From positions 19,530,001 to 19,594,000 of the forward strand of contig OZ024745.1 of the NCBI GenBank assembly GCA_964016885.1: a stretch of 64,000 nucleotides of DNA, given 5' to 3'. This document shows positions 1 through 64,000 of the stretch, one piece after another (within the stretch, counting starts at the first letter, position 1; the number at the start of each line of letters is the position of its first letter). The notes under the pieces were generated by a model. That model was not told the origin of the DNA, did no database searches, and was given only the letters and a program-made list of their open reading frames with translations. The position numbers and the translations under genes are program-made. The stretch is from Eledone cirrhosa. Its lineage: Eukaryota.

Positions 1-440
1 GCAGGACATAGATAGGTCATAGATAGATAGGACGTAGATACGTAGGACGTATATAGATTGAACATAGATAGGTAGGCCATAGGTAGATCATAGATAAATA
101 GGTCATAGATAGATAGGACATAGATAGGTCGGACATAGGTAGGTCATATATAGATAGATCATAGATAGGTAGGTCATAGATAGATAGGACATAGATAGAT
201 ATGAAATAGGTAGGTCATAGATAGGATATAGATAGATAGGACATATATAGATAGGACATAGATAGGTAGGGCATAGATAGGTAGGTCATAGATAGATAGG
301 ACATAGATAGGTAGGTCATAGATAGATAGGACATAGATAGGTAGGTCATAGATAGATAGAACATAGATAGGTAGGACATAGGTAGGTCATAGATTGATAG
401 GACATAAATAGATAGGTCATAGATAGATATGACTTAGATG
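1..440. repeat. Degenerate (GATA)n/(TAGG)n-derived simple repeat
   Basis: Units such as atagataggacatag and gtaggtcata recur throughout. Confidence 0.9.
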
Positions 441-996
441 GGCAGTATCAGTAAGACGTCAAAGAAAATGCTTTTCAGAATTTAGTTTTCGATTTTCTAC
501 TTTGTGGGGAGCAGCGGTGTGAAACTCCATTGTTGTTAATGACTAATAAAGGAAGAGAGACTGTAGAAATTGTAGCAATAATGGTCCGATTGACGAGTTC
601 CACCCCACTCAGCGAATGAGAGACGTAGGCGGGCGGACGGACACACATATATAGAGAAATATATAGAGAGAGACAGAGAGACAAGGATTCAGGCACAGAG
701 ACAAACAGACAGACATGCAATAAGCCAAGAACTTTAATTAATTAAAATCCCAAACCTAGTGGTGAAAATAATCAATTTTAATGGATAATTCTGTTGTAAT
801 AACAATGGAAGGGGGATAACTCAGAAACATTAATTAACAAAAACTAATTAAATGGCAGAGTGAACCACCTGATGTAGGGTGCAACAAGAGAGACGTGTCT
901 GGTCATGTAAGAGGAACTGTCTTGTAAACTGACAATCATTGGAATTGTATAATTGTGGGGGGGGGGGGGGGGGGGCTTAAAATAGGTTGAATTAAT

Positions 997-1111
997 GTCA
1001 CACACAGACAGACACACAGACATACATACATACAGACTTACAGACACACACACAGGCTTACAGACAGACAGACAGACTTACAGACAGACTCACAGACAGA
1101 CAGACATACAT

Positions 1112-1158
<47 letters not shown>

Positions 1159-2102
1159 TACAGACATGCAGACAGACATACAGACAGACAGAAAGACAAA
1201 CAGACACACAGACTTACAGACAGACAGACAGACAGACAGACTTACAGACTTACAGACATACTGACACACGGACAGACAGACAGACTTACAGACAGAGAGA
1301 CTTACAGACAAAGAGACAGACACACAGACATACATACGTACAGACAGACAGAGGGAGAGACAGAGAGACAGAGGGAGAGACAGAGGGAGAGACAGGGAGA
1401 CAGAGGGAGAGATAGGGAGACAGGGGGAGAGACAGGGGGAGAGACAGGGAGACAGAGAGAGACAGAGAGACAGAGGGAGAGACAGAGAGGCAGGGGGAGA
1501 GACAGAGAGACAGAGGGAGAGACAGAGAGACAGAGGGAGAGACAGAGAGACAGAGTAAGAGACAGAGAGGCAGGGGGAGAGACAGAGAGACAGAGGCAGG
1601 GGGAGAGACAGAGAGACAGAAGGAGAGACAGAGGGAGAGACAGAGAGAGAGGGGGAGAGACAGAGGGAGAGACAGATATAGAGAGAGGGAGAGGGAGAGA
1701 GAGAGGGGGGAGAGACAGAGGGAGAGACAGAGATAGAGAGATGGAGAGACAGAGAGAGAGAGGGAGAGACAGAGAGAGAGCGAGAGACAGAGGGAGAGAG
1801 GGAGAGACAGAGAGAGAGAGAGGGAGAGACAGAGAGAGAGGGGGAGAGACAGAGGGAGAGACAGAGGGAGAGACAGAGATAGAGAGAGGGAGAGACAGAG
1901 GGAGAGACGGAGAGACAGAGAGAGAGAGAGAGGGAGAGACAGAGAGAGAGGGAGAGACAGAGGGAAAGAGGGAGAGACAGAGAGAGAGAAAGGGAGAGAG
2001 AGAGAGAGAGGGGAAGAGACAGAGGGAGAGACAGAGATAGAGAGAGGGAGAGACAGAGGGAGAGACAGAGAGAGAGGGAGAGACAGAGAGAGAGGGAGAG
2101 AC
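997..2102. repeat. (CAGA)n tract grading into (GA)n/GAGACA compound microsatellite
   Basis: Direct reading; accounts for the TDRQ- and LSLS-type ORFs. Confidence 0.95.
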
Positions 2103-2207
2103 ACTAGAGTCAACAAAGAGAGGGAATGAAATAAGAGTTTCACCTCAACATGTCATTACAATAATCAATCTGAATATCAAAACGTTACAATCGATAACCA
2201 ATAATCA

Positions 2208-5200
2208 AGGTGGTAGGGTTGTCAGAGGGTTGGTAGGGTGGTTGGAGGGGTGGTAGGGTTGTCGGATGGGGTGGTAGGGTGGTTGGAGGGGTGGTAGGGT
2301 TGTCAGAGGGTTGGTAGGGTGGTTGGAGGGGTGGTAGGGTTGTCAGAGGGTTGGTAGGGTGGTTGGAGGGGTGGTAGGGTGGTTGGAAGGGTGGTAGGCT
2401 GGTTGGAGGGATGGTAGGGTGGTTGGAGGGGTGGTAGGGTGGTTGGAAGGGTGGTAGGGTGGTTGTAGGGGTGGTAGGGTGGTTAGAGGGGTTGTAGGGT
2501 TGTCAGAGGGTTGGTAGGGTGCTTGGAGGGGTGGTAGGGTTGTCGGAGGGGTGGTAGGCTGGTTGGAGGTGTGGTAGGGTGGTTGGAGGGGTGGTAGGGT
2601 TGTCGGAGGGGTGGTAGGGTTGTCGAAGGGGTGGTAGGCTGGTTGGAGGGGTGGTAGGGTGGTTGGAAGGGTGGTAGGCTGGTTGGAGGGATGGTAGGGT
2701 GATTGGAGGGGTGGTAGGGTGGTTGGAGGGGTGGTAGGGTTGTCGGAGGGGTGGTAGGCTGGTTGGAGGTGTGGTAGGGTGGTTGGAGGGGTGGTAGGGT
2801 TGTCGGAGGGGTGGTAGGGTTGTCGAAGGGGTGGTAGGCTGGTTGGAGGGGTGGTAGGGTGGTTGGAAGGGTGGTAGGCTGGTTGGAGGGGTGGTAGGGT
2901 GATTGGAGGGGTGGTAGGGTGGTTGGAGGGATGGTAGGGTGGTTGGAGGGGTGGTAGGGTGGTTGGAAGGGTGGTAGGCTGGTTGGAGGGATGGTAGGCT
3001 GGTTGGAGGGATGGTAGGGTGGTTGGAGGGATGGTAGGGTGGTTGGAAGGGTGGTAGGCTGGTTGGAGGGATGGTAGGGTGATTGGAGGGGTGGTAGGGT
3101 GGTTGGAAGGGTGGTAGGGTTGTCGGAGGGGTGGTAGGCTGGTTGGAGGTGTGGTAGGGTGGTTGGAGGGGTGGTAGGGTTGTCGGAGGGGTGGTAGGGT
3201 TGTCGAAGGGGTGGTAGGCTGGTTGGAGGGGTGGTAGGGTGGTTGGAAGGGTGGTAGGCTGGTTGGAGGGGTGGTAGGGTGATTGGAGGGGTGGTAGGGT
3301 GGTTGGAGGGATGGTAGGGTGGTTGGAGGGGTGGTAGGGTGGTTGGAAGGGTGGTAGGCTGGTTGGAGGGATGGTAGGCTGGTTGGAGGGATGGTAGGGT
3401 GGTTGGAGGGATGGTAGGGTGGTTGGAAGGGTGGTAGGCTGGTTGGAGGGATGGTAGGCTGGTTGGAGGGATGGTAGGGTGGTTGGAGGGATGGTAGGGT
3501 GGTTGGAAGGGTGGTAGGCTGGTTGGAGGGATGGTAGGCTGGTTGGAGGGATGGTAGGGTGGTTGGAGGGATGGTAGGGTGGTTGGAGGGATGGTAGGGT
3601 GGTTGGAAGGGTGGTAGGCTGGTTGGAGGGATGGTAGGCTGGTTGGAGGGATGGTAGGGTGGTTGGAGGGATGGTAGGGTGGTTGGAAGGGTGGTAGGCT
3701 GGTTGGAGGGATGGTAGGCTGGTTGGAGGGATGGTAGGGTGGTTGGAAGGGTGGTAGGCTGGTTGGAGGGATGGTAGGCTGGTTGGAGGGATGGTAGGGT
3801 GGTTGGAAGGGTGGTAGGCTGGTTGGAGGGATGGTAGGCTGGTTGGAGGGATGGTAGGCTGGTTGGAGGGATGGTAGGGTGGTTGGAGGGATGGTAGGGT
3901 GGTTGGAAGGGTGGTAGGCTGGTTGGAGGGATGGTAGGCTGGTTGGAGGGATGGTAGGGTGGTTGGAGGGATGGTAGGGTGGTTGGAAGGGTGGTAGGCT
4001 GGTTGGAGGGATGGTAGGCTGGTTGGAGGGATGGTAGGGTGGTTGGAGGGATGGTAGGGTGGTTGGAAGGGTGGTAGGCTGGTTGGAGGGATGGTAGGCT
4101 GGTTGGAGGGATGGTAGGGTGGTTGGAGGGATGGTAGGGTGGTTGGAGGGATGGTAGGGTGGTTGGAGGGATGGTAGGGTGGTTGGAGGGATGGTAGGCT
4201 GGTTGGAGGGATGGTAGGGTGGTTGGAAGGGTGGTAGGCTGGTTGGAGGGATGGTAGGCTGGTTGGAGGGATGGTAGGGTGGTTGGAAGGGTGGTAGGCT
4301 GGTTGGAGGGATGGTAGGCTGGTTGGAGGGATGGTAGGGTGGTTGGAGGGATGGTAGGGTGGTTGGAAGGGTGGTAGGCTGGTTGGAGGGATGGTAGGCT
4401 GGTTGGAGGGATGGTAGGGTGGTTGGAGGGATGGTAGGGTGGTTGGAAGGGTGGTAGGCTGGTTGGAGGGATGGTAGGCTGGTTGGAGGGATGGTAGGGT
4501 GGTTGGAGGGATGGTAGGGTGGTTGGAAGGGTGGTAGGCTGGTTGGAGGGATGGTAGGCTGGTTGGAGGGATGGTAGGGTGGTTGGAAGGGTGGTAGGCT
4601 GGTTGGAGGGATGGTAGGCTGGTTGGAGGGATGGTAGGGTGGTTGGAGGGATGGTAGGGTGGTTGGAAGGGTGGTAGGGTTGTCGGAGGGGTGGTAGGCT
4701 GGTTGGAGGGGTGGTAGGGTTGTCGGAGGGGTGGTAGGGTTGTCGAAGGGGTGGTAGGCTGGTTGGAGGGGTGGTAGGGTGGTTGGAGGGGTGGTAGGGT
4801 GGTTGGAAGGGTGGTAGGCTGGTTGGAGGGATGGTAGGGTGATTGGAGGGGTGGTAGGGTGGTTGGAAGGGTGGTAGGCTGGTTGGAGGGATGGTAGGGT
4901 GGTTGGAGGGGTGGTAGGGTGGTTGGAAGGGTGGTAGGCTGGTTGGAGGGATGGTAGGCTGGTTGGAGGGATGGTAGGGTGGTTGGAGGGATGGTAGGGT
5001 GGTTGGAGGGATGGTAGGGTGGTTGGAGGGATGGTAGGGTGGTTGGAGGGATGGTAGGGTGGTTGGAAGGGTGGTAGGCTGGTTGGAGGGATGGTAGGGT
5101 GGTTGGAGGGGTGGTAGGGTGGTTGGAAGGGTGGTAGGCTGGTTGGAGGGATGGTAGGCTGGTTGGAGGGATGGTAGGGTGGTTGGAGGGGTGGTAGGGT

Positions 5201-6140
5201 GGTTGGAAGGGTGGTAGGCTGGTTGGAGGGATGGTAGGGTGGTTGGAGGGGTGGTAGGGTGGTTGGAGGGGTGGTAGGGTGGTTGGAGGGGTGGTAGGGT
5301 GGTTGGAAGGGTGGTAGGCTGGTTGGAGGGATGGTAGGCTGGTTGGAGGGATGGTAGGGTGGTTGGAGGGGTGGTAGGGTGGTTGGAAGGGTGGTAGGCT
5401 GGTTGGAGGGATGGTAGGCTGGTTGGAGGGATGGTAGGGTGGTTGGAAGGGTGGTAGGCTGGTTGGAGGGATGGTAGGGTGGTTGGAGGGGTGGTAGGGT
5501 GGTTGGAGGGGTGGTAGGGTGGTTGGAAGGGTGGTAGGCTGGTTGGAGGGATGGTAGGCTGGTTGGAGGGATGGTAGGGTGGTTGGAGGGGTGGTAGGGT
5601 TGTCGGAGAGGTGGTAGGGTGGTCGGAGGGGTGGTAGGCTGGTTGGAGGGGTGGTAGGCTGGTTGGAGGGGTGGTAGGGTGATTGGAGGGGTGGCAGGGT
5701 TGTCGGAGGGGTGGCAGGGTGGTTGGAGGGGTGGCAGGGTTGTTGGAGGGTGGTAGGGTGGTCGGAGGGGTGGTAGGCTGGTTGGAGGGGTGGTTGGGTG
5801 GTTGGAGGGGTGGTAGGGTGGTTGGACGGGTGGTAGACTGGTTGGAGGGGTGATAGGGTGGTTGGAGGGGTGGTAGGGTTGTCGGATTTGTGGTAGGGTG
5901 GTTGGAGTGGTGGTTGGGTGGTTGGAGGGGTGGTAGGGTTATCGGAGGGGTGGTAAGGTGGTTGGCAGGCGGTAGGGTTGTCGGAGGGGTGGTAGGGTGG
6001 TTGGAGGGGTGGTAGGATGGTTGGAGGGGTAGTTGGAGGGGTGATAGGGTGGTCGGAGGGGTGGTAGGGTGTTTGGAGGGGTGGTAGGGTAGTTGGAGGG
6101 GTGGTAGAGTAGTTGGAGGGATTGTAGGGTGGTAGTGTGG
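2208..6140 (+). repeat. 20-bp G-rich minisatellite, consensus GGTTGGAGGG(G/A)TGGTAGG(G/C)T
   Basis: Strict 20-nt period visible in the column alignment; degenerate edges; about 195 units. Confidence 0.97.
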
Positions 6141-6490
6141 CAGGAGGGGTAGATGACATATTATTCAATAGTAAGAGATATATAACCCCCCCCCCCCCCA
6201 CAGACATACCTCTCCTGTTCCAATAAACCTCTCTATAATCACAACACGACAGATTATAAAGCTGGGATATTGAGGAAGAGTTATTGCCGAGGATCAGAGA
6301 GAATTAGTTCTAATAACTATTATAGTCTTAGCTTCTTTGTTTATCTTTCTTTGTTTATTTAATTGTAGATTGTACTGTGAATGTCTTTCTCCGGAGTTCA
6401 ATTTTTGCCGTTTTCCTGAAGGGGAAACTATGTGCATGCGAAATACCTGTATCACATAGCCGTCCCTTTATATTGGCCATTTTTTATGTA

Positions 6491-6516
6491 TCTTCTTCTT
6501 CTTCTTCTTCTTCTTC

Positions 6517-6590
<74 letters not shown>
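6491..6590. repeat. (TCT)n-(TAT)n compound microsatellite, left end of the retrotransposon array
   Basis: Direct reading. Confidence 0.95.
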
Positions 6591-6591
<1 letters not shown>

Positions 6592-7514
6592 CTTGAATCT
6601 CAGTCATTGATGTTGGTTAACTGGAAAGTCCGTTGGATTGAATATCAAGCCACTACCTGCAGCCTCAGATATTCAGGACGTATCGGAGGGTTCTTGCTGT
6701 TCCAAGCAAGCATGCCTTTTGAAGCGTTCCAAAAAGCGTGAAGGGGCCGATTTTCTTTAACCATCCCTGGAAACCTTTGGAGATAGTCCCCAGTGCGCCT
6801 ATGACAATCGGGATCACTTTGACTTCATGGCAGTTCCAAATCCTTTTCACCTCCCACTTTAGGTCCTGGTATCGGTTAATTTTCTCCCTCTCCTTCTCTT
6901 GCACTCTCGTGTCGAACGGGCAGGCCACATCCACAATCAGGCACGATCTTTTTTCTTTGTCCACAACCACCAGGTCAGGTCTATTGTGTTCCAGTTTTTT
7001 GTCCGTCTGTATCCTAAAATCCCACAGCACCTTCACCTGACTGTTCTCCATCACCGCCTCTGGCCTATGCTCATACCATTTCTCAGAATGTGGTAGATTG
7101 TTTACTTTGCACAGGTGCCAGTGGATCACCCTGCCCATCACATCGTGTCTCCAGCCCTTATAGTGGGTCTGGGCTAGGTGTTTACACTCGGACACAATGT
7201 GAGCCACAGTCTCCTCTCTCTCTCCACAGATCCTGCACAGTGGGCTAGCCTCCTCCTTGTAGATATGGTGCTTCAACCACTTCGTTTTGAGGGCCTGCTC
7301 CTGCGCAGCCATTAGCATTCCTTCTGTAGCCTTTTTGAGGTCTCCTCTTCTCAACCAGTTCCATGTCTGTGGATCTCTAAATTCAGTTTTCTCAAAGAAG
7401 GTACTATGAAGGGATTTTCCCTTAAGGCTGCTCTTCCTCCTTGATGTTATTTCCTCCTTGGATATCCCCTGGCCTACTGTCCCCTCCTTCAGTACAGCTC
7501 TGAGCATTGGCTCC

Positions 7515-7516
<2 letters not shown>
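6589..7516 (-). mobile_element. R4/Dong-type RLE retrotransposon, family A copy 1 (5'-truncated)
   Basis: ORF 6665-7507 has CRIC..ETVAHIVSEC zinc knuckle, RHD and RPD..D..EK..RY restriction-like endonuclease motifs; ~75 nt 3' UTR; flanked by (TTA)n. Confidence 0.92.
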
Positions 7517-7591
<75 letters not shown>

Positions 7592-7601
7592 GTTATTGTT
7601 A

Positions 7602-9456
7602 TTCCTTGAATCTCAGTCATTGATGTTGGTTAACTGGAAAGTCCGTTGGATTGAATATCAAGCCACTACCTGCAGCCTCAGATATTCAGGACGTATCGGA
7701 GGGTTCTTGCTGTTCCAAGCAAGCATGCCTTTTGAAGCGTTCCAAAAAGCGTGAAGGGGCCGATTTTCTTTAACCATCCCTGGAAACTTTTGGAGATAGT
7801 CCCCAGTGCGCCTATGACAATCGGGATCACTTTGACTTCATGGCAGTTCCAAATCCTTTTCACCTCCCACTTTAGGTCCTGGTATCGGTTAATTTTCTCC
7901 CTCTCCTTCTCTTGCACTCTCGTGTCGAACGGGCAGGCCACATCCACAATCAGGCACGATCTTTTTTCTTTGTCCACAACCACCAGGTCAGGTCTATTGT
8001 GTTCCAGTTTTTTGTCCGTCTGTATCCTAAAATCCCACAGCACCTTCACCTGATTGTTCTCCATCACCGCCTCTGGCCTATGCTCATACCATTTCTCAGA
8101 ATGTGGTAGATTGTTTACTTTGCACAGGTGCCAGTGGATCACCCTGCCCATCACATCGTGTCTCCAGCCCTTATAGTGGGTCTGGGCTAGGTGTTTACAC
8201 TCGGACACAATGTGAGCCACAGTCTCCTCTCTCTCTCCACAGATCCTGCACAGTGGGCTGGCCTCCTCCTTGTAGATATGGTGCTTCAACCACTTCGTTT
8301 TGAGGGCCTGCTCCTGCGCAGCCATTAGCATTCCTTCTGTAGCCTTTTTGAGGTCTCCTCTTCTCAACCAGTTCCATGTCTGTGGATCTCTAAATTCAGT
8401 TTTCTCAAAGAAGGTACTATGAAGGGGTTTTCCCTTAAGGCTGCTCTTCCTCCTTGATGTTATTTCCTCCCTGGACATCCCCTGGCCTACTGTCCCCTCC
8501 TTCAGTACAGCTCTGAGCATTGGCTCCTTACTATAGGTCACGTATTTGTATAGGTTGTTTTTCTCCATCTAAACACAGTCCTCTATGCTGATAAGACCTC
8601 TTCCACCCTCAGATCTCCTTAGGTAGAGTCTATCGACATCACTCCTCTTGTGGAACATGTTGTAGATAGTCAATAGCTTCCTAGTCTTCCTATCCATTTC
8701 TTTCTGTTCAGCAACATTCCATCTCTGAATTCCCGCACTGTACCTAATAATAGACACAGCTCGGGAATTTACTGCGCTTATGGCATTTCTGCTGTTCAGA
8801 TGTGACTTCAATACGCTCCTTACTCTCCGAATGTATTCAGTTCTTAACAATTCCTTCATTCTTTTGTTCTTTATGCCATCAGCCTCCAGAACGCCCAAAT
8901 ACTTGTATCCTTCCTCAGAGTCAATTTCCTTTATCATCTCACCTGTTGGTATCTGGATCCCGTTACTTCTGCTCAACCTACCCCTCTTCATCACAATGAC
9001 TCCACATTTACCAATACCAAACTGCATACATATATCACTGCTGAAAATACGGACAGTGTCAACAAGCACATCCAACTCCTTCTCACTTTTCCCGAAGAGC
9101 TTAAGATCGTCCATGAAGAGGAGATGATTGATGGTAAGCTCTCCCCTTCCCAACTTGTATCCTGCTCTCACTTTTCGCAGCATAATGGTCAAGGGCATCA
9201 GGGCAAGGACAAACAACAGAGGGCACAGGCTATCTCCCTGGAAGATACCTCTCTTGATCTTCACGCTTCCCAAGGATACTCCAGTTGATGTCAACTCTGT
9301 CTCCCAGGACCCCATACTCCTGCCTAGCAACTGTCTGATGTTATCTGCCACCCTGAAGATCTCCAGACTTTTGGTGATCCAGGAATGAGGCACCATGTCA
9401 AATGCCTTTCTGTAGTCTATCCATCCCATGGCAAGATCAGTGTGTCTCCTCCTGCA

Positions 9457-9457
<1 letters not shown>
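7602..9457 (-). mobile_element. R4/Dong family A copy 2 (5'-truncated, nonsense mutation)
   Basis: RT motifs (DYRKAFD, GIFQGDSL, FMDDLKL, YKYLG) plus RLE; TAG at 8569-8571 where copy 4 has CAG; (ATT)n on both sides. Confidence 0.93.
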
Positions 9458-9517
<60 letters not shown>

Positions 9518-9518
<1 letters not shown>

Positions 9519-10006
9519 AGTTGCATTTATCTTGCTTTATGTTCATACGAGTTATCACCAAGTCACAACCAGTCACCTCAAGAGACAATAAGGTCCGCCA
9601 TGTTCAAGAAAGAACATACATCTTTAGGTGTTTAGACTTGTGATGTACTTATATTGACAGAATCTTCCCATTAGTACTATCTTATGTATTTCTTCTATAC
9701 GCGGGTTTCCTGGGATTTGCGATAAGTAATCATTAGACCCCTTAGGTATCATTCCTAGAGAACCTACAACCACTGGTATTGTTTTAGTTTTCAAATTCCA
9801 CATTTTTACAATTTCTATCTCCAGGTCCTTATACTTGCTCAATTTTTCAAATGTTTTTCATACACACATTCTTATCTATAGGAACGGACATATCAATTAG
9901 CAGGGATACCCTCTTTTTAAAGTCCTTCACTTTTATATCAGGTCTATTTGTATCTATTTTTCGGTCTGTATGGATGCTGTTCCACAAGATTGAGATGTGA
10001 TCGTTT
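9518..10006 (-). mobile_element. R4/Dong family B copy 1 (short diverged 3' fragment)
   Basis: Same 3' UTR (cagttgcatttatcttgc...) and KYKDLEIEI..MW..VVVG.LG C-terminus as the long B copy, with small deletions. Confidence 0.88.
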
Positions 10007-10019
10007 TATTATTATTATT

Positions 10020-10195
10020 GGACGTCATGCTTTGACGCATAGAGTTACGGTCCTTTCCATTCTGAGTTCAAATCCCGCCGAGGTCAACTTTTCCTTTCAT
10101 CCTTACGGGATCGATAAAATAAAGTACCAGTAATGTACTGGGTAATTGCTGGCCTTGTGCCAAAAGTAGAAACAATTATTATTATTATTATTATT
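10020..10195 (+). mobile_element. tRNA-derived SINE (5'-truncated) with (ATT)n tail
   Basis: B box gagttcaaatcc and body cgataaaataaagtaccagtaat...gaaacaattatt shared with copies at 28.3, 29.2, 56.8 and 59.7 kb. Confidence 0.85.
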
Positions 10196-10197
10196 GT

Positions 10198-11077
10198 TCT
10201 TTGAGTCTCAGTCATTGATGTTAGTTAACTGGAAAGTTTGTTGAAATGAATATCAAGCCACTACCTGCAGCCTCAGATATTCAGGACGTATCGGAGGGTT
10301 CTTGCTGTTCCCAGCAAACATGCCTTTTGAAGCGTTCCAAAAAGCGTGGCGGGGCCAATTTTCTTTAACCATCCCTGGAAACTTTTTGAGATAGTACCTA
10401 GTGCGCCTATGACAATCGGGACCACTTTGATTTCATGGAAGATCCAAATCCTTTTTACCGCCCACTTTAAGTCCTGGTATCGGTTAATTTTCTCCCTCTC
10501 CTTCTCTTGCACTCTCGTGTCGAATGAGCAGGCCACATCCACAATCAGGCACGATCTTTATTCTTTGTCCACAACCACCAGGTCAGGTCTATTGTGTCCC
10601 AGTTTCTTGTCCGCCTGTATCCTAAAATCCCACAGCACCTTCACCTGATCGTTTTCTATCACCGACTCTGGCTTATGCTCATACCACTTCTCAGAATGTG
10701 GTAAATTGTTTACTTTGCATAGGTGCCAGTGGATCACCCTGCCCATCACATCATGTCTCCAGCCCTTATAGTGAGTCTGGGCTAGGTGTTTACACTCGGA
10801 TACAATGTGAGCCACAGTCTCCTCTCTCTCTCCACAGATCCTGCACAGTGGGCTAGCCTCGTCCTTGTAAATATGGTGTTTCAACCACTTCGTTTTGAGG
10901 GCCTGCTCTTGCGCAGCCATTAACATTCCTTCTGTAGCCCTTTTAAGGTCTCCTCTTTTCAACCAGTTCCATGTCTGTGGATCTCTGAATTCAGTTTTCT
11001 CAAAGAAGGTACTATGAAGGGATTTTTCCTGAAGGCTGCTCTTTCTCCTTCTCTTGCACTCTCGTGTCGAATGGGCA
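10198..11077 (-). mobile_element. R4/Dong family A copy 3 (older, 5'-truncated)
   Basis: ORF pieces 10273-10542 and 10558-10962 match the family A RLE, separated by a stop; more substitutions than the other A copies. Confidence 0.9.
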
Positions 11078-11140
<63 letters not shown>

Positions 11141-11348
11141 GGCGACCTACGTAGTAAATCGTATCATCGTGAGCTCCGCAAAGGTTTGTTATTTCCGTTT
11201 GTTAAAAATTGCCATTTATGGAAAATTTTATTGTTAACTGTTTATAAGCACACATACATTGTTTTCCGAAAAGGACACCCAAAAAGATTGGGGCCTTGTG
11301 CCCAAAATTTTAACTTTTATTATTATCAAAAAATTTCTTTGAAAAAAA

Positions 11349-11777
11349 ATGGCTACTTCACCTCTGCACGAAGCAGCTGAAAGCCTTCCTCACAAAATAA
11401 CACCTCACACCGACACCACCATTGTAAATGTTACTACGTTTGCCAACACAAAAAAAAATATAAGCAGTAGCAATATTTTAAATTTGTCTCAGGCAGACAT
11501 TCATTTCCCGCCATTACCAATGACTGCAGGTGTTAAAGCCTCCACCACCACCACCGCGACAATCACCACCACCACCACCACCGCGACAACAGAAACAAAA
11601 GAAGAAAAAAATAAATTAACTCGTGATATCGAAATGAAATCAAGCAAAATGGACTCTTCCCCACCAAAGACGACTGACGTCACCACCACCACAACTGAAA
11701 CTAAAATTAATATTAACGATAGCAACAACAACAACAATGACATTATAACCCCCCCCCCCTCAGTTTCGCCATCGTAG
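11349..11777 (+). CDS. Thr-rich N-terminal segment of Tx1 ORF1 (probably split from the main ORF1 at a C11 run)
   Basis: After the poly-C at 11749-11759 the ORF1 frame is open (SFAIVAKQFEAFM) into 11798. Confidence 0.55.
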   Translation: MATSPLHEAAESLPHKITPHTDTTIVNVTTFANTKKNISSSNILNLSQADIHFPPLPMTAGVKASTTTTATITTTTTTATTETKEEKNKLTRDIEMKSSKMDSSPPKTTDVTTTTTETKININDSNNNNNDIITPPPSVSPS

Positions 11778-11797
11778 CAAAACAATTCGAAGCATTT

Positions 11798-13333
11798 ATG
11801 GTAACTCAGGAAGATTTAGAAAATGCCAAACAAATGGTAAAGAAAGATGGGTACAGGGTCAGCCTCACGCCCCCACCTAATAAAATGGAGCATCGGCGCC
11901 TATGCACCGTGTCGTATAGAACAATACATGTAAAATCGCGTCGAGTGGAACGGGCATCCGAGTCCCAAATCCAAAAAGCTTTGGGACATGTGTGGGCAAG
12001 AAAAACCCACATCAGACGTGGGCAAAAGTATGGAACCGTGGATGTGTTCTTTGAAACACCAGAGGAGGCTAGAGAACACTCCATGGCCCCATTAAAAAGT
12101 GACGACTTCACACTCGTCCCAAGCTATTGTGGCCAGAGACTCGTAAAGATCAGGGTGACCCACGTTCCACCGGCCATCGAAATTCCCTGGCTAATAGCGG
12201 CTGTCCTCGCCGGCATCGAGGCCAACACGAAAATAATAACAATAGCAAAAGAAAAGCAGGAAAACTGGTCCGGATCTGGGATGGAGCTCCTGATCCAAGC
12301 GGACCAAAAAAGCATTGAGGAGATCCCAGAGGTAATAGACCTCACTGACGGCAGCCACCTCACGGTAATTGTCGAGGGCAGAAGACCTAGGTGTGTCGTT
12401 TGTGGTGAAGGAACCCACCTAAGGGCTTTCTGCCCTCAGGCTAAAAGGTTGAGGCCACCTCTCCTACCCACCCCAGTGACACAACCATCAACACCACCAG
12501 TAGCAGAGATGGCAGCAACAACTGTGGCAGCAACAACAGAAGCAACTATAACAGCAACAACCCCAGCAACAGTAGCAAAACCAACACCACTACCACCACC
12601 AGCAAAACCAACACCACCACCACCCAACGCTTCAGAACTAGCACCAGCGCCTACACCATCCACCACACCACAACCAAAACTAACGGCTGTGGAGGATTTT
12701 CCACTCCCCGGCCTATCACAACTGGAGACAGATTGTGACGACGAGGAGTGGGAAACGATATCCGGAAAAAAAAAAAGAAACCAAAAAAGAAAAAATTCTC
12801 TTCCTTCCCCCTCCAAAAACAAAATACAGAGGGAAACAAATAAACTAAGAAACAAAAAAGTTAGGACAGATATGCCACCATCCACACCAGCATCACCAAC
12901 CCCATCAACCCAAACACCAACACCATCACCATCATTAACTCCAACACCACCATCACCTACACCACAAAAGTCACCAAAATGCGAAACAGAAACAAACCCA
13001 CAACAAACGCAAACAAAACAAAACAACCAAAACGATACACACTACACAGCATTAAATTTGAACAACAAGCAATTATTGCACTACATCCAACACAACACCA
13101 GCATCACAGAAAAAGACTACACAACAACCCCAAAATTCACACCACCTCCACACATACAAATCACTCGCATCACACAGAAAACGTACATGACACGAAAACA
13201 AAAATTCCCCAAAGACATCGGAGACTTCCGACAAGCACTCTCCAGGAGGATTTATAAGGACATCCTTCCTGAGGAGGCCACAAGCAGTGAAAAGGATGGA
13301 AAAACCGTCCTTCCCCTACGAGAAGTAAGGTAA
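11798..13333 (+). CDS. Tx1 ORF1 (gag-like nucleic-acid-binding protein)
   Basis: CVVCGEGTHLRAFC = CX2CX4HX4C knuckle, followed by a Pro/Thr-rich region and WETISGKKKR basic patch. Confidence 0.88.
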   Translation: MVTQEDLENAKQMVKKDGYRVSLTPPPNKMEHRRLCTVSYRTIHVKSRRVERASESQIQKALGHVWARKTHIRRGQKYGTVDVFFETPEEAREHSMAPLKSDDFTLVPSYCGQRLVKIRVTHVPPAIEIPWLIAAVLAGIEANTKIITIAKEKQENWSGSGMELLIQADQKSIEEIPEVIDLTDGSHLTVIVEGRRPRCVVCGEGTHLRAFCPQAKRLRPPLLPTPVTQPSTPPVAEMAATTVAATTEATITATTPATVAKPTPLPPPAKPTPPPPNASELAPAPTPSTTPQPKLTAVEDFPLPGLSQLETDCDDEEWETISGKKKRNQKRKNSLPSPSKNKIQRETNKLRNKKVRTDMPPSTPASPTPSTQTPTPSPSLTPTPPSPTPQKSPKCETETNPQQTQTKQNNQNDTHYTALNLNNKQLLHYIQHNTSITEKDYTTTPKFTPPPHIQITRITQKTYMTRKQKFPKDIGDFRQALSRRIYKDILPEEATSSEKDGKTVLPLREVR

Positions 13334-13367
13334 GTGGTCTTTCCCATCTTTTCCACTCCTTTTCAAC

Positions 13368-16300
13368 ATGACCTCACTCAGAATAGGCAGCATAAATGCG
13401 CGTGGCTTGGGGTCGTCATGGAAGCAGGGCCACCTGCTCAACGACCTCAGGTCACTAAACATAGATGTAGTGGCCATCAGCGAGACCAGAATCTCCGAAG
13501 CACAGGCTTTCGCACCGATCTTCGGCGGCTACGATGTGTACGCATCTCCCAGCCGTCCGGGATCGGGGGGAGGAGTTGCTGTGCTTTTTCGGAGAGGTTT
13601 GGATCTTGCCATACGGGCCATCTTCCTGGACCCAGAAGGTAAGTTGGTGGTGCTGGACGTGACCAGCGGAGACGGGCAAGCTTTCAGGTTAGTGGCCGTC
13701 TATGCCCCGACAGGAGCAGGGCGGCCTGATTTCTTCCGGCGTCTGGAGACCTTTCTTGGAACGTCCCGCTCTTTAGTGTTAGTGGGCGACTGGAACGGGA
13801 TCTTAGATGCACGCTGGGATTGTGTGGGATTAGTGGATAGGGAAGGAGGGTGCAAGAGTCTCACCAACCTGCTCAGACGTTTTGAACTGTCTGACAGGTA
13901 CCGAATGGATTTCCCGAATGTACCAATGTGGACTTGGACAAATCGCATACGGTCATCCAGATCATATCTAGATAGAGTATTTTGTAGGGAAATAGATAGG
14001 TCTAGCATAGGCTGTCCACAATTCAAGATAGTCAGCTACACGGACCACAAATTCGTGATCTGTGTGCTTGAATTAGATAGGCTTCATAGACAAGGACCCG
14101 GCTACTGGAAGCTAAACGCGTCCTTACCAGCGCGCAAGGCCTACAGAGACCGGATTAGCGAACTAGTTAAGCGGGCGTTGACGGGGGCCATCGTCAACAA
14201 CAAGTGGTGGTTTGCTCTGAAAAGAGCAATTAGAATAGAGTCCATTAGGTTTAGTAAGACTTTAGCAATAGAGAAAAATAGAGCAGAGGGAGAATTAGTT
14301 AGAAAATTAGATGAGGCGCTTAGCAAAGGCATCGCGACCGACGTACTTGCGGCGAAATTGGCCCTTGACCAATTCTTCAATGCAAAGCACGAAGGCTGCG
14401 TTGTCAGAGCTAGGGTGCGTGCTCTCAGACACGAGGGGACGAAAGCCGTTGAATGGGCCCGAGTGGCGGAGGCGCGTCGTGGCAACAAAGCCACGATCCG
14501 GTCTTTGGTGGACCACGACGGGCGCATGCTACTCGATCCCGGGCAAATGTGTGAAGCTTTTCAGCGACACTTCGCTCAACTGTTCGGGGGCAGTGGCGGG
14601 CCGGATCGAGGGATGGACTTTAGTGTCTACCTCGACGGACTGCCGCGGCTTTCGGCCACTGAGGCGGAGTGTTGCGAAAAGCCGATAACAACCGCTGAAG
14701 TACGGGATGCAATGACTAGTTGCACAAGGGGCAAATCGCCTGGTTTGGATGGTCTGCCCTATGAACTTTACGTACAAATGCCAAACTTGTTCGGAGGCCT
14801 CTTGGCGGACGTCTACTGCAACTGGCAACAGAACGGGAGAATTCCCAGCTCTGTGAGCCGAGGAGCGGTGGCGCTGCTGAGAAAGGATCCGAACAAGGGG
14901 GATAACATAGATAATTTTAGGCCCATAACTCTGCTAAACACAGAGTTCAAGATTTTGGCCAAGGTGCTAGCAAAGAGGTTGGCGCTTGTCGTTGGTGGTC
15001 TGGTGGGAGAGGCACAGACATGCGCCATTCCCGACAGATCCATCCACGACAACCTCCACCTCATGCGATACATCGTAGAGAGGGTAGCTAGGGAACCTGG
15101 CACGGGTGGGTCTTTGATCAATTTAGATCAGTCGAAAGCCTTCGATAGGGTCGACCATCGTTACCTAGCGGCAGTCCTGAGGGCGGCTGGCTTTGGGCCC
15201 GTCTTCAGAGGCTGGATCGCTGCCATGCACAGCGACATCTGCTCTGTAGTGAGAGTGAACGGTCACCTTTCGGAACCGTTCAACATCATGCGCTCGGTCC
15301 GCCAAGGATGTCCCCTCTCGTCCCTATTGTACGTATTGACTCTCGAGCCATTACTGCACAAACTGGAGACGTTGAGGGGGGTCCCGCGCGAACTAGGATG
15401 CGGAAGATCCGTGTCAGCATATGCCGACGATGTCACCGTAGTGGTGTCGAACGCCAAACACATCGAGGCGATCGGCACTACACTAAGAGAATACGAAGCG
15501 GTGACAGGAGCAATGATCAACCAGGAAAAGTCAGTGGGCCTGCAGCTCGGCACCTGGAGAGGCAGGTCCATGCCGTCCAACAGCGTCGTCGGGCGCTGGA
15601 CGGACGGACCGGTTAAATTGCTAGGGGTCTGGTTCGGTCCAGACCTCCAGACGGACAAAAACTGGGACGAGGTGACGAGCAGGGTGGCTTCTCTCACCCA
15701 GAAATGGGCCGAGAGGAAGCTATCCCTAAAAGGTCGAGCGGAGGTGGCGAATGCGTACATCGCATCCGTCATCTACTACCGCCTGACCGTCGTACCTTGT
15801 CCTAAGCCCCGCCTGACTGCGCTGGAGCGTTTGCTCTTTCGCTTCTTGTGGAAGGGACGCGCTCCGATGGTCAGGCGGTCCATCTGCTGTCAACACCCGC
15901 TACGTGGAGGGCTGGGCATGCCGTGGCTGATGATGCGCAGACACGCGCTCAGGCTACGACATCTCCACCTCTTCCTCGACGGTGATCAGGTGTGGTCGCC
16001 GTTTGCAAGACACGTTTTTCCCCAGCTCGTCTCCTTGACGGAGCTGCAGTCCTGGGTCAAGCGAAGACCGAGAGGGAGCGCTTGGAGACTGGAATGTCTT
16101 CAGGCGCTCACAGCCCTCGACCAATCGGGCAATGTGATCGGTGGAAACTCCACCTTGGCGTTCTATAGGGGATTAGTGGAGGGGAAGAGCGACGACGTAC
16201 TTGGAGAAACTCTAGGCGTCGACGAAAATCAACTAGCCAATCTCTTCGGAAGGACTTTCGGGCCGGGGCCTATGGACAACTTCCAGAAATCCCTGGCCTG

Positions 16301-16787
16301 GCAGTGCTACCGAGGAGCTTTGCCAGTTCGGGATAAACTCTACAGGCATGGAGGTGCCGTCAGCCGGGCATGTCCGAGATGCGCGCAGGGCGACGAAACC
16401 GTCCTGCACGCACTCGTCCAGTGTCCGAGCATTGCTGACTTGTGGGTTTATGTCGAACACCTGCTGTCACGTGTAGGACGGATCCAGCTATCAGCTGAGT
16501 CCATCGTGAGGATTGCCCCACCCCCTTCCTTTAGCCTGGAAGGGCAGGCAGTTTTTATCTGTCTGGTGGCCATGGCGAAAGAGATAGTATGGTGGACACG
16601 TTTGAAAGGGCTGAAGACGAGCACTTACCTCTTCGGTGATGCCCTGATTAACTTTTTCAAATTTCATTTGAAAAGGAAAATCAGGGTAGAGAGGGAAGTG
16701 CTCTCTTCCCAGCATTTTGTTGAAAGATGGGTGAGAGAAGCAAGTATGGCCCGAATGAATGGGCCTTCTCTGAGTATGTGTCTGTAA
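13368..16787 (+). CDS. Tx1 ORF2: APE endonuclease + reverse transcriptase + C-terminal zinc finger (1139 aa, uninterrupted)
   Basis: SINARGL, ISET, VYAP, GDWN, YLDR, YTDH (APE); WKLN; KSPGLDG, FRPITLLN, LDQSKAFD, VRQGCPLS, YADD (RT); CPRC..H..C. Confidence 0.96.
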   Translation: MTSLRIGSINARGLGSSWKQGHLLNDLRSLNIDVVAISETRISEAQAFAPIFGGYDVYASPSRPGSGGGVAVLFRRGLDLAIRAIFLDPEGKLVVLDVTSGDGQAFRLVAVYAPTGAGRPDFFRRLETFLGTSRSLVLVGDWNGILDARWDCVGLVDREGGCKSLTNLLRRFELSDRYRMDFPNVPMWTWTNRIRSSRSYLDRVFCREIDRSSIGCPQFKIVSYTDHKFVICVLELDRLHRQGPGYWKLNASLPARKAYRDRISELVKRALTGAIVNNKWWFALKRAIRIESIRFSKTLAIEKNRAEGELVRKLDEALSKGIATDVLAAKLALDQFFNAKHEGCVVRARVRALRHEGTKAVEWARVAEARRGNKATIRSLVDHDGRMLLDPGQMCEAFQRHFAQLFGGSGGPDRGMDFSVYLDGLPRLSATEAECCEKPITTAEVRDAMTSCTRGKSPGLDGLPYELYVQMPNLFGGLLADVYCNWQQNGRIPSSVSRGAVALLRKDPNKGDNIDNFRPITLLNTEFKILAKVLAKRLALVVGGLVGEAQTCAIPDRSIHDNLHLMRYIVERVAREPGTGGSLINLDQSKAFDRVDHRYLAAVLRAAGFGPVFRGWIAAMHSDICSVVRVNGHLSEPFNIMRSVRQGCPLSSLLYVLTLEPLLHKLETLRGVPRELGCGRSVSAYADDVTVVVSNAKHIEAIGTTLREYEAVTGAMINQEKSVGLQLGTWRGRSMPSNSVVGRWTDGPVKLLGVWFGPDLQTDKNWDEVTSRVASLTQKWAERKLSLKGRAEVANAYIASVIYYRLTVVPCPKPRLTALERLLFRFLWKGRAPMVRRSICCQHPLRGGLGMPWLMMRRHALRLRHLHLFLDGDQVWSPFARHVFPQLVSLTELQSWVKRRPRGSAWRLECLQALTALDQSGNVIGGNSTLAFYRGLVEGKSDDVLGETLGVDENQLANLFGRTFGPGPMDNFQKSLAWQCYRGALPVRDKLYRHGGAVSRACPRCAQGDETVLHALVQCPSIADLWVYVEHLLSRVGRIQLSAESIVRIAPPPSFSLEGQAVFICLVAMAKEIVWWTRLKGLKTSTYLFGDALINFFKFHLKRKIRVEREVLSSQHFVERWVREASMARMNGPSLSMCL

Positions 16788-17055
16788 ATTAAAGGTGGAA
16801 AACTGGGAGAGGGCACTTGCCCTGGTGGTCAGGGCCACTGTGGTCTTTTAATGGGCTTTCTCCACAAATGTCCCTTGGAAGTCTCCCCCCTATTGGGGAA
16901 TTTTTCTTTGTTATTTTATTTCAACCTCTGTTTTTTTACACGCAGAAAGCCCATTTGTACCGTCCTGTATTGTCCTGTACTGTCCTTAATGTCTACTTTA
17001 TGTGAACCCTTGTGGTTAATAAAGAAAACATTATTATTATTATTATTATTATTAT

Positions 17056-17487
17056 AGTTGCATTTATCTTGCTTTATGTTCATACGAGTTATCACCAAGT
17101 CACAACCAGTGACCTCAAGAGACAACAAGGTCCGCCATGTTCAAGAAAGAACATACATACTCACACATGCATCTTTAGTGTTTAGACTTGTGATGTACTT
17201 ATATTGACAGAATCTTCCTTAGTATATGGGCAGTTCCCATTAGTACTATCTTTTGTATTTCTCCTATACGCGGGTTTCCTGGGATTTGCGATAAGTAATC
17301 ATTAAACCCCTTAGGTATCATTCCCAGAGCGCCCACAACCACTGGTATTGTTTTAGTTCTCAATTTCCACATTTTTCCAATTTCTATCTCCAGGTCCTTA
17401 TACTTGCTCAATTTTTCAAATGTTTTTATAGATACATTCTTGTCTATTGGAACGGACATATCAATTAGCAGGCATACCCTCTTTTTA
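17056..17487 (-). mobile_element. R4/Dong family B copy 2 (430-bp 3' fragment)
   Basis: Nearly identical to 17516-17950; (ATT)n on both sides. Confidence 0.92.
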
Positions 17488-17659
17488 ATTATTATTATTA
17501 TTATTATTATTATTACAGTTGCATTTATCTTGCTTTATGTTCATACGAGTTATCACCAAGTCACAACCAGTGACCTCAAGAGACAACAAGGTCCGCCATG
17601 TTCAAGAAAGAACATACATACTCACACATGCATCTTTAGTGTTTAGACTTGTGATGTAC

Positions 17660-20600
17660 TTATATTGACAGAATCTTCCTTAGTATATGGGCAGTTCCCA
17701 TTAGTACTATCTTTTGTATTTCTCCTATACGCGGGTTTCCTGGGATCTGCGATAAGTAATCATTAGACCCCTTAGGTATCATTCCCAGAGCGCCCACAAC
17801 CACTGGTATTGTTTTAGTTCTCAATTTCCACATTTTTCCAATTTCTATTTCCAGGTCCTTATACTTGCTCAATTTTTCAAATGTTTTTATAGATACATTC
17901 TTGTCTATTGGAACGGACATATCAATTAGCAGGCATACCCTCTTTTTAAAGTCCTTCAATATTATATCAGGTCTATTTGCATCTATTTTTCGGTGTTTGG
18001 ATGCTAAAGTTCCACAAGATTGAGATGTGATCTTTTTCAAGTATGGGAGGTGGTTGATGCTCCCACCAATTCTTTTGATGGGGCAGGTCAAAATGCTTAC
18101 ACATTATCCAATGTATGTATTGTGCAGCTCTGTCATGCCTGTTTAGGTATTCGGTTGGAGCTATAGGACTGCACATTGAAATTATATGGTCAATGGTCTC
18201 TGGTTGTTTTTTGCATACACGGCATAATGGGCTGCATCCATTTTTTATTATGTTGACTTGGTAATTTTTTGTTGGCAGACACTGATCTTGTGCTGATATA
18301 ATCAGTCCTTCAGTCTCCGATTTCAGTCCAGAGGATGCCAACCACTGATGGGTTAAAGTTTTGTCAACATCATGATTGTTAGCTCGCTCTGGGTATTTTC
18401 CATACAGAGGCTTTTCTTGCCATTTCTTAGCCAGTTTCTGTAGCAGTTCTTTCTTTGCAGTTACTTTTACCTGCTTTGCTTTTTCTGTGTTTTCCATTTC
18501 AGCAGTAAATGGGACTTCTGAAATTTGTAGTCCATTACTGTATCTTTGTGCATCTTTTGTAATGGAATATGATCTTTTGGTGCTTTCGTGTTTCAAAACG
18601 AGTTTGATCATCCAATCATGTGATTCCCTTAGATATGTGGATAATCCAATTGTTGCAGTTTTCAACGCAATGTCTAACTGGATTAACCCACGTCCTCCTT
18701 CTTTCCTAGGGAGATATATTCTATCTATATCTGCCTTAGGGTGATGCATTCTGTGCATGGTTAAGAATTTTCGAATTTTTGTATCGAGCCTACGGATCTC
18801 TGTGCTTGACCAGTTGATGACATTGTAACTGTAGGTTACTACTGGTATGGCAAGCGTGTTTATGGCATCGATCCTATTCCTTGCATTCAATTCCGTTCTT
18901 AAGATTGCTCTTACTCTGCGGTAACATTCCTTCCTTATCCTTTCCCTCATTGTCGAGTGCTTGATTCCGTCTCCTTCACAAACACCTAGATATTTGTAAG
19001 TTTTTTCTTGATCAAGTTCTCTTATCACGTTCCCCCGATCAAGATTAATGTCTGAACTCTTCAGCAGCTTTCCTCTGGTGAACGTTGCTTTGGCGCATTT
19101 ATCTAGTCCAAACTCCATTTTAATGTCATCACTGAACTGCTCCACAGTGGATAATAGCCCTTGCAATTGTTCATCATTTTTTACAAGTAGTTTCAGGTCA
19201 TCCATGTAGAACAGGTGATTAATGGTTTTGTCATAGACTTTATATCCATGTTTTGTTTCATTGAGCATTTTACTTAATTGTATAAGTGCGATGCAGAATA
19301 AAAGCGGTGATAAAGAGTCACCCTGAAAAATTCCACAATTAATATTAACTTCTCCAGCTTCCAGTGATTTTGTTTCACTATTCAAAAGGAGTGTCGTTTT
19401 CCATGTCTTCATACTGAATGACAAAAACCTCCTGACAACGGGGGATATTTTGAAAATCTCTAAACATTTTTCAATCCAACTGTGTAGCAAACTATCGAAT
19501 GCTTTTTTATAATCTATCCAAGCAATCGATAGATTTTTGTGTCTATTATGACAATCTTCCAGTATCATTTTGTTAACCAGAAGCTGATCCTTACAGCCAT
19601 ATGAGCCTCGTTTACACCCTTTCTGCTCAATGGGAAATAGGTCATTTGTTATCAGGTGGTCATATGTGTATTCAGTTAGGACTGATGTTAAAATTTTATA
19701 CATTGTGGTCAAGCAAGTTATCGGTCTGTAATTTTTTGGATTGTTTGTCTCATCATTCTTCGGAAGCAGGAATGTAATGCCGTTAACTAGCCATGATGGT
19801 ATCTTTTCTGGCTCCTTAACTATTTCATTGTAAAGTTGGGCTAACAGCTCATGAGACTCTGTGAAGGCATTTATCCAAAAGTTTTGTATTTTGTCTTTTC
19901 CTGGGGATTTCCATTTGCTGGTTTTTCTTAGAGCCAAGCGCAACCGTTCAACTGTTATATTTTCCCATATTTGTTCCTCAAGGTGAGCTGTATCTTTCAT
20001 TTGTCTGTCTATCCATGGGGCATGTATGTTATGAACTTTTTCTTCGGTCCAGATCTTTTCCCAGAATTCTTGCACTTCCTCCTTGGGTGGTATTGATTTA
20101 GCAGTTATTGTTGACTTACCAATTTTTCTGTAGAAGTTTCTTTGGTTGTTTTTGAACATATTATTGTCCTTATAGAATCTAGATCGTTTTTCAAAGCGCC
20201 TTATACGAGCAGCTTTGGCCGACACTTTTTGCTTGATTATTTCTATCAGCATGTCTATGTCACATGTTGATTTTATACTGTACTTTTTTTTCAATTTTCT
20301 AAGTTTAGTTTGTTTAACATGTTCACCTACTTTATAGTTTGTTAAAATTTCTATGTCAGATCGGAGAAGGTTTATTTGGCGATTGATGTTCTCTTGCCAA
20401 GTAGATTTCTTGTGGGAATTCCTTTGTTTTTTCATCTTCACTCCACATAAGTGAGTGGTGACTTTAGCCGATGCATAATAGAGATGATTTAAATCAGCAA
20501 TGTTTAGTTTGTTTGTGATGATAATGTTTTTGAGAATTATGTTAGTCTTCTGTATTATCTTTTGGTTCTGTTTGGAGTTCTGGATCTTAGGGAGGGTGTC

Positions 20601-21308
20601 TCGTTGCCCCATGTCAGATTCTTTCATTTTCATCCATTCGATCATAATTTCATCCTTCAAGTTGGCAAGTTCATTCTCATTCATTTCTTTATCATTTACG
20701 ATCTCATTATTTTCATTTGGAGTTTCATCCTGAGCATGCACTCCCTCTACTTTTTCGATCCTTTCTTTAATTTGTTCTGTTGCCAGTGATTCCGCCCCAA
20801 CCCTGGGTTTCGAAGTGTTACAGTTTACCTCGTTTTCACTGACACATGTTTCATTTTCCCTTCGCTGACTTTGTGCTAATAGCTTGATCTGATCAATTTC
20901 TATATCAGTTAGTAACTTTTTTCTTACAATATTTCTTCGTATATTGGCTAGTTTGTTACTGTCAATATAGCCTCTGTTTTCGGGATGTTTCTTTTTCCAG
21001 TTGATATATGTCTGTTCTGTATTCGATGTATTTGATGGGTAGTACATGGCAGTGTAGAAAGCCTCAAGGACTTCTTTATTATCTTCCCTTGACCATTTTT
21101 CTCTCTTTTTCTTTGGATTTCTTGGTGGTGAGCATGGAGGGCCAACAGTAGGAGTATTCCGGTTATGGGAGGTCTCCAGCTCCGAAGTGATGGGAAGGTT
21201 TGAACCATTAGCTGATTTTTCGACCCCAGTCTGGTTCCTCTCTGAGGGACGCGGCCTTTTTTTACCCGGGTGACGGCCGATCCGGTATGAGATTTTATCA
21301 TTAGACAT
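17660..21308 (-). pseudogene. Dong family B single ORF (Myb-like N-terminus, RT, CCHC, RLE) with a 2-bp deletion near 17995
   Basis: KWSREDN, WKSPGKD, YRPITCL, EQKGC, YMDDLKL, CRVC..HIISMC, RHD, RPDII; cggtgtttgg here versus cggtctgtttgg in copy 4 explains the split ORFs. Confidence 0.92.
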
Positions 21309-21552
21309 TTATTTTATTTTGTCCCGTTTTATCCTTATCCGCCAAGGGGTAATCATTTCGTGTTACCACTTCTAGAACGAGTGTCAACCAAGACTAGAGG
21401 GGTCGTTCTCCCCTAGAGACACGGCTATTCCCCGCCGGCCGCCATCCCGGTATTTCTTGGTCATCGGGTTTTCTTTTTGTTGTTTTTTTTTAAATTGTTA
21501 TTATCATGAGTGGTTCCTTAATGTGAGCATTGTGTGGCTTAAGAATGAAATT

Positions 21553-21605
21553 ATTAATAATTGTCTCCACTACAGGCACAAGGCCAGCAATCACCCAGTG
21601 CATTA
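21553..21605 (-). mobile_element. 3' tail fragment of the same SINE family
   Basis: Reverse complement reads aatgcactgggtgattgctggccttgtgcctgtagtggagacaattatt. Confidence 0.65.
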
Positions 21606-22457
21606 ATATAATATACTTTTTGCTGTAGTTGCCTGTTATTGTTGTTGGCTATGTCGGTGGTGGTGCCGGGGCTTTTTATATTGTTGGTGAGGAAGGGGTG
21701 AGCCAGCAGTCCCATAGTTGTTGATGTTGACGTTTGGCCGGTGGCCAGGTCACTAAGTCAATCTATTTATATCTTTTGCTAGCCTCTCCCTTGTCTAGTG
21801 ATACCGCCACCTTCCCCTTTCTCTCTCAAGTTAACAGGGGAATAGTGGTGGTAGCAATGAAGGAGTGGTGGCGGCGGCGATGGGATAGTGGTAGCAAGAT
21901 GGTGGATGGGGTGGTGGCGTTGTGGTTACTGGGTTTTGTGATATGTAGTATCTATGAGTTTGTGTTCGTATGTTTAATATATATTGTGTTGACATATTCC
22001 CGTAAAATTGGAATTAAACATTTTGTTAAAATTTGAGACAATAATAATAGTAATTATTAATATCATGCCGGGATTGATGGTGGTGGTGGTGAAATTGCCG
22101 TTATCTGGCTGTTATATTTAGTGTGATGGGATAGGTGGTGTATCAAGTTTCTGGTGTTGGTGAAATTGCTGTTATTTGGCTGTTCTATATAGTGTAGACA
22201 GAGGGTGTTTTCTTCCATTTATAACCATTTTCTTTTTTTGAATACAAAATATATAATACAAAATTGAATATTTGAGCGATATAACAATATAATATGGATC
22301 CGAAATTTTATGGGACTTCATTCGGTGGTTTATGCAACATTTGTACTAAGAATTGTTATTTCACAATTGATTTAAATATGTTAAAAATCAAAAACTTACG
22401 GGAGCGATTTCATGACCTTCTACCACCTCGTGCGTCTTCTTCCCTTATTATTATTAT

Positions 22458-24299
22458 TTGCATTTATCTTGCTTTATGTTTATACGAGTTATCACCAAGT
22501 CACAACCAGTGACCTCAAGAGACAACAAGGTCCGCCATGTTCAAGAAAGAACATACATATTCACACATGCATCCTTAGTGTTTAGACTTGTGATGTACTT
22601 ATATTGACAGGATCTTCCTTAGTATATGGGCAGTTCCCATTAGTACTATCTTTTGTATTTCTCCTATACGCGGGTTTCCTGGGATTTGCGATAAGTAGTC
22701 GTTAGACCCCTTAGGTATCATTCCCAGAGCGCCTACAACCACTGGTATTGTTTTAGTTCTCAATTTCCACATTTTTCCAATTTCTATCTCCAGGTCCTTA
22801 TACTTGCTCAATTTTTCAAATGTTTTTATAGATACATTCTTGTCTATTAGAACAGACATATCAATTAGCAGGCATACCCTCCTTTGAAAGTCCTTCAATA
22901 TTATATCAGGTCTATTTGCATCTATTTTTCGGTCTGTTTGGATGCTAAAGTTCCACAAGATTGAGATGTGATCTTTTTCAAGTATGGGAGGTGGTTGATG
23001 CTCCCACCAATTCTTTTGATGGGGCAGGTCAAAATGCTTACACATTATCCAATGTATGTATTGTGCAGCTCTGTCATGCCTGTTTAGGTATTCGGTTGGA
23101 GCTATAGGACTGCACATTGAAATTATATGGTCAATGGTCTCTGGTTGTTTTTTGCATACACGGCATAATGGGCTGCATCCATTTTTTATTATGTTGGCTT
23201 GGTAATTTTTTGTTGGCAGACACTGATCTTGTGCTGATATAATCAGTCCTTCAGTCTCCGATTTCAGTCCAGAGGATGCCAACCACTGATGGGTTAAAGT
23301 TTTGTCAACATCAGGATTGTTAGCTCGCTCTGGGTATTTTCCATACAGAGGCTTTTCTTGCCATTTCTTAGCCAGTTTCTGTAGCAGTTCTTTCTTTGCA
23401 GTTACTTTTACCTGCTTTGCTTTTTCTGTGTTTTCCATTTCAGCAGTAAATGGGACTTCTGAAATTTGTAGTCCATTACTGTATCTTTGTGCATCTTTTG
23501 TAATGGAATATGATCTTTTGGTGCTTTCGTGTTTCAAAACGAGTTTGATCATCCAATCATGTGATTCCCTTAGATATGTGGATAATCCAATTGTTGCAGT
23601 TTTCAACGCAATGTCTAACTGGATTGTTCATCATTTTTTGCAAGTAGTTTCAGGTCATCCATGTAGAACAGGTGATTAATGGTTTTGTCATAGACTTTAT
23701 ATCCATGTTTTGTTTCATTGAGCATTTTACTTAATGGTATAAGTGCGATGCAGAATAAAAGCGGTGATAAAGAGTCACCCTGAAAAATTCCACAATTAAT
23801 ATTAACTTCTCCAGCTTCCAGTGATTTTGTTTCACTATTCAAAAGGAGTGTCGTTCTCCATGTCCTCATACTGAATGACAAAAACCTCCTGACAACGGGG
23901 GATATTTTGAAAATCTCTAAACATTTTTCAATCCAACTGTGTGGCAAACTATCGAATGCTTTTTTATAATCTATCCAAGCAATCGATAGATTTTTGTGTC
24001 TATTATGACAATCTTCCAGTATCATTTTGTTAACCAGAAGCTGATCCTTACAGCCATATGAGCCTCGTTTACACCCTTTCTGCTCAATGGGAAATAGGTC
24101 ATTTGTTATCAGGTGGTCATATGTGTATTCAGTTAGGACTGATGTTAACATTTTATACATTGTGGTCAAGCAGGTTATCGGTCTGTAATTTTTTGGATTG
24201 TTTGTCTCATCATTCTTCGGTAGCAGGAATGTAATGCCGTTAACTAGCCATGATGGTATCTTTTCTGGCTCCTTAACTATTTCATTGTAAAGTTGGGCT
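22458..24299 (-). mobile_element. R4/Dong family B copy 4 (5'-truncated, 484-bp internal deletion)
   Basis: Matches copy 3 except that the junction at 23623-23625 fuses positions equivalent to 18684 and 19169. Confidence 0.92.
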
Positions 24300-24334
24300 A
24301 TTATTATTATTATTATTATTATTATTGTTGTTAT

Positions 24335-27103
24335 TCCTTGAATCTCAGTCATTGATGTTGGTTAACTGGAAAGTCCGTTGGATTGAATATCAAGCCACTA
24401 CCTGCAGCCTCAGATATTCAGGACGTATCGGAGGGTTCTTGCTGTTCCAAGCAAGCATGCCTTTTGAAGCGTTCCAAAAAGCGTGAAGGGGCCGATTTTC
24501 TTTAACCATCCCTGGAAACTTTTGGAGATAGTCCCCAGTGCGCCTATGACAATCGGGATCACTTTGACTTCATGGCAGTTCCAAATCCTTTTCACCTCCC
24601 ACTTTAGGTCCTGGTATCGGTTAATTTTCTCCCTCTCCTTCTCTTGCACTCTCGTGTCGAACGGGCAGGCCACATCCACAATCAGACACAATCTTTTTTC
24701 TTTGTCCACAACCACCTTGTCAGGTCTATTGTGTTCCAGTTTTTTGTCCGTCTGTATCCTAAAATCCCACAGCACCTTCACCTGATTGTTCTCCATCACC
24801 GCCTCTGGCCTATGCTCATACCATTTCTCAGAATGTGGTAAATTGTTTACTTTGCACAGGTGCCAGTGGATCACCCTGCCCATCACATCGTGTCTCCAGC
24901 CCTTATAGTGGGTCTGGGCTAGGTGTTTACACTCGGACACAATGTGAGCCACAGTCTCCTCTCTCTCTCCACAGATCCTGCACAGTGGGCTAGCCTCCTC
25001 CTTGTAAATATGGTGCTTCAACCACTTCGTTTTGAGGGCCTGCTCCTGCGCAGCCATTAGCATTCCTTCTGTAGCCTTTTTGAGGTCTCCTCTTCTCAAC
25101 CAGTTCCATGTCTGTGGATCTCTAAATTCAGTTTTCTCAAAGAAGGTACTATGAAGGGATTTTCCCTTAAGGCTGCTCTTCCTCCTTGATGTTATTTCCT
25201 CTTTGGACATCCCCTGGCCTACTGTCCCCTCCTTCAGTACAGTTCTGAGCATTGGCTCCTTACTATAGGTCACGTATTTGTATAGGTTGTTTTTCTCCAT
25301 CTGAACACAGTCCTCTATGCTGATAAGACCTCTTCCACCCTCAGATCTCCTTAGGTAGAGTCTATCGACATCACTCCTCTTGTGGAACATGTTGTAGATA
25401 GTCAATAGCTTCCTAGTCTTCCTATCCATTTCTTTTTGTTCAGCAACATTCCATCTCAGAATTCCCGCACTGTACCTAATAATAGACACAGCTCGGGAAT
25501 TTACTGCGCTTATGGCATTTCTGCTGTTCAGATGTGACTTCAATACGCTCCTTACTCTCCGAATGTATTCAGTTCTTAACAATTCCTTCATTTTTTTGTT
25601 CTTTATGCCATCAGCCTCCAGAACGCCCAAATACTTGTATCCTTCCTCAGAGTCAATTTCCTTTATCATCTCACCTGTTGGTATCTGGATCCCGTTACTT
25701 CTGCTCAACCTACCCCTCTTCATCACAATGACTCCACATTTACCAATACCAAACTGCATACATATATCACTGCTGAAAATACGGACAGTGTCAACAAGCA
25801 CATCCAACTCCTTCTCACTTTTCCCGAAGAGCTTAAGATCGTCCATGAAGAGGAGGTGATTGATGGTAAGCTCTCCCCTTCCCAACTTGTATCCTGCTCT
25901 CACTTTTCGCAGCATAATGGTCAAGGGCATCAGGGCAAGGACAAACAACAGAGGGGACAGGCTATCTCCCTGGAAGATACCTCTCTTGATCTTCACGCTT
26001 CCCAAGGATACTCCAGTTGATGTCAACTCTGTCTCCCAGGGCCCCATACTCCTGCCTAGCAACTGTCTGATGTTATCTGCCACCCTGAAGATCTCCAGGC
26101 TTTTGGTGATCCAAGAATGAGGCACCATGTCAAATGCCTTTCTGTAGTCTATCCATCCCATGGCAAGATCAGTGTGTCTCCTCCTGCAATTCCCCATTAC
26201 CATCTTATCAATAAGTAACTGGTCCTTTGTACCACGTGACTTCTTTCGGCATCCTTTCTGTTCGTCCGGTAACAAGTTGTTTGTGTGGAGGTGATGGTAG
26301 ATTTCCTCAGACACAATGCTCGTCAACAGTTTCCACATTACGGACAGACATGTGATAGGTCTATAGTTGGTAACATCATTACCCTTGATTCGGTCTTTCA
26401 TTATCAGAACTGTGGTACCTTTTGTCAACCACTCTGGCACCTCACCCGACACCAAGCAGTCATTGAACATGGCCGTCAGCTTCGGGTGGAGGGATGTTAA
26501 ATGTTTAATCCAATACCCCTGCACACCATCTGGGCCTGGTGATTTCCAGTTGGTTAGTTTTTTGGCCTGCCCCTTAAGAGTTTCAACTGTGATACTCAAA
26601 TCAGTTTGTTGTTGTGCCTGCTCACCGATCTCCCTCTGTACTGTCTCAATCCACCCTGCCTGGACATTATGTCTAACATCCTGCTCCCATATTCCTCTCC
26701 AGAATGTTTTAGTTTGCTCCGCCCCAGGGATCAAGTCGTTGCCTCTTTCTTTCCCCTCAAGCTGTCCAAACAGCATCTTCTGGTTGTTGTCGAACATGCG
26801 GTTCTGTTTATACTGACTGACTCTGTTCTCGTATCGCCTGATTTTTGCACTCTTTGCTACAATGCGTTGCTTCAGTTCCTCTATGATAATATTTAGCTTT
26901 TTCCTCCTAGTTTTGTATTTTATTTCCAGTCTATTTTTAGTGCCTATGTTTTTTAGTGTCCCATTCAGTAGTGACTCAAGCTTTCCTATGTCATTTCTCA
27001 TTTCCCCGATTTGCCCACTCAGTCGCTTCTTCCACCACGGCTCTGCTCTTTCTTGTCTGTTGTTTCCTCTCGCTTTTATACCAAGTAGTTTCCTATTATT
27101 TCC
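24335..27103 (-). mobile_element. R4/Dong family A copy 4 (longest A copy, 5'-truncated)
   Basis: Same 3' UTR as copies 1-3; flanked by (TTA)n. Confidence 0.93.
24410..27001 (-). CDS. Dong family A RT + RLE reading frame (open, lacking the true N-terminus)
   Basis: 863 aa uninterrupted: WKSPGPDG, YRPITCL, EQKGC, FMDDLKL, CCHC, RLE. Confidence 0.88.
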   Translation of the reverse strand: MRNDIGKLESLLNGTLKNIGTKNRLEIKYKTRRKKLNIIIEELKQRIVAKSAKIRRYENRVSQYKQNRMFDNNQKMLFGQLEGKERGNDLIPGAEQTKTFWRGIWEQDVRHNVQAGWIETVQREIGEQAQQQTDLSITVETLKGQAKKLTNWKSPGPDGVQGYWIKHLTSLHPKLTAMFNDCLVSGEVPEWLTKGTTVLIMKDRIKGNDVTNYRPITCLSVMWKLLTSIVSEEIYHHLHTNNLLPDEQKGCRKKSRGTKDQLLIDKMVMGNCRRRHTDLAMGWIDYRKAFDMVPHSWITKSLEIFRVADNIRQLLGRSMGPWETELTSTGVSLGSVKIKRGIFQGDSLSPLLFVLALMPLTIMLRKVRAGYKLGRGELTINHLLFMDDLKLFGKSEKELDVLVDTVRIFSSDICMQFGIGKCGVIVMKRGRLSRSNGIQIPTGEMIKEIDSEEGYKYLGVLEADGIKNKKMKELLRTEYIRRVRSVLKSHLNSRNAISAVNSRAVSIIRYSAGILRWNVAEQKEMDRKTRKLLTIYNMFHKRSDVDRLYLRRSEGGRGLISIEDCVQMEKNNLYKYVTYSKEPMLRTVLKEGTVGQGMSKEEITSRRKSSLKGKSLHSTFFEKTEFRDPQTWNWLRRGDLKKATEGMLMAAQEQALKTKWLKHHIYKEEASPLCRICGEREETVAHIVSECKHLAQTHYKGWRHDVMGRVIHWHLCKVNNLPHSEKWYEHRPEAVMENNQVKVLWDFRIQTDKKLEHNRPDKVVVDKEKRLCLIVDVACPFDTRVQEKEREKINRYQDLKWEVKRIWNCHEVKVIPIVIGALGTISKSFQGWLKKIGPFTLFGTLQKACLLGTARTLRYVLNI

Positions 27104-27170
<67 letters not shown>

Positions 27171-27174
27171 TATA

Positions 27175-27217
<43 letters not shown>

Positions 27218-27218
27218 T
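27104..27218. repeat. (ATT)n, right end of the array
   Basis: Direct reading. Confidence 0.95.
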
Positions 27219-27717
27219 ATATATGTTTCTATGTCTTTTTCTTTTTCTTTTCTTATATAAACAATAAAAATCTTTACACGCACAAACCCAATTATTTCAT
27301 ATCTCTAGCCCCATTGTCTAATGTGTCCTTCCTTTCTTAAGACGGTAACATGTAATTGGTGAGAGATTTGGCTGCTATTTATTATAATAAAGAATAAGGT
27401 TGAACGACCGAGTGAAAGTAACTTCATATTGATACATGTAACAACAACACCAAATATGTCACAATAACAACAACAAATATGATTAATAGGGAGCAAATGG
27501 GTCAATTGCCCCTGACCCCTACAGTGGGGGTGGCACCGGTCTAAACCCAACCCTAGTTAGAGACTCACTCATTGCTAATAGTAAACTAACTTGTAAAATG
27601 AGAAATTGATTGTAGTCTAATCTGGCATTTCTTGACGTAAAGTTAAAAACATGTGATACAAATAGATTTACGGTATATTTCTAGGGCGGGTAAAATTCCC
27701 GAGATTGAAGGTATATA

Positions 27718-28238
27718 TCTATATATATATATAAGGTTGTAGTTCCCGTCTGTTTGTTTGTTTGTTCAGAACTCCTCCTATGGTTTTGGAGATAGACCCC
27801 ATAACCATATATATTCTGGAACTACATTGCCCAGGGTACTTGGATAAGTAGATTTCATTTTAATCAAAGGGTTCCCGGGGGCACAAACACCCCCTGAAAA
27901 CCCAGCTGAAAATGTTTTCCTTCGATTTATATGAAATTTAAACCATAGGTAAATGACAAGATATGATTCTTATTCACAAAAGTTTTGAATTGATATTTTG
28001 AAAAAAATTATTTAAAAGAAACAAAATGAGAATAAGATTTAATAATGTAATTTTGATTTGATAATATTACAAAAAAATTATGTTTTCCAATTTTTCATCA
28101 ATTACATTTTATATTGTGTAATATTGAAATGCAGAGTGAGTTTTTCTCCATAAATTATATCACTGATTTAAAATCAATCATCATTTTCTTACAAAAAAAA
28201 ATGTGTGAAACGCAGCAAGGCGCGGGTAATTCGGTTAG
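27718..28238 (+). mobile_element. Non-autonomous Helitron-like element
   Basis: 5' TC(TATA..), internal (GTTT)n, GC-rich imperfect subterminal palindrome 28211-28226, 3' TTAG (CTAG variant); inserted between A and T with no TSD. Confidence 0.68.
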
Positions 28239-28276
28239 TTCGAATATAAGTCGATAGGAATATCAGCTGACCCCAT

Positions 28277-28381
28277 CGCCGAGGTTAACTTTGCCTTTCA
28301 TCCTTACGGGGTCGATAAAATAAAGTACCAGTAATACACTGGGTAATTGCTGGCGTTGTGCCAAAAGTAGAAACAATTATT
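28277..28381 (+). mobile_element. SINE 3' half
   Basis: Matches the SINE body and tail of the other copies. Confidence 0.85.
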
Positions 28382-28967
28382 TCCTGTCTGAGAAATGGGC
28401 AAAAATCCAAATTTTATTTACACAGAATTTGAAGTTGATGAAAATCGTCAATATATTGACCCCGAATATAAGACAACTTCCTTCTACCGTCGATTCTTTT
28501 ATCACATATTCATCGACTTATATTCGAGTATAAACGGTAGTTAAAAATTTAGATTTTTAGTGTCCCAAGCCATATTTGAAATGTATCTACGAATATAGGT
28601 ACATTTTTGTTATTCTTTGTCTTAATTACCACATAAGCTTTCCAGCTACTTTCACAAATAAGATTGCAAGTTAATTGGAAGTACGCCCTGCTATGTAAAA
28701 GACTGGATCTAAGGCGTTTAACATAAAACATTTATCTAACTGTTTATCTTGGAAATAACAAATATCATATTATCAAAATATAACCAAGCAGAAGCTCTGT
28801 GTAATTTGATAGTCAGAATATATTCTACGTCGTCTAAATGTAGAATTCCTTACCAGTTTCTGTGTAGTCAACTACTAAACTACATTATCTGTTACTAGTT
28901 CTATGTAGTCACCTACTAATCTACGTTTAGTAGTTACTAGTTTCAATTAGTGACTTAATTAACCTTA

Positions 28968-29078
28968 ATAAAATGAATATATATAATGAATATATAAATA
29001 TATAAAATGAATATATATAATGAATATATAAATATATAAAATGAATATATATAATGAATATATAAATATATAAAATGA

Positions 29079-29090
<12 letters not shown>
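28968..29090. repeat. AT-rich ~33-bp tandem repeat (~3.5 copies)
   Basis: aaaatgaatatatataatgaatatataaatatat repeated. Confidence 0.8.
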
Positions 29091-29119
<29 letters not shown>

Positions 29120-29227
29120 TGTAGAAAATGATATGTTTTAAGAAGGCCAAGACAGTGTGAAATGGACTGTAAGATTTATTTAAATGAAGGCAACGAAAAG
29201 GTTTATATTATCTGGTATATTATCATT

Positions 29228-29407
29228 GTGGATTGGCAGTATCGGTAGAGAGTCGGACACCATGCTTTGAAGCATAGAATTACCTCCCTTTATGATCTGA
29301 GTTCAAATCCTGCCGAGATTAACTTTGCCATTCATCCTTACGTGGTCGATAAAATAAAGTACTGGTTAATTGCTGGCCTTGTGCTAAAAATAGAAACAAT
29401 TATTATT
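29228..29407 (+). mobile_element. tRNA-derived SINE, near full length
   Basis: A box tggcagtatcgg, B box gagttcaaatcc, attattatt tail. Confidence 0.88.
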
Positions 29408-29900
29408 TTTTGTTTTTTTTGTCCTAATATTTTGGGACATAAAAGTACATTCTTCGGAGTGTGGGGGACTCTCAGGGTAAAACGTTCCGGGCTTATCGCT
29501 TTGACATTTGATTTAAATATAAATAAAAAAAACATTATATACATACATATATATATATTGGCGGAGTGGCCAGGTTGCCAGGTTGCCCAATGGCAAGTGC
29601 CCCAGGGAGCCCACGGTAACATTGCAAGAGCCCACAGCAGCATTGCAGGGCCGACTTTAGTATTTTAGGAGCCAATGCTTTGCTTTCAAAAAATACCTGA
29701 AATCTAAGAGAAAAAATAAATCTTTTTAAAAAATAAATATAACAATTAAACAAAGCATTTGGTCAACTAATTCCCCAGGGAATTACTAGAAACTAAAATA
29801 CACGGTAGTGCAAATAGGTGGAATCAGTGGTTGTACGTTCTACTAAATTTAAAGCTTAGTGTATTCATGCAAACATACATATATAGACACACACACAAGC

Positions 29901-29975
<75 letters not shown>

Positions 29976-30237
29976 GGAAAAAATGAAACGATATTTCATT
30001 TCCCACTCTTAGTACGGCTGTTACTTAAATATAAGTATGTACACGTACATACATATATGTATACAGACGTACAGTAGTATGTATATATATATACATACAT
30101 GCACACATATATATATGCACGTATGGATTCACCGAACATTTATTATAATGCTCGGTGTGTTTGTAAACAAACATCCCGTATTAAGCCGTAGTGTCTAGCA
30201 ACCATCGTTGCTCGTTTGTTCAACACTGACAAAGGAA

Positions 30238-30278
30238 CGCTGTACTAGTTTCAAGCTTGTTAGCTATCGTCAGCAACG
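30238..30278 (-). ncRNA. Minimal type I hammerhead ribozyme (PLE-type)
   Basis: cguug-CUGACGA-u-agc-uaacaa-gcu-u-GAAA-cuag-UA-cagcg: intact core, 5-bp stem I, palindromic stem III. Confidence 0.75.
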
Positions 30279-30391
30279 TATACCTTCCTGCCAGATTGTT
30301 GAACGTATATACTTACCTTATGCATATTAACGGCTGAGTAGCCCAATGTGCATATCGAGTGGGTTAATCGGCCGGGTTAAATTCAGAAACG

Positions 30392-30433
<42 letters not shown>

Positions 30434-30791
30434 TATAAAAGAGTATTGAAGTTTGCTTGAAGCATTGTGGAATAATAAGATATATTTTCTTTCGGTCGTT
30501 TTGGAAGCCTCAACAATGCAGATGGGTAAATCTCCGGGTAACAAGATCCGGTGGTGAAGAGAGCGATGTAAGTGAATGTAAAATGAGATGTATAGTGTGT
30601 AGAAGAACGCAGGAAAGAGCGTAAAAAATAAAAACAATAACACGAGATAGAGTTACCTTGGCAGAGATTTAATTGTCCCTATATTTCGGATTCACATCCA
30701 TCAACTGGGGGTTTCCGGGAGGGGGGTATCTGTCGGAGAGGAGCAATACGTGTCTTCTGCTGTTCGTTGTTTTGTATATATATATATATAT

Positions 30792-30889
<98 letters not shown>

Positions 30890-31600
30890 ATACTTGGGAG
30901 GGTCATATTTGTGTAATAATATTGCCAGAATTAACAACAGAACACACTCACTGTTTGGTTGGTTTTCGCTTCTGTGTCTTTTATATCGGTTAATTTCATT
31001 TATTCGATCCTCAATGTTACCATTGACTGACCAACGGTCAAAAATACAGATACAATATAGACACAAACACATATATATAGTCTAACAAAGTTCTTTCGTT
31101 GCACATCTGCAACATCGTCAGTGGTGCTATTATGTTTCCTCCCGTTGTATTGTATGCCTACGCCATCTTTATTTAGTCTGTTTATTTTTTTTTTTTTTTG
31201 TCTTCTCTGCGCATGCGTTTGCGTGTGTGTATAGTGTTTGATGTGTGTTCGTGTTTGGGTGACTGTGTATTGGTTATTGTATTCTATCTTAGTTTACTAG
31301 TGTGTGTTTATATGTGTTTGTTGTTATTGTGCTTGTGTATGTATTTATTTATTTATACTTCTCTTAGATTAGTATTGTTTGTTTGGGTGTTGTTGTTATT
31401 CCATTCGTTTCTTCTGTTTAGCCTTGGCCTTCTAAGTTCTATTTCGCTGGCCTCTCTGATTTGCCTATCTGCTGGGTCATTTCTATGTTTAGATATTATT
31501 CTAATTTCTATGTTGTCTATGTTACCGTCGTGTTGTTGTTTGGCATGTTCGTATAACAATATTTGTTTCGACACACGATTTCATATAAAAAACCTCGCAA

Positions 31601-31648
<48 letters not shown>

Positions 31649-31829
31649 GCCATGTTAGACAGCCAAACGACAGAGTTATAAACAGTGTGGAATCTTAACG
31701 ACAGTTCTGTGTTGTAAAGGAAATCTTCCGATTGGTAGGGAATCAATTTAATTCTCAGCAATTTTACTGGTGTGGAAAAACAGGTGTGTAAATACAGAAC
31801 AGCAGTATCACAACTATTGCTAGTTTTGG

Positions 31830-32985
31830 TACCACCCCGCCGTCGACATCATCTCTACCATCACCACCATCATTACTACCATCACCATCACCATCATCAC
31901 TACCACCACCATTATCACCACCACCACCACCACTACCACCACCATCGTTATCACCAGCACCACCACCACTACCACCACAACCACCACCACCGTTATCACC
32001 ACCACCACCACCACCACCACTACCACCACCCCCATCACCACCACACCACCATCACTACCACTACCACCACCACCACCACCACCACCACCATCACCAAAAC
32101 TACCACCACTACAACCACCACCACCACCACCACCATCACCACCACCATCACCACCACCACCACCATCACCAAAACCACCACCACCACCATCACCACTACC
32201 ACCACCATCACCACCACCACCATCACCAAAACCACCACCACCACTACCACCACTACCATCACAACCACCACCACCGTTATCACCACCACCACTACCACCA
32301 CCACCACCACACCACCATCACTATCACCACCACCACCATCACCAAAACCATCACCATCACCATCATCACTACCACCACCATTATCACCACCACCACCACC
32401 ACTACCACCACCATCGTTATCACCACCACCACCACCACTACCACCACAACCACCACCACCGTTATCACCACCACCACCACCACCACCACTACCACCACCC
32501 CCATCACCACCACACCACCATCACTACCACTACCACCACCACCACCACCACCACCACCATCACCAAAACTACCACCACTACAACCACCACCACCACCACC
32601 ACCACCACCATCACCACCACCACCATCACCAAAACCACCACCACCATCACCACTACCACCACCATCACCACCACCACCATCACCAAAACCACCACCACCA
32701 CTACCACCACTACCACCACAACCACCACCACCGTTATCACCACCACCACTACCACCACCACCACACCACCATCACTATCACCACCACCACCACCATCACC
32801 AAAACCATCACCATCACCATCAACACCACCACCACTACCACCACAACCACCACCACCGTTATCACCACCACCACTACCACCACCACCATCACCACCATCA
32901 CTACCACCACCATCACCAAAACCACCACCACCACCACCATCACCAAAACCACCACCACCACCACCACCACCACCATCACTGTCAC
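31830..32985. repeat. Degenerate (CAC)n/(CAT)n tract with internal ~470-bp duplication
   Basis: The variant string catcactaccaccaccattatcacc...catcgttatcacc occurs at about 31894 and 32363. Confidence 0.9.
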
Positions 32986-33694
32986 TGTATTCTAAAATAA
33001 ATGACATGGATTCTTGTTTACTCACGACAACAAAACAATAACAAGTGTAACAATAGCAGAGGAGGGGGACAGCGGAGACGACGAGGGCGGTGATGAGAAA
33101 AACAGCATTGGCAATAATGGAATTGGAGAACCAAGACCGTAGTGGTATGTCATATATCAAATCATATATTTTGTCTGATGAAAACGTACTTAAACACCAT
33201 TGTACCTTTGAAATATGGATAATAAAGTATATATTTGGATTATATGAATAATTTTCATTTGTTAAAATTTTGAATTATATTAAAAATTCCAGGAAAACCC
33301 ACTCGTTGAGTGCTTCTAATCTATTGTAAAATTGTATTCGTTGAGTAATCTTTGGTTATATATATATATATACATGCATACACATATGAGCACGAATGCA
33401 CACATACACATGCACACACATACACACACATACACACACGTCTACACAGAGAGAGAGACACACATACACACACAGGGCAGGTATAACATAGCCACTAACA
33501 ACAGTTTTTATTTACAATGTAGAAACTCGTACAATGCGTGATTCACGCGTGTTCTCACTTTGTTGACGAGTAAAACCTCGACGTTACATCTTTCTTTCTT
33601 TCTTTCCGTCTTCATTTATTTATTTATTTATTAATGTATATGTTGTTTATCTAACAATCTATTTCATTATGAATTTATCTTATTGAACTCCCCC

Positions 33695-33768
<74 letters not shown>

Positions 33769-34407
33769 AAAATTATATTTAAATTGTTGGGTTACAACTA
33801 GTAAATATTTATAACTGATATAAAAGCACTCGACAAGTATTTGGAGTATTTGGAGTATATTTACAATATTAAATAAATGGAAACTATATTTATAAAACCA
33901 TATTTATTTCATTATATATATTTCAGGGATATCATATTAACAATATGCTATGCCTTCCTCAGACAAAATACAATATAAACAGTTTTATAGATAAATAGAT
34001 TTGACATACCGTAACAACATCGACTTGTATTTGAAAAGTTGAATTGGCAGTGAAAAAATTGTACACAGAGAGAAAGAAAGAGAGAAAAAAAAGGAAAGAA
34101 AGACAGAAAACGAAGAAAAGGAAGAAAAAAAGAAGAAATGCATGGAACAAAATAGAGGGATGGAAAGATAGATAAAGAGAAGAACTTCATGTAAAGAAAC
34201 AGAGAGCGATATATATATATAGAGAGAGAGGAAATAGAGATAGATATATATATATAGAAAACTAGGTAGTGGGACGTCCGTTGAGTAAACGTATCAATGA
34301 TACATTTATTTATTTATTTATTTATTTAGCTCTAGTATTAATGTAAGGGAGATATGTGGTTAGGAGAGAAACCAGCTGTTATATAGAGAGAAAAATTAAA
34401 AATAAAG

Positions 34408-37400
34408 AGAAAAATTAAAAATAACCAGACATAGGCGAGGCATAAAAACCCTATGTTTTAATGTAGAGGTATTAGTATGTATAAAAACCAGCCACTATAT
34501 TGTAAATATCAGTATTCCTGAATGAGACATGTATCCATAATGTGTGAAAAGTAATGATCTTATGTTTAGTTTTTTAAAAAAATTCATATGTTTATGTGAT
34601 AACTACAAACATCTATGTGAATTTACATGATCAACTCTGCAAACCCTAAGTTCACGGAAAACATTCTCATTGTGCTATAAAAATTTAAGTATACATATAT
34701 GTGTATATATATACACACAAATATATATAGAGTCAATATTACTACTATTCCTGTCTTTACTCTACAAGATTATCTATCAAGCAGAAATAGAGAGCAGATT
34801 TCAATATACTAATAAAAATATATATCAGAAACAAAACCAAAAAATAACAATAATAATAATAATAAGTAATAATAAAATAGAAAACTAAAAAAACTAAAAA
34901 ATATTACGAAAGAATATTACATATTAGAAATATTACATATTAAAAATATTAAAAATAAAAATATTAGAAAATACTACAATAATAAAAATAAAAATAAACC
35001 ACAAAGATCAACCCTTCAAAATTAATTGACAATATATTGCCAAGTTCATTATAAGCATCAGAGTCGAAAAACAGATAAAGCTAAGAGTCGAAAAACAGAT
35101 AAAGCTAAAAATTATTTATCAAATCGCATCTAGCAAAGATCATTTCAAAAAGTTTAGGATGCCCAATTGGTCTACATGTGTTCTTATATTTAATATAGAA
35201 GTTTATCTAGTGTAACGTTTATTCGAAATATTTGGAGCATCAACTTATAGGGTAGCTTAATTTTTCATGAAGAATGTTTAAATAAAAATAAAAATAAAAA
35301 ATAAAAAGAATAAAAAGAAGAAATCGAAAGATTTATCGGCTAGTTTCCCATATAATTATAAATCAAACTAAATATACTACATTTTAAATTTAAATTTATA
35401 TTTAAACGTTGAGTTTAATCTATGTTTGCAGCAACTGAATAAATTTGTCCGTAGATTAAGGGAATTTTTAGATTTTAGTATAAAGAATATCTCCTCTGCG
35501 CAGAGGTCACATGTCTCAGAGGATGAATTAAAAGGAATCCCTCTTGAGACTATATTCCAAGCCGTCGAATATCCAACGTTATCTAGCTTAAGTTGCCAGA
35601 GTACGCCTGATAGTGCCGTTGAAGATTTTTTGCTTGGATCTGTGAAAGAATTCTTGTGGTTATTATAGCGAAGTTTAAATTCCGTCGATGTGGAACCGAC
35701 GTAGTTAAAAGAATTAGAGTCAGTTTTAACATTACAATTGTATACTATATTTTTAACTAAGCAGTTGTTATTTAACGGACATTTAGATCTATCTCTACAG
35801 TTACATTTGTTAACTTGTATATTATTTATGCTATTATCACTAGGTTTTAAGTTCCTATTATTTATTCTATTAATATTTTGTGCTAAATTTTTGGTGGATG
35901 AGTAGGTTAATTTTATAGTATGTCTATTGAAAATTGAGTGATACCTATGTGTTCTAGGGAAGCGATTATCAAGAGCTTTAAAAAATAGTTTAGCGATGTG
36001 CGTTTTAATGTTTAGTGAGAAAGGGGGGGCAAACCAAATTATGTTCCTAGTTCTATTTCTTTTTTGGCCTTTGGAATTATTGTAATGCTTTCTATTATCG
36101 AATAGAAAGATTTTCGACGAAAAAGCCCAATACTACAATGAAGCATTAGCTAGAGCAGGATATGCTGATAAGATTGTGTACATAGATAATGATAGACAAA
36201 CTAAACAAAATAACAACTATTTTAATTACGGCAACAACCTTAACAACTATAATAGAAAGCATTACAATAATTCCAAAGGCCAAAAAAGAAATAGAACTAG
36301 GAACATAATTTGGTTTGCCCCCCCTTTCTCACTAAACATTAAAACGCACATCGCTAAACTATTTTTTAAAGCTCTTGATAATCGCTTCCCTAGAACACAT
36401 AGGTATCACTCAATTTTCAATAGACATACTATAAAATTAACCTACTCATCCACCAAAAATTTAGCACAAAATATTAATAGAATAAATAATAGGAACTTAA
36501 AACCTAGTGATAATAGCATAAATAATATACAAGTTAACAAATGTAACTGTAGAGATAGATCTAAATGTCCGTTAAATAACAACTGCTTAGTTAAAAATAT
36601 AGTATACAATTGTAATGTTAAAACTGACTCTAATTCTTTTAACTACGTCGGTTCCACATCGACGGAATTTAAACTTCGCTATAATAACCACAAGAATTCT
36701 TTCACAGATCCAAGCAAAAAATCTTCAACGGCACTATCAGGCGTACTCTGGCAACTTAAGCTAGATAACGTTGGATATTCGACGGCTTGGAATATAGTCT
36801 CAAGAGGGATTCCTTTTAATTCATCCTCTGAGACATGTGACCTCTGCGCAGAGGAGATATTCTTTATACTAAAATCTAAAAATTCCCTTAATCTACGGAC
36901 AAATTTATTCAGTTGCTGCAAACATAGATTAAACTCAACGTTTAAATATAAATTTAAATTTAAAATGTAGTATATTTAGTTTGATTTATAATTATATGGG
37001 AAACTAGCCGATAAATCTTTCGATTTCTTCTTTTTATTCTTTTTATTTTTTATTTTTATTTTTATTTAAACATTCTTCATGAAAAATTAAGCTACCCTAT
37101 AAGTTGATGCTCCAAATATTTCGAATAAACGTTACACTAGATAAACTTCTATATTAAATATAAGAACACATGTAGACCAATTGGGCATCCTAAACTTTTT
37201 GAAATGATCTTTGCTAGATGCGATTTGATAAATAATTTTTAGCTTTATCTGTTTTTCGACTCTTAGCTTTATCTGTTTTTCGACTCTGATGCTTATAATG
37301 AACTTGGCAATATATTGTCAATTAATTTTGAAGGGTTGATCTTTGTGGTTTATTTTTATTTTTATTATTGTAGTATTTTCTAATATTTTTATTTTTAATA

Positions 37401-37939
37401 TTTTTAATATGTAATATTTCTAATATGTAATATTCTTTCGTAATATTTTTTAGTTTTTTTAGTTTTCTATTTTATTATTACTTATTATTATTATTATTGT
37501 TATTTTTTGGTTTTGTTTCTGATATATATTTTTATTAGTATATTGAAATCTGCTCTCTATTTCTGCTTGATAGATAATCTTGTAGAGTAAAGACAGGAAT
37601 AGTAGTAATATTGACTCTATATATATTTGTGTGTATATATATACACATATATGTATACTTAAATTTTTATAGCACAATGAGAATGTTTTCCGTGAACTTA
37701 GGGTTTGCAGAGTTGATCATGTAAATTCACATAGATGTTTGTAGTTATCACATAAACATATGAATTTTTTTAAAAAACTAAACATAAGATCATTACTTTT
37801 CACACATTATGGATACATGTCTCATTCAGGAATACTGATATTTACAATATAGTGGCTGGTTTTTATACATACTAATACCTCTACATTAAAACATAGGGTT
37901 TTTATGCCTCGCCTATGTCTGGTTATTTTTAATTTTTCT
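34408..37939. mobile_element. Penelope-like element family 1: 3' fragment as a 1691-bp-arm inverted duplication
   Basis: 34408-36098 is the reverse complement of 36249-37939 (mirror ORFs in the track); 150-bp spacer; (TA)n follows the right arm. Confidence 0.93.
36099..36970 (+). pseudogene. PLE C-terminal fragment: end of RT thumb, CxC linker, GIY-YIG endonuclease
   Basis: YYNEALARAGY, IIWFAPPFS, KCNCRDRSKCPLNNNC, NIVY..YVGST, FKLRYNNH, CDLC..E. Confidence 0.88.
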
Positions 37940-37944
37940 TTAAT

Positions 37945-37981
<37 letters not shown>

Positions 37982-38041
37982 AAAATTAAGATAATCAAAA
38001 TTATGGGTGTCATGCCAGAAAGACATGCGCCATATCATCCG

Positions 38042-38137
<96 letters not shown>

Positions 38138-38151
38138 TGTGTGTGTGTGTC

Positions 38152-38196
<45 letters not shown>

Positions 38197-38208
38197 TTAA
38201 TATAGATG

Positions 38209-38259
38209 AGATTCTACAGGACTAGAACTGTTTCATTCATTAGAAATCATCAGGAATCT
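38209..38259 (-). ncRNA. Hammerhead ribozyme in inverted pLTR
   Basis: Reverse complement of 38689-38739. Confidence 0.8.
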
Positions 38260-38688
38260 GGGTATCAAAAAATAAATATGGTATTTATAGGTCTCTACAA
38301 GTGGTAGGAGAGGGTGGGGAGTTGGATGGGTGCAGGTCATTGGTTGATAGAAAAGGGAATTCATTAAAAGCTAATTCTACAAAGCTATAGTTAATTTTTA
38401 TTTTTATTTATATTTATTTATGTTTTTATAGACATCTGTTAGCTTAAGAGAAACTTATTGACAAGGAATGGTATGCCATCCGGAACCTGTTTATAGAATT
38501 CTGTCTGCCTTTGTTACTCTAAAAACATAAATAAATATAAATAAAAATAAAAATTAACTATAGCTTTGTAGAATTAGCTTTTAATGAATTCCCTTTTCTA
38601 TCAACCAATGACCTGCACCCATCCAACTCCCCACCCTCTCCTACCACTTGTAGAGACCTATAAATACCATATTTATTTTTTGATACCC

Positions 38689-38739
38689 AGATTCCTGATG
38701 ATTTCTAATGAATGAAACAGTTCTAGTCCTGTAGAATCT
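38689..38739 (+). ncRNA. Type I hammerhead ribozyme in 5' pLTR
   Basis: agauuc-CUGAUGA-uuucuaaugaau-GAAA-cag-uucuaguc-cug-UA-gaaucu; 6-bp stem I; predicted cleavage after GUA at 38733. Confidence 0.85.
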
Positions 38740-38869
38740 CATCTATATTAAAACTGTTATACTCTGCTATGTATTGAGTACCTTACTTACTGTGGTTACC
38801 TCCGATTCAACCCGGAATAACGTACATTTTAGCACTCTCTGTGCCCCTTATAACCTTCATCAAGAAACC

Positions 38870-41012
38870 ATGCTGACCAAACTCGACCTTGATATTTCCT
38901 TGAAGAACATCCCTATCCCTCCAAGGAAACTATACTTAAAAACACTCATCAGACGTACCGACGAGTTCATCAAGCGAATTAGATGGAGGGCCTTCTTCCT
39001 CGACAACCCTGATGTAGCATCTACCAATGATGAGAAGTTCGGCTTCAAAACGAATAAGACACCACCCACCAACAGCCTACTCCAACCATTTGAGGAAGAC
39101 CTCTTCAAGATGATCAAGGATATTAAATTCCGTAGAGCCACCACACCATTCCAGGCCTACTTAAATGCCGAATTACGGAATATAAAAAAATCCCCTAATC
39201 TTTATGTCTCCTCCGATAAAACCAAAAACGTTTATGAGGTAGACCCACAGACCTACAATAAGCTGGCATAAAATACCATCACGACCACCTACAAAAAGGT
39301 AATAGAGAGGGCGCTGACTGAGACAAACGCGGCCGGAAAAGAAATCGCCAAGTCCCTTAAATTACATGACCGAACCGAACCTTTAAGGGTAAAGACCCCG
39401 CACTTTACCCTGAAGGACCATAAGGGAAATTTCCTCAACAAACCATCAGTCAGACTTATCAACCCCACTCGTTCTGACATCGGCTCTATCAGTAAGAAGA
39501 TCCTGGATAGAGTTCTACCATTATTGCGGGCGGCCTCACCACTTCCACTCTGGAGTAGAACATCTGAGGCAATATCATGGTTCCGAGAATTACCCGATAA
39601 ACACCACACTCGCTTCCTGCAACTCGACATAGAAAACTACTATGCCTCTATCTCGGAGCCCCTCCTGAAGGACGCAATTAACTTTGCCAGGAATTTTACC
39701 ACCATTACCGATGCCGAGCAAGTTATTATCCTCCACGCTCGTAAGACCTTTCTATACCACGATGGATCTTACTGGATCAACAAGAAATCTCAGACCCCAT
39801 TTGACGTTAGCATGGGGGCGAGTGACTCGGCTGAAATTAGCGACCTTGTGGGCCTGTACATCCTACATAACCTGAAGAACCTCTTTACTGGCCTAACTGG
39901 AGGTTTATACCGAGACGACGGCCTCTTCACCCTGCATAAGGTTAGCCCCAGAACCACCGATGGGTTTCGGAAAAACTTAAGCTCTGTCTTCTCTAATCTA
40001 GGATTTAGTATAACTATAGATTCTAATTTGACTAGGGCCAACTTCTTAGATGTCACTCTCGACCTAGATACTTCCCTCTATTACCCGTACCACAAACCTA
40101 ACGAGTCCCTTAAATATATTAATGTTAATTCAAACCACCCCCAAAACATTACTGATAACCTAGTAAAAAGCGTCTCTATTAGAATATCTGGCCTCTCCGC
40201 CAACAAAGATATTTTTAATGCATCTGCCTCCTACTACAATGACGCCCTAGCCCGTAGCGGATTTAAAGATAAGATAACTTACCTAGAAACCACCGCAAAA
40301 TTGCAGAGGAGGAATAGACATAGGCAGATTAGCTGGTACAACCCTCCCTTCAATAGAGAGGTATCTACTCCGATAGCTAGGATTTTCTTCACTTTACTGA
40401 AATTACACTTCCCCATACAACATAGGTACTACACCATCTTTAATAAGAACACTATAAGACTGTCTTACTCCACCACACCTAACCTAGCTAGGAATATAGC
40501 CAACCACAACTCTAAACTAAATAAGCCAACCACCTCCGAAACCAACCCCCGGACTGGGGCTCTATGTAATTGCCTAAATAAGGAAGCATGCCCACTAGAA
40601 AACAAATGCCTCACAAATGACATCGTATACAAATGCGATGTCATCTCGGGCACCGAGGATTGCAAAAAAAACTTACATCGGCATGACCTCCAACACCTTT
40701 AAGACCCGCTGGTATGCCCATACCCACTCCTTCAGAAGACCGGATAAATCAAATCAAACAACACTCGCCTCCTACGTTTGGGACCTCAAAAGGAACTCCA
40801 CCCCCTTCACGCTTAATTGGAAAATACTCCAGAAAGCGCGCTCTTACAACGGAGGACACAAGGGCTGCGACCTTTGTATTTCAGAGAGCTACGAAATTTT
40901 ATTCGCCAAGGGCCCGCTACTGAACAAACTCTCTGAACACTGCCCGAACTGCATGCACAAGAACTTTGCAACATTCAAACACTTTAAGCCAGTGTTAAAG
41001 CCCGATGGCTAA
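38870..41012 (+). pseudogene. PLE RT + GIY-YIG ORF with one nonsense codon (39269-39271) and one frameshift (A run near 40663-40670)
   Basis: SLKNIPIP, SDKTKN, TLKDHK..RLINP, LDIENYY, MGASDSAEI, LYRDDG, FLDV, CNCLNKEACP, IVY..YIGMT, CDLC. Confidence 0.92.
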
Positions 41013-41230
41013 AAACGACCTCCCCCTACTGGCCCCTATACCTCCTCCCCACCCTACCCCCACCCCTCCTCAACCTGAAATACGGCCACTATGGTCATGT
41101 GAGTACCTCTTTCGTATCTACATTTTCTGCCTGTAGAGGTGTCTTTATGTGCCTGTGTATATGCGTATATTTATTGAGTACCTATTTACTTGTATGTGTA
41201 TATATTTGTTTGTATATGTGTATATGTGTA

Positions 41231-41379
<149 letters not shown>

Positions 41380-41477
41380 ATATATGTATATATATATGTT
41401 TGTGTGTATATGTGTTTTATGTGTGTATATTTATGTAGGTATATGTATGTATGTGTTTGTGTATATGTATGTATGTA

Positions 41478-41522
<45 letters not shown>

Positions 41523-41680
41523 ATATATATATATATGTGTATATATGTAGATTAAACTACCAAGAGTTTACGGTAGTGTCCAATCCGTATGAAGAACTCA
41601 ATGTATTCCGGATATCATGGAAAGAAGAGATGTAATGAAAATCCACTTTCGGTGAAAGATAAACGGTATACAGAGTCAAG

Positions 41681-42087
41681 ATAAAATATTAAACAAATAA
41701 TGAACAAACAATTCCTTATATTAAACAAAAAAAGTTCACTATTTAACGATCGTTTCTAGGGCATATATGTGTTATAATTGGTATGCATATTTAACAGATC
41801 TATGTACAAAATTATACAAAATTATACAAATTATCAAGATTAAATATACATACCTAACTCATATATACGCCGTCTTCAGAAATAATTATTTCTGAAGACG
41901 GCGTATATATGAGTTAGGTATGTATATTTAATCTTGATAATTTGTATAATTTTGTATAATTTTGTACATAGATCTGTTAAATATGCATACCAATTATAAC
42001 ACATATATGCCCTAGAAACGATCGTTAAATAGTGAACTTTTTTTGTTTAATATAAGGAATTGTTTGTTCATTATTTGTTTAATATTT

Positions 42088-42090
<3 letters not shown>
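41681..42090. repeat. 410-bp spacer-less palindrome (fold-back pLTR-like remnant; insert begins near 41549)
   Basis: Centre ...cttcagaaata|at|tatttctgaag... at 41885/41886; the arms mirror out to 41681 and 42090. Confidence 0.92.
41887..42031 (+). ncRNA. Hammerhead-like motif with long stem II loop (mirror copy 41740-41884, minus strand)
   Basis: uauuu-CUGAAGA-c-ggcguaua...uauaugcc-cua-GAAA-cgaucg-UU-aaaua. Confidence 0.62.
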
Positions 42091-42128
<38 letters not shown>

Positions 42129-42286
42129 ATATATATATGTGTGTGTGTGTATGTGTATATGTATATATGTATATATTTATGTATGTGTATGTGTATATAT
42201 ATATGTTTGTGTGTATATGTGTTTTATGTGTGTATATTTTTGTATGTATATGTATGTATGTGTTTGTGTATATGTATGTATGTGTG

Positions 42287-42358
<72 letters not shown>

Positions 42359-42506
42359 TGTGTGTATGTATCTGTATGTATGTATGTATGTATGTATACG
42401 TGTGTATGTGTGTGTGTATGTTTATGTATATGTCTGTGTATGTGTGTATGTATGTATGTGTGTGTATATGTGTGTATATATATGTGTATATGTATGTGTG
42501 TGTATA

Positions 42507-42540
<34 letters not shown>

Positions 42541-42618
42541 TATATATATGTGTGTGTATGTATATATATATATATATATGTATGCATGTATGTGTATGTA
42601 TGTATGTGTGTATGTATG

Positions 42619-42665
<47 letters not shown>

Positions 42666-42730
42666 ATATATATATGTATATATATGTATATATATATATA
42701 TGTGTGTGTATATGTATATATGTATATGTA

Positions 42731-42761
<31 letters not shown>

Positions 42762-42765
42762 GTGC

Positions 42766-42865
<100 letters not shown>

Positions 42866-42923
42866 GTATATATATGTATATATGTATGTATGTATATATA
42901 TATGTATATGATTGTGTGGGCAG

Positions 42924-42967
<44 letters not shown>

Positions 42968-42968
42968 G

Positions 42969-43021
<53 letters not shown>

Positions 43022-43162
43022 GTATATATATGTATATATATGTGTATGTGTGTGTGTATGTGTGTGTGTATGTATATATATATATATATATATATGTGCA
43101 TGAGAGAGAGAGTGTGTGTGTATATATATTTTGTGTGTGGGTGTGTGTATGTGTGTATGCGC

Positions 43163-43210
<48 letters not shown>

Positions 43211-43223
43211 ATGTATGTATGTG

Positions 43224-43273
<50 letters not shown>

Positions 43274-43417
43274 TATATGTGTGTATATGTATGTATATAT
43301 ATATATATATATGTGTGTGTATGTATATATGTGTGTGTATATGTGCGTTATATGTCTGTATATATATGTGTATATTTATGTATAGGTCTGTGTATGTATG
43401 TGTATGTTTGTGTATGT

Positions 43418-43491
<74 letters not shown>

Positions 43492-43738
43492 TTGTATGTG
43501 TGTGTATAGAGATATATATATATATATGTATATGTGTGTATATATATGTACATATATATATATGTATATATATATGTGTATGTGTATATATATATATATA
43601 TGTGTGTGTATATATATATGTGTGTGTATGTGTGTGTGTATAGATATTTATACATATGTATACTCGTGTTCGTATGTATGCGTGTGAGTCTATTTATTTG
43701 TGTATATATGTGTGTGTGTGTGTATGTATGTGTATGTC

Positions 43739-43803
<65 letters not shown>

Positions 43804-43924
43804 GTATGTATGTATATATATATATGTGTATATATATATGTGTGTGTGTGTGTATGTGTGTATATATATATATATATATGTATATGTGTTTGTATATATA
43901 TGTATATATGTATATATATGTATA

Positions 43925-43974
<50 letters not shown>

Positions 43975-44702
43975 CGTATGTATATGTGTATATGTATTTT
44001 ATATATGTATGTATGTATGTATGTGTGTATGTATGTGTGTGTACATGAGAATATATATTTTTATATATATTTATATATTTTTTATATATGTGTGTGTGTT
44101 TTTATGTGTGTATATGTGTTTGTGTGTGTGTTTATGGTTGCGCGTAAGTGTGTGAGTGAGTATGTGTGTTTTTTTGTTTTTTATGTGTGTTTTTTTGTTT
44201 TTCTGTTTTTTTGTTTTTTTGTTTTTTTGTTTTTTTGTGAATGTGTCTGTTGATTTTGGCATATTGTTGATTAGTTTAAGAGAAGTTCGAAGATAATAGT
44301 AAGATATGCACTCAGTATTTTGAATCTGTCTGCAGAATTCCCTAGACCTTTGTCACTTAGTAGAACCTTAATGACTTTAGCTTTTAAAGAATCTCCCTCT
44401 TCTTTAATTCTATCGAGCTTGACTGACCCCCCACTGATTTTATAGACATCTGTTAGCTTAAGAGAAACTTATTGACAAGGAATGGTATGCCATCCGGAAC
44501 CTGTTTATAGAATTCTGTCTGCCTTTGTTACTCTAAAAACATAAATAAATATAAATAAAAATAAAAATTAACTATAGCTTTGTAGAATTAGCTTTTAATG
44601 AATTCCCTTTTCTATCAACCAATGACCTGCACCCATCCAACTCCCCACCCTCTCCTACCACTTGTAGAGACCTATAAATACCATATTTATTTTTTGATAC
44701 CC

Positions 44703-44753
44703 AGATTCCTGATGATTTCTAATGAATGAAACAGTTGTAGTCCTGTAGAATCT
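44703..44753 (+). ncRNA. Type I hammerhead ribozyme in 3' pLTR
   Basis: Same as 38689-38739 except one stem III loop base (ttgtag vs ttctag). Confidence 0.85.
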
Positions 44754-44835
44754 CATCTATATTAAAACTGTTATACTCTGCTATGTATTGAGTACCTTAC
44801 TTACTGTGGTTACCTCCGATTCAACCCGGAATAAC

Positions 44836-44874
<39 letters not shown>

Positions 44875-45054
44875 CACCCCATTTGTGTTGGAAGGCTTAA
44901 CTAACAGGTAGATCTGGTCTTTCCAGTTAGCAAAACAGGCCATAGAAATACGTATTGTTATTATGCAACATTAAAAGAATAAGAATATTTGGAACCCGGG
45001 CTTCTGTTGTCGTTTAAATAAATAAATAAATATATATATATGTGTGTGTGTGTG

Positions 45055-45127
<73 letters not shown>

Positions 45128-45264
45128 GAAACACACATAGACCTCTCCAGGGTTTATGTTTATATGCCCATTTATTAAACAAGTTTTCGTAATCAAACAA
45201 CATTGATGCTTCTAACTATTTTAATTCAAAGCTTCCTATCGTTCAACGGTTCTAAAAATAGATT

Positions 45265-45315
<51 letters not shown>

Positions 45316-45644
45316 CATGTGGAAGCTTAGTAAAATCGAAGCTTTGGCTGTGGGCAAGCAAAGTCGACCTACAATATGAATGAGTTAGCAAAGCACTCAA
45401 TAAGGGTAGGTCCTTAGAGTAACAACATACGTTTAAATAGCTTGACAAATTGAACATTCTGGTAGGCTAAAAACCTAACACACAATACCAGAGCAACGAA
45501 AAAATTAACAGGTTAAAAAATATATATATATATATATATATATATACACCGCACTCTCAAGCGTGAACCTAATACCAACACTGTTCGTACTGCACTCCTT
45601 GTTTTTGTTTTGTTCTTTGCCAATATATATATATATATATATAC

Positions 45645-45778
<134 letters not shown>

Positions 45779-45780
45779 GG

Positions 45781-45818
<38 letters not shown>

Positions 45819-45828
45819 TATAGGGAAA

Positions 45829-46011
45829 AAAGATGAAATCGAAAATGCAACTGGAATCTTTTTAAGAATATTTATTTGTTTCCTTTACCGGTTTCACAGT
45901 TCTTATGCTTTTCAAAAGTAGAATTGAGATGGAGGGTTTGTGGTTTTTCTGGTAAAGGAAACAAATAAATATTCTTAAAAAGACTCCAGTTGCATTTTCG
46001 ATTTCATCTTT
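45829..46011. repeat. Short fold-back (61-bp arms) in (TA)n with a variant hammerhead (45883-45918, minus)
   Basis: Arms 45829-45889 and 45951-46011; cuu-UUGAAAA-gca-uaagaac-ugu-GAAA-ccgg-UA-aag. Confidence 0.7.
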
Positions 46012-46061
<50 letters not shown>

Positions 46062-46137
46062 CAAAGGAATTGTGGTAAGGAACCAGATAGACCATAATGC
46101 ACCAGAGTACTCAATACTTAGGGTAGTAGAGTGGGAA

Positions 46138-46254
46138 ATAGGAAAAAGTATGACCCCGACGGCAGAGCTCAAGCCGTTTCGACGGCTATTTCTGGAGTCC
46201 AGAAATAGCCGTCGAAACGGCTTGAGCTCTGCCGTCGGGGGGGTCATACTTTTT

Positions 46255-46259
<5 letters not shown>
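46138..46259. repeat. Near-perfect palindrome containing the 3' half of a hammerhead
   Basis: Centre at 46197; GAAA-cggc-uugagcucu-gccg-UC at 46214-46236. Confidence 0.8.
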
Positions 46260-46335
<76 letters not shown>

Positions 46336-46539
46336 TAAATAAAAGCATTATTGCTCCAATCATTCCACAAAACACTAAACCGAACACCAACTTGCACCCA
46401 TGACCTCTGCTAAAACAAGCCCCTACTCACTCTAGGACCGCAACAGCCACTAGATGGGGAAGACAAACGTTATCAAGCCGCAGCTGTCAAAAGATGAAAC
46501 GGGACCACATTCATGTTTTCAATATATGTATACTACACA

Positions 46540-46915
46540 CATATATTGGGCCGTCTTCTTGTCGTAGGACACAATGGTTCGAGAGACAGATGGAGATTGT
46601 TGGGCTGAACTTAGATGTTATTTGTGGTATTAGGGATTCCAGGCCAGCGGGAAAATGTCTGAAGGGGCAATTTCGAACAACATGCAGCACTGCCTGGTCA
46701 GGGTCCCCCACAGTCACATGTTGGGATGTCTTTCACTTTCCATCGGTAGAGATGATAGGCTGTCCTGGCAAGTGTTGTGTGGATCTTATTAAGGAACGCC
46801 CATTGCATTCTGGGAAGGTCAAAGACGGCTGGTTTAGATGTAAGGTCCTGCACGAGGTTTGGTTGGCAAATTTGAACTCATTGCATGATCTTCGCCTCTC
46901 TTCCTTCAGATCAAT
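46540..46915 (-). mobile_element. Degenerate LINE C-terminal remnant (clade uncertain)
   Basis: With a 1-nt frameshift it reads TCDCG-DPDQAVLHVVRNCPFRHF, a LINE-type terminal zinc knuckle. Confidence 0.45.
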
Positions 46916-46943
46916 ATTATACATAGATATATATATATATATA

Positions 46944-47123
46944 TTTCAATAAGAGATAGATCGATTGTGAAGCCATGATCGATTATCACTGATCTCATCA
47001 GGTGAAAATGTCTTCAAATTCTTGATATGAGGGAGAAAAATAACGATGTTCTCTCACAGAATTCAGTGATAATCGATCATGGCTTCACAATCGATCTATC
47101 TCTTATTGAAACATGTGTCGTGA
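46944..47123. repeat. 49-bp inverted repeat sharing a split hammerhead
   Basis: Arms 46944-46992 and 47063-47111; ucac-CUGAUGA on minus (47005-46995) and GAAA-c-augu-g-UC-guga on plus (47108-47123). Confidence 0.7.
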
Positions 47124-47309
47124 TTCAATGATTGGAATTTTACCTTGCCTTCGGATTTTCATTTTGATACTTATACTCCGTTTTACATCATCTAGCTGTT
47201 CCCTCGAATGGAATTGGAGATATAGAAAAGCGTATAAATTTATGTTAGCAATCTAACATAAATTTATTGGACCTTTTTACACAACCAATAATGCACCTTA
47301 CTATATAAC

Positions 47310-47406
<97 letters not shown>

Positions 47407-48069
47407 ACATGATTTATGATATATATATACATATAATGATGAAATATATGGAGAATAGAATGACTGTGTAGTTGCTACTTAAGGTAACTTAAAATGCAGT
47501 GGAAATACGAAGAAACCAAGAATGAGATGGGGGTGTTTTCCTCATCAGTTGTCTACTGGGGTCTCGATATTTCTACGCTTTAAAGACAAGATACCATTTC
47601 ACCCCAGGGCGTCAATAATTGGATAAGTTTATTGGGAAAACGAAGGAAGGAGGGAAGGAAAGCAAAGGGGAAGAAAAGAGAAAACAGTAACAAAACAATT
47701 GCCACCAGTAATAATTTTAAAAGGGGAAATCCTCACGAGGCTTACGGTCAAGACAGAAAGGTAGTAAAGAGTAGATTGGTGGCTAGTAATAGTATTGCTA
47801 GAAGAAGCAGTTAATTACAGCCTAATTTTTACTCAACCTTATATATATATGCAGAGGTTATATTTAATTTGTTGGGATTCAACAAGCTTAAAAATGTTTA
47901 TATCTGATATAAAGCACTCAACTGATTAGTGGAGTAAATACACAATATATTAATAAATGGAAACTATATTTATAAAACCATATTTATTTTATTTTATATA
48001 TTTGAAGGGCAACCAAGGCAAATTATGGTGCGCTTTCATCAGATAAAATACAGATTTGTTTTATAAATA

Positions 48070-48163
<94 letters not shown>

Positions 48164-48505
48164 GTATATATATATATACATTTCAAATTTCAAATTTCAA
48201 AATTTTTCAATGCTTCTTAAGTCAACCAGTTGTTTACTAATGTAGTTACAGACTTAATCTCACCGAGGTTTAATCTTGCCTAGAAACTGCGAGATACGGG
48301 TTCGATTCCTCTCTCCGTCTCCAGGGATATTTTACCCGAATTTATAAACTATTATTTATAGTGATCCACTATTATTATAGACATTTACGTTGGGACGCCG
48401 ACATTCCACATTTCATCTATACATACGATATAAGGTTTCTAACCTTTCTCTATCCTCCACAATCCGTGTTAAGTGCTTCTCTCTTTCGTTTCTATACGAG
48501 ATGGG

Positions 48506-48542
<37 letters not shown>

Positions 48543-51278
48543 TTCTTTATTTACCATAAAGGCATAAAAAGAAGGGACAAATACAAAGGGGGAGTTTACA
48601 TATAATCGAGTAAAAAGGGTGTAACATGAAAATAATCGAAAATAACCTCAAAAGGGAGGGGACGTGATGGGGGTTGCACACACCCCCGAAAAAGTGTGCA
48701 ATCCTTTGCCCGGGGAGCACATGGAGAAGGTGCTCCCCTCTCCTTTACTTCTTTACCTACAGGATGGTATACAGAGAAGGCCCATTTACACGAGCCATTC
48801 TCGCCACTATCACCCACCTTTCATAAAACTGCCTGTGGCCAAGCACCTCTCTCTCCATTCTTATCCTTCTTCCGAAGTGATATCGGAAGAAGTAGACCAG
48901 ACTATGGCCAGAGAGGAAGTTGCCTGACCTCAGACCTTTCAATCGTGTCCACCAAACAACCTCTTTCAACATGGCTATTACGCACAGAAAAACCGCCTTT
49001 GCTTCCTTTGTGAAGAGGGGAGGCGGTTTGATTGTCATCACGGACTCGGCGGTCAATTTAATCGGCGCCACCCGCGACAGCAGTTGTTCGGCGTAGCCCC
49101 ACAGATCAGCCACGCCCGGACATTGCACCAATGCCTGCGCAACGGTTTCTTCGTGACGCACGCATCTAGGGCAAATCTTTTTTGAGGGATCCCTGCCCGG
49201 GCGCCCGTGTCTGTAGAGCCTCTCTCGAACGGGTAGAGCCCCCCGGTAGCACTGCCAGGCCAGTGACTTCTGGAAGTTGTCCATTGGTCCTGGGCCGAAA
49301 GTCCTACCGAACAGGCTGGCCAGTTCGTCTTCTTCCATGTCCAGCGACTCTCCAAGGGTGTCATCGCCCCTGCTAGCCACCAGCCCTCTATAGAATGCTG
49401 AGGTGGATTCTCCACCGATGGCCTGGCCCGCTTGCCAGAGAGCCCTGAGCGCCTGAGCACACTCAGTGTGCCAGTCTCCCAGTTTTCCGGATCTTTGCTT
49501 GACCCAGGACTGTAGCTCGGTGAGTGAGACGAGTCTCGGAAAGGCTCGTTTCACGAACGGAGCCCACACCGGTTGACCAGTGAGGAATACCTGTAGGTGC
49601 CGTAGCCTTAATGCGTGCCTACGCATCATCAACCACGGCATCCCCAGCCCTCCTTTCGAAGGTTGTTGGCAGCAGATGGATCTTCTCACCATAGGAGGAC
49701 GCTTCTTCCAAAGAAATTGGAAGAGCATGCGTTCCATGGTGGTGAGTGTTTCCTTAGGGCAAGGCACGACAGTCAGGCGGTAGTAAGTGACGGACGCTAT
49801 GTAAATGTTCGCCACCTCCGCCCGGCCTTTTAGGGACAGCTTACACTTGGCCCATTTCTGGGTTAGTGCAAACACCTTGTTCGTAACCTCGTTCCAGTTC
49901 TTTTCCACCTGGAGGTCCGGTCCAAACCAGACCCCAAGCAACTTTACCGGGCCCTCCGTCCAGTGTCCGACGACACCGTCAGGAGGCATCGGTCTGCCTC
50001 TCCACGTTCCGAGTTGCAGCCCGATGGATTTTTCCCGGTTCAGTTTCGCTCCTGACAACCTTTCGTAATCCTCCAGTAAGGTACCGATCGCCTCGATCTC
50101 CGAGTTGGTCGATACCATTACTGTTACGTCATCGGCGTAGGCCGACACCGCTTTGCTCAATCCTGGTTCCAGTGGGATACCCTGCAACAACTCCAACTTC
50201 CTCAGTAAAGGCTCGAGAGTCAATACGTACAGAAGGGAGGAGAGAGGGCACCCCTGTCGAATGGATCGTGTGATTTCGAACGGCTTCGAAAGGTAGCCGT
50301 TCACCTTGATCCTAGAACAGATGTGGTTGCTATGTAGGGCAGTGATCCAGCCTCTGAAAACAGGACCGAACCCAGCCGCCGCTAGCACCGCATCCAGGTA
50401 ACCATGGTCGACCCTATCGAAGGCCTTAGACTGATCTAAGTTGATCAGGGCCCCACCGAAGCCGGGTTTGTTGCCAACCCTCTCTATGATGTATCGCATG
50501 AGGTGGAGGTTATCGTGAATGGACCTGGATGGGATAGCACATGTCTGCGCATCTCCCACCAGGCCTCCCACGACAAGCGCCAACCTCTTTGCTAACACCT
50601 TGGCCAAAATCTTTAACTCTCGTCCTTCCTCACTAGCGTGACAGCACAGGGAATTCTCCCGTTCTGTTGCCAGTTGCAGTAGACCGCCTCGAGGAGTTCG
50701 GGGAACAAGTCCGGCATAGCTAGATATAGTTCGTATCGAAGACCATCGAGACCCGGGGGTTTGCGTTTGCCGCATTGGCTCAGCACGTCCTCTATCTCAG
50801 CGGCTGAAATCGGCTCCTCGCAGGACTTCGCCTCCCTGTCCGAGAGACGCGGCAGGCCGTCGAGGTATGGACCGAAGTCCACGTCCCCAACCGGCCCCCC
50901 GCCCCTTCCGAACAATCCGGCAAAGTGTTTTTGAAAAGCCTCGCACATCTGCTTAGGTTCAAGGATCACCCGTCCATCCTGGTCTCGCAAAGACCGGATA
51001 GTGGATCTGCTCCCTCTTTTGGCTTCTGTCACGCGGGCCCAGCTAACAACTTTGGTCCCCTCGTTTCCCAGAGCACGTATTTTGCTTCGGACGGTGCAGC
51101 CTTCGTGTTTCGCGTCGAAGAACTGGCCCAGGGCCGTTCTCGACGCTAGCACTCTGGCCACGTCGCCGCTTCTAATTGCCTCTTCTACACTATCTACCAA
51201 CTCCCTTTCCTTCCTATTTCTATTTGAGGCTAACTCCTTACTAAATTCTATAGAGACTACTCTAATCTCCCTTTTGAG
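48543..51278 (-). mobile_element. Second Tx1-clade element (5'-truncated) inserted in (GATA)n
   Basis: ORF2 remnant colinear with 13368-16787; (GATA)n at 48506-48542 and 51279-51368; 3' end ggtaAATAAAgaaa then (TCTA)n. Confidence 0.92.
48757..51278 (-). pseudogene. Tx1 ORF2 RT region, APE domain missing, deletion/frameshift near 50615-50645
   Basis: LDQSKAFD, IRQGCPLS, YADD, CPRC; the GDNIDNFRPITLLN block is deleted relative to the first Tx1. Confidence 0.9.
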
Positions 51279-51321
51279 AGATAGATAGATAGATATATAG
51301 ATAGATAGATAGGTAGATAGG

Positions 51322-51368
<47 letters not shown>

Positions 51369-51369
51369 G

Positions 51370-51371
51370 GA

Positions 51372-51447
<76 letters not shown>

Positions 51448-51449
51448 AA
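51370..51449. repeat. (GAAA)n
   Basis: Direct reading. Confidence 0.95.
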
Positions 51450-51811
51450 ATGAGATTGAGAACCTTGGCACGTTTTCTCTAAAACCACGAGGAAGAAACG
51501 TGAACCAGTACAACATACCTTTCACATTACAAACACAACAAACAGTAGTAGTAGTAGTAGCAGCAGCAGCAGCAGCAGCAGCAGCATGATAATAATGGTA
51601 ACTATGCTACCACTCAAGGACGTTTGGTTACTAAAGAGATTTGCCCAGTTTTAAATTCCTATTTTCACAAGTTCATACCACCAGAGATACACCACGTAGC
51701 GGAAACTGACTGCAGCTTTAGAATTTGGTTTACTTTAGGTATTCCATTCATGAGATATAATACAATAATTGTCAACGATATGCACAATATATATATACAC
51801 ATATATATATG

Positions 51812-52497
51812 TGTAGATAAATCTACCAAAATATACGGTAGTGTCCATTTCGTATGAAGAACTCATGTAATCTAAATATAGAAGATATCGTGAAAAGAGA
51901 AGATACATTCAAAGGTTTACGATAAAAATTATAGGAAAAACAGAGTCAAGATAAATTAATAAAAACAATGAAATAAAAACAAAGATACATTCAAAAGTTT
52001 ACGATAAGGAAACTTGTTCTTTGTTTTTATTTCATTGTTTTTATTAATTTATATATATAAATAGGCATACGTCAAAACGGCCGGTCTCAAAAGTGAAACT
52101 AAATTTTGACAGTTACGTACACGTTATAAGAGTTATTTAAATTTATATATATAAAATAAAGGAGCAAATAAGAGCATGATATGAAGTCTGTCATGTGTGT
52201 GTGTATATATGTGTGTGTGTGTGTGTAAACGAATGTAAAAGAATATATGTAGGGCATAGATAAGGTTTCCTAGAATTTTACACACACACGCATATATACA
52301 CACACACGTGTATATATTATAGTGTGTATGTGTGCATATGTGTGTGTACTTTTACATATACACACACACACATGACTGACTTCATATCATGCTCTTATTT
52401 GCTCCTTTATTTTATATATATAAATTTAAATAACTCTTATAACGTGTACGTAACTGTCAAAAATTAGTTTCACTTTTGAGACCGGCCATTTTGACGT

Positions 52498-52502
<5 letters not shown>
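51812..52502. repeat. Two adjacent fold-back remnants in TA-rich DNA; the first is related to 41549-41700
   Basis: Shared tacggtagtgtcca..cgtatgaagaactca..cagagtcaagataaa; inverted arms about 51951-51984/52018-52052 and 52064-52200/52365-52502. Confidence 0.75.
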
Positions 52503-52572
<70 letters not shown>

Positions 52573-52658
52573 AAGTATGTATGTATGTATACATACATAC
52601 TTACATTTAAGTAACTGTCGTACTAAGTGAGAAATGAAATTTCGTTTCATTCTATTCC

Positions 52659-52739
<81 letters not shown>

Positions 52740-52747
<8 letters not shown>

Positions 52748-53520
52748 AAGAATCAAAGAACTGTTCAAAACATTATTGTGCTTACAGCTGTTTCCTCCAA
52801 ACCGAGGTTTGGATTCTTCGGAGCAATTTATTAATGCATGGACAGTTATATGACCTCCTTTTCAGCCGAGAGACATACCAACACATATTCAAACATTGAT
52901 ACATATTCAAACATTGTGGGTCAACATTCATTACAGAATTTAGAGTGGCAGTACACACTTCGAGATTACATTTATATTAATAGGTACAATCAAAAATCAA
53001 AGATATAGGTTAAAGTACAACATGAAGATAAGTGGTTATATAGTGCAAATGTTATATGTGTGGCACGCATGTGCGTCTTGTTTATATAGTGTGGCAGAGA
53101 GATATGTGTGGTAGAGGCACTTAGGTAGGTAAATAAGAGTGTTAGGTTGGTAGATCTGGTGGCAAAATCTTTATATGATTGATATAGTCTGTATGTGGAG
53201 AAATATTATAAGCATTAAAGATAGTGCAAGCATTAAAAGTGTTATAAGTATTGGAGATGCACAGCGCAGGGATGTCAAGTAATTCATGTACTTCGGCATT
53301 TTCATGGTCAAGGGTGTGTATATTTCGATTATATGCCTTTCACATAATCCACGACAATCCAGTTAGAGATCGTAGTCTGGTGTTCTTTAGTTCGATACAG
53401 GAGGTTGTTACGTTTCGAGAAACGCCATTGAATACCGGAAGTGTGTGTGTGGCTAAGGGGAGTTAATGCATGCGGGGAGGTAACTCTGGGGTTTCTATAT
53501 CTAGCCATTAAAATGTGTCC
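52740..53520 (-). mobile_element. Old PLE 3' remnant (degenerate GIY-YIG end and pLTR)
   Basis: YRTKEHQTTISNWI resembles FRRPDKSNQTTLASYVW of family 2; a hammerhead lies near the end; abuts (TA)n. Confidence 0.55.
52779..52825 (-). ncRNA. Hammerhead-like motif with U4C core change
   Basis: ugcu-CCGAAGA-a-uccaaac-cucg-guuugga-g-GAAA-cagcug-UA-agca. Confidence 0.68.
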
Positions 53521-54160
53521 CAATATAGACCCTAAATTCTATGGTGAAGTGCACCTTCCAAGAGAGACTTTTAAAGCATAAAGTGTATTAACTATAGAGT
53601 AGTTTAACTAAGTTATGCTGAAGGTGATCATATTATTATGGTGGATTAACCCATCTTAAGGTGCTACAAATGGAAATTATAGATGATGAGCGAGGATTCT
53701 AAATTAATGATCTCTGTGGTTGTAGTCTGCTCATATGACCAGGCGCGGTGATTGCAGGATTGCTTCAGGACCCAATGATCTCTGGTAAGATCTGGGTCAT
53801 CACTTGCTACATTGGATGTCGAAAGATAATCGTCCCCAGGCAGGCCAAAGGTCAATCCGCAGTCCTCGCGACCCCTCTCTGACCGTCAGATCATCCATAT
53901 ACGTACAACCCGCACGGCAGTTGCATTGCATTCACTCACTGCGCTCAGCAGCCCGGTCCTACTGGTCAACAGCGCTACTCGATTAAATCATTTTACATCT
54001 GTCTAAGGAAGGTGTTTCCTCTGCCCAACACCATCCAACCGATCAATTCATGCTCAAATTACTCTTAGAGCGGTGTAGTGCCGTTCAAGTGGGTGGATGT
54101 TGTCACACCTGCCGTAGAGGTATAAATGGGTATTTACATAACCATAAATAGTATAACTAA

Positions 54161-54196
<36 letters not shown>

Positions 54197-54360
54197 ATAA
54201 GAATATTATATATGTTTGATATAACTATAAATATGTAGGATAGTACTAAGTACTAGCCGGCTACCGGTATGACAAAAGGCTCAATGTAAATTTTCAAGTG
54301 TTTTCCAGAGCCGAGTTACAAAATGTTAAAACGATCAAATTTTAGTTTAGAACATTTATT

Positions 54361-54411
54361 TGCTGACAATTGTTTCTTCCAGAGAAACAATTGTCTGGAA
54401 TCATTGGAGCA
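54361..54411 (-). ncRNA. Degenerate hammerhead-like motif (core CCAAUGA)
   Basis: ugcu-CCAAUGA-uuccaga-caauuguuuc-ucuggaa-GAAA-caauug-UC-agca; stems intact, core mutated. Confidence 0.6.
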
Positions 54412-54889
54412 TAAGGAATGTCGAAACATGTAACTAAAATCCTAGTCATTTAGAACATTTAGGGTACATAGTTGTTATTAGTGTCAAAGCATCATGTGGA
54501 GAGTCAGGAGTTAAAAAGATGTTCTGCTTGAAAGAACACAATTACAGGCAGCACTGGTTGGAAGTGTAATAGGTATAAGTAAAAAGCACAAGCAAAAAAA
54601 TCACAAGCTAAAAAAACAGGCAAAAAAGTTATAAGCAAGGACGATTGGTGTACAATGCAGGAGTCAATACAGTCAATAAGGCATGCACGAGGAAAGAGTT
54701 ATAATGCAGTTGAAGTAAAACATATTTTGTGTGGGGTGTTAAAGCATGTTATAATTGTTATAAATATTTAAGATAGTGTGCAATTTGTTAGAGGCATGTG
54801 GTGATAATGTAGGTATTTGTTATGTAAGGTGTAATGCAAAATCCGCATTAGGCGATTTAGCGATCTCTATAATTCTTAGTCTTTCTTTT

Positions 54890-55403
<514 letters not shown>

Positions 55404-56493
55404 TAATTATTATTAGTATTGGTGCTCTGAAATAGCGATGTATACATGAATGTGTGGTTATAGTATATTTGGCATTATACTGTATGTTTAATTAAAAACA
55501 TTTAGAAGACCATTCGCTATACATTTTAAAGTAGTGGCTATGTCACTTACTTATTCTCGGCAAATAACAACTGAGAGTGATCGACAGACAGTCTGTTTCT
55601 CGCTTGTGGGCGTTTATCAAGACCACACACTCTGCTGCCTTTGCCGAGAATTCTAGAAGCTGGATTCTTATAGAATTCCTATTTTTACTCATGGATTTCA
55701 ACATTTTCATAACACTGTTTTACTGTTAATAATGTCAGTTATGTCTTCGATAATTTTGTTCCGTAGTTAAGGTTGTTTAAAGCGTAACACTGGAACACAT
55801 GTTTGGACATGAAGAAAAATATTAAGGATTGTTATAGTATCATATCTGTGACTTCGAGTAGTGATACATCGATAAATTAGTGAGTATTGATAGGTTTTCA
55901 AGGGAAAACTATAGTTTATGTTTGTAAACAAAGAACATATCGTTGATGAAATATGGTTATTTAGTACCATGTCCTAGGTACTACAGTGTGTCAATACTGG
56001 TAGATAAACACACGAACTCTTCAGTATAAAATGTGAACATTCATTGGACATTACTATGTTAGCTTGAAATTCAGCTACAGAGTAACTTTTGCAAAGGACT
56101 GGCGTCGTATCCAGGGAGAGGTTTTGTACTCTCAGTCGCTTAACGTCTACGGAGAACGAGATAAGTTCTGGTCTGAAGAGTTTCTAGGTTTCCGTCTGAG
56201 GAATGTAGGTGGGATGGCTGTTGCAGCAGGTGTCGCTGGCATTGTCCGCGGCAATGCCGTTGCCATTTTGTCCATGGGGAGCAGCCGAAACACCATTCTG
56301 ACTTAGGGATAGAGTCTGTCACCCTCTCTCCTTCCTCCTTTCTTTCGTTGCTTAATCCTTGCCCCTTCCCTCCTTTTCCTCTCATTTATAACATTTATAG
56401 TACTTTCCAATACTACTTGTCTTTTCTATGTTATAAATTCTTTATTATTTTTATGTAATTGAAAAATGAAATAAGGATTCAACTAAAGATATA

Positions 56494-57048
56494 CGGTGGA
56501 ACCTTGGTTCACGAACGCCTCCCATCATGAACAAATCGGCTCACGAACATTTCTTTCGAACATAAAACTTCTCGGGTGACGAACGGTGTCTCGAGTAACG
56601 AACGCGCAAGCCGGCAACAACGGTTGGCATCAAGCTGGGAGAATCAGCAGGAAAGCGTCACTTGCTGTGTAGTTAGTTACTGTGGTGATGACTATCTGTC
56701 TTTCACACACAGTCTCTCCCCCACCCCACCCCTCTCTCTCTGTCTATTTCTCTTTCAATATTTCGTAAGGGCGGTGGATTGGCAGTATCAGTAGAGGGTT
56801 GGACGCCATGCTTTCTAGCATAGTTACGTCTCTTTACGGTCTGAGTTCAAATCCCGTTGAGGTTAACTTTGCCTTTCATCCTTACGGGTTCGATAAAATA
56901 AAGTACCAGTAATGTACTGGGTAATTGCTGGCCTTGTGCCAAAAGTAAAAACAATAATTCGTATAGGAAATTAGTTTTGGTTTACGAACATTTCGGATGA
57001 CGAACGACCTTCAGGAAGGAATTAAGCTCGTGAGGCGAAGCTCCACTG
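56494..57048. mobile_element. Tigger/pogo-like MITE
   Basis: Imperfect TIRs cggtggaaccttggttcacgaac / gctcgtgaggcgaagctccactg; TA on the left, CA on the right. Confidence 0.7.
56770..56958 (+). mobile_element. Full-length tRNA-derived SINE nested in the MITE
   Basis: A and B boxes; probable TSD aatatttcgta / aataattcgta. Confidence 0.88.
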
Positions 57049-57411
57049 CATACTTCAATACAATGCTAACAACCATGGATAAGTTACAAATAAGATATGT
57101 TTGCAGCTTGTTTCTATATTTAGACATGATTACATATTAAAGATTAACGTCATACACATAACTAATAGATTAGAAAGTAAATTACATCCATCTGAAGAAG
57201 GAAGTGTTCGTCTCAAGAGGCATCTGTGAAGTCAAGCAGCTAAACTGTCTAGAAACGTGGAAGACTTCCTATTTTCTCCTCCAAGAACATCTGTAAAGTC
57301 AAAAATCTAATTAACTAACTCGGAAACCCTAAATATTTTTATTCTGCCAGACAAATAAATATAAAATCTTAAATCTAGTAGATTCTCTTACCATTACATG
57401 TCAAAGAGAGA

Positions 57412-57703
57412 GCGGTAAATTGACGGTAATCGGCGGTAAATTGACAGTGATTGGCGGTAAATTGACAGTAATCGACGGTAAATTGACAGTGATCGGCGGT
57501 AAATTGACAGTAATCGGTAGAGCGTAGGACAACATGCGTCCCTTTACGTTCTGAGTTCAAATCCCGCCCAGGTTAGCTTTGCCTTTTATCCTTGCAGTGT
57601 CGTCGATAAAATAAAGTACCAGTAACGCACTGGGATCGATATCATTCACCCCCCCCCCCCCCGACCCAAAGTTGTTGGTCTTGTGCCTACATCAGAAACC
57701 ATT
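57412..57703 (+). mobile_element. Related SINE with a five-fold tandem 21-bp 5' head
   Basis: gcggtaaattgacagtaatcg x5 (57412-57516), then B box and gataaaataaagtaccagtaa. Confidence 0.8.
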
Positions 57704-57901
57704 ACGTGTCAAAGTAATAATGTTATTAATAGAAATGTCGGCTGTTGTCTGCCGTATTTGTCGAAACCGTCGTCCTGTTTAACACCACCAGATGGTGGTT
57801 ACCAGTGCTGGACAACCCTAGAAACTATAGCTTAAGGCCGCACAACCTCAGGGACCTCATGTTTTAAAATATATTCTTATTCTATCATTATTTTTATTCG
57901 T

Positions 57902-57974
<73 letters not shown>

Positions 57975-58190
57975 ATCACATCTCATTTTGTTTGACCCGT
58001 TTAGCTTGTTCGCTTTTTTTGGCTATGGTGGCTATGGCTTCTTAACTATCGTCTCAGTGTGTATGACCATTTTAACTTATGTTTATACCTCTGCTATCCT
58101 CTTCATATGCATGGAGCGCTTGTCTGCACATTATTGAAGTTGCGTTTCGCTAATTTCTACCCGCCGAAATGCGATTCTTGCTAAATTATA

Positions 58191-58256
<66 letters not shown>

Positions 58257-58596
58257 AGTAGGTTTTTGAAACAGCGAGCGAGTTTGAAATTAGAAATAGA
58301 AGCTTTCGCCGTATTTTTTCTACGAAAGAAATGTTAGCCTGACAGTGGGGTTTAGAATCCTCTAAGAAATGAAAAAAGATGAGTATATATTATTTATTCT
58401 TTATTTATTAACATTCATACAAAAGACGATAATTTTTTTACCCGAATGTTTTTTAAAACGGGTCTCAAATTTCATATAGCTTAGGGCAGGCATAGGCAAC
58501 CTTTTTCGACCAGTGAGCTGTAGATGATGTGGTTATTTATAAGGCGGGCAGCACTACTAAAAAATTTAAGGCAATTTTGAAATTACACACATACAT

Positions 58597-58667
<71 letters not shown>

Positions 58668-58668
<1 letters not shown>

Positions 58669-58790
58669 TACGTCAACGAAATTTCACTCACAAGGCATTG
58701 GTCAACCACAAGCTAAAGAAGACACTTGCCTAAGGTAACACTCAGTGAGACTCAAACCAAACCAAAACGAATTCCTTGCACAGCCACGTT
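58668..58790 (-). mobile_element. Degenerate 5' part of a second tRNA-derived SINE family
   Basis: cactcacaaggcattggtc..gaagacacttgcctaaggt..cacagccac resembles, from memory, an abundant octopus SINE. Confidence 0.55.
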
Positions 58791-59006
58791 AGCGTCTGAT
58801 ATAATTTTTTCCACATCCCATTATCTATTTGTGATTAACTTTTTATGTGTTCCTTGCATTAAATATGTCAACACGAACTTAACTGTTTCAAATTACTGAT
58901 TAACCTTATCTCTGTTATCACAAGGGGATACTGAAGAAATGTGGATCTAGTCTGGTGAGATTACAAGAAACTCTCTTGATTATTTTTTTTATTCCTCACC
59001 ATTTGT

Positions 59007-59088
<82 letters not shown>

Positions 59089-59563
59089 CGTAGGGTCAAC
59101 CTTGCTTAAGCAATTCTGAGTTAATAGTGCAGAGAATTAAACCCGTTTGAAAGTTGAGAAGTATTTCATCCAACTCTCAGAGTCTAAATCCCTTCATGTT
59201 CAACACAGCTTTTTATCCTTGTGAGATCGATATATAAAATGGCAGTGAACTTCTAACACTTTACCATAATATCTTCGTTTTTGTTGTCTATTACAACTCG
59301 TCCGAGAAAAGTTGAAGGATTAACAGAAAACAGTTCAATGTACAAAGATTGACACAGAAGTCTTGAATAATTCTACAAAATTCTCTTTGGTTTCATTTTC
59401 AAAAATATAATGAATGCGAAGGAAATCATTTTGAATAATTATTGTAATCATTTTTTTGTTGTGAGTTAATAATTTTGTGATAATGTTATGTAGATAAAAG
59501 ATATCACCTCTCTTATGACGGCTTTTCTCGTGATTGGAGAGGTGCGTGACTTTTGCGCGACCC

Positions 59564-59604
<41 letters not shown>

Positions 59605-59605
<1 letters not shown>

Positions 59606-59660
59606 CTCTTTTACCTGTTTCAGCCATCCGGCTGAGGCCATGCTGGGGCACCGCCCTTGT
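59605..59660 (-). mobile_element. SINE 3' end fragment (octopus-type)
   Basis: tactcttttacctgtttcagccat..ggccatgctggggcaccgcc resembles, from memory, a common octopus SINE terminus. Confidence 0.5.
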
Positions 59661-59676
59661 ATATATATATATATAA

Positions 59677-59856
59677 TAATTGTTTCTACTTTAGGCACAA
59701 GACCAGCAATTACCCAGTGCATTACTGGTACTTTATTTTATCGACCCCGTAAGGATGAAAGGCAAAGTCAACCTCGGCGGGATTTGAACTCAGATCGTAA
59801 AGGGACGTAACTATGCTGGAAAGCATGGCGTCCGACCCTCTACCGATACTGCCAAT
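59677..59856 (-). mobile_element. tRNA-derived SINE, near full length
   Basis: Reverse complement of the 56770-56958 family. Confidence 0.88.
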
Positions 59857-59859
59857 ATA

Positions 59860-60490
59860 TAATAATAATGAAATTATTGTGTAAAGTGCTCAGCTGCACT
59901 ACAACTCGTCAAAGGTGCATGTATAGTACATAGAATAATATACAAATGTCAGCGAAGTGAATAGTGTATGAGTCATGATATACATGTGTGTATGTGTATG
60001 GAGGGGGAACATTAGGTGTAGTGTTGGCGAATCTCGGGAAGCATGGAGGTTTTAAAGGATGCAGTATCTCGACAGCTAACAACTGATGCAGGGAGTTTGT
60101 TCCATGGAGGTTTTCAAGGATGCAGTATCTCGACAGCTAATAACTGATGCAGGTACTTTGTTCCGTGAAGGTTTTAAAGGATGCAGTGTCTCGACAGCTA
60201 ATAACTGACGCAGGGAGTTTGTTCCATGGAGGTTTTCAAGGATGCAGTATCTCGACAGCTAATAACTGATGCAGGTAGTTTGTTCCATGGAGGTTTTAAA
60301 GGATGCAGTGTCTCGACAGCTAATAACTGATACAGGGAGTTTGTTCCATGCTTCAGCAACTCTGAGCGTGAAAAAATGTTTCCGAAAGTCATGGGAGCTA
60401 TGTTGTTTTCTGACTTTGTAGGCATACCCACTGTGTTGGACACATGGAGATGAAAAAGGTGCTCAGGGTTGTTGTTGGCGAGATGGTTAA
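59860..60490 (-). mobile_element. CR1/L2-like LINE 3' end with an internal ~61-bp tandem repeat (~5 copies, 60042-60349)
   Basis: FFTLRVAEAWNKLP-type C-terminal motif; repeat catggaggttttaaaggatgcagtatctcgacagctaa... Confidence 0.65.
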
Positions 60491-60550
<60 letters not shown>

Positions 60551-60849
60551 TATTATGTACACACATATTACACACAATACACATATAGACACAGAGTTGT
60601 GTTTGTCTATATTCCATCTATATCTTATCTATCCACTCACACACACATACCTACAGACACACATACTTACATATACACAGAGAGACACTCACACACACAC
60701 ACACACAGACAGACACTCACAATCACGCACACACACACACATACACACAGACACTCACACGCTCACAGACACTCACAACCGCTCACACACATAAACATAC
60801 ACATATACTAACCCCATTAGCTACCTACATAACTACTTACCTTCCTACA

Positions 60850-61445
60850 TGGTGGCTGCCAACTCGTTTTCGAGTACGGCCACTACTTTATATCCATGTA
60901 GGAGAACCCCTACCAATGCGCTGAACGAATGTGACTTTTTAGTCCAGCCAGCGACTTGAAAACTCTGGTACAAACACTACACTTGTGACAATTATTGACA
61001 CAGTGCTGGGCCCATGGTACCATGTGAGGACAAGTGCAGAGAGATCTCCAGATATAAAGCAATGCCTGTGCCGTGAAGCTTTTATAGTGAGCAAAGGCAC
61101 TGCACAAAGCCAGTCCCACTCTCTTAACCAAGATGATATTTACCAAAAAGAAGAACAAGTCAACATCATTGGATACCATCAGGGTTGCAGGTGTTATATC
61201 AGAGTTTTCCTTCTCCTAGAATTCTGCTTTGACAAAGGCTAAAGGGTCATCTCTCCCGGTGATTTTGGATGGCCATTGACTCTTAAGAGCTCTTTTGCCT
61301 TTTGACAGGTTTTGTTTTTAGTCCTGCAGGATGTCCAAAGTCACTCTCCTGACCAAGAAACCTTGGTGGGGTTGCCAGTTTAGTCGCCAACGACCTGACC
61401 ATGGGACAGGTTGTACTGGGATGCATGTTACCAGTAGCACCAACA
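60850..61445 (-). mobile_element. Degenerate RTE-like LINE fragments
   Basis: Terminal C2H2 finger HKCSVCTRVFKSLAGLKSHIRSAH before the stop; structured 5'-UTR-like piece at 61360-61445. Confidence 0.55.
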
Positions 61446-61849
61446 TAGACATACACATATCTATATACATACATACACACAGACATAGATGCCTGTCTAC
61501 ACACATACATACACATGCATATATACACATACATATGGATGCCCACTCACATACAATCAAATGATAATATTCCAATTACGGACTCAATACATGGTGTCTC
61601 GTCGTTAGTAGTGGTGGTGGTTGGGTGTAGTGGTTGATGGCGGTGATGGAGTTGGCGTCTAGTAGTTAGTGGTGTTGATGGTTGGCTGCAGCTGTTGATG
61701 GCGGTGATGGTTGGCTGCAGTTGTTGACGGTGGTGATGCTTGGCAGTGGTGCTCGGGGTTTATGGTGATGTTTGTTCTAGTTGATGATGGTAGTGCCTGT
61801 TGATGGTAGCAATGATGGCGGCTGGGTGTTGTTGCTAACAGGAGTAGTG

Positions 61850-64000
61850 GTTAAGTGTTAATGGCGGCGGTGGTGGTAGTGGTTAGTAATGGTTAGGTGT
61901 TAATGGCGGCGGTGGTGGTAGTGGTTAGTAGTGGTTAGGTGTTGATGGTGGCGGTGGTGGTAGTGGTTGGTAGTGGTTAGGTGTTAATGGTGGCGGTGGT
62001 GGTAGTGGTTAGTAATGGTTAGGTGTTAATGGTGGCGGTGGTGGTAGTGGTTGGTAGTGGTTAGGTGTTAATGGTGGCGGTGGTGGTAGTGGTTGGTAGT
62101 GGTTAGGTGTTAATGGTGGCGGTGGTGGTAGTGGTTAGTAGTGGTTAGGTGTTAATGGTGGCGGTGGTGGTAGTGGTTGGTAGTGGTTAGGTGTTAATGG
62201 TGGCGGTGGTGGTAGTGGTTGGTAGTGGTTAGGTGTTAATGGTGGCGGTGGTGGTAGCGGTTGGTAGTGGTTAGGTGTTAATGGTGGCGGTGGTGGTAGT
62301 GGTTGGTAGTGGTTAGGTGTTAATGGTGGCGGTGGTGGTAGCGGTTGGTAGTGGTTAGGTGTTAATGGTGGCGGTGGTGGTAGTGGTTAGTAGTGGTTAG
62401 GTGTTAATGGTGGCGGTGGTGGTAGTGGTTAGTAGTGGTTAGGTGTTAATGGTGGCGGTGGTGGTAGTGGTTGGTAGTGGTTAGGTGTTAATGGTGGCGG
62501 TGGTGGTAGTGGTTAGTAGTGGTTAGGTGTTAATGGCGGCGGTGGTGGTAGCGGTTGGTAATGGTTAGGTGTTAATGGTGGCGGTGGTGGTAGTGGTTAG
62601 TAGTGGTTAGGTGTTAATGGTGGCGGTGGTGGTAGTGGTTAGTAGTGGTTAGGTGTTAATGGTGGCGGTGGTGGTAGTGGTTAGTAATGGTTAGGTGTTA
62701 ATGGTGGCGGTGGTGGTAGTGGTTAGTAGTGGTTAGGTGTTAATGGCGGCGGTGGTGGTAGTGGTTAGTAGTGGTTAGGTGTTAATGGCGGCGGTGGTGG
62801 TAGTGGTTAGTAGTGGTTAGGTGTTAATGGTGGCGGTGGTGGTAGTGGTTAGTAGTGGTTAGGTGTTAATGGTGGCGGTGGTGGTAGTGGTTAGTAGTGG
62901 TTAGGTGTTAATGGCGGCGGTGGTGGTAGTGGTTAGTAGTGGTTAGGTGTTAATGGTGGCGGTGGTGGTAGTGGTTAGTAATGGTTAGGTGTTAATGGTG
63001 GCGGTGGTGGTAGTGGTTGGTAGTGGTTAGGTGTTAATGGTGGCGGTGGTGGTAGTGGTTAGTAGTGGTTAGGTGTTAATGGCGGCGGTGGTGGTAGCGG
63101 TTGGTAATGGTTAGGTGTTAATGGCGGCGGTGGTGGTAGTGGTTAGTAGTGGTTAGGTGTTAATGGTGGCGGTGGTGGTAGTGGTTAGTAGTGGTTAGGT
63201 GTTAATGGTGGCGGTGGTGGTAGTGGTTAGTAGTGGTTAGGTGTTAATGGTGGCGGTGGTGGTAGTGGTTAGTAGTGGTTAGGTGTTAATGGCGGCGGTG
63301 GTGGTAGTGGTTAGTAGTGGTTAGGTGTTAATGGTGGCGGTGGTGGTAGTGGTTAGTAGTGGTTAGGTGTTAATGGTGGCGGTGGTGGTAGTGGTTAGTA
63401 GTGGTTAGGTGTTAATGGCGGCGGTGGTGGTAGTGGTTAGTAGTGGTTAGGTGTTAATGGCGGCGGTGGTGGTAGTGGTTAGTAGGTGTTAATGGTGGCG
63501 GTGGTGGTAGTGGTTAGTAGTGGTTAGGTGTTAATGGTGGCGGTGGTGGTAGTGGTTAGTAGTGGTTAGGTGTTAATGGTGGCGGTGGTGGTAGTGGTTA
63601 GTAGTGGTTAGGTGTTAATGGTGGCGGTGGTGGTAGTGGTTAGTAGTGGTTAGGTGTTAATGGTGGCGGTGGTGGTAGTGGTTAGTAGTGGTTAGGTGTT
63701 AATGGCGGCGGTGGTGGTAGTGGTTAGTAGTGGTTAGGTGTTAATGGCGGCGGTGGTGGTAGTGGTTAGTAGTGGTTAGGTGTTAATGGTGGCGGTGGTG
63801 GTAGTGGTTAGTAGTGGTTAGGTGTTAATGGTGGCGGTGGTGGTAGCGGTTAGTAGTGGTTAGGTGTTAATGGTGGCGGTGGTGGTAGTGGTTAGTAGTG
63901 GTTAGGTGTTAATGGTGGCGGTGGTGGTAGTGGTTAGTAGTGGTTAGGTGTTAATGGCGGCGGTGGTGGTAGTGGTTAGTAGTGGTTAGGTGTTAATGGT
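61850..64000 (+). repeat. 42-bp G/T-rich minisatellite GGTTAGGTGTTAATGGTGGCGGTGGTGGTAGTGGTTAGTAGT
   Basis: About 50 units running off the window end; degenerate lead-in from about 61600. Confidence 0.96.

What the first reader, a model, noticed from the sequence alone, without database searches (positions are those of the whole stretch)
11141..17055. Near-intact Tx1-clade element apparently specific for (ATT)n
Seen: pure (ATT)n abuts both the 5' end (11141) and the 3' end; ORF2 is uninterrupted over 1139 aa; there is no poly(A), with AATAAA followed within a few bases by the repeat. Known: some Tx1-clade families are microsatellite-specific (Kibi for TC, Koshi for TTC repeats). I do not recall an ATT-specific one, but cannot check. 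Inference: a young, possibly active family with a new APE specificity.
Basis: partly seen in the sequence, partly recalled or inferred. Interest (0 to 1): 0.72.

Follow-up and report, generated by a model that had tools for sequence, protein, structure and literature searches.

The report
Jumping gene that targets ATT repeats
A young jumping gene with thousands of copies, likely in an octopus, sits almost always inside ATT repeats in one fixed register, likely because its DNA-cutting enzyme aims there; related elements are known to aim at other simple repeats, so this is a new target rather than a new kind of system.

Summary
Confirmed. Window 11141-17029 is a full-length L1-group (likely Tx1-clade) LINE between (ATT)21 and (ATT)8. 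ORF2 (1139 aa) is open; ORF1 (two predicted RRMs plus a CCHC knuckle) is frameshifted, so this copy is probably not autonomous. Genome-wide, 1570 of 1687 exact 5' ends follow (ATT)3 in one phase. A second 5' module on the same ORF2 gives 2416 of 2505; 3' ends give 5303 of 6405. Background is about 0.1%. Of 19 true 5' truncations, 9 still abut ATT, which argues for a pre-existing target, but 6 abut no repeat. The copy lies in a 21-kb stack of Dong-type elements using the same repeat from the other strand. A sister family in this window (endonuclease 60% identical, two loop differences) sits in (CTAT)n. Repeat-targeting Tx1 families (TC, TTC, TTCC) and TAA-targeting Dong are published; nine searches showed no ATT-targeting Tx1, but Repbase and Dfam were not searchable. 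Activity and nicking are untested. This scan has reported the same family several times on other DNA.

The parts
11078..11140 (+). (ATT)21 array at the 5' flank; read as pre-existing target
11141..11348 (+). 5' UTR of the type A 5' module; first base G directly after ATT
11349..13333 (+). ORF1, frameshifted at the C run 11749-11759. Core (11792-12451) predicted as two tandem RRMs; CCHC knuckle at 12392-12433; low-complexity Thr/Pro/Asn ends
13368..16787 (+). ORF2, 1139 aa: APE-type endonuclease (catalytic motifs at aa 7, 37, 111, 140, 200, 225), reverse transcriptase (YADD at aa 685), C-terminal Cys/His motif (aa 1002-1019)
16788..17029 (+). 3' UTR ending in a predicted short hairpin (loop TTGTG) and AATAAA (17018-17023); no poly(A)
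17030..17055 (+). (ATT)8+AT array at the 3' flank, shared with the 3' end of a Dong-type element on the other strand
6519..27217 (-). Host stack: mostly 5'-truncated copies of two RLE-type (likely R4/Dong) families, 38% identical to each other, separated by (AAT)n arrays
10020..10174 (+). 5'-truncated tRNA-type SINE between ATT runs, in the same orientation as the LINE, with a similar 3' end
48541..51283 (-). 5'-truncated sister LINE (59-69% aa identity over ORF2) flanked on both sides by (CTAT)n

Best explanation
This is a young, high-copy L1-group (likely Tx1-clade) LINE whose copies sit in (ATT)n microsatellites in one orientation and register, likely because its endonuclease nicks the repeat and its reverse transcriptase then copies the RNA into the nick. 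Shown: the two-ORF anatomy, the flank statistics, the fixed ATT|G 5' junction, ATT at about half of the truncated junctions, and stacking with other elements in the same arrays. Inferred: the endonuclease nicks the (AAT)n strand at its only T-A step, as L1 endonuclease cuts T/A. A short ATT end of the RNA would pair with the freed 3' end and prime synthesis. The second strand would be cut at ATT/ATT, leaving repeat on both sides. Each insertion leaves arrays that can be hit again, by this family head-to-tail or by Dong-type elements from the other strand, which would build the stacks. This copy would need ORF1 protein in trans, unless its homopolymer frameshift is an assembly error.
For: 5' ends: 1570 of 1687 type A and 2416 of 2505 type B follow (ATT)3 in phase. 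The 5 misses among the first 100 type A places on contig C1 all lie in interrupted or shifted ATT runs. 3' ends: 5303 of 6405. Background: 0.12% of window positions; only 34 of 661, 2 of 256 and 2 of 181 ATTAT sites in three control sets lie inside arrays. Flanks beyond the arrays differ between loci. In 60 loci taken in positional order, all 34 full-length copies start in an ATT run, and 9 of 19 true 5' truncations do too (classed by eye). Truncated copies cannot carry a repeat from the element's own 5' end. Some 3' ends carry only one ATT before another repeat (L094, L118, L086), so the long tail is not fixed by the element. Two different 5' modules (ORF1 cores 54% identical) on one ORF2 share the target, which points to ORF2 or the 3' end as determinant. 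A sister family with a 60% identical endonuclease sits in (CTAT)n. Endonuclease catalytic motifs align with L1. Tx1L endonuclease nicks its own target almost exclusively in vitro (PMC1950540, passages).
Against: 6 of 19 true truncations abut no repeat, 3 abut (CTT)n or (ACT)n, and 1 abuts a single ATTAT; in a second small set 2 of 5 abut none. No empty site was seen, so pre-existence of the array is inferred. One 34-bp duplication with a shared interruption (L096) is ambiguous, because its neighbour is 99.6% identical. Several interruptions next to the 5' junction are not repeated downstream (L063, L079, L130, L134). A SINE with a similar 3' end has (ATT)3 upstream in only 4 of 30 loci; if this family's enzyme moves it, the enzyme is looser than the LINE flanks suggest. 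The nick position and the RNA ends were not observed.
Confidence: 0.8

Rival explanations
1. The enzyme recognises only a short motif such as ATTAT. The RNA's ATT tail pairs best inside arrays, and long insertions elsewhere are purged, so the array specificity comes from priming and selection rather than from the endonuclease.
For: The SINE shares the TTGTG motif and ATT end but inserts mostly at single ATTAT sites, often with short duplications of about 12-20 bp. One LINE insertion (L107/L108) lies at a lone ATTATAT in a minisatellite. The endonuclease loop differs from the CTAT sister's at only two positions. Loop grafts did not transfer Tx1L specificity (PMC1950540, passages).
Against: Only 1-5% of ATTAT sites in control sets lie in arrays, against 93-96% of full-length 5' ends and 9 of 19 truncations, many under 1.2 kb. 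The copies are very young (98.75% identity), leaving little time for purging. The SINE may use another LINE family.
Confidence: 0.13
2. The repeats belong to the element: transcripts begin inside an upstream ATT array and end in an ATT tail, so every full-length copy brings ATT to both ends wherever it lands.
For: Full-length copies show ATT far more often (34 of 34) than truncated ones (9 of 19). The 5' junction phase is fixed.
Against: Truncated copies still abut ATT far above the 0.35% any-phase background. Upstream arrays are often the tails of other elements. 40 of 60 3' ends lie directly beside another ATT-associated element, which random landing would not give. Some 3' ends carry a single ATT.
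Confidence: 0.05
3. The association is a by-product of duplication: element plus flanking array were copied by unequal crossing-over or segmental duplication from a few founders.
For: Head-to-tail neighbours are common (13 of 60) and one pair is 99.6% identical.
Against: Copies lie on many contigs with unrelated sequence beyond the arrays, and truncation points differ between copies.
Confidence: 0.02

Closest known systems
Kibi (TC)n and Koshi (TTC)n of teleosts; crocodilian Tx1 families in (TTCC)n/(TTTC)n (PMC4494074: passages and sections 14-15 read; PMC3812793: passages)
   Same: APE-type L1-group LINE that inserts into a microsatellite. The 20% flank criterion used in PMC4494074 is exceeded by far.
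   Different: The target is the GC-free (ATT)n, not a TC-rich repeat. The host is likely a mollusc. There are at least two 5' modules on one ORF2. No phylogenetic link to Kibi or Koshi could be tested.
Dong (TAA-targeting; Bombyx, Anopheles, Biomphalaria; PMC3812793: passages; R4 clade membership recalled)
   Same: Same microsatellite. Likely Dong-type copies share the arrays in this window, and 25 of 60 sampled 3' ends sit tail-to-tail with them.
   Different: The neighbours carry a C-terminal restriction-like motif and no APE domain, are 22-25% identical in the RT region, and sit on the opposite strand. The shared target is likely convergent.
Tx1L of Xenopus and human L1 (PMC1950540: passages; PDB hits)
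   Same: Endonuclease scaffold and catalytic motifs align; ORF2 hits L1 ORF2p at E 2e-53. L1 cuts at a T/A step.
   Different: Tx1L targets one site in Tx1D and human L1 is promiscuous with a poly(A) tail. The hairpin loop here aligns to L1's without gaps and is two residues shorter than the grafted Tx1L loop.
'L1-Tx1' families annotated in Octopus vulgaris (PMC13282606: passages and one supplement row)
   Same: 80 L1-Tx1 families are annotated, 13 called recently active; this family or a relative is plausibly among them.

Membership tests
L1 group non-LTR retrotransposon | ORF2 with N-terminal APE endonuclease, RT and C-terminal Cys/His motif | tested here: met
   Pfam PF03372, PF00078, PF13966 above cut-off; motifs located
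L1 group non-LTR retrotransposon | ORF2 closer to L1 than to other solved non-LTR proteins | tested here: met
   PDB: L1 ORF2p E 2e-53 over aa 5-855, R2 proteins E 6e-21 or weaker. The PDB holds few clades, so this is a coarse test.
Tx1 clade | Type I ORF1 (RRM plus CCHC knuckle) rather than Transposase_22 | tested here: met
   Model pLDDT 85.7 matches tandem-RRM structures, best E 1.4e-4 but TM only about 0.3. The three Cys are invariant and the His nearly so in 11 sequences; Pfam zf-CCHC is only weak. Type I is described as consistent with Tx1 in PMC5203782 (passages) but also occurs in plant L1.
Tx1 clade | RT phylogeny groups with named Tx1 elements (Tx1L, Keno, Kibi, Koshi) | not testable with these tools
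   The homologues carry no usable names. The quick tree joins the ATT and CTAT families (SH-aLRT 100) but holds no named Tx1 reference.
Microsatellite-specific Tx1 families (Kibi/Koshi type) | More than 20% of flanks are the same repeat (criterion of PMC4494074) | tested here: met
   93%, 96% and 83%
Microsatellite-specific Tx1 families (Kibi/Koshi type) | Truncated, independently inserted copies keep the target | tested here: met
   9 of 19 in ATT runs, 3 in other trinucleotide repeats, 7 otherwise; weaker than for full-length copies
Kibi or Koshi proper | Target (TC)n or (TTC)n | tested here: not met
   Target is (ATT)n; only 2 of 19 truncated 5' junctions lie in (CTT)n
Microsatellite-specific Tx1 families (Kibi/Koshi type) | Endonuclease nicks the target repeat | not testable with these tools
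   Needs a nicking assay
Dong / R4 clade | C-terminal restriction-like endonuclease and no APE | tested here: not met
   The element has an N-terminal APE; the restriction-like motif is seen only in the neighbours
Currently active LINE | Both ORFs open in at least some copies | tested here: met
   6 of 38 copies selected for an open ORF2 also have an ORF1 of 657 aa or more; 0 of 11 full-length copies; the window copy does not
Currently active LINE | Transcription or polymorphic new insertions | not testable with these tools
   No RNA holder listed; only contigs could be laid

The most novel reading that the evidence does not exclude
One young Tx1-type lineage has split into sister families that target (ATT)n and (CTAT)n with endonucleases 60% identical and recognition loops that differ at two residues. 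The ATT family swaps whole 5'UTR-ORF1 modules without changing target and converges with unrelated Dong-type elements on the same repeat. Its tails may make up roughly a sixth of one class of long ATT arrays in this genome. The pair would be a natural experiment showing which part of a LINE (endonuclease residues or RNA tail) switches a microsatellite target.
Probability: 0.5. Interest if true: 0.6.

Novelty: new variant of a known kind. Interest (0 to 1): 0.42.

Why it matters
How APE-type retrotransposons find microsatellites is described as not well understood (PMC3812793, passage). A young family with thousands of junctions, some copies with both ORFs open, and a close sister with another target makes this testable by domain and tail swaps. 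It also offers a candidate integrator for a repeat that is probably low-risk, and a reason why ATT arrays in this genome nucleate long retroelement stacks. The concept itself is established for other repeats, so the surprise is moderate.

Tried and rejected
Expression: no RNA holder listed. Four contig sets laid on the element show presence only and gave no transcript ends. Target-site duplication length: searched in the 65 copies with both flanks; pure arrays hide it, and the one marked case (L096) may be a tandem duplication, so it is undecided. Tx1 placement by tree: no named references, and the careful search did not finish. ORF1 homologue search: 0 of 532 candidates at E 0.001. The weak Pfam MBD hit on ORF1 is below its cut-off and was rejected. 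The Atlas did not hold ORF2; a homologue gave unnamed EEP-RT clusters. The SINE was first used as a negative control, but its similar 3' end makes it two-edged. Kibi/Koshi identity was rejected on target, Dong identity on endonuclease type. Supplements of PMC4494074 were not held and its Fig. 3 target labels could not be seen; they may list further Tx1 targets. PMC85248 was not held. Kojima and Fujiwara 2004 was not read.
Full report
Observation. The element runs from G11141 to 17029 on the + strand, between (ATT)21 (11078-11140) and (ATT)8+AT (17030-17055). AATAAA ends 6 bases before the repeat and there is no poly(A). ORF2 is open for 1139 aa (13368-16787) and carries APE endonuclease, RT and zf-RVT domains. 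Its best solved relative is human L1 ORF2p (E 2e-53), and the endonuclease catalytic motifs align. ORF1 (11349-13333) is split at an 11-C run; of 36 aligned copies, 35 have a 9-base stretch there and one has 12 C. Whether the break is real or an assembly slip is untested. The ORF1 core is predicted with pLDDT 85.7 and matches tandem-RRM structures, followed by a CCHC knuckle. This is the type I ORF1 that PMC5203782 (passages) calls consistent with Tx1. The window copy also has Arg at one endonuclease loop position where all 38 parsed copies have Gly.

Host. The genome has 3.0 Gb in 1796 contigs. An octopus is my inference from its size and repeat content; no call named it.

Flanks genome-wide. 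The first 21 bases match exactly 1687 times, and 1570 of these (93%) follow (ATT)3 in the same phase. The 5 misses among the first 100 places on C1 all lie in interrupted or shifted ATT runs. All 30 loci fetched with the 5' end, including the window copy, start ATT|G, with unrelated sequence beyond the array. A 24-base 3' motif matches 6405 times, 5303 (83%) followed by (ATT)3. Background is 0.12% of window positions in phase and 0.35% in any phase. Of ATTAT sites in three control sets, 34 of 661, 2 of 256 and 2 of 181 lie inside arrays.

Two 5' modules. Of the first 77 3' ends on C1, I fetched the 60 with no exact type A 5' match upstream. Twenty carry a different 5' module of about 2260 bp (type B), joined near the end of ORF1 to an ORF2 about 96% identical. 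The ORF1 cores are 54% identical. Type B 5' ends match 2505 times, 2416 (96%) after (ATT)3 in phase. The target therefore travels with ORF2 or the 3' end, not with the promoter-ORF1 module (inference).

Target or cargo? Of the 60 loci, 34 are full length (15 A, 19 B) and all start in an ATT run. Of the other 26 I dropped 7: four interrupted, rearranged or chimeric, two internally deleted, one duplicate. Among the 19 true 5' truncations, classed by eye, 9 abut an ATT run, 3 abut (CTT)n or (ACT)n, 1 abuts a lone ATTAT and 6 abut no repeat. An earlier set gave 3 of 5. Truncated copies cannot inherit a 5' repeat, so this supports a pre-existing target; the misses could be later deletions or off-target events. 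A few 3' ends have one ATT followed by another repeat, so the long tail is not fixed by the element. Duplication length stayed undecided.

Age. Among the 150 best endonuclease hits, 41 lie in an open frame of exactly 1152 codons (my count). Of 40 such or near-such loci fetched, 38 were parsed; 6 also have an ORF1 of 657 aa or more, and 37 type A copies (including the window's) average 98.75% identity. This set is selected. Among 11 full-length copies, one had an open ORF2 and none had both. The family is young and could be active; no activity was shown.

Neighbourhood. The copy lies in a 21-kb stack (6519-27217) of two RLE-type families on the other strand, separated by (AAT)n. I read them as R4/Dong from their motifs (recalled) and from the published TAA target of Dong (PMC3812793, passages). 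Beyond the 3' array of the 60 sampled copies lie a Dong-type 3' end (25), a 5' end of this family (13) or the SINE (2). The genome has 31,790 arrays of at least 7 units that start in one of three phases. With 48 of 60 sampled tails that long, this family's tails would be roughly 16% of that class (estimate).

Sister with another target. At 48541-51283 (-) a truncated relative is flanked on both sides by (CTAT)n. In 20 further loci, 13 of 16 visible 3' ends and 8 of 8 visible 5' ends are at CTAT repeats (by eye). Its endonuclease is 60% identical. The hairpin-loop segment differs at two positions from the version found in 37 of 38 ATT-family copies. The two families join on a quick RT tree (SH-aLRT 100). 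PMC1950540 (passages) shows that this loop affects target choice but that grafts do not transfer specificity, so the two residues are a lead only.

Mechanism. Shown: anatomy, flanks, register, stacking. Inferred from L1 biology: a nick at the T-A step of the (AAT)n strand, priming aided by a short ATT end of the RNA, a second cut at ATT/ATT, and repeat left on both sides as fresh targets. The main rival is a looser enzyme with specificity from tail pairing and selection. It gains from the SINE at 10020-10174, which shares the TTGTG motif and ATT end yet has (ATT)3 upstream in only 4 of 30 loci. It loses on the low share of ATTAT sites in arrays and on the youth of the copies.

Comparison and novelty. 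Published: Kibi (TC), Koshi (TTC) and crocodilian Tx1 (TTCC/TTTC) in PMC4494074 (passages, sections 14-15); Dong on TAA in PMC3812793 (passages); target-specific clades in PMC4640811 (passages). Cephalopod repeat papers list L1-Tx1 without targets in what I saw (PMC13282606 passages and one supplement file; PMC8967140 passages), and PMC9115989 has no occurrence of Tx1 in its main text. PMC3747384 (passages) adds only that the Tx group is target-specific. Nine searches showed no ATT-targeting Tx1 in their listings or in the passages read. Repbase, Dfam, subscription papers and the supplements and figure of PMC4494074 could not be seen. It works like Kibi/Koshi and is not one of them by target; Tx1 membership rests on anatomy, not on a referenced tree. 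This scan has reported the same family, the CTAT sister and the SINE link on other DNA; these notes are not independent support. Verdict: a real, well-supported new target variant of a known kind; interest 0.42.

Noticed in passing
window 48541-51283 (-); L231-L250: Sister LINE family flanked by (CTAT)n, endonuclease 60% identical, two differences in the hairpin loop; its 3' end is nearly the same as the ATT family's.
   Followed up: yes
L095, L104, L131 and others; junction near window 13286: A second 5'UTR-ORF1 module (type B) joined to the same ORF2; 2505 exact 5' ends. Further ORF1 types appear in L032 (56% identical core) and L089 (31%).
   Followed up: partly
window 10020-10174; L201-L230: tRNA-type SINE whose 3' end shares the TTGTG motif and ATT tail; it inserts mostly at single ATTAT sites with short duplications. 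Possible passenger of a Tx1-type family.
   Followed up: partly
window 6519-27217 (-): 21-kb stack of two RLE-type (likely Dong) families on (AAT)n, including one 1111-aa open frame at 17973-21308 and a 461-bp tandem duplication at 17030-17949.
   Followed up: partly
window 13321-13340: A splice-donor-like sequence (AG/GTAAGT) lies at the ORF1 stop, just before ORF2; the CTAT sister region and L089 were not compared systematically.
   Followed up: no
L251-L290: ORF1 is broken in most copies whose ORF2 is open (32 of 38 not full length or not parsed); homopolymer slippage or assembly error is possible.
   Followed up: no
window 35377-36970 and 38735-40702: RT-like open frames with a possible GIY-YIG-type C-terminus, likely Penelope-like (recalled motif, not tested); 34.3-37.7 kb appears to form a long inverted repeat from the mirrored tandem-repeat list.
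   Followed up: no
window 2209-6133 and 31857-32979: A 3.9-kb G-rich 20-mer minisatellite and a 1.1-kb (ACC)n-like array.
   Followed up: no

Follow-up and report, generated by a model that had tools for sequence, protein, structure and literature searches.

The question raised by one LINE remnant in the genome of the octopus Eledone cirrhosa is whether close relatives within a single lineage insert into different microsatellites and, if they do, what sets the target word. The remnant lies between (GATA)n repeats in a 64,000-nt stretch of contig OZ024745.1 (positions 19,530,001 to 19,594,000, hereafter the window, whose own numbering is used throughout). An earlier, sequence-only reading had paired it with a second element at 13.4-16.8 kb as close sisters of the Tx1 type, offering a natural pair for mapping specificity determinants of the endonuclease (APE) domain. 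Target choice of APE-type LINEs is usually credited to this domain.

Anatomy of the window copy

The window copy is a chimeric, truncated member of a young L1-group (Tx1-type) LINE radiation, composed, on the minus strand, of the following parts:

48506..48539 (-): 3' flank, (TATC)n, opening with the target word TATCT (register from duplications in other family B copies)
48540..48756 (-): family B 3' UTR, no poly(A); 1309 genome matches to the B end
48757..50617 (-): family B ORF2, 3' part, with RT (start missing), thumb, wrist and CCHC zinc finger; 99% to full-length B
50618..51282 (-): fragment of family F ORF2 reaching from the linker to the beginning of RT, truncated at its 5' end and without APE; 98% to F, 81% to B
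51279..51368 (-): 5' flank, (TATC)n, sharing microhomology with the truncated F piece and followed by (TTTC)n up to 51447

The 3' UTR contains a short hairpin (48552-48564), an AATAAA (48546-48551) and a terminal GAAA-TC, and the fold of the 3' end has a z of -2.9 for B and -0.3 for the equivalent of family A, to which the second element belongs. (GATA)n indeed occupies both sides (48506-48539 and 51279-51368), with (GAAA)n farther out.

Identity profiles mark the copy as a chimera of two GATA-targeting families, with 2.07 kb of B on the 3' side and 0.65 kb of F on the 5' side. Positions 48540-50617 are 99% identical to B, and the 49600-50610 stretch within them is 87-88% identical to F; positions 50650-51281 are 98% identical to F and 81% to B. 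B and F join at AGAG, a short microhomology, where 52 nt are missing, and an extra 15-nt deletion lies near 50640. F-like copies at another locus (L286) also adjoin TATC repeats, and no second copy of the chimera was found among 40 scored hits. This arrangement fits a template switch within a single insertion as well as recombination between stacked copies at a later time. Because the 5' (GATA)n adjoins the F piece, the window locus alone is no proof that the repeat is target rather than tail.

Several other features lie in the window. A short stretch beside the window copy (48225-48500) carries a box-B-like GGTTCGATTCC motif and is possibly a tRNA-derived SINE. Several LINEs with a C-terminal restriction-like endonuclease motif, which we take to be Dong/R4-like, are stacked in (TAA)n arrays at 6.5-27.2 kb, in antisense orientation to the family A copy. 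An inverted ORF pair (35377-36132, minus strand, and 36086-36970, plus strand) and a degraded RT-like ORF (38735-40702), all within 35.0-41.0 kb, look similar to Penelope-type elements; a Pfam search of 39272-40699 gave no hit. Long minisatellites with 20-, 61- and 42-bp units occupy 2209-6133, 60042-60350 and 61843-64000.

The family A copy and classification

The second element is a full-length copy of family A, on the plus strand:

11078..11140 (+): 5' flank, (ATT)n
11141..17029 (+): full-length family A element, ending in AATAAAGAAA-AC; 6859 genome matches to the A end
11741..13333 (+): family A ORF1 (stop-to-stop frame) with a CX2CX4HX4C knuckle
13368..16787 (+): family A ORF2, intact, 1139 aa from Met, with APE, RT and zf-RVT
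17030..17055 (+): 3' flank, (ATT)n

The three identical peptides reported between the two ORF2s are present, as is the common 3' terminus, both elements finishing in GGTWAATAAAGAAA plus two bases. The window ORF2 matches that of family A at 434 of 620 positions (70%) from RT to the C-terminus and at 59% over the linker. In the hairpin loop of the APE domain, the window A copy reads TNRIRS near 13950, where most other A copies read TNRIGS.

Pfam assigns Exo_endo_phos, RVT_1 and zf-RVT to family A, with which full-length B and D (a further family, below) align end to end, giving an ORF2 with an N-terminal APE, an RT and a C-terminal CCHC finger, the architecture of the L1 group and of Tx1. The ORF2 profile matches L1 ORF2p at E = 4e-200 and R2 at 2e-72, and the best Foldseek hits are L1 ORF2p. 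Elements of the Tx1 clade have a separate ORF1 with a CX2CX4HX4C knuckle; this motif is found in ORF1 of both A and B, and the sequence-specific insertion with target-site duplication that marks the clade is also present. The main targets of Kibi and Koshi, (TC)n or (TTC)n, are not those of the present families, as TCTCT follows 2 of 100 B ends and a (TTC)n array 1 of 100 A ends. We infer Tx1 membership from this architecture rather than from a tree with named Tx1 elements (Tx1L, Kibi, Koshi, Keno), and an atlas search returned generic APE-RT clusters only.

Target words genome-wide

The 3.0-Gb genome was searched with A and B end patterns, which miss copies with G at one flank position, and flanks were tallied by eye over the first 100 listed of 6859 A and of 1309 B matches. 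The A ends are followed by ATT in 99 cases, 93 of them ATTAT, and in none by TATC, while the B ends are followed by TATCT (85), TATAT (8), TCTCT (2) or other words (5), and in none by ATT. The expectation that different lineages use different targets thus holds. Poly(A) is absent from these 100 A and 100 B ends and from the listed D ends.

The 5' junctions carry the same motifs. Among 27 resolved B junctions, 22 have at least two TCTA units, three have one and two have none; for truncated B copies, the motif is at the 5' side in 9 of 11. ATT repeats, one of them very short, adjoin all 16 resolved A junctions (the other four of 20, L086, L087, L097 and L100, gave no resolved junction). A background sample of 20 evenly placed 10-kb stretches (200 kb; arrays of at least 16 bp) contains 229 (TA)n, 32 (AC)n, 17 (TC)n, 9 (ATT)n and 2 (TCTA)n arrays. 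(TA)n is rarely used, though ~100-fold commoner than (TATC)n, and A resides in long (ATT)n arrays even though ATTAT words abound (1148 per 200 kb).

Target-site duplications separate target from tail. Most of 20 B sites chosen for a short 3' repeat (one replaced in the analysis by a neighbouring D end) show a duplication with TATCT at both ends, and in a B subfamily ending in TA the duplication starts exactly 2 nt past GAAA. Of 46 B copies tested, 38 have a 5' copy of the site; the register is unique in 13, with exact lengths of 15-20 bp and starts at TATCT (11) or TATAT (2). No added repeat units were seen at the B sites tested. Since the duplications carry TATCT at both ends, the repeat is target DNA, a claim that had been drawn from the window locus, where it does not follow, and that stands on the duplications of other copies. 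Indiscriminate insertion among AT-rich repeats, or a repeat added by the element as a tail, has next to no probability left and is refuted: B does accept TATAT and TCTCT, and TCTA is missing at the 5' side of two of the 11 truncated B junctions, but neither family takes the other's word in its first 100 listed ends, the tallies do not follow the background arrays, and the motif stands at both ends of duplications.

Sister clades and further targets

Full-length B is 5.8 kb long, with ORFs intact in many copies. Its identity to A is 60% in the APE domain (141/235; 94 differences), 76% in RT, 67% overall and 28% in ORF1. A quick tree built from the C-terminal half of ORF2, with 30 of 32 genomic rows (two family E rows of short coverage omitted) and four outgroup proteins (40% identical), revealed two clades, one of the ATT families (SH-aLRT 97) and one of the TATC families B, B2-4, C and D (99). 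A and B are therefore members of sister clades with several families each, not close sisters, and with 94 differences between their APEs, 40% of positions, they form a weak pair for mapping specificity determinants.

Searching the common 3' end with other flanks yielded further families and two nested target shifts, in family C and in a derivative of family D (D'). The target words are ATTAT for A, TATCT for B and D, ACTCT for C and AATAT for D'. The C site, T|ACTCT, lies in a 72-bp tandem unit, and the C and B APEs are 76% identical. C copies (L209, L355-L360) sit at one phase of this unit, frequently in head-to-tail series and close to the ends of contigs; a similar tandem unit holds one B copy (L238). 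An initial count of 24 for family C was an artefact of the last letter of the search pattern. The proposed radiation of one Tx1 lineage over microsatellites is upheld in that each lineage has its own target, but needs widening, the targets also including the 72-bp unit (C) and unique AT-rich DNA (D').

Family D gives 1092 matches, mostly with TATCT, and a TC-AAT form at 15 of the first 100 listed ends. Full-length D copies (L321-L354) begin with their own TATC/TC-like stretch, and the mosaic haplotypes of the D 5' regions suggest that stacked copies often recombine. B and D are alike in target although their APEs are only 67-68% identical and their hairpin loops differ, and D and D' differ in target with the same APE (below), so neither the domain as a whole nor its hairpin loop tracks the target.

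A target shift with unchanged APE

The TC-AAT form, D', gives 110 matches, and the 100 listed read AATAT (83), AATAA (11), AATC (5) or AATG (1). A 5' copy of the site is present in 20 of 36 copies, in the context (A)(A)Y|AATAT, and D' sites are thus true targets. Left of the insertion, Y occupies -1 in 20/20 (background 0.45) and A occupies -3 in 16/20 (0.38); at -2, D' has A in 13/20 and D has T in 7/8, and at -1 D' has T in 7/20.

Comparison of 17 AATA-type (D') with 35 TATCT-type (D) copies revealed four diagnostic bases in 5.8 kb: a Q>R change in a low-complexity Thr/Gln-rich stretch of ORF1, two synonymous changes and D932Y in ORF2. The group-majority APEs of D and D' are the same, and exactly this APE sequence is carried by 10 of the 26 TATCT copies free of indels and by 3 of 5 AATAT copies, the remaining changes being sporadic; in one D/D' pair, residues 1-433 show no difference. 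As the full-length D copies were for the most part chosen for an APE resembling that of a D' copy, this establishes that TATCT copies with the same APE exist, rather than that every D copy carries it. Y932 is found in 21 of 21 AAT[AG] copies covering the site, in 0/34 TATCT copies and in 0/3 AATCT copies. D' forms one clade, so the shift counts as one evolutionary event. With ~110 copies and a shift from C|TATCT to (AA)Y|AATAT under the same APE, D/D' is a better experimental pair than A/B.

Several candidate refinements fell away. D238E, K291R and other D/D' differences of a first small alignment disappeared with more copies. A satellite target is rejected, since unique AT-rich DNA houses most D' copies and a 59-bp array only a few. 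AATCT copies do not form a transitional subclade; they have the D haplotype and no private substitutions in common, and some of these flanks may be point mutations. No D' subclades tracking the +5/+6 base were found, with little power in this comparison. At two loci (L191 and L205, C1 35.2-36.2 Mb), D' is inserted repeatedly at one phase of a ~59-bp repeat that contains YAATAT.

How the target word may be set

Target choice is likely made in part by the RNA tail of the element, or by one residue outside the DNA-cutting domain. Left of the insertion point, the families have A-W-Y in common, as ATT (C, and A by repeat register), ATC (B and D) or AAY (D'). RNA cannot pair there, and this motif is therefore likely read by protein. 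The five bases right of the cut vary between families, and their complement primes reverse transcription. Transcripts are cut 10-30 nt downstream of AATAAA; with AATAAA 6 nt before the element end, they would likely run into the flank. Priming by L1 needs four matched bases (PMC3649969), and target-like RNA aids initiation by SART1Bm and R1Bm (PMC7265360).

We propose, with confidence evenly poised, that the target word is set in two steps, a loose nick by the protein and then pairing of a read-through RNA with the primer, the donor flank being the guide. The protein would nick a loose A-W-Y| site, the RNA would read through past the element end into the donor flank, and its tail would pair with the freed primer; a founder landing off target would hand its new flank, and hence a new target word, to its daughters. 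What we infer here is where the bottom strand is nicked, that transcription runs past the element end, that the RNA pairs with the primer, and that the target word is inherited from the donor flank. That specificity is itself RNA-inherited, with the read-through flank as a five-base guide and one off-target landing founding a subfamily under an unchanged enzyme, is a credible reading that falls a little short of an even chance. The slightly changed left context of D' counts against the RNA-tail model, as RNA cannot read those bases, and so does the residence of A in long (ATT)n although ATTAT is common, which needs more than five bases of recognition. No clear case of a flank base copied from RNA was seen in any copy examined.

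Protein alone may instead set the target, by APE divergence for A versus B and by D932Y or the ORF1 change redirecting D' through DNA contact, an account we consider tentative and somewhat on the improbable side. The A and B APEs do differ at 40% of positions, hairpin loop included, and loop grafts alter nicking by L1 (PMC1950540), but such grafts give no modular transfer of specificity, and the same source names RNA-target pairing as a possible extra filter; moreover, B and D keep TATCT despite their dissimilar APEs and loops. For D', residue 932 lies between two helices past the thumb in the predicted ORF2 structure (pLDDT 84), in a region that aligns loosely with the L1 wrist, whose surface lines the cleft that receives the melted top strand (PMC7617806). 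A radical D-to-Y change at a helix junction of this predicted wrist, perfectly linked to the shift, keeps a protein cause live, and the left context has shifted slightly too; a clade with a single founder, however, ties any SNP to the shift by descent.

It is improbable that D' RNA was mobilised in trans by another, unsampled family with an AATAT-preferring enzyme. The 3' end is common to all families and the window copy itself joins two of them, but D' has copies with intact ORF2 (L191, L192, L201, L350), no other AATAT-flanked family occurs among 90 loci chosen for non-ATT, non-TAT ends, and mobilisation in trans would not by itself favour one haplotype.

Relation to known elements and significance

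Tx1 families residing in microsatellites have been described, with Kibi in (TC)n, Koshi in (TTC)n and crocodilian elements in (TTCC)n/(TTTC)n (PMC4494074; PMC3812793), and the mechanism has been called poorly understood (PMC3812793). The present families resemble these as APE-type LINEs whose relatives occupy different microsatellites. They differ in their targets, which are (ATT)n and (TATC)n arrays, a tandem unit of 72 bp and unique AATAT sites, and in that all occur in one genome as young copies (98-100% identical) with one shift that left the APE unchanged.

Domain order, fold and duplication lengths are similar to those of human L1 ORF2p (PDB 9HDR, 9K6I, 8UW3), as are the W-rich bases beside a nick before a purine. 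Unlike human L1, the present elements lack poly(A) at the 3' junction and have a fixed 3' end after a hairpin and AATAAA; their ORF1 carries a CCHC knuckle, and the pairing partner would be a read-through flank, where L1 snap-velcro priming uses poly(A) (PMC3649969). R1Bm, R7Ag and SART1Bm of the R1 clade are likewise APE LINEs in which target-like RNA aids accurate initiation, but they belong to another clade, and there the tail sharpens accuracy at a protein-defined site (PMC7265360).

No published case came to light in which the RNA tail carried a natural change of target. In the article texts searched, there was likewise no (ATT)n or (TATC)n Tx1 target, no cephalopod Tx1 target and no natural switch with an unchanged APE; active L1-Tx1 families are listed in a repeat annotation of Octopus that does not mention the word 'target' (PMC13282606).

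The A/B split alone would be a further example of an already known phenomenon. D and D' are set apart by a single residue of ORF2 outside the APE, a single residue of ORF1 and their flank, a contrast suited to telling control by protein from control by RNA. Either cause would be informative, yielding a specificity residue outside the endonuclease or RNA-inherited targeting; if the latter is true, the shift from D to D' would be a founding event of this kind observed as it happened, and new targets could be programmed through the tail.
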